Under the pieces are notes generated by a model that was not told the origin of the DNA, ran no database searches, and saw nothing but the letters and a program-made list of their open reading frames with translations. A program made the position numbers and the translations under genes. From Lophium mytilinum (lineage: Eukaryota), in contig MU004185.1 of the NCBI GenBank assembly GCA_010093605.1, positions 1,943,334-2,007,333 of the forward strand: a stretch of 64,000 nucleotides of DNA. The letters are read 5' to 3'. Shown here in pieces: positions 1 to 64,000 of this stretch. Positions within the stretch are counted from its first letter, which is position 1; each line of letters starts with the position of its first letter.

Positions 1-402
1 AGAACACCGCAACCGAGGAGCTATGAGACCAGTACTTTACTTACCGTTTTCGACCTTTCGGACAGAATCCTAGAGATTGGAACAAAAAGTCAGACACCCT
101 GTTGCCCACATCTTCCGAGAACGTGATGGTAATGTCTCCGGGATTGGGTCCGTCTGTGGGTACTCGTATGATCAATTTCCTGCTGCACTGTTAGATCATC
201 TCTCTCGCGGTTTTCGTCACTACGTTGGGGCACCACACACCGTGGCAGCACGTTGTGCAAAGGTTTATGAGAAGTAGAGAAGAAGGAAGACTACTAACCC
301 GTTACTTCGCTGCAAAATCTGCCGTGGTGTTTCTGATAATGCATGGCCGGCGGCAAACTCGAGGGTTGAGCACAGAAGTGCAAGAAACAACGAGAAGCGC
401 AT
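1..402 (-). CDS. Secreted protein of unknown function, 5' part only (runs off the window start)
   Basis: ATG at 402 gives a signal-peptide-like MRFSLFLALLCSTLEFAAGHA. An intron GTTAGT...CTAAC..CAG (~298-180) is followed by an open exon KLIIRVPTDGPNPGDITITFSEDVGNRVSDFLFQSLGFCPKGRK and another GTAAGT donor near 44. Confidence 0.6.
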
Positions 403-1188
403 ATTGCGTTGACATGGACTTGGGCTTGTCGAAGGAGCCGTTCCTTGTATTACTATCAAGAATTTAGGCCTTCGGTTCTGCAGGTCAATGGGCTGGATGT
501 ACCACCTTGGATATACATTTTCATACTGAGTGCAACCAAATGCGAAACGAATCCTGCAGCCAGTAAATCACGGCCTTTCGGATGAAACTTTTGGCGCCCG
601 TGGCAACGGCTTCTTGGCGGTGGCGAAGGTCGTGAGGCGCGGTTGCATATATTATATGCACGCTTGTGGCACAGAACACTCACCTTCGCACGCCTACTAG
701 GCATGGAGGACTGTGGTCTTGAAAACGGATAGCGCTTAGGATGTCGACCGCGGATTCGATTATGTGCGTTTCAGATGGAATGCGCCGTGGTATGCTATTC
801 TTGCACGCGCTGGAGGCGGCTATGCATACCTTGGCAGCATGCAACTTTGGCCTTTTCTTTCGGGCACCGACCTGAGAGTAGCACTGGAGTTATGGCGGGT
901 GGCCATTGATTCGCTTGTTCTAATAGTAATCCAACAACGTTCTTCTGCGGCGTATGGCTTCGCAATATGCGGGATCTCCAGAAATATCTGCGCCCTGCAA
1001 CACTGTATCAAGAACCGGGCGTGCAGCACCTCCTGAACGGCGTTCTTCTATCCGCGCCCGAGACAGGATGTTGAGAGGAGAGATTCTGCTAAGTGATTTC
1101 ACATAAATCAAACGATAGATCCGCATGACTAGCCCAAGAAACTTGATACCCACGAAACGACTCCAAAAGCTCCAGGTACCCCGGAAAT

Positions 1189-3073
1189 ATGAAGACCAGA
1201 ATGCTAAGAGTCTGGATCTTTGTGATCCTTGCTTCCGTTTGGCTGCCCGGTGCCATCTGTGTTGGTTCCCCCGACCCTCTCACCTACTGGATCGACGCAA
1301 GCTGCGACTCAATAAATTACATCGTCAAGCCAGCTATCGAAGGGGCGCGTACCATGGCCAAGCGTGCAGCAGCCAGGCTGCCACCAGACTACAGCAACCC
1401 GTATATGCACGAGGCTTTCGTGCGTGTTTTCCATTGGCTCAAAGTGACGAGGGCGAACGAGCAAGACCCAAACTCTCAGTTAGAGCCCACTCTAGAATAT
1501 CTAAAGGTTTATCGTGAGTATATCCAGCTATAGTTCATTGGTTTCACGCTTACCTGGCACCGTCTGAGGTCCTCTGTTCTGTTCTTTCAAATTAGAAATG
1601 CGCGTTTTGACAAGCCTAATAGCTGTCGAGGATACCTCAGACGGTGTTAGACTACCTATAGGTACTGTACACTGCGCTGACGGCCTTTGGACACATAGGT
1701 GTACTAGATACGATTGGAAACTACATGACAGAGACAACAAATCGCAAGGCCTCCGAGGTTCGAATCTACTGTGACGATGATAGGGATGTTGATCAGGGCG
1801 GGCGATGGTCTCCAATACCGGTCCAGAACGAAGACCCTGAGGACATCAAAAACAGCAACTTACCTGGAAGTATACACGATAAGGGTCTTCGGGAAGACTA
1901 TCCCGAGGATGGACCGTGGCGAATGTGGGAAGATAAGACCAACTGGATAAGGAGGGAAGCAGGGACGCGAGGTTGTCAGCACAATCAACCACAGTTTTCT
2001 AATGACAATAATAATGAGGGTATCAGCTACAGAAATAGATACATGTCCAAGGCCGATCATCCGGATTTTGACGAGGGGGAGAACGAGAACCGAGTGACTA
2101 TCACGGTAAGTCAAAAGGGTTCGGTACATTTTCCTGATTTTCACGGATTTGTTTCAACCTAGCGTTGAAATCTACAGACTCAGCTAACGCGACGTAGCTA
2201 TGTGACCAACACATACGGGAGTTAGCACTAGCCAGCATTGACACATACCGTGACGAAGGCATGTTTCCACAAAACCAGCCTCATGGGCCGATGAACGAAC
2301 CCGCTTGGGTGAAAAACGTCAAAATGTTGCAAGATCCGGTCTCTGTAACAGTTCTACACGAGGTATGTCAGCTAGCTACAGAACTAGGTCAGAAGTGATG
2401 GGCACATGAGTATGTCACTGCTGAAGCTCCAATCATGCCCGCTCAACAGCACTGCCAGGAGTGGCCCAGCCAGCAGGCAGGTGGCCAGCTCAGAGGTTGC
2501 CTGAATCCCAATTTCAAGACCCAGACGTGTGATTAACGGGGCACCCCAAGCAGTGACAAACGAGCGTGCCCAGACCTTTTACCAACAGACTGATTTTCGG
2601 TCAGCTGATTATGCTACAGTTGACTCACATAACACGGCCCGACTTCAATCGTGAGGCTTTCATTTCGCAAATACGTTTTACTGAGCGCTAACATCTTTGA
2701 AGTGGAAGATGTAAGCTGGGTGCGGCTAATACCCGAAAATCCCGATGATTCGGATGGCGAAGGAACGAAGGACCTAGACGACCCTGCTAATTGGGCTGAC
2801 CCTTACGACTTCATACACATCTTGAGGAGATTCGGCCGGCCTGATTCCTATATCAATGCAGAGAGTGTGGCAATAATAGCTGCACTAGCACGAGCAGCGG
2901 ACTTTGGATACAGGCTCGCAGATGTGAGCCAGATGAGTAACGGCGAACTCGTGTTTGACCCACATCTTGAAAAGATCGGTGGAGAGAATTATCAACGAAG
3001 AAAACGTCGTGCAAATGACATTTCCAATACCACGGAGCGACTGGACTTGGTGGGGACGCCTTTCTCCGCTTAA
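1189..3073 (+). CDS. Secreted zinc metalloprotease-like protein (HEXXH; M35/aspzincin-like), multi-exon
   Basis: Signal peptide MKTRMLRVWIFVILASVWLPGAIC. Splicing ~2106-2197, 2363-2619 and 2651-2702 gives ...RVTIT/LCDQ...SVTVLHE/LTHITRPDFN/LEDVSW...YINAESVAII. The introns around 1510-1700 were not resolved exactly. Confidence 0.7.
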
Positions 3074-4397
3074 TCGTAACTGTCTTCATTCGAGCGTTCA
3101 ACGGAGGACTTCGGTGCTTGGAGGAAAGGGTGCACCCCAGTTCGCCGCCGTCTGAGGTGCTTCAATGTAGGACTAGAAGTCCACACGAGATGTAAAATCC
3201 AAGACGGCACAAATTTGAGCGGTCCCAAATGCTTTAGTCGCCTGCCATCCAATTGTTCTTAAGATGGCATAAAATACGATTCGCACTTCAGCACAAAGTC
3301 GAAGTCGGCGTTTAAAGAGAGAGCACAAACTCGTTCTATAATACTATACCTTCGTATGTACTTTTCATGTGGCTTTGCGTTTCAGTTTGTCGAGTTGTTG
3401 GGCCTTGTGCATTCATGTTCCACATAGAGTAATTGGTCGCGGTGTTGGGATTCGATGAAAGAGAGTTGGTGTCTCTGATTTGGCATGTCTGGCTTCCTGA
3501 ATCAACTCGTTCAACGAACCCTTTGATTCATTGAGCACTTTACTGTGGCTAAATGACTGGATTCCCAAACATCAGTATCCAGTATACACTCCCTCTATTC
3601 CTACAATCGTTTGTAACCGCAAGTGGGGATTACATGACTGTGCCATGAGATCCGCCTTCCAGGTAGATGTATCCTCTTCTTCCTACTAGATGTATCCCTC
3701 AATTCGGATTATCGCGTATTCGGGCGCCATCTCATCTCCTATGAGACGATCGTGGGACCGATGCGCTCTGTAGAGATCGGACTCAAGGTCGCCGAGCGAG
3801 GGGTGGTGTTGTTTGACTTCGCTGAGGAGACCGTATAGCTGTACAAAGGTATGTATGTACAATAGTTCCGGGATGAGGGGTACTTCCTAAGATCGCTGGG
3901 ATCCGGGCGTTCGATGTCGACCACGAAGAGGCTTAGACACGAAGGCGGAAATCGTATGCTGGACAGAGGTTTCAAGCAAAACCGACGCTGAATGGCTATG
4001 TGGGGTGAATCGTTGGAAGTGAGTGCGACCGTGACACGCGTGAGAGAGCATCAACGCGCTCAGACGCTAGTTCGATGACTAACCAGGTTTAGTTCGCCGT
4101 TCACCGCGTCCTCATCCTCTTGAACTGATTCATCTGGGACTATATCCCTCTACCAAATGTCTGCTGCATGGAAAAGATTCGTTTTTTCCTCGACCACTTT
4201 GCTGTAAGCGCGTTAAGATGTGGCGTTGGGGCACAGCAACAAGCAACCAACCTCCGAAATTTCTCACCCTGACGTCTTAACCCGCCTCTAGGTCTCCAAA
4301 AAATCCCTCTACGATCCTCTACAATCATCCTGTTCTTATTCCAAATCTTCTTGCGTGTCCTTGATAATAGCCTCCTGTTGCATACCGCTTCTCTAGA

Positions 4398-5776
4398 ATG
4401 GCGCTTGCTACGATGCCAGACGATATCTTGATCGAAATCCTATCGTGCTGTCACAGCGAGAACAGAATCCTCAAAAATCTGGCACTTGTGTCGCATCGCC
4501 TGAGTCTATTAGTGCCAACTTTTTTGTTCCGGCACATCAGTATTACTCTGCCCGACACGCCTTACCAACTGGAACGATGTCTTAGGGAGAATCCGGACCT
4601 AGCCCGCCATATTCGAAGCTTGACTGTGGTTTCCCTTGATGAGCAGCTTAGATTCTGGCGTCTCCTGCCCACCAACCTATCTCGATTTCGGAACCTCCGC
4701 ACTGTCGAGCTCAACGGTGGCTGGAGGAAGCCGGGGCATCAGCACAGTGCAGCAGACTTGTCAAACCGGCAGATTTCAGAGCTTGAGAGAGAATTCCTTA
4801 GTGCGTTCAATGACGAGCTGATTGAAAACTTGCGCCATTCCAGCGTTAACAATATTCGTTTCAACCGTTTTTCATCCAACAGAGCGGTTATAAACGTAAC
4901 ATCGACCATCATTGTGCGGCTCCTACAGATCGAAGGACTACGCAATCTAAGTCTCACTGGCCTCTCTGAACTGGGCGACATTGATGTTTCTATGTTGTCC
5001 ACAAACCTGGTCTCTCACACAGAAAACTTACAACTCGGAAGTGGATACTGGAGTATAGATCCGATGCACATGAAATCAATCATGGCCTACGCACCTTCAC
5101 TGAAAAGTCTAACCAGCTTCCTCCCTGGATTATCAGAGCTGACGTTCCGCCTTCCACATCATTTCATCACGAATATGCTACAGCCATTCGACGGTGGAGC
5201 TCTATCGAGCGTCTTGGCTCCGCTCAAAGTTTCTCTAGAAGTATTGGACTTGTCTGGCGTTATCCAACACTGGCCCGGCCGCCAACCCGGGCCCTTTGAT
5301 CTATCAGATTTCGAGAAACTCCGAAGGATTGTTGCGCCGTCCATATGCTTCTTCCAGCTAGGCCCACCGCAGATCGATAGATACGAGCTCCATAACCAGC
5401 TTCCGGCATCCTTAGAAGAACTTTCCGTCAGTCATTTCCCCCTCGATATCTCTACATCCTCTTGGGACTGCCTAACCAAGTTTAGATCACATTCTCTTCC
5501 GAAACCAGCATCTTTACCAATGATCTATCTGCTGATCCGTCCCATACTATCACGGTTCCACAATCCTTGGATTGGCTCATGCAGTTCGCAATGAAAGTGC
5601 TAGATCACCTTCCAAACCTCCGCAGTGTCCAACTACGAGAGACAAGGAGATTTAAGAGAACCAGGAGACAGACTAAAGTAGAGGTGGTACCCTGGATTGC
5701 TCCAGCTAAAGTTCAGGAAGCGTTCGATGGTGCTAAGGTGAAACTCGAGGTGTTGGTACGGCAGAATATGGCGTGA
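4398..5776 (+). CDS. F-box-like / LRR-like protein, paralogue 1
   Basis: N-terminal LATMPDDILIEILSC...LALVSHRL resembles an F-box, followed by leucine-rich segments. Intron 5427-5485 (GTCAGT..CTAAC..TAG) joins ORF 4398 in frame to ORF 5567-5776. Confidence 0.75.
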
Positions 5777-6100
5777 GATGGCAAGCGAAGTAGACACGAG
5801 ATTCCTGTGATGATTTGGGATGAAGAGGTTACAATTTCTATAAAGTAATGGAAGGAATGATAAGGTGGGCGTTGAGAAAGACTCGGTTTTACTACCTTAC
5901 TACTACGGAGACGAGACATATCGACGGTCAAGCTTCACGTCTCACGTTTTGGAGCCAATCGAATGCTTTACCTGGGAAACCATTTAGTTCACTACTTCGA
6001 GTCGCTACTACTTTCATTCCCTTCATACAAGGCCTCAATTAATAATGAGCTTTCATTGACTCCGCGCCCTGAGCACATACCGTCGGTACTGTATACTAAA

Positions 6101-7667
6101 CTAAATTAAATCAATCATCCTTTGAACCGAAGCTACTCGGTCCATGAGGTGATGCTTTAGCTCGAAATCCAAGTCGTCATCTAGCATTCCATACTCCTCT
6201 ATTAGAGCCTGCTCCATTTCACTGACTCTGTCGTCTACATCTCTAACCCACGCCTCTAGCTCGACCTCCACTGCCTCGAAAGCCTCAGCGATCAAAGTTG
6301 GTGCTTTCCACTGCACTATAGGCCTATCGGAGAAGACTCTCGGCTCAACATCCACAGGCTGACTTAGCTCTCGAAAGCAGACGCGGCGGAGGGAATGGAG
6401 GTGGACGCTTTTTGCTGTGGTAATGGAGAGCAGCCAGTCGCTAGACTCAGGTCTTGGCAAGAGCGTCGAGGGAGAAGGGGGCAGGGGCCGACTGCACCAA
6501 GCGGCGGGGATGTGATGTCTTCTAAATGACGAATCATAAGGGTAAATCGTCCTTGGCAGGTGGTGACTGAAGAGGGACGTATCAAAGTGGAAACTGATCT
6601 TTCTACAGTCGTCAACAGTATCCGGTATGAACAGCCGGATAATTCACCTCTAGCTCTTCTAATGAAGCGGGTAGCTGACTGCAGAGCTCGTACCTGTCTT
6701 CCTGTGGTCGGCCCAGCGCGAAGAAGCAGATTGATGGCAGTTTTACTTTCCGCAAATGGCTGAAGCTCGAAAGGTCGAAAGATTCGGTCCGGCCGACCCA
6801 CTCTTGCCAGTCTGCCGTCAATTCAAGGCCCTCGAGGGTGTTTTGAACGGGAAGCAATTGATCTCTTATCCATTGAGCGCCGAAAGGGTGGCCCATGCGT
6901 GTACGTTCCCAGCTGTTTGTTATGGATGGTGTGTCCGGGATAGTGCACTTCAAATATTTGAGTGAAGGAGTGGTTTCTAAGACAGGCTGCAGGGATACTG
7001 GGACGTAGAAGACCCCGGATCGACATTGACACCAGGATAGCTCAAGATGCTCGATATTGGATGCTTTAGTTTGGGTTGGGAAGCTCAGGAAATTAAACGC
7101 CTTCATACTCGCAACGCGCAAGCTTTGAAGCGGCTTGTGGGGCAACAATCGCAAAATCTGCGAAGCCGTGAAGGTACTACCCATACTGGGCTCTTCGCTT
7201 ACGCCTAGGTTGACTACTCGAATGTTGGAAAGGAGTATCTCGTTGACGAAGTCAACCTCGAGCCATTTGGTTAAGCCTGAGGAATTCTTCGCCTTCGGGA
7301 GATCGGTTGGAGGAGGTTGTAGGAGCGGCGGGGCTACTTTAGATCTACGGTACATATTGAATGTATGGAGCTTCGAAAATCGAGAAAGATTCGTGGGCAT
7401 ACAATTCGCCATATCAGCCCCAGCTTCTGCAAATACGACGGTGCATGTTCGCGGGTGATTAAAAAAGTCTGGGTTTTCTTTGAAACTACGTTCAAGCAGA
7501 TCCATGGCCTCGGGAGAAGAGATCTTAACACGTCGAAATATCCAGGCGGGAGTTAGTCTGCTTAGACGATGAAAGAGGCGGGTGAGGGCATGTAACGCAG
7601 CTAAGTCGTCTTCGAAATACGATAATAGCTCGATCAAAATATCGTCCGGCATAGCGGCTAGCGACAT
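6101..7667 (-). CDS. F-box-like / LRR-like protein, paralogue 2
   Basis: Starts MSLAAMPDDILIELLSY and shares FDLSxF..LR....PSICFF.LG.PQ.DRYEL..QLPASLEEL with paralogue 1. An intron at the same position (~6645-6599) joins in frame to ORF 6101-6460. Confidence 0.75.
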
Positions 7668-8066
7668 TCTCACGAGGCTGAGTGCGACAAGGATGCACTG
7701 AAATAGAGGTGATTGAACGGGAGTGCAGGTTTCAGACCGGAATATCTCCTTCTAGAAGTTGGAGGTTGGCGGATCACCTGAAACTCATCAGGTTGCTGCC
7801 TGAAGGCTAGTTCTAGCTCTAGCGCCGTGATCTGCAGCTGATATTTCGATAGCCATGGTCGAACAAAACATTTTCAACCTCTATACATATGTCGTCGCAA
7901 TGGCTTAATGTTTTCAAGAGCAGCCATGGGTTTTCAACATCTATTGTAGCTAATTGCAAGTTACTTGCGAACCTCCGAAAACTACCACGCCGCATCTTCT
8001 GTCTGAAATTCTGCCGCTTCGGAATCTTTCATTTCCCATAATTTGCAACCCTGAAGACATCATCTA

Positions 8067-9585
8067 ATGTCTCGAGTACCCACCATGTCCATCACAACCC
8101 TACCCAACGATATTTTGATCGAGGTCCTTGCTTGCTTTCAGGCCGACACAACTACTCTCCGGAGTCTTGCCCTCGTCTCTCATCGTCCGAGTGCGTTGGC
8201 TCCCACATTCCTGTTGCGACATGTCGAAACTCGCTCGCTCGAAAACGTTGAGCTACTTGAACGCAGCTTCCAAGAAAATACAGATCTCATGCGCCATCTT
8301 CGATCTTGCAGCACGAGGGCCTCGAGCAAGGAGGGAAAGCCTTTAGATCTCATACTCAAAGATCTTGCAAGATTCCCAAACTTTTAAGAGCTTGAGTTCT
8401 GTATTGACTCGTGAGTGAGGCAGCCGCATCGAATTTCGTCTGCGCTCCGCTCCGTGATCACACCTTTTACACCGCCACCAACACATTCTTCTCGAAATAC
8501 AGAGCGTGTAACGGACTTCGATAATGACTTTGTGGGTATGATTTCTCGTTCTGGAATTAAGAGCGTGCACCTGAGTAGCTTCCCCCCTTGGAGAATGGGT
8601 ACGAAGATTACATGCGCCGTGGTAATTCGTATTCTACTTATGGACAGACTTTGCAGCTTGCGTCTTTCCAACTTGTCGCATCTTGGCGATATTGATCCCT
8701 CGTCAATCTTTACAGACCAGAAATCTCGCGTCAGCTGCCTTCAATTACATGGGAATAGATTCTGGAGTGTTGACGCCCACGAGACCAAGACCATCCTCAA
8801 CTATACTCCCTTTCTGAAGGAGTTTCAATGCTCACTTCCCGGGGAAGCAAGACCGAAGGCCGATAAGGGACCTGTGAAGATGTTAAGGCTCTTCCACGGT
8901 CCTGACCTCCTAGATCTGTTGGCGCCGCTCGGAGATTCCCTCCAGTTGTTAGAGTTGAACGACAATTTTCAACTTTGGCCAGGCCGACAACGTCTACCCT
9001 TTGTCCTATCTAGCTTCAACAGATTGCGGAGAATAGTAGCACCATCTATATGTTTCTTCCAACCAGGCCCGCCGCAAATGGACAGGTATGAGCTTTTCAG
9101 CCAACTTCCACAGTCTCTAGAGGAGCTTTCGGTGAGTATAAGCAAACATCTCCTCTACCCTGAACCCGCGCAACTACTATCAGATTCTCTAACATGAGAT
9201 ACGTACCAGATCAACTTCCCCATCGACACCAGCATCTTCCCTATCGACGCCATCCCCGTAGACGCCACGATCCATCCCATGACCATCGGCACGACTGTCT
9301 CTCTAGTCAGTGGTAACATATTCCCCCCCCCAGTCCGCTACCTCTACTACGACTTTATCAATCACGGATGCTTTGGACTGGCTCTTGCAGCTCGCAGCGA
9401 ACATTCGCTTACAACCCCCCCTTCTCAGAACTCTCCAGCTCAGAGAGACAGAGAGTCGAGTGCAGCATAAGAGAATACCCAAGACTGTGTTTGTACGTTG
9501 GGTTCTTCCAGAAGAGATCCGAGATGCCTACGATAGTATTGGAGTGCAGCTTGAGGTGTGGGAGAGGAGGTGGCAATTCGTATGA
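8067..9585 (+). pseudogene. F-box-like paralogue 3, disrupted
   Basis: Collinear with paralogues 1 and 2 but has in-frame TAA (8385) and TGA (8412). After the conserved intron (9132-9209) a frameshift, probably at the C9 run 9323-9331, is needed to reach the homologous LDWLLQLA..LQLRET tail. Confidence 0.75.
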
Positions 9586-10119
9586 GGTGATTCATATGTG
9601 TACTAGCTAGGCCACCTCTCACAGCATTCAATGGTTTACATAGGCCAGCAAAGGTCACGTGCAGCTCGTTGATCTGATGAACCACCTTCAATTGGAAGAG
9701 CGCCTGACCAGAGACTGGAAAAAGCAGAATTTCCTACACCTATCTAACTAAGTATGGGCTAGTAGGATGAAGTGTATGTGAAAAAATGCCGAGATGAAAA
9801 TCACGTGAACATATCCATCCAAAGTGCCTAACCTTGGAACTCCCGCACCAATTCAACCGTCTCCATCCCCATCTCTTTAACCATGCCAGCCACCAGAGCA
9901 ACACGGCTATGGTCAATACAGGCATTTCTTGTTCGCGGACCCGCATGGGATGCGTTGTCTGCCCAGGTGCAGGATGCATGCCAAGCTGCGCCACAGTTGC
10001 TACCTAGGTAGGGCCGCTCAAGGCTGAAGGCACGAGGCTCGCGACTCTCATGGATCGATGTTCTCCCGCAAACTTGATTTCATCTACATTGTACATCGTC
10101 GTGGCACTTGAACATCGAC

Positions 10120-13100
10120 ATGGCAGACCCTTTGTCAATCGCGGCTTCTATCTGTGGAATCGCATCTCTGGCAGAGACAGTGGTGAGCAAAGGATACAAG
10201 TATATCAAGGCTGTCAAAGATTGTCGTGAGGATGTCAGCAGGCTCCTTCTTGAAGTCAACGTCCTCTGTGGGGTCTTGGAGCGACTAGGCAGGATGCTCG
10301 AAGAAGACGAAGATGACGAAGATGAAAATCAGATAAGTCGCAACAGTAAGCCTATTGCAGACGCGCCTCCTAGCCTGTTGTAACTGCATAACTAATATTT
10401 CCACCAGTTTCAGGCATCCCTAGTTACGTCTTAGTGTGCCAGAAGACTCTGAACGAGGTTCTACGTGTTCTTAACGGCTTCGAGAGAAAGGCAGTTATTG
10501 CCAATCAAGGCACCGGAAGAAAGAAAAAGTCGTTTTTGACTTGTCTCTCAAAAAATGACTTGAAATGGCCTCTCTCAAAGGAGTCTACCATGGCACTCAT
10601 TGAATCTCTCGAGAGACACAAAGCGACGTGTATCTTGGCTCTTTCTGCCAACGAGCATTCGCTTTTGGAGTCCATACTCGCCTCTGCTACGGACACCAAC
10701 AAGCATTTACAGCAGATCCGGAAAGACCAGAATGCGTTCGCTGAGAGTGTGAAAACCCAAGAAAACACACGTATTTTCCAATGGCTGTCTCCCGTCAACC
10801 CGCAGCTCAAACACCGCGTTTTCCGAGAGGACTACCAAGAAGGCACTTGCCTTTGGGTATTTGATTTACCAGAATACAAGGCATGGGCGGCAGAAGACAA
10901 TACTGCACTTTTTGTCTATGGCATACCAGGTGCTGGAAAAACCACGTTGGCTTCGCTGATCATCGACACTCTACTCGTTCAGAGACCTGCCGGATTCGCA
11001 TTCTTCTATTGCCGCCACGACGATCAGGCTACGCATGATGGAACCAATGTTTTGGGGTCACTCATGGTGCAGCTTGCGATGCAACATCCTTCTGCTTATT
11101 CCGATGTCCTTGAGTTCTACAAGCTACATCATCCAGACGGCAGGCTTAGCACGCAACCGAACGAAGCCCAATTAGTTTCCGGAATCATGTCAATGTCCCA
11201 ATACTTTCAGGAGATCACCCTAGTCATCGATGGTTTAGATGAATGCGGAACGCCAATTTCCAGGGCGAGACTGCTCACTGCTCTCTCGAGAATACACAAA
11301 TCGCGGACCACAAGTTCGGGCAACACGCAGGATACCAATATCAGACTGATGGTCTTAGGACGAGCGGAGCCTGATATCCGAGAGACTCTCGACGAATTTT
11401 CCAGTATCTCCATTGCCGCGAAATCCTCAGATCTACAACTATTCGTCGCTGCCCATTTGAGCACGATCAAGACAAAGAGTATGGATTTGAGAGAAGACAT
11501 CGTTACCACCCTAACGCAAGAGGCGAATGGCATGTTCCAGTGGGTAAAACTCCAGGTGGACTATCTTTCGAGGCTGCCAAACGATCGAGAAAGACGAAAG
11601 GCGCTGCGATCTCTCCCGCCTGATCTCCCGGCGACATACGTAAGAATACTAGAGGACATCGACTCTCGGTATCCAGAACAGACGAGGGTCTACATTCGAC
11701 GCGCCCTCAAGTGGCTCATATTGCATCAAAGTCTCAGTGATCAGAACGCCCATGTTACAGTTACTGCTGAGCATCGTTTAACGAGGTCAGCCTTGTGCCA
11801 TGCGATAAGCATCGAGCCAGACACCACTACTTTAGACAAAGATGCTATCCCGATGGAGGCAGAAGTTACCAACTGGCTGTCCAGTCTGGTCAAACATGAC
11901 AAGAAGCAGCAAGATCCGCTCTTTCAACTCAGTCACTTCACAGTCAAGGAGTTCTTGCTCAGCTCGCCGGACGCTGTTCCTGACAAAGTGGCTAGCTATC
12001 TCGTCAATCAGAACATTGATCCTTCCTACCTTGCCGAAACCTGCATTGGCTACCTCTCCATGGACGATATTCCACACGCTGGTGTCCAATCGAAAGCTGC
12101 AAGAGCCGAACTAGAGAGACAGTATCCTCTCTACGGCCATGCAGCCATCCAAGCCTACGCTTATCTCTATTACTACGATATCGCACGTCCCGAGCCACCG
12201 GCCTTCAAACGGTTTTTCTCTTCTCTGCCCAGCCTGGGCTTTTCCCTTTGGAACCTTTTTTGTAGCACCAGCTTCCCGGACTGGAGCAGGTACTCTTATT
12301 CTGACTACCAAGGAAAGACTCAAAAGTCTGAAATGGCATGGGCAATTAGCCCATTGCAGTTTGCTGCTGCAAGCCTCCTTCCGAGCACCTGTGCCAGACT
12401 TCTAACCGAAAACGCGAATCCTAACGGAAGATTAGAAGGTATCGCAACTCCGCTTCATTTTGCTATATCCAAATGCAGGGCACCTGTTTTCACACTCCCG
12501 CCACACGAAGCGTTCTTCTCGGAGAGGCTCGAAAGAAAGGAAACTTTGGCCCGCAGACTGGACACGATTCGTTTGTTGGTAACTCACGGCGCAGACTTGG
12601 GTTTAGCATGCAAGTTTCGAAGTTCCCACCTTATGAGAAACAAAGACGGATCGACTCACGGTGACCTTGACATGTCACCTCTATGTGTTGCTCTTGCGTG
12701 TTATCAGTCGGAGGCCTGTGATCTACTTCTTGAACTTGGCGCAAGTCTTGAACCAAGCCCTGCTGGACTCGGCAGATATTACGGAACCTTTGAAACCATC
12801 GTTCGATCGTCCTCTAACTGGAACGACCTCAAAGTCACGCCACCTCCACACAAGACGAGACGGGACATTGTCATTACCAAAATCTCAGCCCATATCGAAT
12901 CCAACAAGAAGAAGCAATTGTCGTCCGAATTAGAATCCAGATCAGATCACGACGTAGGTCAATCTATCATTCAAGAGAAAACAAACCTTGACTCATATAC
13001 ATCCAACTTGATTCAACCGGATGACATTGACGTTTGCGTTGAGGCTCAGGCCACTCCAAAACAGCTCTGCCGCATCTGCCAAAGCGACAGCATCCACCTT

Positions 13101-13847
13101 CGGCTTCCCCGACAGAGTGAGGAAAGTGAAACCGATATTCTCATGGGTGGTTTCTTTCCCAAATCCTCCCTCACCAAATCCGCCCCCCTCTCCGCAACCG
13201 CATACACCGAACTTGTCACCGGCCCCTTCGGCACGATCGGAAACACACTCGCATCGCACACCCTCAAATTCCCCGTCCCATGCACCACCAACCTCCCCCC
13301 CCCTGAAGAAACTCTATCACCTGTTCGGCATTCCAAGACGCTCGAAGATCGGAATACAGACCTCACCCTGGCCTTGGCTACCAGAGATATCGAATTGGTT
13401 ATCCAAAGAATCAACTTTCATCGAAAAGAACCTCGCCAATCGCAGAGCCCAATATTTGTGGCCCACCTTTTCAAAAGACCAGATATTGTCGAGTATCTTC
13501 ACAAGAATGGAATCAGCCTGTACGCGCGCGAGGTGTTTCAAATCTACAGCGAAGACGCAGATCTTGCTAAAAAATTGCTTGGCTCTATCGAAAACCACCC
13601 TATCTCGGTATCACGAGCTCAGTTACTGTCAGCACTCACTAGTTTTCTTGACAATGAGTCTTTTCCCAAATCTAAGGAAATGGATTATATATTGAACAGT
13701 GCAAGCACGGATCATAGCTTCCTTCTGGCCAGAATGACCTCTCTGGTAGACCGTCATAAGGAAAACCTCCGCACTTCAATCAAAGCCCCCGGAACCTTCA
13801 AAACCAAACTTGGGAGACTCAAATTCAGATCTATGCGTACATCATAA
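10120..13847 (+). CDS. Fungal NLR-like STAND protein: N-terminal helical (HeLo-like) domain, NACHT, degenerate ankyrin repeats
   Basis: MADPLSIAASICGIASLA N-terminus typical of fungal NACHT proteins; intron 10346-10407; P-loop GIPGAGKTTL; Walker B LVIDGLDEC; ANGMFQWVKLQ; LSHFTVKEFL; ankyrin-like SPLQFAA, TPLHFAI, LLVTHGAD. Confidence 0.9.
13157..13303 (-). pseudogene. GMC oxidoreductase C-terminal fragment, antisense within the NLR CDS
   Basis: Minus frame reads RLVVHGTGNLRVCDASVFPIVPKGPVTSSVYAVAERGADLVREDLG, matching the GMC_oxred_C terminal motif. No GMC-like sequence on either side. Confidence 0.8.
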
Positions 13848-14304
13848 TCGAGGGTCCAATTCAGAGCCTCTGGAACGTAAAGTTGACAAAATCACTAAGC
13901 TCAATGGGCCAGGGGGGTCTCAGACGATTTTACGGGCCGTCAAATAAACAGTGTTAGCATTTGGAGTTAGAACTGCGCGTAGGTCATGATGAATATTTGG
14001 ATTTAGGGTTTTTAGAACCGGTTCTATCACGTTCCAACGCTTGCGGGTCTTGCAGTATTTTCGACATGTTCAAAGGCGAAGTTCCAATAGATGGCAACAG
14101 TGCGATTGCGTGAGTGCTTCCAACGCACAAAATGGTCTGGTGGCCTGCTGGATGCTGATGTTGAGGCTGAATCTATAACTGTATAAGGTAACCCGGAATC
14201 TGTACTCTAACGCTCACAACTTCGCCCTTTTCCCCGCTCGCGGCGCTCTAGCCAAGTCAATCAATGGTCATGACGTTTCGTCAACTGCCTCCACAGATGC
14301 CAGC

Positions 14305-15563
14305 TTACCTCGACCTGCCGTACGACGGAGCTGCCGCAGGCTTGTTATCTAGTATAGTCTCAATCTCCTCCATCAGCTCTGGCGTAAGCTTAGGTAGCAG
14401 GGCCAGCGCCTTGCAGTTATCCACGATCTGCTCGACTTTCGTAGCACCGAGGATGACCGTGGAGACATTCGGGTTCTTCGCGCACCAAGCGAGTGCCAAT
14501 TGAGACGCGTTCCCGCCGAGCTTTTCCGCGATTGTGGTCAGCTTCTTGACCTTCTCGATCTTGGCTTTGCCCTCTTCGCTCTGCAGCTGTTTGACGGAGT
14601 CGCTGAAGATGGATGAGTTTGTGGCGAAGCGGGAGTCTTCGGGGACGCCGTTGTTGTATTTGCCGGTGAGGAGGCCGGACGCGAGGGGGGACCAGATGGT
14701 TGTGCCGTATTGGAATTTCTCGTAGAGAGGAGCGTACTCGACTTCGAAGCGCTGGCGGTGGAAGGCGTTGTATTGGGGTTGTTCGGCGATGGGGGCGATC
14801 AGGTTGTATTTCTCGGCGATCTGGGTGGCTTCCATGATTTGGGTGGCGCTCCATTCTGAGGTTCCCCAGTACTGCGCAAGGTTAGATCTTGGAAAGTAGT
14901 GAAAGAAGGATGAGAGCTCACGTAGGCAAGGTTGAGGTTGCGGATGACTTGGGTGAAGGCTTCAACGATCTCCTTCATCGGGGTACTGGCCCAAGTTAGT
15001 GATGTCGGGAGGATTGCGAGTGGTGACTTACGCGACATCGATTCGGTGAGCAAGGACGATATCCACGTATGGCTGCTGTAGCCTTGCCAGCGAACTCTTC
15101 AGGCCTTCGACAACGTGCTTCTTGCTGAGCCCCCTCGTGTTTGGCTCTTTACGGCCAGTCCCAAAGAAGATCTTGAACCTCGTCAGACACATCGCATTTG
15201 GATGAAGTAGACGTTCATACCTTGGTGCTTAGCACATACTCGTCCCTCGGCCACGCCAGCTCCTTCAACGCCTGGCCCATTTCAATCTCAGACTGGCCGT
15301 TGGCATAAGTCTCAGCCGTATCGAAGAAATTGATACCATGATCCCAGGCTGCTTGCATGCAATCCTTGACAATGCTGCCCTTCTGCGTGCCACCATAGGT
15401 CAACCAGCCTGTGGACAATGGTGGTCAGCAAACTTCCAATGCCCATATCAGGAAGAAAAATCATACCGCCAAGCGACAACACGGAGACCTTCAGCCCACT
15501 GGGCCCCAAGTTACGGAACTCCATGTCCTTGGGGCTAAATTTAGACTCGACAGGGCCAGCCAT
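14305..15563 (-). CDS. Aldo-keto reductase, Kv-beta-like, multi-exon
   Basis: [85 protein letters not shown], separated by short introns. Confidence 0.95.
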
Positions 15564-16538
15564 CGTGATGGTACGAATGGGAAGTTTGATAGGATGAGTG
15601 AAGTTAATTGGACCGAGTTTTAGAGCAGCGAAGACGTGTTTGTTGAGAACGGGGCGAAGTTCTCTGTTCAGAAACATACGGGAGTCGTGGGGTTTAAAGG
15701 TTTTATCAATGGCGTTTCGTTACCTAAGGTCCAGCGATACTACACGTCATCCCAGTCTGCCTGCATGCGCGAGCGGCGGGGTGGCCGTTTTAAGGTTACA
15801 GACGCCGGAAGTGCAATTTGAAAGCAGAAGGTTACATGATATGCCCGAACCGGTAGGACAAGCCGGAGAAAGGACTTTATGGATAATAAGACACTCTTTT
15901 GTAAACGATATCTGTCGTAAAGTGTGATTCTAACTTCCACGAGCTTTTCTTTTAGAAGATGGATGACGAGACTGGCGGGGTTGTCGGATTTAAGCTGGGG
16001 CTAGCGAGTCTTTTGGCTCTAGCTCCCGTGGGTTCCACAGATCTCAAATGCCGAGGGTGATACCTAGCTTCTGCACTTCCTCACCATATAGGCCTAAGCT
16101 GGATGCGACTCCTAGTGACTCTGATGAAGTGCCAAGCATACTCTCTTACCCAGATAGCTATACCCATCAAAGCAACAAGGGCCAGCTAGAACAACGTTAT
16201 GCAGCATTCGTATCTGCAAATCATCAGCAGGTTTAGTAATCATGCCACAAGCCCCGATAGGCAATATTTCTAGGCTTGAAGTGCTCCAAGACCCTGCATG
16301 TAAGCACAAAGGCGGATTTGAACCAATAAGCGCGCCTCTTGTAAATTCAGTGCAGACTGAGTCACAGGATGGCGCGCGTCGCTCGTGTTTCAGGGACGAC
16401 CTGGCCACGTGCGGGGTCCAAACGGCGGCCTTGGTCAGGTGGGATGAATATAAAGAGCTGAAACAATCAGCCTCTTGAAAGTCATCCGAGTAACCTTTTC
16501 AAACATTCACACTCCAGTCTTAACAGCCAACTTTCAAG

Positions 16539-17051
16539 ATGCCATTCACCCATATCGCAATCAACGCCACTGCGGAGAAGTTCGACGAAACCGTCGCCTT
16601 CTACAAGAAAGCCATTGCTCCTTTCGGATATGCCGAGACCTTGAGCTACGGTGTCGCAGTCGGCTTTGGTGTCGACGGCAAGAACGACTTTTGGGTCTTT
16701 AAGAAGGAGAACTTGAAGCTCGGCGAGGACGCTGGCTTGCATTTTGCTTTCTTGGCAAAGGGTACGTTGTCTAACTTTTGAGGAGTGCTTAGCAGCAGGC
16801 ACTAATATAAATCGAAACGTACAGACAAGAAGGCTGTCGCTGAGTTCCACGCAGCATCGCTGGCAGCTGGTGCTAAGGACAATGGCGCACCGGGCCCGAG
16901 GCCATCATATGGGCCGAAGTACTATGGCGCCTTTGTCATTGATCCGGTAGGCAACCACCTAAGCTTTTTGGAGTCTGAAAGCGACTAACGCGTCGTGAGC
17001 TAGATGGGCAATAACGTTGAGGCTACTTCCTATGATGCTGATCAGGAATGA
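16539..17051 (+). CDS. Glyoxalase/bleomycin-resistance (VOC) family protein
   Basis: FTHIAI...FYKKAIAPFG...LHFAFLAK/.KKAVAEFHAASLAAGAKDNGAPGPRPSYGPKYYGAFVIDP/MGNNVEA; two introns. Confidence 0.9.
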
Positions 17052-17644
17052 ATGATGGGAATTTAGGGTGTTCATGGAAGGTGTCGACGTCAGATCAGAT
17101 GTTCATTTGAGAGGAAATGGTTCCAGGAGTAATAGTTCTCTTACACTTCTCAAATCAAAAGATCAAAACACAAATACCGGAAGATGTCTGATGTTGCAGA
17201 GACCCCGTTTCTAAGACGACTTCGCCAGTGCATGCTCCTTTCTTCTGTTACTCTTCAGTGTTAAGAGTAAACTGTGCGGACGCGTTCTCATAACACCTTC
17301 GGGGTCAGTTTAAGGTTCATGCGAAGGATTTTGCGAGTAGACTGGCGTTGGACGCCTGGATACGGAACCTTGGAATCCTTTGAGGTGAGAGCTAAACCTT
17401 TTCTGGGTATATGCAGCGCTCGGCTGCGTGATTGGTTCTTTGAGTCATCCTTCACATGACCTCGTTCTCTATTCGCGACTCTACTTAAATCACCACGATA
17501 ATCCCCTCTCCAACTCTCAGATATCTCAAGCTTTTCCTTTCATTTCATAATTTCCAGCCCTAATTCCGTCTCTTCGTGTCTTCCCAGCTCTTTTCCTCAA
17601 TATCGTGGAAAAGCTTCCACCCTCCTCCCAATAAAGCAATCACA

Positions 17645-18553
17645 ATGTCACCAAATCCTCCCCCACAACCCGCATCAACAACAGAATACCACCACACCCT
17701 CCGCCCCCAACCCAACCGCGCGCTCCGCTCCACCGCCGCCCTTACAGCCCTCACAGCGGGCCTAGCCACCTCCCTAGCCTGCCTATCCCCCCTCCTCCGC
17801 ACCAACCTCCTCCTCGACCCCTCCTCCCCCTCCAACCCCCCTGGCACCCCCATCCTCCGCTGGACCCCCGGCCTCCTCCTCGCCAGCAACCTCCTCACCG
17901 CCATCCACATCCCCACCACCCTCCTCATCGAGCAGCACATCTATCACCAACCCCCGAACTCCCTCTCCTCCACCTCCAACCGCTTCCGCTGGCCCTTACT
18001 CCTCAAACTCGCCAAACGAATCCTTCCCACCGCTCTCATCAGCGGCGCACTCCTCCAACTCCTCAACCCCGCAGGCTGGCCGAACCTCACGCCGCGCACG
18101 CTTACCATGTCCCTCCTAACCGCCACCCTCGTCCCCTGCGCCGCCGCCGCCGAGGAGTATGTCTTCCGTGGGCTGTTGCAGCGGGTATCCGCGTCCTGGT
18201 TCGCGGACTCGTCCACCGCGTTTTGGGCATCCACGGCTCTCACCAGCGTGTTCTTCGCGGGGATCCACGCGACGAGTAGTTTGTGGATGAACGCGTATTG
18301 CGTGCTGGCGAGCGTGGGTGGGAGTTTGATGACGCGGTGGACAGGGGGGTTGGAGGCGAGTGTGCTGCTGCATGCGGTGAGCAATGTGGTGTTGATGGTG
18401 CCGCCGGTGTTGGCGGGGAATATGGGGTATTTGGAGGAGTTGACGGAGAAGGGGCCGTCGGTGGGGATGGTGGTGGTGGCGGGGGTGAATGTTGGGGTGG
18501 TGGTGTGGGTGGTGGGGAGGGCTGTGGAGAACGAGAAGGGGAAGGAGGTGTAA
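17645..18553 (+). CDS. CPBP/Abi (CAAX-protease-like) intramembrane metalloprotease
   Basis: Motifs AEEYVFRGLL, FAGIH and GGLEASVLLHAVSN; several hydrophobic helices; no intron. Confidence 0.85.
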   Translation: MSPNPPPQPASTTEYHHTLRPQPNRALRSTAALTALTAGLATSLACLSPLLRTNLLLDPSSPSNPPGTPILRWTPGLLLASNLLTAIHIPTTLLIEQHIYHQPPNSLSSTSNRFRWPLLLKLAKRILPTALISGALLQLLNPAGWPNLTPRTLTMSLLTATLVPCAAAAEEYVFRGLLQRVSASWFADSSTAFWASTALTSVFFAGIHATSSLWMNAYCVLASVGGSLMTRWTGGLEASVLLHAVSNVVLMVPPVLAGNMGYLEELTEKGPSVGMVVVAGVNVGVVVWVVGRAVENEKGKEV

Positions 18554-19063
18554 GGGGAGAGGTTGGAGTGGTTTGAAGGTTGGGGAGAGGATGGGGAGGG
18601 CTGTAGGATAGGGGGTTCTCTTCGCTCTGGTGTATTCTCTACTCTTTTTTACTAGCCTTAGGCAAAATATTATTCTTCTCGACTACAATGTGGACGGTCT
18701 TGAAGTGGAGTCTTGAAGATTAGGGCGAATGGGCTCGACTACGCACATGTCATGATTTGTTGATGGGAGGAATATTATTGATAAACAGAACAGATCTCGA
18801 TTTTGGAAAATTACAGGAGATGGGGGAAGGGTGTCAGTACTGAGAACCCATATGAGATAATGATACTTGATGCAAGAGTGACTCAGACATTACAAAAGCC
18901 ACGAAGAAAAGAAAGCATAGATCTCTACTCTCACAGAGAACAAAGACCAAGGCGGCAAAGAATACAGAGTAGTAACAGTAATAGCGGCATCAAGCTAGTA
19001 CTGCGTGATGTCGGCGGTACAGCCAGAAAGCAAAGAAAGAGAGTGTCTAGCAACCACGAATAA

Positions 19064-19783
19064 TCAAACGCCCATTGCCGCCTTAGCAGCCGTCCAGATC
19101 ACATCACGGTCAGGAGTATCTGTCGTACCAACACACGTCGTGATATATGCAGACCAACCCGCCGTGCTTCCTGACTGTAGCTCGGCGCGGATAGGCGCGC
19201 ACGCTGGCTGGCTCGTCAAGAACCATGCCGCGCTCGCAAAGCTGTAATCATCCGTATTGACAAGCGCCAACACGGCGTCGGGACCAGCTGCGGTCGCTGC
19301 TGCCACCTTATCGGGCACCACCGCTTGCGCATACAGCGTGTTGAAGTTAATCATCTGCATGTTCCGGGTGCCCTGGCCTGGGCGACCGGGGCTGATGTTG
19401 TGGTTGTACTTGAAGCCGACAGATTCGAAGAGCATGAGGCTGAGTAGGGCGGCTTGTTCAGCCTTGGTGGTGATGCCATATTTGCTGAAGGAGTTGTTGA
19501 TGAAGGGCGCGGCTTGTTCCGCAGTGCGGCACTGGTCGGGGTGATCGGCGCCAGCACACGAGGAAGTTTCTGGCGTGATGGTCGTGATTATTGCCGCGGT
19601 AACGCCGCCAGAAGGTGCTACGTTCGGGGCATTAGCATTCGGGCTTGGAGTTGCGGTCGAGGAGGGTGTGGCACTCGATGCGGAAGGGGAGGGAGGGGCC
19701 TCACAAGCGTTGATTGGAGCCGCGATGGTGAGGGTGGACAGCGTCGCGAAGGTCGCGGCGATGAGAGCGGCTTTGAAATACAT
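19064..19783 (-). CDS. Secreted protein with Ser/Thr/Pro linker and lysozyme-like (GH19-like) domain
   Basis: Signal peptide MYFKAALIAATFATLSTLTIA; EQAALLSLMLFESVGFKY, GQGTRNMQ, SFASAAWFL resemble GH19/lysozyme-superfamily motifs. Confidence 0.7.
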   Translation of the reverse strand: MYFKAALIAATFATLSTLTIAAPINACEAPPSPSASSATPSSTATPSPNANAPNVAPSGGVTAAIITTITPETSSCAGADHPDQCRTAEQAAPFINNSFSKYGITTKAEQAALLSLMLFESVGFKYNHNISPGRPGQGTRNMQMINFNTLYAQAVVPDKVAAATAAGPDAVLALVNTDDYSFASAAWFLTSQPACAPIRAELQSGSTAGWSAYITTCVGTTDTPDRDVIWTAAKAAMGV

Positions 19784-20806
19784 GATGAGGAAACTTTTGG
19801 TTTGTTTGAGTCGTCGTTGGTTGCGAAATCTTGACAGTCGTTCGAATGTTGTTAATAGAAGAGCTCGATAACCAGATCGATGTATGTAGGTGGATGGATT
19901 GTGAAGAAAGGAATGAGAGAGAGAAGAATTTCTAGAAGATAAGGGAACACGGTGACATTTATAGCACAGCTATGAGTCTACGCGGAATGTCACTGAATAA
20001 TGTACAATGCACACAAAGAGTCTTACAGTATGACGATGAAAGCCAGTCGCGTCGCAAGGGAGTCGTGCACAATGAGGGGGAAACTCATTGTAATATACTT
20101 CGCACCTCGTACGAGTTTGTGCACCCCCCTACCTTAGCTCCCTAAGGGGCATCGTGGAGTCTACAGCGATGATCGTGGCCAGTGCCTTGGGGCCTTTGCG
20201 TTGGAGTCTGGGCAAGCGACGGGGTTGGAAAGAAAGAAGAGGTTTGGCATTAGTCACGTGGTGCTTCAAAACGCGCGATGATTGGCTGGTTCATCAACGC
20301 GTTTCAAACGCTGTTTCGGATTGTGGCGTTAACAACCAGTGCTTGGAAAAGCTTACCTTTACTTCAGAAGCGTCTTGACCATTCTAACTATGACTGGAAG
20401 TGGTGAATGGGTGAAGTTCGTTTCCAAAGGCCGTGTGTAGAAGTCCTAACCGCCCGTGCATCATTCTGCCTACAAATCTAGTAAATTCATGTATGAAGAT
20501 CCCCCTCGCTAGCTCCGAGGCCGCCTCACGGGTAATAGTGGCGCGTCGACAAAAGATCACTCATGCTTCGGACGAGCACTGGAGAAATTGTTCTTCCCAG
20601 ACTGTTCGCTATTTAACAAATGATTCAAGCATATCAACATATCAACGCGCTTAGTATGGACTTATTCCCGTAGATGATCGCAGAAAACTGGTAATTGAAC
20701 TGAAAGCTGGTATCACTCATCAAGCACGCCATAGGTTAAGTAGTAAAACTAGTTATATCATGCAAATAAGGTATTCATACCCATAAAGACTCATATATCA
20801 TCCCAT

Positions 20807-22649
20807 TCATAGAGCATCAGCAGCCTTCTTCGAATCCGCCAACTCCGCCGCAGTGGGACCATCTTCCGAACCGCTATCATTCTTTCCTTCCACGACGTTT
20901 CCTTCCCGGCCCAACATCATATGCTCCACGTTCACCTTCGGGCCCTTGAACCACTTGCGTGCGGACACAAACCACCAGACCATGGCGCCGAGCATAGGGG
21001 CGCCATACACGAGGCAGGTCCAGTTCATGAGATCGGGACTGTGATGTCAAAATTAGTCATTGAAGTACGAGGTGGATGTTTGCAGAGATACTTACGTCAA
21101 ATCTGCACCCTTCACGCTCGGCAAGCACAGAATCGGCACCATGAGAGCTACGAAAGCGCTCGCAACCATGCCAATCGGCATGCTGAATTTCCCTAGATGC
21201 CACGGGCCGGGCCTGAACCTGTTGCCGACGAAGAACACACGGATGAAGATGGGTGTCGTGAACGCGACGAATGCGGCAATGGCGCCGATAGAGAAGAGCG
21301 CACCGATCGCAACATCACCAGCAAAGATGAGAAAGAGGAGCAAGATGCCGATGACGCAGTTGAACCACACCGCATTGACGGGAGTCCTCGTGACTGGGTT
21401 GACCTGCTTCCAGAGGTTGGACATTGGGAAGCAGTCATCGCGGGCGTAGGCGAAGGTGACTCGAGAAGCAGCAATCATGCAGCCTTGGCCCATGGCGAAA
21501 CCGGCAATGATAGTGATGGAGAGGATGGCAAGCGTGATCTTCTGCGGCATGCATTGCATAAGATAAGCAGCGAAAGGCTGGCCGAGATCAGAGTCCAAGA
21601 CAGTGTCGATGTCGACAACGGTGTAGGCGACAACGAGCTGGAGGAACCAGCCGAAGATGCCGCCGGTGGCAGAGGTAAGGACAATGGCGCGGGGTGAGGC
21701 CAAATTGGCGTTGGAGCACTCTTCTGCCAGATGGAAAGGGCTGTCGTAGCCAGACATTGTCCAGATTACACCAATGAAGCTCATCAGCACAGAGATGCCC
21801 GCGGGAAACTCGGTGCCGGCATAGATATCGCCCCAGACCTCGCTCGATTTGGTGAACTTTGGTAGGCCGCGAGACTCACGGTCGGTACCGGCGGGAATCA
21901 GGATGATGACGACGATCAAGGCGATGAAGTTGAAGGTTGAGCCTCCGGAGTTTATCTGTGCTAGCCATCGCGTGGGCAGAGATGACATGATACCGTGAAG
22001 GATCATGATGAAGGTGGTGAGGAGGAAAACCTGATAATCGGTGGGGACGTAGTCGGGGTTCGTGATTGAAGCTGCAGCCAGAATCATCGAAGCAATCCCC
22101 CAATTGACTGACGGTGCAGCCGTCACCTGTCCTAGCCAATTGGACCATCCAGTAACCCAAGCCGCGAGAGGTCCCCATCCTGGCGGGGCGAGGACAGCAG
22201 CAGCGTAGTAGAGCCCACCGCTGGTGGGCATAGAGGAGCACAGCTCGGCCATGCTCATGGCGACGGCCTGGATACCGATCATAGCGACCAGCCAACCCCA
22301 AGTCATGCCTACCAGAGGTCAGGAAAACTTATCAAGTAGACGAAAGACAAAAAAGATCCAAAGACATACCGGCGGTTCCTGCATAACCCATGCCATAGAA
22401 TAGCGTACTGGCAAAGCTTGGAAGCAGTCCCAAAACAGCAAAGCTGACACAAAAGGTTGTGAATAAGCTGAACTCTCTCTTGAACTCAGACTTGTAGCCC
22501 AAGGCGGCCAGCACCTCCTCGTCGGCGTTGTATTCATGATTCGGGTCGTAGGGCACGTCTCCACCGGGGAGGACCGACGTCACGGGCTCGTCGGCCACGC
22601 TCTTCCTGCGCGCGCCCGCAGACGTGACGCTGAGATTCCGGGCGGACAT
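20807..22649 (-). CDS. APC-family amino acid/polyamine/GABA permease (UGA4/TPO5-like)
   Basis: LGYKSEFKREFSLFTTF, MAELCSSMPTSGGLYY, GYDSPFHLAEEC, SRVTFAYARD, WFKGPK; two introns. Confidence 0.95.
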
Positions 22650-23833
22650 GTTGATTTGGGAGTGTTTAGCGGAGAGGCTGTTGCAAGCTTGAAAAACATG
22701 CCGCGCTCATGGGCGTCGTTCAGATAAGTAGGCCTCGGGTTTGCAGCGCACGAGCATCGAAGTGAGATCGGCCAAGCCTGAAAGAGGCATCTGCAGCCCG
22801 ACAGGCGAAGATACGGAGCGGGAGGACGGAGCCAGTGACCGGCCAGGTGGGCGGGCCGGCGCTGCTGTTCAGTGGAGGGGAAGCTGCGTTACTTGCAGGG
22901 GCATCATCTGCCTTAGGTTCGCTGCAGTTGTGCAAAGCAACCCTTATCATGTGGCGAGTCCTCGCCCGTATCACCAACAGCAGACGCTTGCGAATTGCAA
23001 TGCGGGAGAGTCGGCTGCAGGCGAGGTGGCGCACCTTGGGGGAGCACTTCGCCGGCTTTTCGGCCACACGCCGCTGTCTAGCGCTTCCGTCGTACAGAGT
23101 CGGCTGTTGAAAGCGCCTTGGAGTTCGCCAACTGACACGAGAGCTCACCGCGGAACTGATAAGGACGAAACGCGACGGGGCGTGGTTCAGCCTTAAAACT
23201 TACGCTGTGTTTGCATCGCGCACTTGGCCAGTGTGGACCCTGTATCAACCCCGATTACACGCCTGTACCTACCGCTTCGGGATAGCAGCTTAGATCCCCT
23301 ACAAGGCCTGGCGGACGTGTAGAACTACATGACGGCTGATCTGGAGATTCTCGGTGCCCAAGGTCCTGGTTTTCCACGCGGTCTGGTGAGGGGTGAGGTT
23401 CAAAGTAGTTGCGGCAATCGAGATGCCCAGACGATAGCGCCGTGTGGGGTAGAATCTATGTCGTAATGGAAATTCGATTGGACATTCATGTTGACACTTC
23501 AAATGTGACTTCAAAAGTGACGTTGGAATAGATTGGTATTTTGGTATTACGCTGACGAGCAGCTGACTGGTGATTGATCGGGTATAATTCATTTCGGTAG
23601 CCTGGGATGACAGGCCCAAGATCCAAGAAGCACCGTTCCTGCAGCATACCACACCCCGGGCAGCTGATGCGTCGTCATCTAGACCTCCTGTAGAGCCGAA
23701 TATAACAGAAAGTAAAACGCCGGCCTACTCATAATTTCGTCCTAACGCCGGAGAAGTGAGACGAGAGCCCAGGTGCTGTGGCGTCGTTGTTTGTGAAACC
23801 TTCAAACTGAAGCTCATTGTTTTCGAGAAGCTC

Positions 23834-25312
23834 CTAGTAGTACGTTGTCCCACCCGAGTACTCTCCCTTTGTTCCAGGGAACGCTCCAACGGGAGAGCTC
23901 TTTTGTTCGTCTTCATCGTTACTGTCGTCCTCGTCCCCCTTGAATCCCGAATCGCTAGGATCAGGGGGTGCTCTCATTCGTGAAATGACGTCTTCGTCTA
24001 GGCCGGGTGTGATGTATGGCTTTGGCGTGTGATATTCCCTTCCTGATGGCATACTAGCTAGTAGGGGTTCTGACGGTGGGATCAATTGAACTCCGACCTG
24101 CAACACATTTAGTACCCTGATATCTATCATCAAAATTAGACCTGAACTCACTGTGTCATTCATCTTGACCCACTTCCTCTCTAACATCTCCAACACCCTC
24201 CCCTCCTCGAACTTCCCCCCATCCGTACCCCAATCGCCTCCTTTTTCAACCTTCCGGTCCTCCCTCTTCTCCGCCCAATCCTTCTTCAACTTTGAGAACG
24301 CGCTACCCTTCTTTTCTTCCTCCTTCCCAATCGACTGGAACCCCAACTCTCTCCTAGCCCCCCGCACCCACGCAATCCCTTCCCCAGTCTTCCCCGCCAA
24401 CTCAGCATCAATCCCTAAGAACCTGCACGCCTTGCCCCTAGCCGTCCGTCTCAAATCGTCCACATATCTCACTAACCCCTCATCGACCTTGCCTGCGCTA
24501 CTCAACATCGCCTGCGCTTTCGCAGCATGCTCCGCAGCACTAAGACACAGCCTCGCAAACAGATGCGCCCGCACCTTTGGGATATCCACGCTCTTGAACA
24601 TCCAGTCCTTACTCTGCTTATTCCGATCCTCCAGCACAACGCCCGGGTATGGATCATCCTTCAGCACAGTGATCAGCGTCGCCTCCGCAATTGTCAACTC
24701 CCCCAACGCGCTGAGCACCGGGACTGAGATATCCACCGCTCCAGACGGCGTAGCCCATTGCTGCACCCTGCTAACCAAATATCCGCACACCGCGTTCGCG
24801 TCGAGGAAGTGTCGCATCGCTGCTGCGATAGCTGTAACACGCTGCTCGGTAGTGGGCATGGTCGCATTGTAGAGCGTATATAGCTGGCTGCGAGCCAGCA
24901 GGGCGTGAACTTCTGCGGCGCATAGTAGTACGAAGCAGAGTTCGCTTTCTAAGCTCTTTAGCTTCACGCGTGAAGCTTCGCGCCCGGGTAGTGAGGCGGA
25001 GAGGGTTGGACGCCATTCCACCTCCAGATCTCGGACGAGCACAACGTCGACTTCTTCCCCCGCGATGCTGCGCCCGCCGAGCCCGGCGTCCAGCGCGAAG
25101 AGGTATGGGATGTAGGCATTGAGGGCGGAGAGGACGGAGAAGAGGTTCGAGGGTTGGGAGGCGGGCGGGAGGCGCTTGTGTTTCTTGAGTATGTCGCGGA
25201 GGACGCCACGGTGGGTTGTGGCGGAGAGCGGCAGGGAGGGGTGGGTCGCAGAGGTGTAGAAGTCTGGGAAGGAGAGACTGGAAGTTGTGGGGAGGGTGAA
25301 GGGGAAGGGCAT
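23834..25312 (-). CDS. palC: pH-response signalling protein PalC (BRO1-like)
   Basis: MPFPFTLPTTS start, KDDPYP, DWMFKSVDIPKVRAHLFARLCL, MPSGREYH and C-terminal YY; 54-nt intron 24151-24098. Confidence 0.9.
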   Translation of the reverse strand: MPFPFTLPTTSSLSFPDFYTSATHPSLPLSATTHRGVLRDILKKHKRLPPASQPSNLFSVLSALNAYIPYLFALDAGLGGRSIAGEEVDVVLVRDLEVEWRPTLSASLPGREASRVKLKSLESELCFVLLCAAEVHALLARSQLYTLYNATMPTTEQRVTAIAAAMRHFLDANAVCGYLVSRVQQWATPSGAVDISVPVLSALGELTIAEATLITVLKDDPYPGVVLEDRNKQSKDWMFKSVDIPKVRAHLFARLCLSAAEHAAKAQAMLSSAGKVDEGLVRYVDDLRRTARGKACRFLGIDAELAGKTGEGIAWVRGARRELGFQSIGKEEEKKGSAFSKLKKDWAEKREDRKVEKGGDWGTDGGKFEEGRVLEMLERKWVKMNDTVSSGLILMIDIRVLNVLQVGVQLIPPSEPLLASMPSGREYHTPKPYITPGLDEDVISRMRAPPDPSDSGFKGDEDDSNDEDEQKSSPVGAFPGTKGEYSGGTTYY

Positions 25313-25440
25313 GTTTGGTGGTGGGTGGAAGATGGCACTATGCAACGCAGGGGGGTGGGAAAGGCCCGAGTAGTGGGTTGAGGTTTAGGTACGATGTGGT
25401 GGGGTTGGGTGAAAGCTACCATACACCAATAAAGGCCACC

Positions 25441-25810
25441 ATGAACAATCAGGAGGCCACGGCCTACCTCGAGCAGTTGATTGGCAAGAGTCTGAGATTA
25501 TATACAACCGACAGCCGAATCTTTGTGGGTCAGATGAAGTGTACAGACAGGGTTCGAATAAAGCATCAAAAGTTTCGCGAGCTATACACTGATCCGTGAA
25601 TAGGACCGCAACATCATCCTCGCCCTCACATACGAATACCGGCAACCCTCAGAAGCTACTATCAGAAAGACTATCGAATCCTCCGGCGATGCCTCCGCCC
25701 AAGTCCCGTTGATGAGCAGATATGTCGGCCTTGTCGTGGTGCCAGGCCAGTACATCACGCGAATCGAATACGAAGAGAGCCAGTTCAGTCAAGGCACGGT
25801 TGTCCCTTGA
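25441..25810 (+). CDS. LSM-domain protein (NatC auxiliary subunit Mak31/NAA38-like)
   Basis: LIGKSLRLYTTDSRIFVGQMKCTDR/DRNIILALTYEYR...RYVGLVVVPGQYITRIE; intron ~25552-25603. Confidence 0.85.
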
Positions 25811-26100
25811 TTCCGTGTGAGACAAGGTTCTTGGCGGTGTACGATTGTAACGGCGTGTGTGGTATAGTTTTCATTGCGTCAACCTTTGTGCCTAAGTAGC
25901 CTCGACGCTCACGCTACGACATCGAGCTATGATACAGCCAAAGAGAAAGCACACGCTTTCCCGGTATTTACAAGAACCTCTGCCGGAAATTCAGAGCTCC
26001 CAATGGTCCCTTCTATCGTGTGATGTCGTTGATCTCCACATCCTAAGCTCCGGGATCCGCTTGCCATCCCAACCCTATTTGTTGTAGTCCTGGCCACCAA

Positions 26101-26540
26101 CTATGACTTGGGAATGATATTGCCTTGCTCGAATAGGTATCCGCGGACCTTGGACTCCTTGAGAAGCTCGAAGTAGCGTTCTATAGAGTATGGTTAGCAC
26201 CAATGCTTGGTATTGACCATGCGTTCCCTCCAAACAAAGCATACTCCAATCCCAATTGCACAACACCTGACAAGCACCGCGCTTGATTCTGAGAGAAGAT
26301 ATGTCCAAACTCACCCCTCAAATGCCCACACTTCTCCAGATGATTCACGCCCTCCCGGTAATAGCACTTCCCCATCTCCTCCCGCACCAACCGCGCCATC
26401 ATGCTCTTGACCCACTGCTCCCTCAAAATCGAGTCCTGCGCCGCTTTCAGCGCCTTGTTGTCATCGTAGTCGACACCGTCGAAGGTCGGCGGGACGGTAG
26501 GCTTCTTAGCCAGGAAGGCCGCCGATTCGGGCGTCGGCAT
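26101..26540 (-). CDS. NADH:ubiquinone oxidoreductase 12 kDa accessory subunit (NDUFB10-like)
   Basis: MPTPESAAFLAKKPTVPPTFDGVDY...REQWVKSMMARLVREEMGKCYYREGVNHLEKCGHLR/ERYFELLKESKVRGYLFEQ; one intron. Confidence 0.9.
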
Positions 26541-26786
26541 TGCGGCGAATGAGGAAGTCGGTGGAGGTTGCGGAGGAGAAAGCTCGGGCCGGGATTGGGT
26601 GGTAGGTCGGACCTCTGATCTCGTTCGTTCGGACGGCAAGCGTCAATTGAGCTGTCGGGCGGATTGCTGGAGCTGTTCGCGGCGACGAGCAGTGGACGAT
26701 GAGGTTGAACGCAATGGCCGAAACGCCAAGTCTTTGACACGTGACAGTCTTCTTGACCACCTCGACTTCCGCTTGCAACCATCAAC

Positions 26787-27413
26787 TCAACTACTCCCAA
26801 TGCCCCCTCGAAACCCAACCCTCAGAACATCCTTACTGTCTCCTTTTGCTGGAGCCGGAGCCGGACTCGCGGCGACATCCCGCAACGCAGCCAACCACTT
26901 TCCCGGCCCTTTCCCATCCCTCCCCTCAGCGCTCCAGTCCCCTCCCCACCCTCCGACCCAGCTCCCCAATACCTCCCCCACGCTCGCGCCGTTCCAGTCT
27001 GTCAGTTCCACTCGTGATTGTGAATGGTACTTGACTTTCCAGCGCCAGTCCTCGAAGCGCACGACGCGGCCTGACTCGACTTCCGCGAGGAGGGCGTCGC
27101 GGCGGCGAGTGCAGACGGCGCAAAGGCGGTGGAGGCGGACGGATTGGAGGGGATGGGATTGTGGACCTGGGCAGCTGGTGACGACGGCTCGGGTGGTCTC
27201 TTTGCCTTTGCCTTTGTCCAAGAGCTCGTCTTGAAAGATGGGCGCTGCTGGGGATCGGGAGGGCCGGGCTACTGGCAGAGGCTTGGTGATCTCAGAGCTC
27301 GAATTCGTAGGTCGCCGTGGGGCATTGCGGACGGCGTCGCATGGGAGGATAGGGTAGGTTGCGTAGCAAGAATGGCCGCAGGTGGAAAAGATGTAGAGGC
27401 GGTGGTAGCACAT
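26787..27413 (-). CDS. Hypothetical protein with Cys/His motifs
   Basis: MCYHRLYIFSTCGH start and HRLCAVC, a pattern common in small fungal proteins; open frame of about 208 aa. Confidence 0.65.
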   Translation of the reverse strand: MCYHRLYIFSTCGHSCYATYPILPCDAVRNAPRRPTNSSSEITKPLPVARPSRSPAAPIFQDELLDKGKGKETTRAVVTSCPGPQSHPLQSVRLHRLCAVCTRRRDALLAEVESGRVVRFEDWRWKVKYHSQSRVELTDWNGASVGEVLGSWVGGWGGDWSAEGRDGKGPGKWLAALRDVAASPAPAPAKGDSKDVLRVGFRGGIGSS

Positions 27414-28151
27414 AGTTGCTGGTAAGGTGAAACAAGATAGTACGGATGGGTGATTCAGATGGTTAGGGTTGGCGATCGCAAGTTGGGTTATCAGTAAGTT
27501 AGTGGCCACATATTTTCTTTGTTCTTTGTGCGGATGCGGAGGAATTTGCCAGTATGCTTTGCGGGATTGTTTGCGGCAGGTCCAGGTTTCGAGCTGTTCT
27601 TTCATCAGATTCAGCAGATCCAACTATCAACAAGAAATCAAAGTAAGACGTTCTATGGTCAAGCAGACGCGAAACAAGTTTCCTTGGGAGGCAATCACGA
27701 AACTCAACATCGATGACTCGGAAACTAGACTTTAAAATCGCAAACAAGCATATATATCTTCAGCACTATGCCCCTTGCTATAGGTGATGCCCCATCAAAT
27801 CGAGAGCTTATACGGGATCGTTCCAGGTTTACGTGATGTTTCTGCCACCCGACGTGGTCGGTAAGTAATAAGTAAACAGCTTAGGTTTGGTCTGGTATAG
27901 TTGCCTTTCTTTGCGCTTTTATATCACGGTTCCAAGTTCTCGATTCGCGGTGCGCGAATGAGATTGCTCCTCTTCGATCCTTGGCAGTATTTTACCAATG
28001 ATTCGCTTCCGGAGGCTCTGCCATCCGCGCCGGGGTGCATTTGTCACCTATCATAGCTTTACGCTTACGCGAACACGAATCGGAGAACAGTGAATATAAC
28101 AGTCGCGTTGGCCTCATGCGGTCGGTAGCAAACTCGCAATCATTCACGGCA

Positions 28152-28952
28152 ATGGCAAAACAAAACTTACTCGTCCTCGGCGCCACTGGTGAGAGATCTT
28201 AAAATCAAGCTTCTCGCAATCATCTAATATAAGTTAGGCGGTACCGGCTTAGCTTTCATCAAAGAAGCTCTCATTCACGCTTCCAAGCCAAACCTCACGC
28301 TCTTAGTCCGCACTCCCTCTAGATTGCCGCAAGAGTATCTCGATGACTCCCACATCACTGTTGTTAAAGGCGAACTAAACGACCGGATCGTCGTTGACAA
28401 TGCCTTACAAGGCGTCACTGCAGTTATTTCGTTTCTAGGGCCATACATGACGCTGAAAGCTACACTGCTTCGCGATACTAGCACCCCGATTGCAGACTCT
28501 CTACCCAGTTTGTTCCACTCAAGGAAATTAGAATTGACAGTATACTCATGTACAGCCTAGCACTTTTCGCAGCCATGCGCTCAGCAAACATCACCCGCAT
28601 CCTCGCCCTTTCCACACCCACCGGGCTCCCCCAGCCTGTCTTGGAGACGAAGCCCTGGTCGTGGTGGGCAGCTGGCTGGTTCATCTACCTCGTGGTTCCT
28701 CAGGGCAATGCGGAGATGACGAAGATCGGGAGTCTGGTGTCTGGTCAGCACGATCTCGAATGGACTGTTTTCCGGGTTCCGTCTCTAACGAATGGGAGCG
28801 CCGAGAAAGTGGTTGAGGCGGGTTATTTGGGGGCGAAGGAGTTTGCTGTCACGGCTGAGCTGACGAGGGGGAGTTTGGCGAGGTGGGTGCTTGCAGAGGT
28901 GGAAGGAAGAGAATGGGTGGGACGGGCGCCAGCAGTTGCGAATAATTTGTAG
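28152..28952 (+). CDS. NAD(P)-binding Rossmann protein (NAD_binding_10 / flavin reductase-like)
   Basis: LLVLGATG/GTG, LLVRTPSRL, VVKGEL, AVISFLGP, LEWTVFRVPSLTNG; two introns. Confidence 0.85.
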
Positions 28953-29015
28953 AATCCGGTGCCCTGACCGTTACTTATAGGTGAATAGTGTAAGACGCCC
29001 CCACGCCTTTCCACT

Positions 29016-30013
29016 TCATTCCTTTAGTACACAGTCTCGATTGATAATGAACTTTCCGTCATCATTGAACTCGCTTTCAAGATAGCACGCGAGAGACTCT
29101 GCGTCGGGCAATAGGACAAGATCTCCACCACATTTCACTTTCCTCAGAGGAGCTAACAGCGCCGCGTCTCTCTCCCAATTCGGGACCACCAACCGCATGA
29201 AGGACGTCATCTTCACATGGAATGTGCTCAGATGCTCCATTTCTTGCAAGGCACTCCACATCTGCTCCCAACCTTTCGTGCCGTACTCTGGCGGGTCGAT
29301 TGGCCCCATGCACGTGTAGTCAACAATATGAAGCGCGAGAGTGCGGATCGACCGAAACCGGTGCGGGAGGACAAGTCTAGAAAACCGTGCGAAGGTGACG
29401 AAGTCGTCGAAGTAGAAAGTGTTGTTGGTATAGAGCAGATCAATGGCTTCAAGGTATCTGGCTCGAAGGTCAGCAAAGTTTTGATAGAGTAGAGATAGGC
29501 TCTGACTGAAAAGACGAAAAGAGTATACATGGCGCGACATGATAATAGTAGCGATAACGAAGTCGAGTTTGCTTTCGGATAATATAAACAACCTTCCAGG
29601 TTAGGCGGCAACTTGCACTCAAGGCACAACCAAGACGTGTGTCCAAGCCGCGGCGCCTTTTCCGAAAGATTTCTTCCCCGCCACCATCGGTGCCTCATTC
29701 GAGCGGTCTTTTGGTTTGACTCGTGGATGTGCAACGAGGGGCTGCTGCAGAGTACCTCTCGATATATACGAAGGCGTAATTCAGCAGGGAGTTTCGCAAG
29801 TAGCGGACAGGCTGATTGTTCCAGAGCCCCGGTCCTTGATTTGGAAAGCCCCCATACGTTCTTAAAGGTCTTGCTCTGTGGTGGCATTTCAAAGTCCTGT
29901 GTCAAGGCTCGCTTCCGATTCATGATGAGTTCAGAGCGATAGTCGTACAACTTTTGCTCCCGAATGCGTTGCTTCCTAAGCCGCTCTCGCATCCTTCCCG
30001 TGCCACACTTCAT
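29016..30013 (-). CDS. Hypothetical protein with F-box-like motif (DUF7730-like)
   Basis: QSACPLLAKLPAELRLRIYREVL; an intron (~29528-29458) joins LLLSCRA-IYLEAIDLLYTNNTFYF. The start is uncertain. Confidence 0.7.
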
Positions 30014-30186
30014 AATTTCAAGGAATGCAAGAATGGAAATGGTAGTTGGTTCAAGTAGAAGAGATGGAGAGTGGAGATAGAAGGGAAGACCATGCGCTGT
30101 ATATTGCACGATGTGGCGCAGTCAAGACTTTGACAACCCTTGCTGCCTAACCTCTCCCTCCGCGGAGCACGAGATTTAATATATAC

Positions 30187-30885
30187 CACTGATTTAAAGC
30201 CTCCGGAACATGACATGCACGGTTTTGTTAAGTTGAAAGGCGTAGGAGCGTCTCACAGTATTTTCGACATGTGCAAAGGTATATTTTAAGTACTCCGATT
30301 TCGAACCTTTGTATTTTTCGCTCAGGGCACTGATTTGAAGTCTCCGGAACTTGACATTCATGGTTTCATCAAATTGAAAGGCGTAGGAGCGTCTCACAGT
30401 ATTTTCGACGTGTGCAAAGGTATAGTATAAATACTCAGATTTAGGACCTATTATCATTCGCTCAAGGCGCTAATTTGAAGCCTCCGGAACTTGACATTCA
30501 TGGTTTCATCAAGTTGAAAGGCGTGGGGGCGTCTTACGCTATTCATCTATAAGTAAGGGTCAACGCACTGATCTGAAGCCTCCGGAACTTGACATTCACG
30601 GTTTTATTAAGTTGAAAGGCGCAGGAGCGTCTTACAGTATTATCGACGTGTGCAAAGACAACGCTTATGTACTCAGATTCAGAGCCTATGCATCAAACGC
30701 CCCAGACTATCTTCCGACCGTTCAAGACACCGATCTGAAGCCTCCAGAACTTGACATTCACGGTTTCATCAAGTTGAAAGGCGTGGGGGCGTCTTACAGT
30801 ATTATCGACGTGTGCAAAGGCAAGGTTCAAGTAGTCAGATTCAGAACCTATGTACTATTCGCCCCCGGGTATCTCCGACCGTAAC
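30187..30885 (+). repeat. Repeat family A, locus 1: five tandem units (about 141, 140, 98, 162, 157 bp)
   Basis: Core CACTGATYTGAAGCCTCCGGAACTTGACATTCAYGGTTTCATCAAGTTGAAAGGCGTRGGRGCGTCTYAC starts at ~30187, 30328, 30468, 30566 and 30728; the array ends GCCCCCGGGTATCTCCGACCGTAAC. Confidence 0.9.
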
Positions 30886-31017
30886 CCCCTTCCCTGGTTA
30901 CTGTTACTACCAGAAGGACCCCTATACCTAGCCATTTCGTACGCATCAACGCCCAAAACACTCCAAAAAGGGCCCACAATCGCCTAAACAACCACCAATA
31001 GACCCGAAAGTCGCCCC

Positions 31018-31728
31018 CTAGACCTCCCTAATACTATCAAGACGGGAGCCAACGTACGTCTCCATGTATCCTGAATCCCGAGGCTTCGAACCAAGCTTGC
31101 ATCCGTACGATTCCTCGACCTTCTCAGGGGTGCCTCGACCAGGGATTGGAGTGCCCAAACCCGCCACAGACTTCGCGCGATTTCGAGCCATTTCGCGAGC
31201 AGTCTTGAACGACATCTCCATCGGCAGGCTCTCCCCCGAGCATGCCGTCGAGGCCCAGCTTCCCTCCTGGGGGTCCTCAGCCTCCGCAACCGGTGGAGCA
31301 GGCGGCGGGGCAGGGCGGCGCGATTTGAACCTCTCGTTCCATTGCTCAAGATACTGCTGCGCGCGGACCTTGGTTTCGAAAGCCGGTCGCCAAGTGCTCG
31401 TAAGTCGGCTCACTTTCTCGTCGATTTTGGAGGCGTCAACGGTCTGTCGGGAGTGCTCTGGCTTCTTGACAATGAGTACAAGAGGGCGGGCGGGTTTGTC
31501 CGAATTGAGACGTCTGGTATGGCCGGGGCGGGGGAAAGGGTACCAGGGGTGGTCACCGCGCGTGAGGTCCATCGGCTGGTAATTCTCCAGCTTCTGGCGA
31601 AAGAGGGCCTCGCAGCGGGCAATGTGGGCTGCGTGGAGGGCCTCAGCGGTGGGGTCGGGGGGGTGGGGGATAGACCTGCGACTTGTAAGTACCTGGTGTT
31701 TGACGTGAGCTGCCGGAACGACTTACAT
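31018..31728 (-). CDS. Hypothetical protein; start codon probably split by an intron
   Basis: AT|GTAAGT...CAG|G (intron 31726-31676) gives MSIPHPPDPTAEALHAAHIARCEALFRQKLENYQP in frame with ORF 31018-31572. Confidence 0.55.
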
Positions 31729-31862
31729 GGTGACCGAAAGAGAACGCCTGCGTCGAACTGTCGAAACGCCGAATACCGGATACAATCCAATCGATAGGAA
31801 GAGTGAGAGTGGCGGTCCAAGAGCAGCAGCACTATATGCGACTATCTCAGGCCTTGAAAGAA

Positions 31863-32117
31863 GCGTAGATGAGGAGAGATTCGTGAGACGGCGAATGCGC
31901 GCAGAGGATGTAGAAGAGAAGGCAACCAGCGCAGCGAGCGAAGAGAGTATACTGTGGGAATAGTAGAGGTCGTTCCGAGAGCAGAAGCACTGCGTGCGAC
32001 TGATCTAGGCCATGAGGAAGTGTAGACGCAAAGAAATTCGTGAGAGGGCGATTGCGAGCGGAGGATGTAGAAGAGAAGGTCATCAGCGCAGCGAACGAAG
32101 TGAAAATACTGTGGGAG
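31863..32117 (+). repeat. Degenerate direct duplication of about 95 bp
   Basis: ...ATTCGTGAGA.GGCGA.TGCG.GC.GAGGATGTAGAAGAGAAGG...CAGCGCAGCGA.CGAAG.GA..ATACTGTGGGA at ~31863-31958 and ~32020-32117. Confidence 0.85.
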
Positions 32118-33814
32118 AAAAAGCCGGTGGCAGGTCGAGTTCGAAAAAATCCAAAGCGCGGCGGCAACCCTGGTCCGTGCGATGAGGGCCACGAGCTCAC
32201 CTCCCCGCGATGCCGGAGTCCCTGAAGCACCACCAATTCACCAAAAAACCCTCGACAAGACAGCATATATGCTACTGTCATGTGCTGGTGCAAGCTACTC
32301 CTTTTGCCATGTCAATTGGAGCTCTAGGAGGCGTGGAGCAGTACATCGTCGGCCACGCAGGATGATGGTGGTGAAATGGGAGAGCGCTTTGGGTCTAGCG
32401 CGGATTTGGCGAGCCATAGCGCCGGGAGCGCCCGCCGTTGACAGCCTGGTAGCGACGCAGCCTTACAGCCTCGTCTCAGGAGCTAGGGATGTGGTAGGCA
32501 TCTTTCGCCTGTTCCTGGTCATCGCGATTATGGAATAGGGGAGCTGGCGCCCGGGTGACGCGACAATACAGCGCGTGGGCTGCAGCTGGGAATCCAGAAT
32601 GGCCAGCGCTTCTGCCACCACAACCAGCGGCGCGACGGCGATGTATTCCTAGGTGCCGCGAATCAGACAATTGTGTTCGACGGCCCGGTACGACGATGCT
32701 GGCATACTTTAGGGTCTTAGATGAGCTGTCCTGTATCTGAATGCTCCCCCTTTCCTATCTCTTAGAAGCATTATCTGCCACATGTGCGACCACAGGTAAG
32801 GAATCTTACTTGCGCACATTCCCACTGAGCACTCTTATCTTCCGTTCGAGATCACATGGGCTTGAGGAACGTGCGGTGCCCCTCTAGGATAAGAGCACTC
32901 CGTAATCGGTGGGCTTGGAGGGGCTGCGACGTCACTGGCTCCCTACGACAGCAGGACCGATGTCCCAAAGACAAAGATGATGTTCTCAGGTGTACCAGTT
33001 CTTGAACATGGTTAGGGCCAGGCGGGGATTCCCTCTCAGCAGGGTGGTAACTCCAGCGCTGAAGGGGCTTCAGTTCCCAAAACCATGGTCCCTTCATAAA
33101 CCCGGCATCCCAGGAAAGATTCTTTACCGGCCGCCATGGCAGCCGCGACTCTATTAGACTCGATATACTGGATCGCAAGTGATGATGGACATCCACTTGT
33201 TGCTCCCTAGTGCTGTCTCTGGTGGGCGTTGATCCTTGGAACTCCGTGGTGAGAGAGAACCTACCCAAGAAAGAATGGCAAATGGACGAGCCTTCGAAGC
33301 CCCGCATCTATAGAGAAGAACAGTGCTCCGCCTCCTTCGTCAATAGCTATTCTTCCTATTGTTCAATGAGTCGAACGGGACCGTTGCCGTTGCTATCCAG
33401 ATCACGTGAACACGAGCTGCGGCTCTTGCCCTCTTGTTTACGCTTTGCGGCGGCAAGCCCGCACAATTCTCGCACCTGTCCGGTACAAACTCGGCGGGGC
33501 TTTGCAGACGTTCACTTTCAAAGGCTGGTCGCTCAACCTCTTTTCTTCTCCTCTCCACCATCGTCAATTGCCACCTCGCCCGTGCCGCGTGAATCTGAGG
33601 CGCGAGGAAGCAACTAACGGAGTATACCAGGGCCTTCGAAGTCGAATTCACCGCCCTCCAACCTCAGTTGAAACCTAGCTCTCCTCGAATCTAACCTCAT
33701 CCGACTCTTTCGATTCGACTTCGTCTCGCCCTAGTCCGGCCGTCAGCGACCTTGTCACAACAAGACTTCATGTTACCTCGGCTCATCTAGAGTGATCATA
33801 GTCCAACCTTACCG

Positions 33815-36800
33815 ATGCCTTCTCTCAAGGATATCAACTGCTCCGTCGAGCTCGCCGGCACGTACGAGAAGCTCCACGAATATGGAGTGTCATACAGCGA
33901 CGGCGTTGTCGAAGCCTTCATTCCGGTCCCGACGATTCCGAAGCCCTTCACTGTACACCTCACCACCTCGGGATATGTTGCACCTGGTCTCGCCATGTTC
34001 GTGTACATAGACGGCGTCTACCAGTGCAACCGTAATCGACAAGGTCTCATCATTCCGGACGGTACTCGACCAATCGACCGTACACTTGTCGACTTTCGTG
34101 TTCGGCAGAAAGAGGAGACGCGATCTTCTGGCAAATTCGTAGGCCGCGAGTGGAGCTTCGAAAAGCTCAATGTTGGTAAGAGGTTACGGTTCGCAGGTCT
34201 ACCAAGTTCTGGTCTAACGCCACCAGTCTCTGCCGACGAGGCTCCCGATATCCCCCCCGATGTTCTCTACGCTGTCGGTACCATCGAGGTTATCGTACTA
34301 CGATGCACTGGAGATGTCTTCGCGGATAGCCCCGACCAGCTCCCACGCCTGTCGAAGCCTGCGCCAGTGGACCCAGCTCCGAAGGGCAAGAAGGCTGTGA
34401 CGACTACGAAGAAAGTACCACCGGCGAAGTCCGACACTTCAAGTAGCATTGGCGGTTTGTTCGGTCTCTTCGATGGCGCCTGCGATACGCCGCCACGCTC
34501 ATATCAATTCCTTGATGGAAGCGGAGATGACTGGGGACCATCTTACGACAGCCGTCGGGGAAGCCGAAGTGGGAAGTCTAGTTCTCACAGCCCACACAGT
34601 CCCCTCGATATTCCCGATACCTACAGCCCAGAGTGGCGGCACGAATCTAACGACGAGCTGAGCGATAAGATCAGTACGTTAGTCTCTAACCTGAGATCGC
34701 GGCATCATTCTCCGGAAGATGCACGGCGCCGCCGCCCAAGCACGCAAGACCAGCACGATGAAGCGAGTTGGGTTGATGAGCGCCCTCATCCGAAGTACTT
34801 TCGTCACTCGCGCCAGACACACGGTATGCGAAAACATGTTCATTTTGGCGCGGATCTGTGTAATTTGATTTCGAGTTCATTAGTTGACAGCCTGCTAACG
34901 ATGACATGCAGCTTACGAACCATCAGATGAAGTCTCTGGGAGCCGGGAGAGCCAACGACGCCTTCGTGCTCGACCTGCTAAAGTGCCAGGCGATTACCCA
35001 TCCTCCGAGAGCGACTCAGCTTCAGTAGTCATCGCTGCATCCCGTCGTAAATCGGCCGCCACCTCCCACAGCTCAAAGTCTCGGGACTCAAGGGGCCGTG
35101 GAACAGCCTCCTCCAACGATCGCCGCTCGAGTGGACACTGGGGTAGTACGAAGAACGGAGGCGGATCGCAAGAGGATCCTTGGGAGATTGATGACGACCA
35201 ACTCTCGCCGAAAGGTCGCCATGCTAGTGGAGGATGGGGTAGTACTAGGAATAGCAAGGACCAGTCGAAGGATGATCCCTGGGACACCGACAAGAACGAC
35301 GACTCGGCCAAAGACCGTCCGGCGAGTGGAAGATGGGGCAACACCAAGAAAAGTAAAGGTGGATCGAAAAATGATCCATGGGAAGCCGACGACGACCAGG
35401 ACTCGTGGGCGTCTGACAGTACCATCAAAGCATCAGCGCAGAAGTCTAGGCGCTCTCGTCGCAAGTCTCGAGATGATCCAGACATGAAGCAGATCATGGA
35501 AGAGTTGAAAGCGCTCAGGAAGCTGACGGAGAAAGATCCGAAATTTAAGGAAGTATCTTGGAGCCCCTCGACATCCAGCCGTACCAGCCGCCGAACGAGC
35601 CGGACTACCACCAAAAAGACCAATGACGACGGTGATGGCTGGGGTGCAGACAAGAGTGAAGATGAGGACAAGAAGGCTAAGGCACAGGATCTGCACTCAA
35701 CCATTCAGCAGCTCATGAAGCAACTCGAAGGGCTCGGCCAGGGCACCGGGAAGAATGCGAAGGGTAAGACAGACGGTTGGGGCACCGAAGAAGCTAATGA
35801 ATCCTGGGGCGAAGCTCGAAAGTCCAAAGACGATGATAATAAATCGGACACGAGCTGGGGCAAAGAGAAGACTTCGGGCTGGGGAGATGATACAGCGAAG
35901 GTAAAAGATGAGAGCTCTGCTGACCAAGGATGGGGATCCGGGAAGACTGCCGACGCTGATGACTCTTGGGGAGACAGCAGCAAGAAAGACAAGAAGAAGA
36001 AAGAAGAAGTTGACCCCTGGGGCAGCGGGGGCGACAACGGCGGCGGTTCCGGGTGGGGAGCTGGAACTGACGCCACCCAGAAGGAGACCGGAGGAGACAC
36101 TGATGGTTGGGGTATCCAAGAAACTCAGCCTGAAGAAGATAAGAATGACGATGGATGGGCTACTGGCGGCGATGATCAAGCGAAAACCGACAACGATGAT
36201 GGCTGGGGTTCAAATGACAACCAGGACAATGCCAATACTGGTTGGGGTTCCACCGAAAATCAAGAGTCGAAAGAGGACGACGCAAACAAAGATGGCGATG
36301 GTTGGGGAGCGGGCGGAAACGATCAAGGTGCTACTACGGGCTGGGGAAATGAAGATGAAAAGACAGGCTCGGCTAACGGAGACAAACCCGAGAGCAACAG
36401 TGGAGGATGGAACAATGATGCCGGTAATACTAGCTGGGGCAACGATGCCGGTAATACTGGCTGGGGCAACGATGCCGGTAATACTGGCTGGGGCAATGAA
36501 GACAATAACGAGAAGGCCGCGTCCCAGGCTGGCGATGCATGGGGCACAGGAGACAACGACAAGAAATCATCGTCGCGAAGGAGTGACTCCAAGTCTACTC
36601 ACAAATCATCCCACCACTCATCGAGCCGTAAACCCTCCTCATACCTCGCACCTCCATCGACGTCCCCTCGGCCGTACTGGTCCACCTGGAACGCCAAGAA
36701 GCCCACCCCTCGTGATGACTTCACCGACACCTACTCCGACTTATCGGCTAGACCGCCCAAGGCAAAGAAAGTGTACCTAGAGCCGGAGGAACCTCTCCCC

Positions 36801-37340
36801 AAGATACCCTCTTCGCACGCAAAGAAGGAGGCTCTAGACCACCAAGTCCGCGCCGGCAAGGGCTCGGAGTACCACCATCGCATTGGCAGACCAGAGTACA
36901 TGGACCCACTCGAGAAGCCCTACGCAGTCTTCCGCTTCAAGTACCGCTCTCGAGACGCGTTGAAGAAGATCCTGGGGAAGGACGTCTTGGATGACGACTT
37001 GGATGAGATGCTGGTAGAGACGACCAATGAGGGAGATCTTCGAGACAAGTTGCTCAACATGAGCAAGGAGGAGATGGTTGAGGCGATGCTAAGAATGCGG
37101 TCTTCTAGTGGTATGACCAAGCAGAGCGGGCGCTCAGAGAAGAAGTCCGAGAGCCACAAGACGCGTTCGCACCATTCTGGGTCACAAAAGGCCGCTTCGG
37201 TGGCCGATTGGGGCAAGAATGATGACAATAAAGACGCCGGGAATGGTGGTGGTTGGGGAGATGACACGCCGGCCGCGACGGGTGGAGGGGGAGGGGGAGA
37301 CTGGAACAGTGGCGCTCCTGCGCCAACTGGTGGCTGGTAA
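33815..37340 (+). CDS. Large protein with an N-terminal beta-rich domain (DUF7918-like) and a long GW/WG-repeat disordered region
   Basis: FTVHLTTSGYVAPGLAMFVYIDG...VGTIEVIVLRC; introns 34176-34226 and 34824-34911 join ORFs 33815 and 34983 in frame; about 25 GW/WG motifs; late conserved-looking block PEYMDPLEKPYAVFRFKYRS. Confidence 0.8.
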
Positions 37341-37486
37341 ACGGTATTCGGGACGAGGCGGGCTTCTTTTCTTCTACTTGTATTAATGTTGGATCTTTTC
37401 TCTGGCCTCTGCGTATCAGGAGGAGCCTCGGCTTCCCTTCAATTCTCCTCTCTTTCAACCTTCTCGTAGAGTAAGATAGGTTGACT

Positions 37487-37639
37487 AAATGCACCAAATG
37501 CACCAAATGTAACAAGTGTACCAAATGTAACAAGTGTACCAAATGTAACAAATGTAACAAATGCACCAACTGTAACAAATGCACTAAATGTAAAAAATGC
37601 ACCAAATGTAAAAAATGCACCAAATGCACCAAATGCACC
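37487..37639 (+). repeat. 9-bp minisatellite, about 17 units
   Basis: Variants AAATGCACC, AAATGTAAC, AAGTGTACC and AAATGTAAA in tandem. Confidence 0.95.
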
Positions 37640-38452
37640 ACTCGACGTCCGATACCCTGAATTCGCCCAATACCGTATTATATGTCCAAACACACGGATA
37701 TAGGACTGACCAGGCTTCGGTCTTGCTCGCTTGATACCACTGTCAGGAGTGGCCCAGGTAGTACCTACTCGGCTAGTCAAGAAGCAGCTTGATTTGAACT
37801 GTATTAACTTAACATCATCTGGATGTACCCGGCGAAAAGAAGTGGAATTAAGGACGTAAATTGAAGGGCAGTGACATTGCGTTTGCCTATCACGAAAATA
37901 TTGTGAGACGCTCCTGGGGTCTTGAAGACAGGGACGGGGTGAATGTCAAGTTCCAGGAGGTCCAAATCGCATGCCCGGAGAGTGCCTTACGCTACACTAT
38001 CGAAGCACTTCGAAACCATTTCGTGAAAGACAAACGAACTAAAGCAGTAGCGTCATATTCGACCAGTCAGAAAGATATGATCCCAGATTGCTCACCTTTT
38101 GCTGCGCCACTGCACATGCTTGGCGAGGCCGGGAGGGCTATCCGGGATGTCCATAGCGGCCAAGACTCTTGCGACCTGATAACAATACTACGCCCCATGC
38201 TGCAGCAACTCGGGACGAAAGACAGGAGTGGCCCTCAAAATGGTCCCAAGAGGCACGATCCGCAGTACAATGCGGCACAGTGTGAGATATGGGGGCGGAG
38301 GGCGGAGCAATGCCTTCAGTCTTAAGATCCCCAAACTCACCACTTTGTCACTACCTAGCATGAGCACACCTTCAGAATTACCTCTTTGACACGTTCATTC
38401 TCGCTATCTTGAACGTGCTGCTGTGGCGTGCACCTCTTCGCCTGCATCCAAG

Positions 38453-39100
38453 ATGATATCCTTACCACTCTGTGGCCTCCTGGTACTCTTCCTTACCGTA
38501 TCCGTGAGCAGTGCGCGCCCGCCACTTCAAATACCCATCCGCGAAACATGGCATCCACACGCCGGCGCCACCGAGAGGCGCCCGTCAAACCTCCCTTGCG
38601 TCCAAATCCATTGCTCTGCGTTGCAAGGACCACCCGGAGCTCGAGAGTTCAGAAGCACGATGGACATCCAAGTCTACATAGACGGCCACTACGCGTTCCT
38701 CCTGCACGGCGAGAAAAACGCACACCAAGCAACGAGATGGAACTGGCACGGGCTCCTCGACAATAGTGGCGCAACGTGGGACTTCCAGATGAACGGCTTC
38801 TGCGGAAATGCCGAGTATCGCAGGATCAACGTTCCTCCAGGCAGCAATTTGGATCAATTGAGAAGGACAGAGAGGCTTTATAGCCTCACTACTGTCCGGA
38901 GCCACCAGGAGGTCGATTGGGATTGTCTTGACCGCGGGAATGATGTGCTGAAGTGCTCGCTTTGGGAGACGGTCCACGAGAATAAGAAGGATTCGAGTTG
39001 CGCAGCGCGTGCCACCCCGAGACTTTGTTTCTATCGACCGGAGTGTGATAGCCACCAGCGTGGATCTGAGAAGTTTGTGTCAGATACAACCGGTCCTTGA
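38453..39100 (+). CDS. Secreted Cys-containing protein (effector-like)
   Basis: Signal peptide MISLPLCGLLVLFLTVSVSSA; eight Cys in the mature part; intronless frame of about 215 aa. Confidence 0.65.
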   Translation: MISLPLCGLLVLFLTVSVSSARPPLQIPIRETWHPHAGATERRPSNLPCVQIHCSALQGPPGAREFRSTMDIQVYIDGHYAFLLHGEKNAHQATRWNWHGLLDNSGATWDFQMNGFCGNAEYRRINVPPGSNLDQLRRTERLYSLTTVRSHQEVDWDCLDRGNDVLKCSLWETVHENKKDSSCAARATPRLCFYRPECDSHQRGSEKFVSDTTGP

Positions 39101-39708
39101 GAGAGAGACTGTACATGTACCTGAGCAGAGTCGTGGGCACCGTGAATGAGGGAGCTATTCGGAAGCATTCAGATGATACTATATGCTGGCGTAGAACGTC
39201 GGAAATGTTGCGGATAAGATCGCTGACGTCCACAGACGTGTCTCTTCACTCCTCTTATTCTCGTAGTGTATACCCATAATTAGATTCCTGATGGTAGTAT
39301 CAATTGATAAATGCGCGAACTCTGCCTGTCCAGTTTAGTTCGCGAAAGACAGGGGAAGTAAGTCCAGGCTTAAATGGTGCTGGCAACACGACGGCATCGG
39401 CAGGTCCGGCGTCATCTCTAAGTCCAGCCCTACACTTCGCGAACGTTGCCATGACCACATTGCCTCGCAAAGGAAGGTAGATGTGTGAAAGAGGCGTTGA
39501 TGAGTCTTGAGGAGGTATTTAAATATTGCTGATGGATGCGAAGAGAACGGATGGAATCGCTGAAGCCGAAATGAGAAGGAGTCGCGCGCTAAGAATGCTG
39601 ATTAAGCAACGCCTATCTACCCTACTTGCGACGTCTCATTCTTTCCATCCAAAATACACCCCACTGTGAATTTGATAGGCGTGACTGTAGTAGGCCTACG
39701 ACTGATCT

Positions 39709-39929
39709 GATATTCCTCTGCACGGCTTCCGCCCTTGCTTGCCGAACACCACTGTTAGGAGCGGCCCCGCTAGAGGTGTTTAGACGATCCAAATGATGGT
39801 GTAATTTCTAAGGTACGAACTTTTGAATTGGTATTCGATGCTCTTAATTTCAAGTCACGGATATGCCGCTGCACAGCTTCCGCCCTTGCTTGCCGAACAC
39901 CACTGTCAGGAGCGATCCCGCTAGAGGTG
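39709..39929 (+). repeat. Direct repeat of about 65 bp (repeat family B)
   Basis: CTGCACRGCTTCCGCCCTTGCTTGCCGAACACCACTGTYAGGAGCG..CCCGCTAGAGGTG at ~39718-39778 and ~39869-39929. Confidence 0.9.
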
Positions 39930-40492
39930 GTAATCTTCATATTCTTCGAGCGTTCTGCCTAGTCGATTCAAGACGACATAGAAGATGAATGCTTCAAGAA
40001 AAAAGATTGCACGTGAGTTTCAGGCATGTGTACACCTATTCAATGCTGTCAGAGGTGGCCTAGCTAGTTTAGATATGGTGCGTGCCATCTTTTGACTCTT
40101 TGGAAAATGAATTGAGGCACCCATGACGGTCGCGAGCATACGTAAAGGCTTAGAATGACTTTTGGGATATCTCCGTTGTATTATACGCAATGCCGCTATG
40201 CTACTCCCCAACACCAAAGGCATCGATATCGCCTGATGACCGAAACCCAAATCACCAATCGTACATCAACAGCCTGAACTCCAGTTCGTTCACGCAGGGA
40301 GTCACACCAGCTCCAGATCCCGGTCCCAAGCATATCCGCCGCTTGTACCATGAATCACAGTCACTTGCCCTCCTGTTGAAGCCGACTTTCGCTGCCCAAA
40401 GCAACACATCAGGCCAGACCGGCTGATCTTGCCCTGCGAATCCTATCCTCAACTTTGTTAAATGGGTTCCGCCAACTCTCAAGGAAGATACT

Positions 40493-42249
40493 TCAATCCT
40501 CGACACTTACGCCAGCCTTGTCTCCCGCCTTCGCACTCTGATCTTGAGTCTTCGACTCTTTTCCCTGTGCACTCTTCTCGTTAGCTTTTGTGCTGACAGC
40601 AGACTTTTCTCCGGCAGGAGCTTTTGAGGCAGTTGGAGCTTCATCTTCCTCATCGCTCTCCTCCTCAGATGAGTCTGACGAGTCGGATTCCTCCTCGTCC
40701 TCGTCCTCCTCTTCCTCACTACTCTCCTCTTTCGCTTTGACGACTGGCTTTTCACCAGCCTTCGCGCTCAGCTCCGGCTTCTTTGCGGCAGGAATTTTTG
40801 ATGCGGTTGGAGCTTCTTCTTCGCTCTCATCCTCCTCCGACTCGTCAGACTCGTCGGACTCATCCTCTTCACTACTCTCCTCTTTTTTCACGGATGCCAC
40901 TACCTTTTCTTCATGCTCCGGCTTAGGCCCCCTGTACAATGGGCTCAATGTGCTCATCACATCCGGTCCAGGGTCACCCGCCTCCTCGTCAGTCTCATCC
41001 TCACTGCTTTCCTCTTCGTCGCTTTCCTCCTCCTCGCTCTCCTCGTCTTCGTCTTCATCATCATCCTCTTTAGTTGCTTGGCTGTTCTCATTCGCCTTGA
41101 TATCTTCCGGGCTAGCCTCAGTGTTCGAATGGTGCACAGCTACGGGTGCTTCAGAGACTCCACCAGTAGCAATGTCCCTAGGCGGCGCATCGGATTTGTA
41201 CTTGTTGTCCCCAGGCTTAGCTAGGCGTGGTATAGCCTTCATAGTATCACCTGCCTTCTCTCCCTTCTTCCCAGTAAACTTGGCGGTATCCTTCTTTTGA
41301 GCAGATTTGGGGGTATCGTTCTTCTTAGTAGTTGAAGCAGCAGCCTTCTTCTCAGTGGGCTTGGCGGTACCCTTCTTCTCAGCAGACTTGGAGGTATCAG
41401 TCTTCTTAGTTGTCGAAGCAGTAGCCTTCCTCTCAGTAGACTTGGCGGTATCCTTTTTCTCAGCAGATTTGGCGATATCGTTCTTCTTAGTAGTCGAGGC
41501 AGTAGCCTTCTTCTCAGCAGCCTTAACGCCCTCTTTCTTGGTCGCCTCGACGGTAGGGGTCGCGGGCAGCGGCACCGATTTCGGGCTCAAGATACCACGA
41601 GCTGCAGCAGCCTTCGACGGTGTTGTGGGAGTGTTCACCTTCTCCGTCAGCAACGGATTGGTAGTGGCGATGTTGACAGGTATAGGTTTCTTCGCGGCGC
41701 CCTTCGCGGCGGCTTCAGCGCTGAGGACGCGCATGGCGAGGGCAGTGGCGGGATCCTTGTTCTCCTGCTTGGCGGGAGCTTGAGCAGTGGTTTTGGGGGC
41801 AGATGCTGCGCCGGGGACAGGTTTCGGGGTCATGGGAGCCGCAGCGACGACCTTGATGTTGTCGTGCAGTTCGCCGTACTCGTTCCATTCTTCGATCTCC
41901 TCGAGGTCCTAGGACGGACTGTCAGAATAGCTCGTACTAATGATTTGGGACAAAACGTGCTATCCTAGCTCTCTGTAGCCAACGCCTTGATATCATATGA
42001 AGAAGCTGCACTTACAGCAATAACGTAACCCCCCTGCACCAGCATGGGGAGCTTTTTCCCCATCGCCCTCCTCTGAAACAGTTTCCGTGCCAAATCATCT
42101 GTCGCGGTGTCCTTGTACGTGAACGGAATCTTATTCGCCTTCAAGATCGTCTCAATGCGGGATGTTGCAGTAACGATATGTGAGGACCCCGCAGTGAGCG
42201 AGGTAAAGAGGTAGAGGGTGGGGTCATTGTCGAACACCGCTAGCTCCAT
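40493..42249 (-). CDS. Glutaredoxin/SH3BGR-like N-terminal domain plus a Lys-rich and acidic low-complexity tail
   Basis: LYLFTSLTAGSSHIVTATSRIETILKANKIPF...KKLPMLV../DLEEIEEWNEYGEL; one intron; about three 28-aa repeats (AEKKATASTTKKND) and repeated EESSEEEDE blocks. Confidence 0.8.
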
Positions 42250-42748
42250 GATGGATCGCTCTAGAGGGTAGTAGAGCCGGGAAAATTAGAGGAAAGAGAC
42301 GGCGAAGAGGACACAGAATTCAGGTAAGTTCTGAAAAAAAGTAGTGAGAGGACGGGGGGAAGATGGAGAGCGAGGAGGTGTGTTGGCGCGTCGTTGTCGA
42401 GGTGCAACTAAGCTGCCCCACTAAGACCCCTGCGGGTCTGCCTAACCGAATAAGGACGCCAAGAGATATTTCCAGGGTCCACTTCACTCCCAGATAGTCG
42501 CAAGTCACGTCGCCTAGGGTGGATTGATGAGGTCTCGAAGTGGTTAGATGAATACACCTGCAGCATGCGACACCTTATCGAGGCACTCAAACAGTGGTAA
42601 ATAGAGGCTTTTGTATACAGCCAGCATCAAAGCGTGAATTCGTGGAATATTTTCATCAAAAGCGACCGGCTATAGGTATCGAAAACGATCAAAGCAATCG
42701 AGCGACCAAGTATTGGTCGCAACTGTTTTCCTTCCTAGAGCATTGACA

Positions 42749-44315
42749 TTACTGCATGATCATGCCCACATTGCTCTTGGCAGCCGAAACGGCCATCAGC
42801 GCGTCATGAACTTCGAACTCCTCGAGAACAGCGCCGAACCTAAGAATTCAAACGTCAGAGAGCAGGTTCAACGTAGGGGAAGGAAGCTCAACATACCCAT
42901 AACACCTGACCTTTGCCAACAAGTCTCCCTTGATAGCCTCAAACTCCTCCCTCGTGATGTCATAAAAGCGCTCATGCTTCATGATCATCGCCCACGCCAT
43001 GATGGGCGTAATCTCGCCATCTAGTGGCAGTCGGTTGCTCAGATCCAATAGCTTCAGCAGGTCTGGCATCGTTATGTCAGGCATTCGGTGCGGATATGGG
43101 TCGTTGGGAGTGGCCACAATATGCGACTCGGGCGGGCAGGTGGCCATGAGCGCGTGGCCGGATACGTCGGCGTCGGAGTCGGAGGCCCGCACCAGCAGCA
43201 TCTGCATGTGGTCCATGCAAGGTCGCTCGAGACTGTGGGGACACAGAGAGGTGTCAGAATGATTCTTCGGGGATAGTGGGTGGCTGACGGATGGTATGGT
43301 CTTCTCTTTGTTCATGCCTCGTGAGAGGTATAAACAAAAAGATGTAATGAAGGAGAGTCGTTGATGGAGGTGGCAAGGTGTGATGGAGGGAGGTAATAGG
43401 CTACTGCTGGGGTGGAGGAGAAAGATAGGGCGTTCGATCGTACGTCAACACGAAGTCAATTCCGACTTGGTCATAATCCATGCCGTTGTTTGGCTGCTGT
43501 CTGGGATGCGGCGGGGGCGACATCTGCCCAACCCCTTGAACTTGCGGCGTTGCGCTTGGAGGTGATGTGTAGCCGGTAGAGTTTGAACCGGGTCCGTAGC
43601 TGCCGGAAATGCTGCCGGTTGAGCTACCACCGTAGTTGGAACTACCAACTCTGCCGAAGCCAGCGGTACCTGGGCTAGACAAGTCGAATGATATACCGTG
43701 TGCGATGAGGATCTCTTTCAGCCTTCGGTTCTCTTCCGCTATAGCGTCTCGTTCTCTAGCAGTGGTGCCGAAGGTATCTTTTAGGCGAAGTACTTCTTGC
43801 TCGAGAGCTTTGATGTACATTTCTTTACGTTCTCGATGAGTCCTGGTCAAATCATTAATAAGATGCTATGCAGAGTATGGATGATGCCTACCTCTGAGCT
43901 TGCCGATTTAGTTCCTGCCTCCGAGTCAGAGCGGGTTTACTATCAGGCTTGGGACCCCTTCGCTTCGGTGTTTGTCCATCTAAAACACGGTCAGAGTCAG
44001 CACTATAGAGGCTTAGCGACACGAACCTCTAGTAGTCTTCTTGTCGCTGGTCAAGCTTTTGAAGAAACCGAAGTTCGCTAATGGACTCTGTGACTTGGCT
44101 GATTCACTGCCTGCAGGAAACCAATGCCCCATACTCTCCTTTACCGACACGAGCCCAGATGAACTACCCCGTCTATGACTGCCCACGAAAAGATCCTCGG
44201 AAGGAAATTGTCGAGGAACATGAAACGGGGTATGTCCAACCGGTACGTCGGAAGGAGAGTAGTTGGGCGGAGACGTCAGCACATCTGACCAGGGTGGATA
44301 TCTTTGATGAGCCAT
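42749..44315 (-). CDS. flbB: bZIP transcription factor FlbB-like
   Basis: PKRRGPKPDSKPALTRRQELNRQAQR/THRERKEMYIKALEQEVLRLK; GIDFVLT/LERPCMDH; GEITPIMAW; KVRCYG/FGAVLEEFEV; several introns. The start is uncertain. Confidence 0.8.
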
Positions 44316-46473
44316 GGCAATGGAAAGAGATAGTAATGAGACACTTAAAAGAATAGATGTTGTCGCTTGACTAGAAATGAAGGCCCGGAGTACATTATAT
44401 GCATTTCTGTGATGAAAGAGATAGCCATCCTCCATACGAGTGTTGTTGGGATCAACTGTCGCAGCACACGGCCGGCGTATTGAAAAGCCGATAGAAATAT
44501 GATTTTACCCACGCCGGAGGTCTATTCTGAGTTGTCTTGATTCCGGGGAAGACTCAAGACGACTCCGTGCAGCCGGGACACCTCTCAAAAGAGATAACGC
44601 TTGCAGTTCACCCGTAAAGGGTATACAGATCGAGACAATCTAGCTCATAACAGGCTGTCGATGCGGTGGCCGAGCAGAACGGGCGCGAAGATCGCATGGG
44701 ATGAAGCCCGAGGATGGAACATGGACAACGTCGCGCAAACGAAAAGCATCAAAGCGACGGGCCAAAGCATGAAGAAAGAGAACGTACCGGAGCCATTGCG
44801 CATCGAATGCAGGTCGCCCAGGTCGGTGCTACCTTTGTGGTCGGGTGATATAGTTGCCATGCTATAATTCGCGCATTGATCGACAGAAGTCGCTGTCAAG
44901 GCGATGGCCTATCTGAACAGATGTAAGCTTTATGTAGCTTTGAATGTATGGCGCAGATGAAACAGTGTTCACGGGGTGGCGCAGAGTACTGGGTGTAGTG
45001 CAGCGGATCCAGATATCTCAACGGTGAGGGAGTGTGAGGGATAACAGTAAATAGCGCGGACGAATAGAAATATGCGAGATCCCGCACGGTATGACGAGCA
45101 AATGGGGTAGTTGGGGAGATGGACTGGAAAGTAGCATACGTAGTGTGGTGGGATGGTGCAAGTGTAGAATGGAGAAGTTGAAGCAACAACAACACTCACA
45201 CGATAGATGCTGCAAAGACAATGCTTTGAGTGACGCGTTACAGTCGGTAGTCAGGACGTGTGAGAATTTGCACAGCCCCAAGAGGTTTGGCTATTTGGAA
45301 TCCTGGAACATGGGATGGTAGGGCTGGATGGAGTTTGGGTGTCACGGCGGCACAAAATCCGGCGGAGCGCGGGGTTCGGTGCCAAATCCGGCGGCTTGTA
45401 GCCTTCCAGCTGGCCGCTACAGCCGTTGCGCGGTGCCAAGCGGGGCGTGGGGAGGTCTCTCTAGAGGGTAGTCGGCGGCGGATGATGACAGCGTGGTGAG
45501 GAAGCTGGCTGAATTGAGGTCGGCCGATGAAACGCAGGGAGCAGCGAGATTCTTGGCGAGGTGCTACGTGCGCTTCCAACTGCACTCAGGCGTTAGGCTT
45601 GTGGCTTGCAAGGCCTTTTTGATGCACGTCTTCGTCACTTCGAAGGGCTGAGTGCTGCGGTGCTGTGCGTGGCATCCGGCTACATCGGCAGCGGAGAGCA
45701 GTACTGCTGAGAGTGGCGACTGGGCATGTAAGATAGGTGCGGAGAGCTGAGGGCATCGCCATTATTCTGTCAAAGCGCACACAGCAATAAATTATGCAGG
45801 CCGCTGTGTCAGCAGAGCCTAGATCCCGATTCGCATTCGTCCTTCCACCCGCCTTCAGCCTCCCATTCCAACAGCTTTCACCCGAATCGACCCCGGCACG
45901 TGCCTGAACGACCTAGGGAAGATCCTTGGGCCCTGAAATGGCTCCCGAGCCATATGGCTCTATCAAGCCGCCCGCCGGCTACACCAGGCGTGTAGTCGAC
46001 TGAGAGAATATCTAGTCAGTAAGTGCATTTTCAGCCTCAGGAACGCTCAACATCATTATGAAAACGATGTCTGAAGTCTTTAAGTTGCTGGCCATGCCGT
46101 TTTCTTGAGTTTTCACACAGATGAGCATGAACAAGCAGAAAGTACAGATTTCCAAGTAAATAACTCTGTTCTGTAGCCCTGACCGGTAGTCGTTGCACCA
46201 CACCACCCCGTCCTGCAAGGGGTGTCCTTTCCCGTGCCATCAAACATCAACCGTACCAGAACCACTTGAAGCAGAACCCCAGAACTGACAAGCGGCCTGA
46301 CAGGCCTCTCTCCCGAGATACAGCCCTGCCGCCGGGTACCTAGGAACCTCCAAATGCACTAACGACTAGTGTGGACCCTCCAACCAATAGAACCACCCTA
46401 GCGTCGTTGATTATACATTTCCTCACCAGCTTCATCCCATCTCACCTCGTTGCGCTTCCATCTCACATCGCAC

Positions 46474-47773
46474 ATGCCGTTCTCCCCGCTTGCCCAGCTC
46501 CGCGGGTTGGTCCTTCTCCTCCCATGGACCGCGTATCTCCTTGGCGCCGACGTCGCGCTCTCGCTGCTTCTGCCTCTCAAACTACTCTTCCCCACCCTCG
46601 TGTTTAACGCGTCCTCTCTTATCGCAAACAGCGTGTGGGCGTGGGTCCAAAGAATCTTCGTCACCTGGAATCATGCCAGCATTATCGTTTCTTCGAACCA
46701 AAGGCTACCGAAAGGGGAGTCGGCGATTGTGGTCGCGAATCACGTGTCCTGGACCGATTTCTACCTGATCCAGGAGGTCGCGCAACGGTCGGGGATGCTG
46801 GGGCGGTGTCGGTGGTTTGCGAAGAACAGTCTACGGTGGGTGCCGTTTCTGGGTTGGGGCTTGTGGGCAATGGGGATGCCGCTTGTATCCAGGAACTGGA
46901 CAAGGGATGAGCGGGAGTTGGAGAAGGTATTTAGAGGAGTGGTACAGAAGAAGTGGCCTGTTTGTGAGTATCTTCATCGATTTTGTTATGTTTCTCATCT
47001 TTCTAGTTTCGTTCAGTGTTCTTTACCATATTTTATAAACTCATACAGTGACAAGCCATAAGTCTGGGCACACCGGTTCGCCACTGCTTGGGTACCCTGA
47101 CAGGATCACGAAGATTCAAGGGCGATGTCGAGTTCTCAGCAGTGTATTCTAAACTGCCTCTAACTGATTGGCTGCTCAGTAGACACGCTAGCTCTTACAG
47201 CGGTGTCAAGTGAGCAACATTGGAGCCAAGCAGTGATATATTCGTGTGTCCAGATTTATGGTCCAATACTGTATATAATCTTCAATATCTTGAGTCATTA
47301 AAAAGCACCCAACTTCATCCTCTCTAACAACCTCAGGGCTCATTTCCTACAGCGAAGGCACCCGCCTCACCCCCTCCAAACACCTCTCCAGCACCCAGTG
47401 GAGCCGCGACCACGACCGCCCCATCATGAAGCACGTTCTCTACCCCCGCATGCACGGCTTCGTCGCAACCGTCAACGCTTTGCGGCACACCAAGCACGTG
47501 CGCGCCGTCTACGACATGACTATCGCCTACGCCCACGGCCAGAACTTCATGCAAGCGCCCTCTTTCTGGGACACCTTTACGACCGACTTCTTAAAAAGCG
47601 AGTACAAATTCTACGTGCACGTGGATCGTTATCCAATGACCGAGCTGCCGAAGACCACGGAGGGGCTGAGTCAGTGGCTGGAGACGAGGTGGGTAAAGAA
47701 GGGCGATAGATTAGAGGCGCTAAAAGGGAAGTTGGAAAGAGGAGAGGAGTGGGTGGCTGAAGAGATCGAATAG
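46474..47773 (+). CDS. Lysophospholipid (PlsC-family) acyltransferase
   Basis: NHVSWTD, FAKNSLRWVPFLGWG, YSEGTR, HVLYPR, VYDMTIAY; one long intron (~46964-47336). Confidence 0.92.
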
Positions 47774-47790
47774 GTACCTGTGATGGGGAA

Positions 47791-48285
47791 GGCACTAATT
47801 CACAAACCCTAGAATTTGACATTCACGGTACCATCATTTTCAAACGCTTAGAGGTGTCTCATACTATCTATCTATAAGTGATGGTCAAGGTTTCAATTCG
47901 TAGTCTCTAGGATTTAACATTCATGGTCTCAACATGTTCAAACCTTCGGGGGTGTTTCACGCTATTTCATGTGTAGTCAAAAGCAATGTCCGACTACGCA
48001 GATTCCGATCTGTGTGCAAGTGGCAAAGGCAATGAATGTATCGTCTCTGGATTTTACATTTATTATAATTAAAGCTTTCGCGGTGTCCCACACTCTATAT
48101 CCGTAAGTGATATTCTTGATTCCAACTTTCAGCTTTCAGAATTCAATATTCACCGTTTTATCATGTTTGAAAGTGCAGGGGTGTCTTACAGCATTGTCGC
48201 CGCGTGCAAAGGCAAAGCTCAAGTACAAAGTACACAGGTTCGGAACCTCTGTATTGGACGGCCCCGGGTATCTCCCGACCGTAAC
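47791..48285 (+). repeat. Repeat family A, locus 2: about four diverged units
   Basis: Degenerate cores (GAATTTGACATTCACGG, GGATTTAACATTCATGG, GAATTCAATATTCACCG) with the same short and long unit tails; ends GCCCCGGGTATCTCCCGACCGTAAC. Confidence 0.8.
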
Positions 48286-49916
48286 ATCTTGTATCTGCCG
48301 TTCATGCTCCTCGTACTGGTCGGGTTGCGCATCCTCTAGAACCTAATCCCAGTGGACTTTGGTTTTGAACGTGAGGAGTGCGAGTCCTTTCCACCTATCG
48401 CCTAAGTCGTGTTTCTTCCTTTGGACGTAAACTTTCATTGTGTCCAAGTAATACCGTCCGACTGGAAATCCGGTATGGAAGTCTTTCGGAATCGCAGATG
48501 GTTTATTTGGAAGGAACTTGTGAGATAATTATAGTCCTATCCACTTCGGTTCCATCTTACTACTACGTTAAGTATCTTTGGCGTACCGTCTGAGCAATAC
48601 TAGGTTGCTTTGTCAAGGGGGTGTCTAATAGATTCTTTTATCGTACGCTTTCATCTATTTAACTTGGTCGTTAAGCATTTCTTGCGCCGCAACATTCCTC
48701 CCCTCATCCATTCTGGTCAGCCGAGTGGAGTGATTTTCGAGCGCAAGCAACGCCGCATCCCCTTGGTTTTCAAGGACAGATAAGTCGATGATTGCTCTGC
48801 GAATATCATCATCCAATTCATTGGATTGCCGGAAGTACCTCGGGTTGAGTATCGTATTTGATTAATCTACCTGGCACGTAAGCGACAAACTCTACCGCGA
48901 TGTCTCTAGCAGTAGAGACAAGTGGTCTAGTAACTATCCATGACGAAATCAAAAGGTGCCAAGTCTGGAGACTGATCCCCAGCTGGATGTCGGTATTGTA
49001 CAGGCCGACGAGGATGAAGGGGGGAGCTATCAAATGGTATATGTCAGCCAAAATCACACTATTGGTAAAGATATAACACATTAGTAGCTGCACATCGCCA
49101 GACAGGTAGACTAATACACGATTCAATCATAGACCAGTCTACATACCAGCTGGCTGCGGCGGCGGCTGGCGGCGGCGTTCTGCACGGCGTCGTTTGATAC
49201 GTCTGTATCTCCGCTTCCCGCGTTGCTTTCCACGCTGGTTTTGGAAATGTTGACCAAGTCCACGCCTACGTTCAGGTCTTCTGCAGGAGTGTCGTCACGA
49301 TATGGCTGGACATATCCCAGCTGCCGTCCCTTCTTAAGGGCGAGCGCGCGGGTGCCAAATTTTGAAAATGGTACGCTGCTGTCCGCGGTCGGGAGCAACG
49401 GAAAGAACGATGGGACGCAGTGTATAACAACTGGCGAGCCATGGTTGCCACGGGGGAGTATGCCAACTTCACACGCATGGTGCTCGGGGAGGAGATGAGA
49501 TTACGGGACCAGGAGTACCGGAATATGCTCGGCCGCAATGCATTTTCGAAAATGTCGAAGCAGCGCTTCTGTTTCAAGTGGGACCAGAAGACCGACGAGG
49601 AAAAGGGCAACGACATTGACCTCGGCACGGAGATCGACAGGATTATGAACGCAAGACCATCGTCGACGCTTTTAACAGTGAACAGGCACGGCTATTAGCA
49701 GAGCGATACGTCGGGCTGCGCCACTCCACCCGGAACCTGGGACACGGCTATCGGAAATACAAGACCCAGAGTGAAGGTTTAAAAGCCGCTTTGTACGCAA
49801 AACGCCTCAATCACCCCAAAAACGGGAACCACTAGAAGACCCGGAAACCGCCCCCTACCTATTAAGTCGGTTACGTGTCCTTTTAGGGGCGTCTTGGGCG
49901 TTGTTGCGTACGCGGG

Positions 49917-50087
49917 AAGCTGGTTGATGGCGTTTGGGAAGAACAGTCCGCCGCCGTCTAGATTGCCCGTCCGTACAACGTGGAGTGTATTGTTCTTGAT
50001 CACACTCCAGAATATATCAAACGTGATAATCATAAAGGATATCATCAACAGCGCGATTACTGAGTAAATGGGACCTAAATTGGACAT
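49917..50087 (-). pseudogene. Fragment of a CSC1/OSCA (DUF221, RSN1_7TM) channel gene
   Basis: GPIYSVIALLMISFMIITFDIFWSVIKNNTLHV...DGGGLFFPNAINQL follows the family pattern GLIYSVIAPL...FW..Y.YN.LYV...DTGGL.FP.AINQL; no other part of the gene is nearby. Confidence 0.65.
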
Positions 50088-50372
50088 GAGGACTTACGGG
50101 TTCGTCTCATCGTCGATCGTATATAAGAAGTCTCCGCCTTTAACAGACGAAGAGAAGTATATCTCAGGACTCTCCGATTCATTCTAAGGCGCTGCACACC
50201 CAGCGAGTTCCCAATCAGAAACCCGCCGGGGCCCTTGAAGCCGTTGGTGAGGCGACAGATCGTCTAGGATGCGCAAAAGACAGCTTCTGGAACCCGAATG
50301 AGCCAGTGACATAATTCGAGTTTGTCAAGGAGATTGAGACGGACTTGAGAAGGCTTGGGCCTCAAAATGTTT

Positions 50373-50603
50373 TCAGTTTATGCAGTCTCGACGGTTACCG
50401 TTTCCGTGGTACTTCGTAATAATCGCAACTGCCTCGTCGGTGCGGCCCTGGGAGACCAAACTATCGAGACTCTCCGGAATGCACCATATGGGCGTCATGC
50501 CGAGACACGGGATGACAGCCTGCAAGATTGACGGAATCTGCCACGCCCAGGTGGCTAAGAATAGGGGTACTTCTGGTGGTAAGAGTGGCCAGAACGTGGT
50601 GTT
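50373..50603 (-). pseudogene. Fragment of a sugar porter (lactose/cellodextrin permease-like)
   Basis: NTTFW...TWAWQIPSILQAV...IWCIPESLDSLVSQGRTDEAVAIITKYHGNG matches the WxWRIPSxLQ / PESPRWL / KYHGNG motifs, with PESPRW degraded. Confidence 0.8.
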
Positions 50604-50955
50604 ACGGTCGGGAGATACCTGGGGGCGAATAATCTGAATATGAGTACCTAAACTATGCCTTTGCATACGTCGAAAACACTTTGAGACGCCTCTACGCAGT
50701 CAAACTTGATAAAATTGTGAATGTCAAGTTCCAGAGGCTTTAGATTGAATAGATTTATTTCAGCGCGTTTTACACGGTGCATACTACCGTTTGAGGTCCC
50801 CTAAAACGTCGAAAAAATCCAGTACACGATATCAAATATTAGAGGCTTCAGATCAGTGCCTTGAACCTTACTTACAGATGAATAGTGTGAGACGCCCCTA
50901 CGCCTTTCAACTTGATGAAGCCGTGAATGTCAAGTTCCGGAGGCTTCATATCAAC
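50601..50955 (-). repeat. Repeat family A, locus 3: about three units, inverted relative to loci 1 and 2
   Basis: Reverse complement has GAAGCCTCCGGAACTTGACATTCACGGCTTCATCAAGTTGAAAGGCGTAGGGGCGTCTCAC and ends GCCCCCAGGTATCTCCCGACCGTAAC at 50601. Confidence 0.9.
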
Positions 50956-53900
50956 GCTTCAGCTCCAAGTACTGCCGAGTGTCAGTACCACTGACCGATA
51001 ACGTAGCAAATCACACTCACTGTTCGATAGAGCTCATCATCAAGCGCCGTCACACCACCGCCACCCTCTCTCCTCCTTGCTGATGGCGAGTAACACATGT
51101 TGATCACCACCAACAGTCCGAAACTCCATGGCAGCAGCAGTCTGTTGGCCCGCAAGACCGCCACACTCCTCCCTCCCAGCACCATGCCTCTGTGTAGTTG
51201 GCTCTTTTTGCTGGACCATGAAAACAACATGTTCGTCGAATTGATCCAAACCCCTTCCAACTCCCTGCAGGACTTGACGGTGCAAAGACGAGGAACGTTT
51301 TATAGGAGAAAATGAGAAAGCAGCGGTGGATTAATCAGCAACACGTGAGCTATCACGAGGTTCTTCAACCTAGGATAGCCAGGGAGGGGTTTGATCGAAC
51401 GGTGACGAGACGAGCGGTGACGAGACAGTTTGAAATTGAGAGCATCCGACGAAAAATTGCTCATATCCAGCGTAAATCACGCATTACCAGACATCCTCTA
51501 GATAGCACCATATCAGAACAAATCACGAACCCGCCAACCATCTCCGCCGTATCGACTTAAGACTTCACACAACCTAAATTCGACATACACCGATAATTCT
51601 GAGACACATATCTGAGACAAACCACTCGATATGAGAACGAGCTACGGTACTAGGTCATAAGTCTTGGGCACACGGATATCAATGCTTGAGTGCCGCTTTT
51701 GCAAGTTGGATGCCACTGTCAGGGGCAGCCCCATTGCGAGGATACCTCCTAGTCAATAGGAAGCACAGATTACACTATCCAAATTTTGACATGACGACTC
51801 CATTGTGGTCACCCCACGGGGGCACCCCTAGGATTGGCAAACGAGTGTGTACAGATTTGTGGGCAGCCTCTGTATATTGCAGATATGGTGTCTCATTTTG
51901 CTGCTTATTCTGAAATCTGGTTCCCAGTCGGCACGCGCGGGGTTTAGTCCGCAGACTGAGCAGTTTCCCTAGGAAGGGATAGTTGACGGGAGGGGTAGTT
52001 CAATGGAGGAAGCTAATTTGATAGCGAAGGCGGTGGGGTAGTCCGTGATAAGGCGTGACGAGTGAGCAAGTTCAGCTTCAAAGATTGCGAATGGCTCGAT
52101 TAGCGATGATAGTTCCAGGAACATGGTAGCGATGGCAACGGACGTTTCCCGTAACGGCGTCAAGTAGAGAGGGGTGAGCAGTTTCCAAAGGTTAGCACGG
52201 TTCAGTTGTAGATGATGTCTTGGTAGCGAGTTCGCCGGACGTGTCGTCAAACGTCAGAGTGGGAGTGCGGGGAAGATGAGAACGTTGAAGTGGGATGTTT
52301 CGGATGTCTGGCGGTGCAGTAGCCGTACCAGAGTTGACGGACGGGTTTTACTACTAGGTAAGTACGACAACAGACTAATGATATCATACTACAGTAAGTT
52401 TAGTGTATCACTGGAGTAGAGGGAGAACTCGCTTATCGATGTCCTTGCTCCTGAGCACCGTGATGAACGATGCGGGTGAGCATGGTGGAACTGCTTGTAA
52501 TACCAGCGTCCTATACGGTGGCTCACAAAAATGCCTCGTGGCCCTAGCGCGAGTCTCGAGATAAGGCAATCGAGGAAAATGGTACATCGGACGGGTGTCT
52601 AGAACTTGGCAACGGGCAGTCCCGCGGGTTAGGACGCTTAGTTAGAACTAGTAAACCCTTTTGTTGCATTTAAAGGTGCGCGCGTTGTGGGAATCCTAGC
52701 TGAACCATGGTTGCAACCCAACTAGGTTGAAGCAATTGTGGACTTGCAATCGCGCCATCCTAGGAACTCGTTCCAGGGAACTTAGCACCTCTTACCATGA
52801 TCTCAGTTGAATGTTATCTCGACAACAAAGACTCGGGATCCGCCAGGCCGACTCGCAAGATTTTGACGTCAAAAATCCGCTCTTTTGCTGCAATCAGGAA
52901 GAGTGAACTCTAAAACTAAGGATAGAAGCAAAGACGTTTCTAGCGCAAGCAAGCCGTGGCGGATTGCCCTTTGTAAGCACGTGGCAGTCGTTGGTGGGAT
53001 AGATAACGAGTGTGGATCCAAGGGTTCAAAAATAGGGTTCTTTGTTCGCGGTGATATCAGTGGCTTGATGAGCGACATTTCGCCTTTGGTGTTGTAATTA
53101 CCGGAGAGAAAGGTGACCCAGAATTGGGGAGTTCCATGGCGTGCTGTCGTAGTTGGTGGTAAGTCTAGAGCCTTAAATTCCTCACGCCCTTATATGCTAG
53201 CAAATCGACGATCGCGTTCTTCGAGAGTCGTAGCCATGGCTGCGAGAGCAGGCCAATTGGCTTGATGATCCTGCTGTGAAACCTTTGAAGGATAAAGTCC
53301 AAGAAGTCTGTTACATAAAAGAGAAGAAGTACGGAGTAGTCTCCGCCGCATGTAGAAAGAAAATAAAACGTGTGACACAGCGAGAAACCCTCTTAGCCTG
53401 AGCTGTGGTGATGGTGGACCCTTCAGCCCAACGGCCATCCTCGTACGGCGTTGAAAGGGGATGTGCTTTGTCCGGCTTTCCACGAAAGGCAATATTCCGT
53501 ATGACGCTGTGCTATGCAATAATGTGCGATGATCCTCGATGTTCAAAGCAATACTTCGCAGGTTCTCTGTCGATCTCGATGTCTTGCAGTCGGACCATGT
53601 TGGAGGTTTGAGGAGACAGTGACCTTCACATGGTAGAACTAGAGGTCAAAGCGGGGTCTACGAGCGCCATGCCGCAGATTGATGTCAAGGAGCCGAATAA
53701 GGCAGGAACTAGGATCATCTGCGAGCGCGGGATATGGCATTGATATGGAAGAAAGAACAGCAAACGAGGAGGGGTTGGTACGAGGGGTGAATGTGTTGCT
53801 GGGGTGGAGTGGCTCACACTATCAATCTGAACATCCTGCGCGACATACGTGCATGCATCGCGGAAGGGTTGGGACCCATGTCTCCGGCGGGCTGGACACC

Positions 53901-56900
53901 CTGGTATCTGATTGGGTTTTGAGATGCTGCCAACGAATATACAAAGCAGGTTCAGTGAAGTGAGGCAGGGAATAACGACGCGTAAGTTCGGTGTAAGACA
54001 GCCTCAAGCGGGTACAGAATTAGCAGCAGGGCCGGCCGGTCCAACGCCCCTCGAGGGTCTTCTCTAAAAGAACAGAGCCTGCGAGCTTGGACCGATGGCG
54101 CAAAAGAGGCTTGCGTCTCTCCCTGGTAGCTGGCCATGGCAAAAGGCCGGCATCTGATGCCACCTCGCTCGAAACGGGCCCTTTGTGTGATCATTTTCTG
54201 GTTTTCCAAGCCCATTTCTGCTTAGGCGTCTGGCAGCAATGAGAATGAGTGGAGAGCGTGCGCCTTCTTGGGTAGAAAGCGTGTTCCGGACTCGCCTGGC
54301 AACGTCTTGTACACGCAATAGACTGGAAGCTCCGGGCCACTGTCTGGGGATGCAGCAGAAACTGTAAATGTCGTGACGGCGGCAGGATACGAGGTTTTGC
54401 GGCTTACTACAACGGGACAATCGCATGGTCGCTCTCACAGTCCGCAAACTCTATCGATGGTGGCACCGCGGCGGCCACGTTGGATCGGGAGATTCAGGAG
54501 CTCGGAAGGTAACGGAAGAATTTGCGGCGCAAATAGCAGATCCATACCCAAGGACCTCGGACGGAAGCAAGGGAGAGGCGTGGCAGCGGGCCGGAGAAGC
54601 TACTCCAGCATCGTTGTCGCGATGCAAATGCCAACTCGTAAGCCTGGCGGGGAAGTGGGAAACCATCGCGCGGCGGCCAGGCTCGGTACACCAGCAGCCA
54701 GCCCTGCGAGAGTCGGTGAGGGCTCAGTAGGCCAATTGGGGCAAACCCTTTGTCACACCAGCCTCAATGGCGGGATTGGACGGTTTCGGCTGCAGTGTCG
54801 TTGCGAGAGCCCCCACTGCGCTGCAAGCCACGCACACTTTAAAGTCTGGAGGGCAGCATGGGGTATGCTGAGCCGTTGAGGCGCCTGCTTGCGGTAAGAG
54901 CTGCAAGCAAAGCAAAGCAAACGACACACGTCTTATCGTGTCGAGCCCCCTCGCCGCGAAGCCTACACAGGCAAGCCGGCAGGTTCCAGCAACACCAACG
55001 GCTGAGACGCGTTGGTCAAAGTTGGTCATGGTTGCAGGCCCGTCAGGGAGGGATGGAGGAGTGGTTCCCCGCCAGCGACGCGCCAAGGGCTCATGGCAGC
55101 TGCATGCTGCAACACCAACGCCTCCTCCGGCAGCCGGTTGCGGAGCTAGGCTATCGCCAACCTCGTTGCTTGTCGGAGCGCCCTTGTGGTGGCCTCTTGG
55201 TGGTCTCCTGGAAGAGCCGCTGTGCAACGGCATGCGTGTGGCGACGTGGATATGCCCGACATAATGCCTAAGCTGCCCAGCCGACCGAGTGCCAGGCCTC
55301 CAGTGCATCCTTTGCCTGGACATGGCCACGAACGGTCCACGCGGTCTGCACCCTCAGTAGTAGTGCTGATGCCTGTGCCGGACAGTCGTCTAAACATCGG
55401 ATATGAAATCGTTCGGCAAACCGCCACGCCTACTCAGGTAGCCAAGACAGCACCGTCAGGCGAAGCTGAGCACGTAGTTGCATTGTGGATCCAAAGAAAG
55501 GACGCTGACTTGCCTGACTTTGTATGAGCTAGAGGGGAGGCGTGGAGTAGCGCTGCTGGGCTTGGAGATGCGGATGTTATCATGGTGTTTTGCTGCAAGT
55601 GCATCAACACAGACGGGGATGTCGTCGCCCACAGCAGGGAACACAGGGTGATAACAGGATATCCATGGGCGGCAGCGAGTGCGGCGAGAGCCTATTTGCG
55701 TAGCGCTGTCTGGTGTGGAGTCCGATGCGGGCGGGTGAAGGGTGCTGAATCCTTCTGCTATGCTCGCCTGGGGAGTTCCTGAGTGTCCAGGCGGCCTCAA
55801 TCGCCTCAATCGGCTCAATCGGGCGTGTTAGGGAAGAGGCAGGCTCCAAATAGAATGGCCCTACGGGTAGTGGTGGTGTAGTGGTGGTGTAGTGCTGTTC
55901 CCTTGGTCCAAGTCCCTGCTGGAGCGGAACGGGAGCATGGTGTTGAGTCGTCAGAGGGAGGGCTGGCGGGTGGATGCAGGCGAGGCCAGGCCGATCAGCC
56001 GTGTGTGGCATGGCAGGCGGCGGCTTATCGGGAGTCCTATCTGGTGAATTGCAAGGCCATGCAGATGTGCGACCGGGGGGCCCATGGCGAGGGCGTTTTG
56101 GAGTGTGTTGCCATGATCTGAAGCCATGGCCGGCATCGTCTTGAAGCACACGAAAACGGACGGGAGTACCGTGGGAGCGCGGCATGGTTTCCGGCATGGA
56201 TTGGGGCGAATCCGCAGCCGGAACGCGGCAGGGACTCTTCCAACGCTCAAACCCACCGCCGCGGGACCGCCCTGTGATTTGGTCGATGCTGGAAAGCGGC
56301 ACTCTTCGCCGTCGATGCACACAGGCAGGCCGTCAAGCCGTCGTTCAGAGGCCTTGCGAGCGGCGGCTGATCTTCTAGTCGAGACCCGCAGCGCCCGCGC
56401 CTCCTCCACTGTTCTTCTCCTTTCTCCACCTTGCTGCCTCTCGTCCTGTCTGCCACCAGGCCTGCGCCTCGGTGCATTCAAACTCAACGCCGCCTTCCAC
56501 TGGCCCAATTGCGTCTCCCGAGTCCAGCCTTCGCTCCGGCCCTGCAAGGTTACCAGCGTCGCAGCAGTCGCCGTCAAGGCGCGATTGGCAGCCCCGCATC
56601 TCAACTTGCCCGTTGCTCGCGACTCCACCGAAGACTTTCTTCCAGATCGTGCACCAAGCTTTGCGGTCTGAGCGTCATCCTCGTGCTCTATCGCGCCCTT
56701 CTTCCCCACGCCCGCTGCCCTGATCACCCTGCCATCCCTCGACGCCACAAACCTCCGCCGTTTATCCTCCGCCTTCGCCCACATTCCGACACGCCGCACC
56801 ATCACAAATCAACACCACCCCGTCCCTTCGCCTCCCACCCGCCTCCTCCAACACCACCACCACTTCACCATCAGTCTCTTCAGCCACTAAGGAACGCATG

Positions 56901-57001
56901 TGGAGCCTGGTCCAGCCGGCAGTGGGATCTACAGCGGAGGAGGGTACTGGGCCGTCGTCTGGCATTGCACCCTAAACGTCCGCTCGAGCCCTTTCAGCGA
57001 C

Positions 57002-58872
57002 ATGGCAGAAGTACTGCCCGTACACGTCTCGGACGGACAACTGAACAAGTACTCCAATTCGCCTCTCCGCCGCTCCTCGCACTCGCAGACCTCTTTCTTC
57101 CTTGGAAACAACTCGTCGTCGTATTCCTCGTCGCGGCGGTCCAACTTCGGCTCGCTCCCTTCGTCTGCACCCTCGTCGCCTCGAGCATCCTCGACCAATC
57201 TCTCCAGCTACGCCTCCTACCAGTCCACGCCCGCGAGCACCCTGTCGCTGGAGACTAGTCTCGACGAAGAGGAGGATGAGGACGGCGCATTCTCGTTTCC
57301 GGGCTACTCGTCCGCCGCATACAACGACCCGCACAAAGCACTCAACCCGCCCTCCAGCCCGATCAAGATCCACACCGAGATCACTCTCAATTCGGATGAT
57401 GAGGACGACGACGACGACGATGCCATATCGCCAACAACGACGAGTCCCGAGCCATTGCCCAAGAGCGAGGACGACACCGCCATAAAACACGAGCCGTCCC
57501 AGCACGTCGACTATCTATCGCATGACTGGCAAGAGGAAGACATCTGGTCATCTTGGAGGCACATCGTAGGAAAACGAAAAATCTACGGAGAGCGATCGAG
57601 ATTGGAGAATGCTTCTTGGCGGACGTGGGCCAAATCGAAGTACAAGTTACGGACAGTGTCTCCCGAGACCCTCAATTGGTTAGTGAAATCTCTGCTCCTC
57701 TTTTGCGTTTCCATCAGAATCTGCACGACCAACGGATTCGGACGCATACACAATCCCATGGCTTGCATTGGATAAAGCAAACGCTCGCAAGGCTTCCATC
57801 AATTGCTAACAGACCAATCAGGCTCAAAGATTGTGACGTAACGTGGCTCTACGGCCCGCTGCAGACTGCATCAAACCGATCGTACTCCCAGCATGCCTCG
57901 GAGCCTGTCAGCAGGCTATCGAAGAGCAACTCATTCCTCAACAAGAAACCCATCCTCAAGAAGCGTAGCGTGTCTGAAGTGATGCTACAGCGATCCATAT
58001 CGGCATCGTCGCTGGTAAAGCAAGCCGCGGCGGCCGTTCAAGCACAGCAAGAGAACAGCAAATCATCACGAACCCGGCCTATCATGCAGCGGGCTGTATC
58101 GGATTTCGTTACTTCCTCGATACCATCCCGTACAGTCAGTCGAGACACCACTGACTACTCTAATTCCTCCCGTTCGACATCAGGGCTACAGACTCCAGAT
58201 CACGGCGAGCGGAAACATATCCGATTCGACGACAAGGTAGAACAGTGCATTGCAGTAGACCTCAAAGACGGCGAGTACGACGACGATGATGACGAACGAC
58301 AAAACTGGGCCCTCCGTGACGATGATTCCTCGTCTGATGATGGAGTGGTCATGATGAAAAAGTCAAAAAAGAAAAGGCAGCTATCCCGGAGCAACTCGAG
58401 AACCAGTTTCAGCGGCGAAAGCAAAACCATTGCAAAATTACCTTCAACCACACTCAAGTACCGAACCGACTCACCCGACGTGCCCGATCCGCCTCCGACC
58501 CATTCGTTGGGATACTGGCGATCGAGCAGGCTGTCTCCATCCCCCTCCCAAGAAACACTTCGCCCTTCAAACCCGTCTACCAACTTTTTACTTGCCGACG
58601 ACGACGAGGAAGATGACGATATCTCCTGGGAGCCATCAGGAGCCTTCAAGGACGGACAAGACTCCGCAATGGGAAGAAGCGCGCCGGAAACAGAAGCCGA
58701 GAGCGGTGAAGCATCAGTCGGACTACGACGCACAGCATCAGGTATGTTCATGCCTTACGACGAGACGGACGACGAGCCAGTAGCGCCAGGAATAATAGGA
58801 CGAGTGGTAGACACAGTTAATACGGCTCGCGACATTGCACACGTCATCTGGAACGTGGGTTGGAGGAGTTAA
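57002..58872 (+). CDS. reg1: Reg1/Hex2-like PP1 regulatory subunit (DUF1752 domain)
   Basis: HVDYLSHDWQEEDIWSSWR, RLENASWRTW, VSPETLNW/LKDCDVTWLYGP, KPILKKRS and the PP1-docking-like KHIRF..VEQCIA; intron ~57679-57821. Confidence 0.88.
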
Positions 58873-59737
58873 CCGCTAAGAAGGTCTCGGTGTGCATATC
58901 GGTCCCTCGGATCTGGATTTTGAGAGCGGATTTGGGCGGTTGCATTTGCTCGGGTGGCTTTATTCGCTTCACATGCCTTGTTTTTTTACGGCCACGGATG
59001 TGGCATTTTGCAGGCGATGGAGTTCACAGGTTGAATTAGGGCTTCGTCCCACGGGACTCGGAGTGCCATTGCATAAGCATTTACGAGATGCATGGGCTCG
59101 ATATCAACAACAATGCCGGGTAGCTTTTACGCTGGTATATGGTTGATAATAATATACTGCACCCGATTTAGACCATTCAATTTCCATGCGCATGCCTAGT
59201 ACACCGAATAAAGAAGTCTGAATACCTCTTAGGAACATGGATAGGTTTCCAACCCTAATCTACGATCTTGACGCTATTCAGAGGTTTCGCGCATCATGAA
59301 ATATATCTCTATGCAATAAATACTTCCGCAGTCATCATTGGCCAATTAGTCCTAGATAACGCACATTCCAGTCCGATTGATTTGCACAGGGGCATTCCCC
59401 ATGGGTGTGGGTCTCAATATCAAAAGCTGAGCTGTCACATTTCCCAACCAAGTGGGCCAGTGCTGGGTGTGGGTCGTTTGGGAAATCCGCCAAGCCTCGC
59501 GCGCGGTGGTCCCTGAATTGACTTCCGACCTTTCTCCAACGCGTAACGACAAAAACAACTAATAAATCTCCGCGCAAAGCACGCTGTCGCCTGTCAGATC
59601 AAGTCCCCGAGCTCCCGCGACCCCGACTCCCTCGAATCGATACCCAAACCGCGCCTTCGTCTCAATTGGCCTCGAATTGGACCGAGAACCTGCCTCAACC
59701 TCCCCTCCCTGCGCCACGCCGCGAAGTAGAAACAGCC

Positions 59738-62086
59738 ATGGACAACATCAATGTCTCCGAGCTTGTTGAACGGCTCAGCAGCGACGAGGAGAGCGTGCGC
59801 AAGATGGCCGTCTTCAAGCTTCAGAGCGCGATCGGGGACCCCTCCTTCGCGGACGTGTTTATCTATGAGGGCGGGCTGCCGAAGCTGCGCTTTCTGGCGC
59901 TGCATAGCACGGGCAATACGCTGGCGTATTGCCTGACGAGTCTGAGTAGGCTGCTAGAGCTGGACAAGGGGTGGGAGGGGGTTAGTGACGAGCTGATCGG
60001 GCGGGTAGGTGCCTTCTTCAAACCTTTTGCGCCTTTGCAACTGGTCATACATGCGCTTTGCTAACTTGGATATCGAATATCTAGGTTGTTGAACTCGTCG
60101 TCGCCCAGCCCCTCGTCAACGTAAACCGCGGCGCCATGTCCGTTCTTGCTGCTATAGTCTCCCACCCTCACCGCCGCGACTCCCAGCCTGGTATCACGGG
60201 CTTCCAGCGCCTCAAACCTGCCGTAGACCAACATCCCCAGTTCCTCCCGATGCTCGTCGAGAAGATCACGTCTGCGGACCATGCGCTCTGTGCGAATTCG
60301 CTGCAGCTCATCAATTCGCTCATGCGCGATGCGGTGGCTAATGACGAGGATACAGAGTGGCCTAAATTCATCAAGCAGCTGCAGGAGCTGGGCGTGATCA
60401 AGAGCGTGTATGGGCTTATGCAGAGCAGCGCAGTGCAGGACCTTGCGCATCCGCTTCTGGAGTTCCAGAGCTTGACAAAGGTGCTGTTGCGGAAGTGGAG
60501 GGAGGAGAAAGTTGATCTGGAGAAGCCGGATCACCGGCGCGCTATACGGGGCCTACACGTCGCGAGCGACCCTTCGAAGCCCGTCGATCCGAAGAAGAGC
60601 CAGAAATCGCATCCGGAAAAGTGGCGGCGGTTAGGGTTCGAGACGGAGAGTCCGGCGTGGGAGTTTGATGCTACGGGATTCCTCGGCTTGATGGACTTTA
60701 CGGATTTCGTGTATAAGAATGAGGATGGGTTCCAGAAGTTGTTACTGGAGCAGTCGGCTGAGGCGGCTGAACAGAGGTGCCCGATTGCGAGGGCCAGCCT
60801 GGCGGTGACGTCGATTCTGTATGAGCATTTTGAAGTGGATAAGAGTGATGAGAGTGATTCGCAGCGGTATGTGAATCATGAGTCGCGATCGAATTTCGAT
60901 CGAGCGTTCAAGCCTATGCTTTTGCATTGGTCGAGACTACATACTAGTGGCTTGAATGCATTCATCAGGCTATGGAAAGCTGCCGGAGCCGAAGTGGAAG
61001 ACTTCGAGAAGATCGAGGAATTAGTAAGAATCCTGATTGAGCAGGTTGTTGGGCAGGCACCTAGAGTGCGGGAGATCAAAGACGTGGAAGAGGAGCTAGC
61101 AGATTTCGATTGTCAGAGGCTACGGGAGTTGCAGATGGAATTGTTAGAACTGACGTATGAAGACGCTTGGGGGCATCATCTACGGTAAGATCTCTCCCTT
61201 CGCTTTCCTCGCTCTTTCAAACCCTCCAAATCTAACTTTCCCTAGCCAAGTCCGCGACGAACTCAACCACGAAGCCCTCCAATTCGTCAAAGAACAACGC
61301 ATCCGTTGCCTCCTCCAAGGCGCCTGGTTCCCACAAACCATGAACTACGCCACCGACGCTGGGCCCATCACCAGCAAGAGCCTGTCCCGCACGATACCGT
61401 CCTCGTGGCGGTATGTGAGGCTCTCACACAACCGACGCTACCTCCACTACGCAGACTTCGACGCAAGAGGGGACACCGAACCGCGACTCGACGCACTACA
61501 AGAGAAGAGTGAGTCCCCCCTTCCTGCCCCATTTGAAATCCACACTGCTAACAACAAGAACCCCCCAGTCGACCTCTCCATCGTCTCCTCGGTCGTCTCC
61601 AACGTCTCCGCCTCCGCCCCCTCCACCTCCTCCTCCGACAGCACCCTCAAAACCCTCCCCACCGCCCCCGCCAACGGCTCCCACCCCCACCCCCTCAGCA
61701 GCACGCCCGCCACCGCCTCCACCTCCACGAAAATCACCATCCACGGCTACCTGCCCCCGGACCACCCCTCCACTTCTCACAGTCACTCCCACTCCCACTC
61801 CCGTACTAGGTCGACCAGCACCCCGGAGTCCATCCTGCTGCAGCTGCACCCGCAATCGCACACGCTGGCGTCCGAGTGGCTGGATGGCCTGCTAATGCTG
61901 CTGAACCAGCAGCCGATTACGGCGGATACGAGTAAGTTGGTGAATTTGATCGGGGGGTATGGGCTCAAAATTCGGTTGCTGAATGTGAGGTATGAGGATG
62001 TGGGGGTTGAGGAGATGGTGTTGCCGGGGAGGGAGGGGGTGGATGAGGGGTATTTTTATGATATTGGGGGGATGGAGGGGGTGTGA
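59738..62086 (+). CDS. ELMO/CED-12 family protein with C-terminal PH domain
   Basis: KWRRLGFETESP, GFLGLMDF, CPIARASLAVT, FVKEQRIRCLLQGAWF, RLSHNRRYLHY, EWLDGLLMLL; three introns. Confidence 0.92.
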
Positions 62087-64000
62087 GTTGGTAGGAGGTT
62101 TGGGGTCGGAATACGACGGGACGACGTCGGGGACCGGAGGGGTTAGGGGAAGACTAAGGAGGAAAGGGGGCGTGAGGTGCGGTTATTTAGGGGGTTGGAA
62201 TTAGATATGAGGAGTATTTAGGCGTGGGAGTGTGAAAAATGGTTTAAGTAGGGTTTTCAGGCAAGATGGCGAGTGGAAGGGGGTAGTGTTGTTTTGGATT
62301 TTCTCAAGATACCCCTATCTATGTAATTGATATCGATGAAATTTCTACTTCTAAGTCATGTGAACTGCGACTTGTGGAATAATGGACGTGCGCGGGGTGT
62401 TAGTAAAGGGGAAGGTGAGTCGGTGGAGCTAGAGGCAAAAAGTGTGAGAATAGTGTTGAGATGGAAGTAGTGGTTGGGGCGTTAGCGGCTGCTTGCGGAA
62501 GGGCGTTGCTCCGAAGGGTCTATTGACTTCGAGAAGTGGGCAAGTGAGGGCTCACATCTTCAGAAGTATGGGGAGTCTCCTGGATCAACCGCCGGAGTGT
62601 TGGAAAATTTTGGGGTAAGAATGGGCGCTTGCTAATTTCTCGTCGTGTCGCGCAAGTATCGAGTGCGGGATCAAAGACAAGGCAAGGAGACCAACGAGTG
62701 GAGCTTACTGTAAACCGCTCGATTGGGGAGTTGACAATAGGTCTAGATGGGAGTGGGATGGGAGTACGGGAAGGGTTGAGGAAAGGTCGTAATGGTTAGA
62801 TGTTCGACAGCTGTAATGGTGAAGCTCGCCGGTAGAGGCTGTGAGGTCACAAGGCGGATAAATCTAGCTTGATTTGGGCTGTGAGAGGTCTACTTACACA
62901 CCTTTGATTCGAAGACTTCTCCAAAGGGCGCAGCGCGGAACCACCAAGTCCATCGTCAGGGACGTCGCGTCGAGGTTTCTATAGTCTCCTCCCTGGTCTT
63001 TTGCTCCGTTTGGAGATTGTGGGATACTACTTCTGGCTCTAAGAAGCCTAGATCTCGTTACTACGCGTATCGCTTCAACGTAGGTGTTGCGCCCTTTCGA
63101 CTGGTCTTCTCTTTGTAGAGAACCTCATATCATGCTTCGCTCCTTGCGGTGAGCTTGAGAAAGGCGCAAGAGTGAAGCAAGGGTACGTTCAAAATGAGGA
63201 GAGAAGAGGGAGTGCGTTCATGGGAGTCGATTTACTTAGTGGTATGAACACAAGCCCTGCATGCTGGAAGCTGATGGCAGATTTCTTGGTACCAGAATTG
63301 AGTACGGGACACAAAAACTAGAGCAAGGTTCATGTCCAGATGGAGGGGATCTTAGGAGATTTTGGAGCTTGAGATGTCTTAGCGAAGGCGTCTGTGAGTA
63401 AGGATCTACGTGAAGGTTGGACGAGAAAGGGGAGTGCTGCGTTCGTTGCTGCTAATTGCTAGGTATAGTCGAGTAATGATGAGCTTCTACTGATTCAAGG
63501 TCGTACGGGCTCGAGTGCGGGGTGGATAGTAAAGCAAGGTTCAGCTTGTTAAGAACACGCGGGGCTTCGTGGAACGATAAAGATGAGGCAAGGAGTAGAG
63601 AAATGCTTCTATGAGGGCAGGGTCAAGAGGTTTGTGCGCGTGGGTAAGTAATACAAAGATTTCGGTGAAATGAAGCAAGAATATTTATTACACCCCTGTG
63701 CTGCAGTCACAAGAAAAAAGTATAGCCAGCGCGCCCACGACGGCCGTTTCAGATCAACGTCGCACGCAGGCCCTAACCAGTTCGATTGCAGGCCAATGCA
63801 TATGCATATGGTGACAACGGACTATGGTAGCAACAGTGGCCGGCGGTGTGTTTTGAAGTGTTTTGAAGTGTTTCTTTTTGGTTTACGAAAAGGGAACCTA
63901 CGTTCTTCCTGCGGCGCCAACTTGACCACACTGAATCCACAGCATGAAGCACTGTCGACGACAGACGACGGTGCGCGTTGCTGCTGGCGGTGTGTTTTGG

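Follow-up and report, generated by a model that had tools for sequence, protein, structure and literature searches.

Antisense of a GMC oxidoreductase gene tail in the coding frame of a fungal NLR gene, a probable templated insertion at a chromosome break

An NLR gene in the window, the 64,000-nucleotide stretch of DNA that was analysed, contains an inverted 134-base copy of the end of a GMC oxidoreductase coding sequence. This GMC-derived patch is located at 13157..13290. On the minus strand it corresponds to the last 45 sense codons of the GMC gene without the stop codon, and in the NLR plus-strand frame it is read as 45 residues (PKSSLTKSAPLSATAY...). Judged from the genome sequence and the contigs of public sequencing runs, the NLR gene is intact and appears to be expressed, with 45 predicted residues derived from the antisense of a GMC tail. 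The patch probably arose when a break in a linker of the NLR gene was repaired by copy-and-paste from the GMC gene (a distant templated insertion) and was selectively neutral.

Results

Identity of the GMC-derived patch

The initial annotation had read a GMC C-terminus on the strand opposite to the NLR open reading frame, and the profile search bore this out. The minus-strand open reading frame at 13046-13417 encodes 123 aa and covers the patch. It matched Pfam GMC_oxred_C (PF05199) with an E value of 8.5e-08 and 33.3 bits, passing the curated cut-off of 24.6 bits. The match was restricted to the last 34 positions of the profile, with residues 42-75 of the frame on positions 106-139 of 139. 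Solved GMC structures were likewise matched at their extreme C-termini (40 distinct chains at E <= 1), the best being 4ynt_A (E = 2.4e-08), in which query residues 40-86 aligned with residues 522-568 of 571. A protein search with the minus-strand reading returned 77 GMC proteins at E <= 0.001 among 587 candidates. In P0001, a 594-aa protein of Lophium mytilinum that carries the NCBI name choline dehydrogenase, residues 550-594 were identical to the window reading 13291-13157 at 45 of 45 positions. Chance cannot account for the patch, given that a second locus of this genome carries these 134 bases with a single difference.

The patch is a GMC fragment, neither a gene nor a full-length pseudogene. 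In a tblastn search of the window with P0001, only residues 519-594 were matched, at 13378-13157, and the identical part was limited to residues 550-594. The N-terminal FAD-binding domain (PF00732) and the remainder of the approximately 600-residue enzyme were absent at the patch locus in this search. A 7/7 match of TNSISLV (minus-frame residues 7-13, P0001 residues 434-440) was taken as chance; it overlies ATRDIELV, a motif conserved in the NLR homologues.

The plus strand had been described as unusually C-rich, and the base counts agree, with 65 C among the 134 bases of the patch and a GC skew of about -0.55 over 13150-13349. The C9 run said to bound one side was located at 13295-13303. No stop codon occurs between 13157 and 13290 in any of the three plus frames. 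The open NLR frame across the patch is therefore unremarkable, since only the net length had to fit.

Acceptor NLR gene and its transcript

Contigs of three public sequencing runs from two studies (X1, X2 and X3) were compared with positions 9800-15200 of the window. X2 and X3 are DNA runs and may be the source data of the window itself, and are thus not independent of it. The label of X1, "RNA?", is a guess. The X1 contigs lack three introns that the DNA contigs retain, one at 10346-10407 and two with CT..AC ends in the adjacent gene on the minus strand, and X1 was therefore treated as derived from processed transcripts.

The NLR coding sequence comprises 3666 bases (1221 codons). Exon 1 (10120..10345, plus strand) carries the ATG at 10120 and a PigL_N/HeLo-like N-terminus. 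It is followed by a 62-base intron (10346..10407, plus strand; GTAAGC..CACCAG), which is present in the X2 and X3 contigs and skipped in X1 record 2, where 10345 is joined to 10408 (GT..AG). Exon 2 (10408..13847, plus strand) encodes a NACHT NTPase, ankyrin-like repeats, a linker with two inserts and a C-terminal helical module, and ends at the single stop codon, 13845-13847. PigL_N was matched with 28.6 bits against a cut-off of 27.2 and HeLo weakly (E = 0.082), indicating the presence of an N-terminal effector-type domain. The NPHP3_N match (E = 8.2e-34, 117.6 bits) indicates a central NACHT/STAND NTPase; the NACHT model itself scored 25.1 bits, just below its cut-off of 26.7. The motifs GIPGAGKT and LVIDGLDE are readable in the NLR frame, and we take them to be Walker A and Walker B, respectively. 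Ankyrin models scored lower, with Ank_2 at 26.9 bits, just below its cut-off of 27.3, and the others weak, including matches of Ank_3 and Ank_5 at residues 1018-1047 of the open reading frame. The helical, ankyrin-like C-terminal module at 13341..13844 (plus strand) is conserved and in the same frame as the upstream NLR sequence, as judged from homologue matches and the structure model.

The plus-strand open reading frame at 10392-13847 crosses the patch without a stop and continues for another 180 codons before it terminates, in agreement with the approximately 180 codons estimated earlier. The predicted coding sequence is thus continuous across the patch, which is consistent with the proposal that the antisense frame supplied new protein sequence. 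The expectation that the NLR mRNA carries the patch was also supported. X1 record 2 (3254 bases) has the intron spliced out and then runs without a joint to 13186, that is, into the patch, while another X1 contig starts at 13261 and runs onward. The RNA contigs contain no joint between 10408 and 13186 or between 13261 and 14871. Removal of the patch as an intron was considered and rejected for the main form, as there was no RNA-contig joint nearby and no good 5' splice consensus by eye in 13140-13310.

Donor locus and junctions

Positions 13157-13290 formed a separate 134-base contig in each of X1, X2 and X3. In all three runs, the NLR-side contigs stopped at 13186 and the downstream-side contigs began at 13261. 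Both ends reach 30 bases into the shared stretch, an overlap of the length that a graph assembler should leave at a repeat. No contig in X1, X2 or X3 bridges the whole patch, and the 30-base overlap on the NLR side is below the 31-letter bridging rule. Because the contigs break at the repeat, the linkage of the left and right sides across the patch rests on the window assembly and on the homologues. Each NLR flank, however, directly adjoins GMC-tail sequence in RNA-derived and DNA contigs alike, in three runs from two studies.

Forks were present at both ends of the patch (13157 and 13290) in the three runs, and their other branches were GMC flanks. On the minus strand, the loose end before 13157 continues from the last shared codon directly into a TGA. 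Behind 13301, the loose end translates to MMPLARGGV, which corresponds to P0001 residues 537-545. The second locus is the gene for P0001, since the fork branches read the GMC stop codon and this segment of the protein. The shared stretch extends from codon 550 of the P0001 gene through the last sense codon and excludes the stop codon. At the C-rich right junction zone (13291..13303), which includes the C9 run, 8 of the 11 donor bases over 13291-13301 match, and the sequences diverge thereafter. The contigs concerned (X2 record 12, X3 record 19 and X1 record 5) match 13261-13301 with three other letters and have loose ends behind 13301.

No second copy of the patch and no other GMC sequence was detected in the window by blastn or by tblastn with P0001 (all other matches at E >= 1.1). 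The donor is therefore in the same genome, outside the window. It differs from the patch by a single base in 134. The variable position is 13214, where the window and the X1 contig have T and the X2 and X3 contigs have C; this T>C exchange is synonymous in both reading frames. We infer that the C belongs to the donor copy and that the window probably comes from the P0001 species or from one very closely related to it.

The second locus has GMC flanks in X1, X2 and X3, so the donor was kept in the genome and the event was a copy, not a move. At this locus, the GMC body runs into the normal C-terminus of the family and then the stop codon. The direction of copying is clearly from GMC to NLR, because the tail is a conserved GMC feature in the Pfam profile, in the structures and in the 77 GMC proteins. 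The earlier proposal that a piece of another gene was inserted in reverse is thus supported by a donor with GMC flanks in the same genome and by homologues that do not contain the segment.

Two further contigs, X2 record 7 and X3 record 14, show short matches at 10300-10326 (27 bases) and at 13172-13193 (22 bases). The first match is in an acidic low-complexity stretch, and the second may represent another GMC paralogue.

Absence of the patch from homologues

The tail of the NLR protein (372 residues, 12729-13844) was searched against 1.84 billion representatives and gave five matches, of which two, P0078 and P0079, were real homologues. P0078 (303 aa) is 55% identical to the tail. P0079 (450 aa) is from Mytilinidion resinicola, has the UniRef name "Ankyrin" and precomputed matches to PF12796/PF00023, and is 53% identical. 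In a word-indexed collection of 5.8 billion sequences, the 204-651 aa band yielded P0078 and P0079 only (2 of 3713 candidates). Among 5453 candidates of 633-2015 aa, no protein that holds the tail was found, the protein of the window's own genome included. Within the 204-651 and 633-2015 aa bands, the window's own tail is thus contained in no deposited gene model.

The remaining matches were of other kinds. P0080 (1011 aa, E = 2.3e-06), 33% identical over seven matched stretches, is a generic ankyrin-repeat protein. P0081 and P0082 are short open reading frames that match the NLR-frame reading of the patch with 61% and 56% identity, respectively. They are taken to be spurious frames, apparently read from the strand opposite to other GMC tails.

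In a MAFFT alignment (A1), both homologues match the window on the left side of the patch and resume directly behind it, continuing to the end. In the database search, P0078 residues 149-303 fell on query residues 193-347 and P0079 residues 290-448 on query residues 191-349. Both flanks are thus contained in one protein in the two known homologues of the tail. The interval between the anchors CVEA and ALATRD comprises 108 residues in the window against 47 and 51 in the homologues, a difference of 57-61. The homologue linker is poorly alignable, and MAFFT pairs SATAY of the patch with SATSF of P0078. The patch translation did not resemble the homologues more than shuffled sequences did, its score being reached by 137 of 500 shuffles for P0078 and by 468 of 500 for P0079. 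From these alignments, the patch would be an insertion, absent from both known homologues, which are 53-55% identical and from other taxa. P0078 and P0079 may be paralogues rather than orthologues.

A second insert in the same linker

The excess of the window over the homologues consists of two blocks, the GMC patch and a second insert of 60 bases (island 2; 13054..13113), which is also in frame. Its translation is a 20-residue block (TPKQLCRICQSDSIHLRLPR) that coincides with a 20-column gap in both homologues in A1. The translation did not score above shuffles against either homologue (310 and 470 of 500 shuffles reached the score). Island 2 is 53/60 identical to another locus of the same genome. 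This third locus is represented by X2 record 8 and X3 record 15, which match 13054-13113 only, with seven other letters, and have unlike flanks.

The two inserts are separated by 43 bases of native linker (13114..13156, plus strand). The translation of this segment starts with RQSEE, where the homologues have HQSDE and RQNDE. The local alignment of RQSEESET with RQNDETST is weak, as 78 of 500 shuffles reach its score. The patch differs from its other copy at 1 of 134 bases and island 2 at 7 of 60 (Fisher p = 0.0013). On account of this unequal likeness, the two inserts are probably of different age, with island 2 appearing to be the older.

Structural setting

An AlphaFold2 model of the tail was made from an alignment of three sequences and had a mean pLDDT of 46.9; with an alignment this shallow, low pLDDT is a hint of disorder only. 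Tail residues 62-204, which contain island 2 (residues approximately 109-129) and the patch (residues approximately 144-188), were modelled as coil with pLDDT of 26-34. Helix pairs resume at tail residue 205, with block means of pLDDT of 67-89 over residues 201-280 and of 37-61 toward the C-terminus. Both inserts are therefore predicted to lie, probably, in a disordered linker between repeat modules and outside any repeat. The initial annotation had placed the insertion in the sensor region. This holds in that the patch lies within the C-terminal tail, but its predicted position is a disordered linker between helical modules and not the repeat itself.

No Pfam family was matched in the patch peptide or in the tail. 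The patch is not an NLR integrated domain in the plant sense, as the NLR frame reads the antisense strand, has no Pfam match and is predicted to form a low-confidence coil.

Discussion

Probable repair of a break with a copy of the GMC tail

In the reading that we consider probable, a chromosome break would have occurred in the poorly conserved, disordered linker of the NLR C-terminal tail. A stretch of 134 bases, possibly up to 145, would have been copied from the GMC gene elsewhere in the genome and joined into the break in inverted orientation, presumably via end joining ("patch" repair), while the donor was left intact. The net length change would have kept the frame, and the antisense of the GMC tail would since have been read as 45 residues rich in Ser, Thr, Pro, Ala and Gly. 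Because 134 is not divisible by three, the insertion must have come with some further small change.

The insertion is recent, as indicated by its near-identity to the donor (one difference in 134 bases) and by its absence from the closest homologues known. Selective neutrality is most likely, if one assumes that a short patch in a poorly conserved and predicted disordered linker, with no sign of selection yet, has little effect. The older 60-base insert located 43 bases upstream suggests that the linker tolerates such scars or breaks often. One feature fits less well, in that the patch stops on its left side precisely at the donor's last sense codon, a limit that would not be expected from random break-and-copy.

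No target-site duplication, poly-A, or terminal or flanking inverted repeats were found around 13157-13303. Capture by a mobile element was rejected in view of the missing terminal repeats and target duplication; native coding sequence adjoins the patch on the left and resumes within approximately 13 bases to its right.

Alternative explanations

The closeness of the two foreign pieces, only 43 bases apart and one of them inverted relative to its source, would also be compatible with a single complex replicative event (serial template switching of the MMBIR/FoSTeS type) that placed 13054-13113 and 13157-13290 together. Multi-fragment insertions are a known class, making up 5-7% of templated insertions in yeast mutants (PMC11724301, in part). 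The difference in likeness to the other copies (1/134 versus 7/60) nevertheless suggests that the pieces differ in age, provided that the actual source of island 2 was among the contigs compared, and the sequence between the pieces begins with a motif common to the homologues. A single event is therefore regarded as unlikely.

Another question is the nature of the template. The patch could have been templated by GMC RNA, as a cDNA fragment or by RNA-templated repair, instead of chromosomal DNA. X1, the spliced-contig run, includes sequence of the GMC gene (record 5 and the loose ends at 13157 and 13301), and the human class 2 templated insertions have been ascribed to reverse-transcribed RNA (PMC5110952, in part). 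The copy, however, halts just before the stop codon and includes neither 3' UTR nor poly-A. The copied stretch contains no intron position by which cDNA could be told from DNA, and the donor DNA contig is colinear. An RNA template seems quite improbable.

Retention of the patch for a function, either through natural antisense or small RNAs acting in trans on the GMC mRNA or as a new peptide of the sensor tail, is judged very unlikely from what the sequences offer. The NLR and GMC sequences are complementary at 133 of 134 positions and both loci are among the spliced contigs of X1, which give neither strand nor level, and the frame is kept, with 180 conserved codons after the patch. Against this, selection would have had hardly any time to act, given the near-identity to the donor. 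Where all three plus frames are open, any insert of suitable length keeps the frame intact, and for the peptide disorder is predicted and no Pfam family was matched.

The possibility that the NLR flanks are not joined across one copy of the GMC tail, owing to an assembly artefact or a rearrangement, was raised by the breakage of the contigs at the 134-base repeat, with none bridging it, and by X2 and X3 possibly being the source data of the window. It is considered extremely improbable, given that both NLR flanks adjoin GMC-tail sequence in three runs of two studies, the spliced-contig run included, that the homologues hold the left and right flanks in one protein, that the open frame runs on through the patch and enters conserved sequence, and that the GMC body proceeds to its normal family C-terminus and stop.

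That the patch is old and has been kept identical to the donor by recurrent ectopic gene conversion with the GMC gene is scarcely credible, since the pairing of SSLTKSAPLSATAY of the patch with TSISKSG-ISATSF of P0078 by MAFFT, which would speak for an ancestral segment, is no better than that of the shuffles (137/500 for P0078, 468/500 for P0079), and the homologues are 57-61 residues shorter in the interval.

Relation to known systems

The repair of a break with a copy of the GMC tail would be an event of a kind already known from yeast and human templated insertions, to which a natural, in-frame case in a fungal NLR gene would be an addition. In budding yeast, distant templated insertions arise by copy-and-paste at breaks, and 5-7% of them carry two fragments (PMC11724301, in part, which cites Yu et al. 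2018 on Dna2 deficiency). These insertions leave the donor in place, measure tens to hundreds of bases, may stem from any genomic sequence in either orientation, are joined by end joining and sometimes comprise two fragments, and the Lophium patch resembles them. The yeast cases described in that part of the source were obtained at induced breaks in a reporter locus and mostly in repair mutants, whereas the Lophium patch is natural, fixed in the sequenced strain and located in frame in an expressed coding region.

Human class 2 templated sequence insertion polymorphisms (PMC5110952, in part) are similarly heritable short copies from a distant gene, without target-site duplication or poly-A, and have been read as patches of double-strand breaks. 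They were ascribed to reverse-transcribed RNA, whereas the patch, found in a filamentous ascomycete, may have been templated by RNA or, more probably, by DNA.

Capture of foreign gene pieces by an immune-receptor gene is also described for human antibody heavy chains (e.g., inserts from LAIR1 and LILRB1), in which more than 10% of the genomic inserts are frame-preserving (PMC9457163, in part). A minority of the antibody inserts stays in frame and supplies the receptor with new sequence. The inserts covered there are somatic products of programmed RAG/AID breaks, the useful ones being folded domains in sense orientation, in contrast to the germline, antisense and predicted disordered patch of Lophium.

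In fungal NLR genes, the routes of diversification described so far include the shuffling of repeats and ectopic conversion between repeat units, as well as RIP and pseudogenisation through transposon insertion (PMC13449251, in part; see also PMC4986451). The patch has in common with these routes that the C-terminal regions of fungal NACHT proteins change rapidly. The known routes, however, swap like for like or destroy genes, whereas the patch is a fragment of an unrelated gene, and the examined parts of PMC13449251 do not mention capture of unrelated gene fragments.

The comparison with plants concerns a different kind of insert. Plant NLR integrated domains ("decoys") are sense-oriented folded domains that mimic pathogen targets. 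They are likewise a piece of another gene within an NLR, but the Lophium patch is read antisense, which prevents it from mimicking the GMC protein.

Implications

A more far-reaching reading would be that the disordered linker in the NLR sensor tail is a recurrent acceptor of short pieces from unrelated genes, and that break-repair patching serves as a germline source of receptor sequence. It would build on the two pieces of different age, both contained in a stretch of 250 bases, but we regard it as improbable. If it were true, such patching would parallel, in a fungus, the diversification of human antibodies by genomic inserts, and the youngest patch would, as a by-product, tie the NLR transcript to the GMC mRNA by a 134-base duplex. 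If the patch is only a neutral scar, which is most likely, its value would be modest and would lie mainly in annotation and in surveys of fungal templated insertions.

The insertion offers a clean natural example of a process known mainly from yeast and human-cell reporter assays, with the donor, both limits and the transcript visible, and caught almost at birth, as judged from the single difference in 134 bases. It illustrates how the antisense of an ordinary enzyme gene can become coding sequence of an expressed receptor gene without breaking that gene. The locus would also make it possible to ask whether such patches accumulate more frequently in the tails of fungal NLR genes than elsewhere among genes.

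A possible second captured sequence in the NLR linker

The NLR gene (plus strand, 10120-13847) contains a second block of 60 bases at 13054-13113, which is in frame and translates as TPKQLCRICQSDSIHLRLPR. In the alignment, this block was missing from both NLR-tail homologues (P0078 and P0079). The same genome holds a third locus that matches it at 53 of 60 positions, as detected in DNA contigs from two public sequencing runs (X2 record 8 and X3 record 15). Judged from sequence comparison, the block looks like a candidate second captured piece, older than the antisense GMC oxidoreductase patch at 13157-13290.

Two further short matches were found. Within the patch, 13172-13193 matches a further contig over 22 bases with one mismatch (X2 record 7 and X3 record 14), and this contig may represent the tail of another GMC paralogue. 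On the minus strand at 13379-13399, a run of seven residues, TNSISLV, is identical to residues 434-440 of P0001, the L. mytilinum GMC protein encoded by the patch donor. This match was judged to be due to chance, because the homologues share the NLR sequence that it overlies.

Gene models and the convergent neighbor

No protein with the tail of this NLR was found in the 5.8-billion protein collection in either length band searched (633-2015 aa and 204-651 aa); the collection does contain other proteins from the species presumed to be the source, such as P0001. The homologue from Mytilinidion resinicola, P0079, is annotated as a tail-only protein of 450 residues, and its start lies midway through the stretch that aligns with the NLR. 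Gene models in this NLR family may be incomplete.

An aldo/keto reductase gene (14305-15175, minus strand; Pfam E=5.5e-25) converges on the NLR gene across a spacer of 460 bases. Its two short introns (14872-14921 and 14986-15031) are spliced out in the RNA-derived run X1. A single X1 contig is continuous from 13261 to 15175, so that RNA-derived sequence extends without a gap from the 3' portion of the NLR gene across the spacer and through the reductase gene. It is possible that the convergent 3' ends of the two genes overlap.

Possible open antisense frames of GMC tails

Three short predicted proteins of 123-145 aa from Logan contigs (P0081, P0082 and P0083) share 56-61% identity with the NLR-frame reading of the patch. 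These are probably ORFs called antisense to other GMC gene tails, which would suggest that GMC tails often have this antisense frame open.

Follow-up and report, generated by a model that had tools for sequence, protein, structure and literature searches.

Gene structure and tryptophan array

A three-exon gene occupies positions 33815-37340 on the plus strand of the window, by which we mean the whole stretch of DNA analysed (64,000 nucleotides). Two overlapping plus-strand frames are joined by canonical GT-AG introns with CTAAC branch sites. The result is one open frame of 1140 amino acids. Intron 1 is backed by homology, because the spliced junction matches two homologues with no gap. Intron 2 is predicted; an alternative GT donor was tried and gave 66 stops. 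A genome search with the N-terminal part of the protein indicates that the gene is single-copy. The features of the locus are as follows.

33815..34175, plus strand: exon 1, which begins the N-terminal half of DUF7918 (beta strands)
34176..34226, plus strand: intron 1, 51 nt, with GTAAGA donor, CTAAC branch and CAG acceptor; in frame and stop-free
34227..34859, plus strand: exon 2, in which the N-terminal half ends (IEVIVLR strand, to about 34315) and the disordered insert begins
34469..34480, plus strand: FDGA, a short conserved motif in the insert, from the alignment consensus; retained even in the short Aureobasidium insert
34856..34920, minus strand: probable antisense intron, 65 nt, GT..AG with CTAAT branch; joint in one contig; overlaps sense intron 2
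34860..34911, plus strand: predicted intron 2, 52 nt, from splice signals; brings both DUF7918 halves into one frame
34912..37340, plus strand: exon 3, with the Trp array, the C-terminal half of DUF7918, the tail and the stop
35139..36542, plus strand: main Trp array, 28 Trp, 23 adjoining Gly; acidic, G/D/S/N/K-rich and predicted disordered; includes four DPW
36413..36496, plus strand: 27-bp unit (NDAGNTGWG) in 3.1 copies by TRF, 96% matches; units 2 and 3 identical
36669..36689, plus strand: PYWxxW, a conserved motif upstream of the late block, from the alignment consensus
36780..36971, plus strand: C-terminal half of DUF7918 (profile 158-222 of 228, E 4.6e-9); helices follow to about 37110
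37209..37337, plus strand: disordered tail, from the sequence, with four Trp and a C-terminal Trp at its end

The protein contains 38 Trp residues. An earlier sequence-only reading had claimed about 25 GW/WG motifs; we counted 27 Trp that adjoin Gly (14 GWG, 10 WG and three GW). Shuffling the residues of the whole protein 10,000 times gave a mean of 7.9 and a maximum of 19. On the point of GW-domain scoring, which that reading had proposed, the motif count is above chance. Within residues 401-900 there are 23 such motifs against a shuffle mean of 7.7. The median spacing between Trp residues is 16 amino acids. The aromatic residues between positions 401 and 880 are 28 W, one F and no Y. The array region is poor in Gln, with 20 among 500 residues. 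Among 35 six-frame open reading frames of at least 200 amino acids in the window, this gene is the densest in GW/WG (3.21 per 100 amino acids). The runner-up, an amino-acid permease, reaches 1.72. The 27-bp unit, noted earlier as repeated three times, is a recent amplification. The final GGW was also read correctly: the frame closes with TGGW and then the stop.

Further repeats flank the gene. A 9-bp tandem repeat of 17 copies lies at 37487-37640, 150 bases past the stop codon. Upstream, at 30187-30664 and 31816-32116, stretches of 141, 98 and 157 bp are duplicated in tandem, with the copies degenerate.

The split DUF7918 domain and its homologues

According to the sequence-only reading, the array separates a folded N-terminal domain from a conserved late block. 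Both parts are predicted to fold, but they are two halves of DUF7918 (PF25534) and not separate units. Exon 3 alone matches the Pfam profile with 37.1 bits against a cut-off of 27. The profile matches in two stretches in all four full-length homologues scanned. In the Atlas, the N-terminal half of the closest named homologue scores 0.94-0.95 for DUF7918 clusters. The best score of the late block is 0.86, again for DUF7918; Duc1, at 0.84, is a lead only. Pfam scans of the window frames and four homologues found only DUF7918 in this family, plus a sub-threshold PP1c_bdg match (E 0.045). No PAM2 match was found by Pfam in the window protein, though short motifs can escape Pfam.

We obtained AlphaFold2 models of two homologues: the closest named one (from an 88-sequence alignment) and one with a short insert (72 sequences). 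In each model, confidence is high in the two DUF7918 halves and nowhere else. For the closest named homologue, pLDDT by block is 81-97 in the N-terminal half and mostly under 50 in the insert. Alignments to small single Ig-like domains span residues about 1-940 in one model and 73-407 in the other. The N-terminal and late halves are thus predicted to form one Ig-like beta-sandwich, which the last strand of the late half is modelled to complete. Since this strand completes the N-terminal sandwich in both models, the Trp array of about 800 amino acids would be a loop inserted into one domain.

The best PDB fold matches (VIA Z 5.6 and 5.8, about 100 residues, rmsd 3.4-4.0) are generic Ig-like, so no function can be transferred. 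Foldseek gave no PDB match at E up to 0.001. A PDB sequence search with the family profile returned five matches (best E 0.5), and the best PHROGs match was no better than E 0.11. From the predicted viral structures of BFVD, the two models retrieved largely one common set. At E up to 0.001, one model gave 23 matches and the other 16 (best E 1.3e-7, target TM up to 0.61). These matches are uncharacterised proteins from Marseillevirus, Mimiviridae, Pithovirus, iridoviruses (ORF098), granuloviruses (P22.2), an ascovirus, nimaviruses and a phage, with wsv390-like proteins among them. Identity is 8-15%, the large rmsd is driven by the insert, and predicted structures are compared with predicted ones. 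We take the predicted resemblance to large-DNA-virus proteins as a lead on fold, not on function. Some of the viral proteins alike in fold are fused to RING or SHOCT domains. The accessible part of PMC12656988, on wsv390, holds nothing bearing on mechanism.

Two other DUF7918 loci exist in the genome (G000:C16:962174-962760 and G000:C3:964935-965240), and no Trp array occurs in the frames seen. The second carries a charged, Trp-free insert at about the equivalent place in the domain. Such compact forms have the profile in common with the window protein. The long insert, with a median of 616-660 amino acids between profile positions about 150 and 158, is a feature of the long subfamily.

Homologue searches returned 13, 224 (best 120 listed), 253 (best 150 listed, 30 looked up by name) and 25 matches. 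Named members among the matches listed include Glonium, Zopfia, many Pleosporales, Aureobasidium, Hortaea, Diplodia and lichen fungi, together with Xylona, Exophiala, Endocarpon, Trichophyton, Emergomyces and Paecilomyces. We take these to be Dothideomycetes, Eurotiomycetes, Lecanoromycetes and allies. No Sordariomycete or Leotiomycete, Neurospora included, was named among the matches listed. Hence, Neurospora may lack a native orthologue with which to run a QDE-2 or SMS-2 test. The listed matches likewise include no named basidiomycete or fission yeast. Residues 1-150 are 70% identical to the Glonium homologue.

From 127 homologues we removed six without one DUF7918 half, leaving 121 inserts. 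These range from about 100 to 1100 amino acids and do not align between homologues. Their medians are 660 amino acids, 21 Trp, eight GW/WG (three expected) and one GWG. The GW/WG excess is individually significant in 64 inserts and not in the other 57, 16 of which are short. The closest named homologue has 37 Trp, only six of them adjoining Gly. A later set held 160 full-length sequences (more than 600 amino acids, both motifs, starting Met; near-duplicates kept). Here, Trp makes up 3.3% of the disordered parts, a total that, like the other total-Trp figures of this set, includes a hydrophobic extension in Aureobasidium. Gly adjoins 39% of Trp residues against 18.6% expected, being enriched 2.6-fold before and 2.2-fold after Trp. 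Basic residues and Pro are depleted; Asn is enriched after Trp, as is Asp (2.2-fold). The median number of Trp in polar context is 18, with at least 10 in 137 of the 160 sequences and a minimum of four. The sequence ends exactly in Trp in 92 of 186 full-length homologues.

The family counts, flanks and C-terminal ends indicate that many spaced Trp residues and a terminal Trp are under selection, with Gly favoured and not required. We conclude that the long DUF7918 protein is real, conserved and uncharacterised in ascomycetes, and that the window copy is the G-rich extreme of its family. The suggestion of an uncharacterised scaffold of filamentous fungi therefore fits a conserved, disordered Trp-motif family. 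Whether orthologues keep the repeats has a divided answer: they keep spaced Trp in G/D/N/T context, but not the GWG arrays.

Sixteen proteins, 15 from Aureobasidium, have short inserts. These have no polar Trp in the insert and 4-11 in the tail; one has a tandem amplification of its own. We considered, and rejected, wholesale relocation of the array into Aureobasidium tails (15-27 Trp), much of which is the hydrophobic extension. This C-terminal extension occurs in some Aureobasidium models, is absent from the short-insert homologue ending in Trp, and is probably gene-model read-through.

Candidate partners of the array

We are fairly confident that the window protein is a multivalent Trp-motif scaffold. 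This is supported by the 27 GW/WG motifs against 7.9 in shuffles, and by Trp and a Gly-flank bias kept in homologues although the inserts do not align. Briefly, the predicted sandwich would clamp a long disordered loop at its two ends, with a shorter tail left free. Loop and tail would show 20-30 Trp, about 16 amino acids apart, in small or acidic contexts. If these work as GW182-type motifs do, each could enter a surface Trp pocket of a partner. Many weak sites would make binding avid and may favour granule formation. The likeliest partner would be the PIWI domain of an Argonaute, a candidate to which we give slightly less than an even chance. The sandwich would then link Argonaute to an effector or a location, and the protein would be the functional counterpart of GW182, Tas3 or Cryptococcus Gwo1/Gwc1.

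Argonautes are available. We found 16 Piwi matches in the genome, spread over several loci. Three long open frames are among them, one of which is a QDE-2 orthologue (E 3e-105). There are also two Dicer_dimer matches and six RdRP matches at four loci. Contig G000:C1 has Piwi matches at 1345-2004, 829218-839602, 942505-943086, 2120465-2120791 and 2188517-2189567. That at 1345-2004 is interrupted by 15 TAG/TAA stops, a pattern expected from repeat-induced point mutation. The co-occurrence with Argonaute and Dicer that had been proposed as a check is therefore present, RdRPs included, in the protein's own genome. To our knowledge, RNAi genes are near-universal in these fungi, so co-occurrence has little power here.

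Several results weaken the Argonaute reading: the GWG median of one, the 57 inserts without excess, the lack of an Ago_hook match and half-kept pocket positions. The scarcity of Gly-adjoining Trp in the closest named homologue, the absence of RNAi genes from the scanned window frames and the binding of Trp motifs to CNOT9 without Argonaute count against it too. With E up to 1 allowed, none of the window frames matched Pfam Ago_hook (PF10427); a genome search with this profile was blank, as was its control. At the positions that we take to form the human AGO2 Trp pocket, the QDE-2 orthologue keeps about half. It retains L650, D619, P661 and R688, and has W in place of F653, K in place of both I651 and Y654, and A in place of F659. 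The accessible parts of PMC11923369 and PMC5084781, on Trp-pocket residues, hold nothing bearing on mechanism.

Self-assembly is a different possibility. The protein would form a condensate or polymer in which Trp residues, the C-terminal one included, stick to each other or to its own DUF7918, with no dedicated outside partner. The regular sticker-spacer pattern, and conservation of Trp number and not position, are consistent with this, and the free C-terminal Trp of so many homologues suggests a pocket that reads the terminus. However, the near-absence of F and Y from the array would be easier to reconcile with a shaped pocket than with generic aromatic stickers. Furthermore, the array Trp are not confidently placed on the domain in either model, and the compact paralogues lack such an array in the frames seen. 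We regard self-assembly as rather unlikely. An mRNA-decay adaptor independent of Argonaute is a shade less probable. Here, the motifs would bind Caf40/CNOT9 or Pan3 pockets, as in tristetraprolin, and the sandwich would pick the target. Motifs of TTP and TNRC6 dock into the Trp pockets of CNOT9, and Caf40 is a fungal subunit (PMC10157403, accessible part). Many homologue motifs lack Gly (SWD, DWN, TWD), and 60% of Trp in the 160 homologues are flanked by G, S or T against 46% expected. Yet the enriched neighbour is Gly and not Ser (1.05-fold before and 0.62-fold after Trp), and no RNA-binding domain was detected by our scans.

A role outside RNA, as an adaptor in membrane traffic or autophagy, is less probable again. 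It would use DPW, acidic-Trp or Atg8-type motifs, which, like gamma-ear motifs, were counted by their general definitions. The four DPW of the window protein and the Asp enrichment after Trp point this way, as do weak Foldseek matches with PDE6D/RhoGDI-type sandwiches, none of them better than E 0.008. Against it, the window protein contains no Atg8-type WxxL/I/V, gamma-ear or WxxF motif. Across the 160 homologues, WxxL/I/V is below expectation (289 against 352), and DPW and NPW account for 43 of 3897 Trp. Neutral low-complexity drift in a tolerant DUF7918 loop we judge very unlikely. The loop does accept unrelated inserts, as the paralogue's charged one illustrates; its size varies widely and the 27-bp repeat is recent. 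But at least five polar Trp are retained in 158 of the 160 homologues, across several classes, and the flank bias and terminal Trp are consistent.

Known Argonaute adaptors offer a frame for the scaffold reading. S. pombe Tas3 and Cryptococcus Gwo1 and Gwc1 are fungal GW/WG proteins tied to Argonaute, likened here by description and not by sequence. In C. deuterogattii, GWC1 and GWO1 were lost or truncated together with AGO1 (PMC4778953, accessible part). The accessible part of PMC10402008, on GW definitions and Gwo1, holds nothing bearing on mechanism. As described in the accessible parts of PMC4615383 and PMC10157403, Trp-motif regions of GW182 bind PIWI and also PAN3 and CCR4-NOT; the latter source adds that Trp motifs bind CNOT9 without Argonaute. 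GW182 has fast-evolving Trp regions beside conserved globular parts, and its hallmarks are a central UBA-like domain together with an RRM in C-proximal position (PMC4615383, accessible part). It is reported as animal-only in the parts of PMC6155107 and PMC4615383 accessible to us. The window protein and GW182/TNRC6 have in common long, disordered, fast-evolving Trp-motif regions by conserved globular parts. However, no UBA or RRM was matched by Pfam in the window frames and four homologues, and the models show no such domains. There is no Ago_hook match either, and the array is predicted to loop out of a split domain. The window protein does not belong to GW182, although it may function in a similar way.

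We found no description of DUF7918 function in the open-access literature. A GW-type Argonaute partner in filamentous ascomycetes was not found there either, though an orthologue may be listed by gene number in subscription papers or supplements. This family is one conserved, single-copy candidate for how Argonautes of filamentous ascomycetes reach decay enzymes or granules. It also offers a first way into the function of DUF7918, and of a fold that seems to occur in large DNA viruses too.

Probable antisense transcript and neighbourhood

The antisense evidence comes from one contig in one public run, which we guessed to be RNA. The contig skips 34856-34920, keeps sense intron 1 and continues through the upstream region. 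Such minus-strand signals accompany only three of 3460 possible 65-nt stretches in the gene. The 5' part of the gene is probably covered by an antisense transcript that is spliced, a strain deletion being the alternative. Judged by the contig's length, the transcript may reach about 30915, past a minus-strand open reading frame at 31018-31722. No antisense open reading frame of at least 60 amino acids crosses the joint. In the same run no joint was seen at either sense intron, which, in contigs, does not amount to absence. Our guess is that the sense gene was off in that sample, or is specific to the sexual stage. Neurospora SAD-2, a scaffold of meiotic silencing, is compared here by its role. 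Expression of SAD-2 is confined to the sexual phase (0 against 38.5 FPKM; PMC8482848, accessible part). On SAD-2 features, the accessible parts of PMC5555490 and bioRxiv 2024.12.09.627484 hold nothing bearing on mechanism.

A wider proposal, which we consider unlikely as a whole, would join these strands. Long DUF7918 proteins would be the missing GW182-like Argonaute adaptor of many filamentous ascomycetes. Their hook loop would be closed, clamped by a split beta-sandwich in a topology not described for such scaffolds, and the fold would be one that large DNA viruses have too. The compact forms of fungi and those of viruses could then compete for this interaction or mimic it. The spliced antisense RNA would hold the gene off in vegetative growth, and the adaptor would serve genome defence in the sexual stage.

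No RNAi gene occurs among the 22 window frames scanned with Pfam. The neighbours are unrelated, matching DUF7730, BRO1-like, permease, NLR and ELMO families. A Lys/Glu/Ala-rich frame of 471 amino acids with no Pfam match lies at 40493-41908 on the minus strand. It contains a 27-bp repeat of its own, in 9.7 copies at 41263-41524.

Follow-up and report, generated by a model that had tools for sequence, protein, structure and literature searches.

A single-copy mosaic of three exon fragments in one of two tail-to-tail repeat copies in Lophium mytilinum

New genes can be built from patchworks of exon pieces, which also point to error-prone repair or transposon capture. Filler DNA, a templated patchwork formed at repaired breaks by SDSA with template switches, has been described mainly in plants and animals. 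Among mobile elements, same-strand gene pieces are typical of Helitron captures. Pack-MULEs and other Pack-type elements hold gene fragments between matched terminal inverted repeats and are flanked by a target-site duplication (9–11 bp), and foldback elements have long inverted arms of tandem subrepeats at both ends of family members. To our knowledge, well-dissected exon-patchwork cases in fungi are few. According to PMC5148889, canonical Helitrons start with 5'-TC, end with 3'-CTRR and carry a short hairpin 10–12 nt before the 3' end. The non-autonomous HINE elements of Helitron2/Helentron (DINE-1-like) are characterized, in PMC4067079 and PMC5148889, by 12–15-bp terminal or subterminal inverted repeats, a 3' palindrome and insertion at TT.

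We analyzed a 64,000-nt stretch of Lophium mytilinum contig MU004185.1 (assembly GCA_010093605.1), hereafter the window, in which two copies of a repeat termed family A occupy 47789–50963. In each copy, an array of tandem 98–164-nt units leads into a 49-nt segment and then a unique ~85-nt tail. The copy designated REF, with unit lengths of 141, 140, 98, 162 and 164 nt, served as the reference for what is contiguous in family A, and the unit profile was built from its array (Table 1). The sequence CCGACCGTAAC occurs exactly three times in the window, at 30875–30885 (+), 48275–48285 (+) and 50601–50611 (−), and its opposite strands at the last two positions show that the left (L) and right (R) copies point inward. 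Together with the unit-profile matches of the L array (+; 47789–47889, 47892–48010 and 48125–48259) and the R array (−; 50957–50861, 50863–50830 and 50746–50632), these positions confirm the inverted arrays with inward CCGTAAC ends that an initial annotation of this DNA had described. Its observation that the arrays differ in divergence also holds, as identity to the REF array (30181–30885) is 70–77% for L and 79–92% for R. L and R arrays are 68–77% identical to each other, and identity between units of the family ranges from 60 to 92%. The arrays begin at ordinary unit starts. Both copies are old, non-coding and degenerate.

Table 1. Coordinates (window positions) of the family-A copies and of the sequences inserted in them.
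Feature	Position	Strand	Description
REF copy of family A	30181–~31020	+	5 units, 49-nt segment, 3 nt, tail; no insert
L array	47789–48285	+	3 profile units and 1 degenerate unit (~48011–48124, by eye); ends CCGACCGTAAC
L-internal	48286–49783		1.5 kb, single-copy; in place of the 49-nt post-array segment of REF
Coding-like frame	49198–49698	+	One in-frame TGA at 49363–49365
L tail	49784–49858	+	Homologous to REF 30930–~31018; score 65, z 7.5
R tail, truncated	49862–49912	−	Homologous to REF 30938–30989; score 54, z 9.6
CSC1/OSCA-type (RSN1_7TM) exon fragment	49918–50081	−	Pfam profile positions 206–259 of 274
Conserved ~1150-aa hypothetical-protein fragment (piece B)	50171–50254	−	24/28 residues identical
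MFS sugar-porter exon fragment	50393–50553	−	Pfam Sugar_tr profile 167–217 of 452
R post-array 49-nt segment	50552–50600	−	Homologous to REF 30886–30934; holds the codons earlier read as 'NTTFW...'
R array	50601–50963	−	~2.3 units; ends CCGACCGTAAC at 50601–50611

The family continues beyond the arrays. In reverse complement, 50552–50611 aligns to REF 30875–30934 with 78% identity over 60 nt (local score 68, shuffle maximum 33). Scanning 850 window chunks with the REF tail returned the L tail (63) and the R tail (54) as the top two non-self matches, followed by a score of 43. Part of the R tail (49879–49912 versus REF 30971–30938) is 85% identical, the R tail was also recovered by an exact 19-mer pattern match, and the L tail keeps the REF-type junction AGCC..TTT..GTACGCA. 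The homology of the L array to REF ends at CCGTAAC. The tails of L and R meet at ~49858–49862, where the R tail is truncated at its contact with the end of the L tail. In REF, the homology of the tails runs out at ...CCCCCTAG (31018–31021; CTAG, CTRR-type), in L at CTAC (49855–49858), with only 3-bp stems recognizable by eye upstream. All tail comparisons rest on the three tail-bearing copies REF, L and R. REF positions 30934 and 30938 lie 3 nt apart; their counterparts in R, 50552 and 49912, are separated by 640 nt. Since REF resembles R more than it resembles L, the contiguity that L has in common with REF is most simply ancestral and the 640 bp of R derived.

Since CCGTAAC is only the end of the last unit and the 2.3 kb between the arrays contains the tails of both copies, the locus is, as judged from these alignments, two copies of family A arranged tail to tail and not one element enclosing cargo. 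The earlier alternative of independent insertions into a decaying region comes close to what two differently diverged copies suggest. R is unlikely to have arisen as a fold-back inverted duplication of L, given that its similarity to REF exceeds its similarity to L. A nested insertion, with the rest of the L tail beyond R, was also considered and rejected: 50950–51500 and 47300–47800 show no homology to the REF flanks. More generally, the REF flanks share no homology with those of L or R, and no direct repeat abutting 47783 and 50963 could be read from the sequence.

The 640-bp insert of R (49913–50551) lies between its 49-nt segment and its tail. It contains three minus-strand pieces of 80–165 nt each, on the same strand as the R copy and separated by unassigned spacers of 89 and 138 nt. 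The sugar-porter and CSC1/OSCA fragments had been recognized previously and are borne out by Pfam and by contig matches; piece B is a third fragment added here. Sugar_tr matched only 51 residues, positions 50–100 of the ORF (E 1.1e-4, 21.7 bits with a cut-off of 22.3), and in a phmmer search against PDB, where MFS transporters matched at E 0.003, the five best of nine matches started at residue 49–50. A search of this ORF against longer proteins gave nothing at E ≤0.001, probably because the word index failed on a diverged piece of 51 residues. The sugar-porter piece is a fragment, not a gene. The RSN1_7TM match covers residues 5–59 of its ORF (E 5.8e-6, 26.3 bits, cut-off 28.7). Piece B aligns to residues 1012–1039 of a 1,165-aa dothideomycete hypothetical protein (P0001), and no Pfam family was found in P0001 or P0003.

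Relatives of the fragments, which the initial annotation had suggested seeking, were found in three separate contigs, one for each piece. For this purpose, 47500–51200 was searched at ≥80% identity against Logan contigs from two sequencing runs (X1 and X2), both probably derived from the source sample. The sugar-porter piece (50400–50553) matches a contig of 3.2 kb in X1 and 6.7 kb in X2 with 17 differences and 2 gaps (~88%), bases 50189–50254 of piece B match an 11-kb contig with 2 differences (~97%), and the CSC1 piece (49918–50068) matches a contig of 24 kb in X1 and 78.5 kb in X2 with 25 differences and 2 gaps (~83%). Contigs and locus diverge at the loose ends 49918, 50189 and 50393; the CSC1 contig runs on unlike the locus before 49918, and 50393 forms the other boundary of the sugar-porter match. 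Family and fragment homology overlap by 2 nt at 50552/50553, the one readable junction. No single Logan contig bridges 50400–50422, a stretch that has a word in common with the sugar-porter paralogue, and the join here rests on the original assembly. At ≥80% identity, neither the spacers nor any part of 47500–49917 has a second copy in the source-genome contigs, so the mosaic has not been amplified; as a whole it is single-copy. Reading frames stay open within the pieces, which are out of frame relative to one another. Among 33 listed differences that separate the RSN1 and sugar-porter pieces from their contigs, third codon positions account for 20 (p 0.0012 against 1/3), indicating that coding constraint was in force while much of the divergence accumulated. 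The contigs could be paralogues of the actual donors, or the pieces could be remnants of genes that formerly functioned. The mosaic is probably inert.

These boundaries change how the locus was first understood. The sugar-porter piece had been thought to begin right at the repeat terminus, with AAC as the asparagine codon of NTTFW. Its homology instead starts at 50552/3 according to Pfam, the PDB phmmer search and the contig match, and the 49 nt following CCGTAAC, including the NTTFW stretch, are repeat sequence. What looked like capture exactly at the terminus is thus a reading-frame coincidence inside the repeat, and the main practical result is in this respect corrective. The proposal of a capture or shuffling element keeps its core, namely unrelated gene pieces on one strand inside a family-A copy, each with a relative elsewhere; it loses the two arrays as element ends and the capture from the CCGTAAC terminus, beyond which the family continues. 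A GMC piece in an NLR gene had been attributed to perhaps the same process, but Pfam finds no GMC domain in ORF 10392–13844 at E up to 1.

Gene pieces appear to be confined to the R copy and its 640 bp, so that the mosaic first assigned to the entire 2.3 kb is retained for 49913–50553 and not for 48286–49783, the 1.5-kb insert of L, in which no gene fragment was detected. L-internal has no match at ≥80% to other contigs. Of ten of its ORFs scanned with Pfam, nine yielded no family and one a match no better than chance (E 0.15); elsewhere in the window, tblastx produced only short matches (E 0.025 or weaker), and ORF 48821–49126 (−) found no match among longer proteins and no usable match in the atlas. 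The stop-interrupted frame reported earlier does exist and has a coding-like composition, with GC1/GC2/GC3 of 0.51/0.41/0.71 in 49366–49695, resembling real genes of the window, and of 0.60/0.42/0.64 in 49198–49362. Its interpretation as a host-gene fragment is not sustained: ORF 49366–49695 (+) has 0 matches among 1.84 billion representatives, and no second genomic copy of the frame was seen at ≥80%. Phage-portal look-alikes of this ORF in the atlas (0.97) were dismissed as composition artefacts, with a recognition value of 1559 (<2300) and no Pfam support. The frame is a candidate orphan or relic.

Family A is small and does not look like an active transposon. Genome-wide, ~12–13 unit equivalents match 50881–50953 at ≥80%, seven of them in this window, and the unit profile locates six family-A loci within 37 kb. 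In another part of the window, a DUF7730 gene that is intact has inverted family-A pieces on either side (28950–29019 (−) and 30183 (+)). The unit alignment reveals no conserved structure or hairpin (consensus −1.1 kcal/mol, 5 pairs). The unit motif returned 0 matches in a metagenome scan; applied to the window, the same pattern recovers 5 units. No Rfam or tRNA match was detected in the window, arguing against a SINE or tRNA origin of the units. RIP was rejected as the source of the L divergence on the basis of unremarkable indices and mixed substitutions, that is, no RIP signature. Among the 144 scanned of 226 window ORFs of ≥90 aa, none encodes a transposase, Rep or helicase.

We favor, with about even confidence, the reading that the 640-bp insert arose long ago as a patchwork, put in place when a break was repaired. 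A single old break at the array/tail boundary of R would have been repaired with template switching, as filler DNA or a synthesis-dependent patchwork, whereby at least three short internal-exon pieces were copied from unlinked genes for an MFS sugar porter, a ~1150-aa protein and a CSC1/RSN1 channel. The insert would have landed exactly between the 49-nt segment and the tail of R, and the array/tail boundary of L would have been struck independently, yielding a different 1.5-kb single-copy insert. The anatomy of R, its three fragments and their relatives outside the locus are direct observations: sequence contiguous in REF and in L, which keeps the junction, is interrupted in R, and the patchwork has ectopic counterparts still present in the genome (~83%, 97% and 88%), even if these contigs may be paralogues. 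From this anatomy we infer that repair was the mechanism, that there was a single event and that R gained an insertion rather than REF suffering a deletion. Several observations speak against repair, the third-position excess among them. All pieces lie on the strand of R, which random filler would produce by chance in 1 of 8 cases, and conserved ends with a variable interior also fit a non-autonomous, cargo-carrying transposon family.

Such a family, Helitron/Helentron-like or Pack-type, with the array as its 5' part and the tail as its 3' end, is somewhat unlikely in our judgment, although it accounts for several features. REF would be the empty form, R and L would have gained cargo during transposition or gap repair, and R would have landed by the 3' end of L. 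Array and tail are conserved and the interior varies in all three tail-bearing copies, both inserts fall inside the same ~50-nt interval of a ~840-nt element, and the gene pieces come from unlinked loci on one strand. The clustering of six loci within 37 kb would also fit, as would the CTRR-type end of tail homology in REF, but this end is CTAC in L. Fungal Helitrons with captured gene pieces have been reported (PMC4289320, PMC5148889). Against this stand the failure to find Rep, helicase or transposase among the scanned ORFs, a target-site duplication, a clear terminal motif or a hairpin, as well as the truncated R tail, a mosaic present as a single copy, a tiny and old family and a unit motif that the metagenome scan did not return. 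An extended version would make family A an undescribed fungal non-autonomous mobile element with a tandem-unit head and a short unique tail; breakage would recur where head and tail join, and exon pieces of unlinked genes, all on one strand, would close the gap, making the family a 'Pack-like' exon shuffler that spreads mostly locally (the six loci in 37 kb), next to an NLR and other fast-evolving genes; we regard this idea as speculative and quite improbable. The pieces might alternatively have decayed in place, as minus-strand genes for the sugar porter, the 1150-aa protein and CSC1 located after the acyltransferase gene and whittled down by large deletions, with the family-A pieces around them representing separate partial insertions. 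We consider this unlikely. Their common strand agrees with it, as does the third-position excess, by which the pieces diverged largely as working genes. However, the relics split one family-A copy whose two parts, with only 3 nt between them in REF, share the same orientation and have diverged similarly from REF (tail 85%, array 79–92%), and reducing genes of ≥1.4 kb to 80–165 nt would take four or more large deletions, and still the frames within the pieces are open.

Flanking synteny bears on decay in both directions. The acyltransferase (stop at 47773) has counterparts in 21 related metagenome loci at only 24–52% amino acid identity, and in 12 of these it is collinear with the gene at 42776–43990. 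Downstream, the site is a synteny break with nothing shared with relatives, as decay would permit: the flanks of seven related loci had nothing in common with the window at E ≤1e-8. No such genes appeared in the 10-kb downstream flanks of the relatives, as five peptides of the locus found no match in the 21 loci (best tblastn E 0.21); with 43–52% amino acid identity, however, these relatives are too distant to show an empty site. A single composite element of foldback or Pack-type, in which the inverted arrays are terminal inverted repeats around 2.3 kb of captured fragments, is the least credible reading and very improbable. It would explain why tandem-unit arrays lie inverted, CCGTAAC ends inward, with gene pieces between them, and the DUF7730 gene is likewise flanked by inverted family-A pieces. 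Yet its arms are only 68–77% alike, with R nearer to REF than to L; the two tails facing each other in mid-interior imply that the 'interior' itself comprises two element bodies; REF is one-armed; 47783 and 50963 carry no direct repeat; and the gene pieces occupy only the right 640 bp.

Under the favored break-repair reading, the locus provides a clean anatomical example because the three-way comparison of copies shows the exact insertion point. Having been hit twice independently, the boundary between array and unique tail may be a fragile site. The mosaic is small, old and single-copy, and its pieces are not in frame with one another, which makes a present-day role unlikely. We see the locus as a modest curiosity, whether of DNA repair or of transposon cargo, rather than as a demonstrated gene-shuffling element.

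Compared with described systems, L and R resemble foldback elements in that their arms are inverted tandem units and differ from them in that REF has a single arm. As in Pack-MULEs, gene fragments lie between inverted repeats at 47789–50963; unlike in Pack-MULEs, the fragments belong to one copy (R) only, the arms are 68–77% identical, two tails face inward and no target-site duplication was found. Family A is non-coding and contains tandem repeats, which are central in HINE/DINE-1 elements according to PMC4067079. The 12–15-bp subterminal inverted repeats and the 3' palindrome of HINEs are not common to the copies. The only candidate, a 12-nt inverted match (92%, 30575–30586 and 31076–31087), is present in REF, ~55 nt past the point where its homology to L stops, and none was seen in L or R. 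In line with Helitron and Helitron2 captures as presented in PMC5148889 and PMC4289320, R holds same-strand pieces from multiple loci, its ends are conserved around a variable interior and no target-site duplication was found. In contrast to Helitrons, no 5'-TC, clear 3' hairpin or shared asymmetric terminal inverted repeat was seen in family A, nor a Rep/Hel partner among the scanned window ORFs, and the family combines a tiny copy number with an unamplified mosaic. The R insert differs from usual filler DNA in being large and orderly (640 bp, three exon pieces, one strand) and in representing an old event that we infer from its remains. It is like filler DNA in that it splits contiguous sequence, consists of short pieces of unlinked loci with an overlap of ≤2 nt at the one readable junction and is single-copy.

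Family A, a small repeat family, is represented in the window by a better-preserved reference copy (REF) and by a left (L) and a right (R) copy at the locus studied here. Exactly three sites in the window carry the 11-mer CCGACCGTAAC: 30875-30885 (+), 48275-48285 (+) and 50601-50611 (-). Because L and R carry it on opposite strands, their arrays are inverted with these ends facing inward, in agreement with the initial annotation, which had also correctly described the arrays as unequally diverged (L versus REF, 70-77% identity; R versus REF, 79-92%; L versus R, 68-77%). The family-A substitution pattern lacks a RIP signature, and the units yielded no Rfam family or tRNA match and no conserved fold. 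As a genome stand-in, we used the contigs of the only two sequencing runs containing the stretch (X1 and X2), both from the probable source sample and offering no independent support, and aligned them to 47500-51200 at a likeness of at least 80%; results apply to the matches listed (8 of 16 per run). The only multi-copy part of this interval was unit 50842-50953, with nine contigs covering position 50920 and a summed word depth of 2065 versus 153-165 at single-copy flanks. This depth corresponds to ~12-13 unit equivalents genome-wide, of which seven were placed in the window, so that family A is small and mostly local.

Repeats and gene pieces in the window, with the evidence for each.
Feature	Position	Strand	Evidence
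L family-A tandem units	47789-48285	+	unit profile, alignment
R family-A tandem units	50601-50957	-	unit profile, alignment
REF array, five units (141, 140, 98, 162, 164 nt)	30181-30885	+	tandem repeat and profile search
Diverged family-A units	13856-14090	+	profile search
Diverged family-A unit	28950-29019	-	profile search
Diverged family-A unit	37869-37968	-	profile search
MFS sugar-porter piece	50393-50553	-	Pfam Sugar_tr, PDB phmmer
Piece B, fragment of 1165-aa hypothetical protein	50171-50254	-	24/28 residues identical to residues 1012-1039
RSN1_7TM (CSC1/OSCA) piece	49918-50081	-	Pfam, profile positions 206-259 of 274
Second repeat family copies	37697-37766, 39709-39778, 39860-39929, 51694-51731, 2430-2467		
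Inverted match, 40 nt at 88%	9593-9632 / 40038-40077		
Inverted match, 71 nt at 77%	10247-10317 / 39930-40000		
9/18-nt tandem repeat, 17 copies	37487-37640		
27/81-nt tandem repeat, 9.7 copies	41263-41524		inside long minus-strand ORF 40496-41908

The window comes from a filamentous ascomycete, and its ORFs encode NACHT/ankyrin NLR, DUF7730, amino-acid permease, AreA-GATA-like and ELMO domains (Pfam). The domain scan covered 144 of the 226 ORFs of at least 90 aa; the 82 omitted were alternate-frame overlaps chosen by eye or had been scanned earlier at the locus. The NACHT-ankyrin NLR ORF (10392-13844) is followed, right after its stop, by two strongly diverged family-A units. Inverted family-A sequences enclose a DUF7730 gene that appears intact (minus strand; ORFs 29019-29600 and 29231-30121): a partial unit (-) occupies the 70-nt gap up to the stop of the neighboring NmrA-like gene, and the REF array (30183-30885, +) lies ~170 nt upstream of the likely DUF7730 start. 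Unrelated to family A is a second family of short repeats (38-70 nt; 63-91% identity), of which one copy sits right of the R array at a distance of ~750 nt. Two inverted matches tie the NLR gene start and the sequence just upstream to a place ~30 kb off and, judged by alignment, may represent a partial inverted duplicate of the NLR 5' region.

The CCGTAAC end had been taken for the terminus of the element. By sequence comparison it is no terminus of family A: ...CCGACCGT also ends the fourth REF unit, where another unit comes next, and REF sequence beyond the last unit recurs at the L/R locus. R 50600-50552 is homologous to REF 30886-30934, a 49-nt segment (wider alignment, 78% over 60 nt; score 68 versus a shuffle maximum of 33), and R 49912-49879 to REF 30938-30971 (85%; gapped alignment reaching 49862, z 9.6). 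On the plus strand, L 49784-~49858 is homologous to REF 30930-~31018 (z 7.5). Scanning the REF tail against 850 overlapping 300-nt chunks on both strands ranked the L and R tails first and second after self (scores 63 and 54; next best 43, 99th percentile 37), while flanks outside the REF array and tail showed no homology to L or R flanks. These recurring segments define a family-A copy as array, 49-nt segment and ~85-nt tail. On these alignments, the locus is two family-A copies tail to tail, with the L tail ending at ~49858 and the truncated R tail at ~49862. The distance from the 49-nt segment to the tail is 3 nt in REF and 640 nt in R (49913-50551). L has the REF-type junction but no 49-nt segment; its homology to REF ends at CCGTAAC, followed by 1.5 kb (48286-49783).

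Every detectable gene piece lies on the minus strand within the 640 bp of R. The sugar-porter and CSC1/OSCA fragments reported initially are present, both under the Pfam cut-off: Sugar_tr spans residues 50-100 of ORF 50699-50373 (E 1.1e-4; 21.7 bits, cut-off 22.3), and RSN1_7TM scores 26.3 bits (E 5.8e-6; cut-off 28.7). The best protein match of piece B carries dothideomycete names, and this 1165-aa protein has no Pfam family. The sugar-porter piece had been thought to begin right at the terminus with NTTFW, a start that is contradicted by three independent lines placing the onset of homology at nt 50552/3, namely Pfam, PDB phmmer (match beginning at residue 49-50 in the best five of nine; E 0.003) and a genomic paralogue match ending at 50553. 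Residues 1-49 of the NTTFW... ORF are the R array end plus the 49-nt family segment, the frame being open across the repeat.

The proposed 2.3-kb mosaic therefore shrinks to the R insert, as searches of 48286-49783 gave no gene fragment. Nine of ten L-insert ORFs had no Pfam match and the tenth a chance-level one (E 0.15), tblastx against the window gave only short matches (E 0.025 or weaker), and ORF 48821-49126(-) had no match among longer proteins and no usable one in the atlas. The stop-interrupted frame exists (49198-49698, +, one in-frame TGA), and its GC1/GC2/GC3 of 0.51/0.41/0.71 resembles window genes (acyltransferase exon, 0.52/0.41/0.79); its capture is unsupported, with 0 matches among 1.84 billion protein representatives and, among the matches listed, no further copy in the genome. 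The frame could represent an orphan gene or a relic. Phage-portal fragments, considered as look-alikes of this frame, were rejected for low recognition in the atlas. Nor did Pfam, at E up to 1, give a GMC oxidoreductase domain in ORF 10392-13844, where a GMC piece had been suggested within the NLR.

The donor search matched the three pieces to separate contigs, which may be paralogues of the templates: 49918-50068 to a 24-kb (X1) or 78.5-kb (X2) contig (25 differences, 2 gaps), 50189-50254 to an 11-kb contig (2 differences) and 50400-50553 to a 3.2-kb or 6.7-kb contig (17 differences, 2 gaps). At the loose ends 49918, 50189 and 50393, the matching contigs continue unlike the window; their letters, read by eye, extend the donor reading frames, so that breakpoints appear to lie inside exons. 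At a likeness of at least 80% and among the matches listed, neither the spacers (50082-50170 and 50255-50392) nor 47500-49917 had a second copy: the mosaic is without amplification. Three contigs (left part of the locus, right part and sugar-porter paralogue) end at word 50400-50422; the join there is bridged by no listed contig and rests on the original assembly. Third codon positions hold 20 of the 33 listed differences in the RSN1 (11/20) and sugar (9/13) pieces (p 0.0012 against one third), so coding constraint was acting while much of their divergence accumulated. The real templates may differ from the matching contigs, which would then be paralogues of them, or the pieces may once have lain within working genes. 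Codon positions 1 and 2 suggest, as a rough estimate, a neutral divergence of ~6%, the same order as that of R to REF.

A search with the last acyltransferase exon recovered 21 metagenome loci, 19 at 43-52% amino acid identity and two at 24-27%; gene 42776-43990 was collinear with the acyltransferase (46411-47773) in 12 of them. At a threshold of E 1e-8, the downstream flanks of seven related loci gave no match to the window, and five peptides of the locus had no match in the 21 loci (best E 0.21). Synteny thus breaks off at the acyltransferase stop; these metagenome relatives are too distant to reveal an empty site or rule out former genes.

Comparison of the three copies suggests that R received an insertion at the array/tail boundary, since the junction is uninterrupted in both L and REF and REF is closer to R than to L. 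The insert combines short internal-exon pieces of unlinked loci into a patchwork, possibly filler DNA laid down by template switching in break repair. We prefer this origin with about even confidence, as it fits the unlinked short exon pieces, the overlap of 2 nt at the single junction that could be read, and the single-copy state. These observations also fit the capture of cargo by a non-autonomous transposon with array and tail as its conserved ends, and the location of all three pieces on the strand of R speaks for it. We nevertheless regard capture as unlikely, given the lack of amplification, of a visible target-site duplication, of a clear terminal motif common to the copies (CTAG in REF, CTAC in L), of common HINE-type subterminal repeats and of a Rep/helicase or transposase among the 144 of 226 window ORFs scanned.

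That a former row of genes decayed in place is favored by the codon-position signal but weakened by the relics lying within one family-A copy, and is a decidedly doubtful origin. The single foldback or Pack-type element enclosing captured fragments, as first proposed, is highly improbable with two inward-facing tails, arms only 68-77% alike and R closer kin to REF. The initial observation is partly confirmed and its interpretation partly supported. With filler DNA as the favored origin, the R insert is a small, old exon patchwork, probably inert, within one member of a tail-to-tail pair from a minor repeat family. For comparison, PMC5148889 describes Helitron1 and Helitron2 terminal features and capture as rare in Fusarium, and PMC4067079 the HINE/DINE-1 structure. 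The exon patchwork adds another case to a known kind of event.
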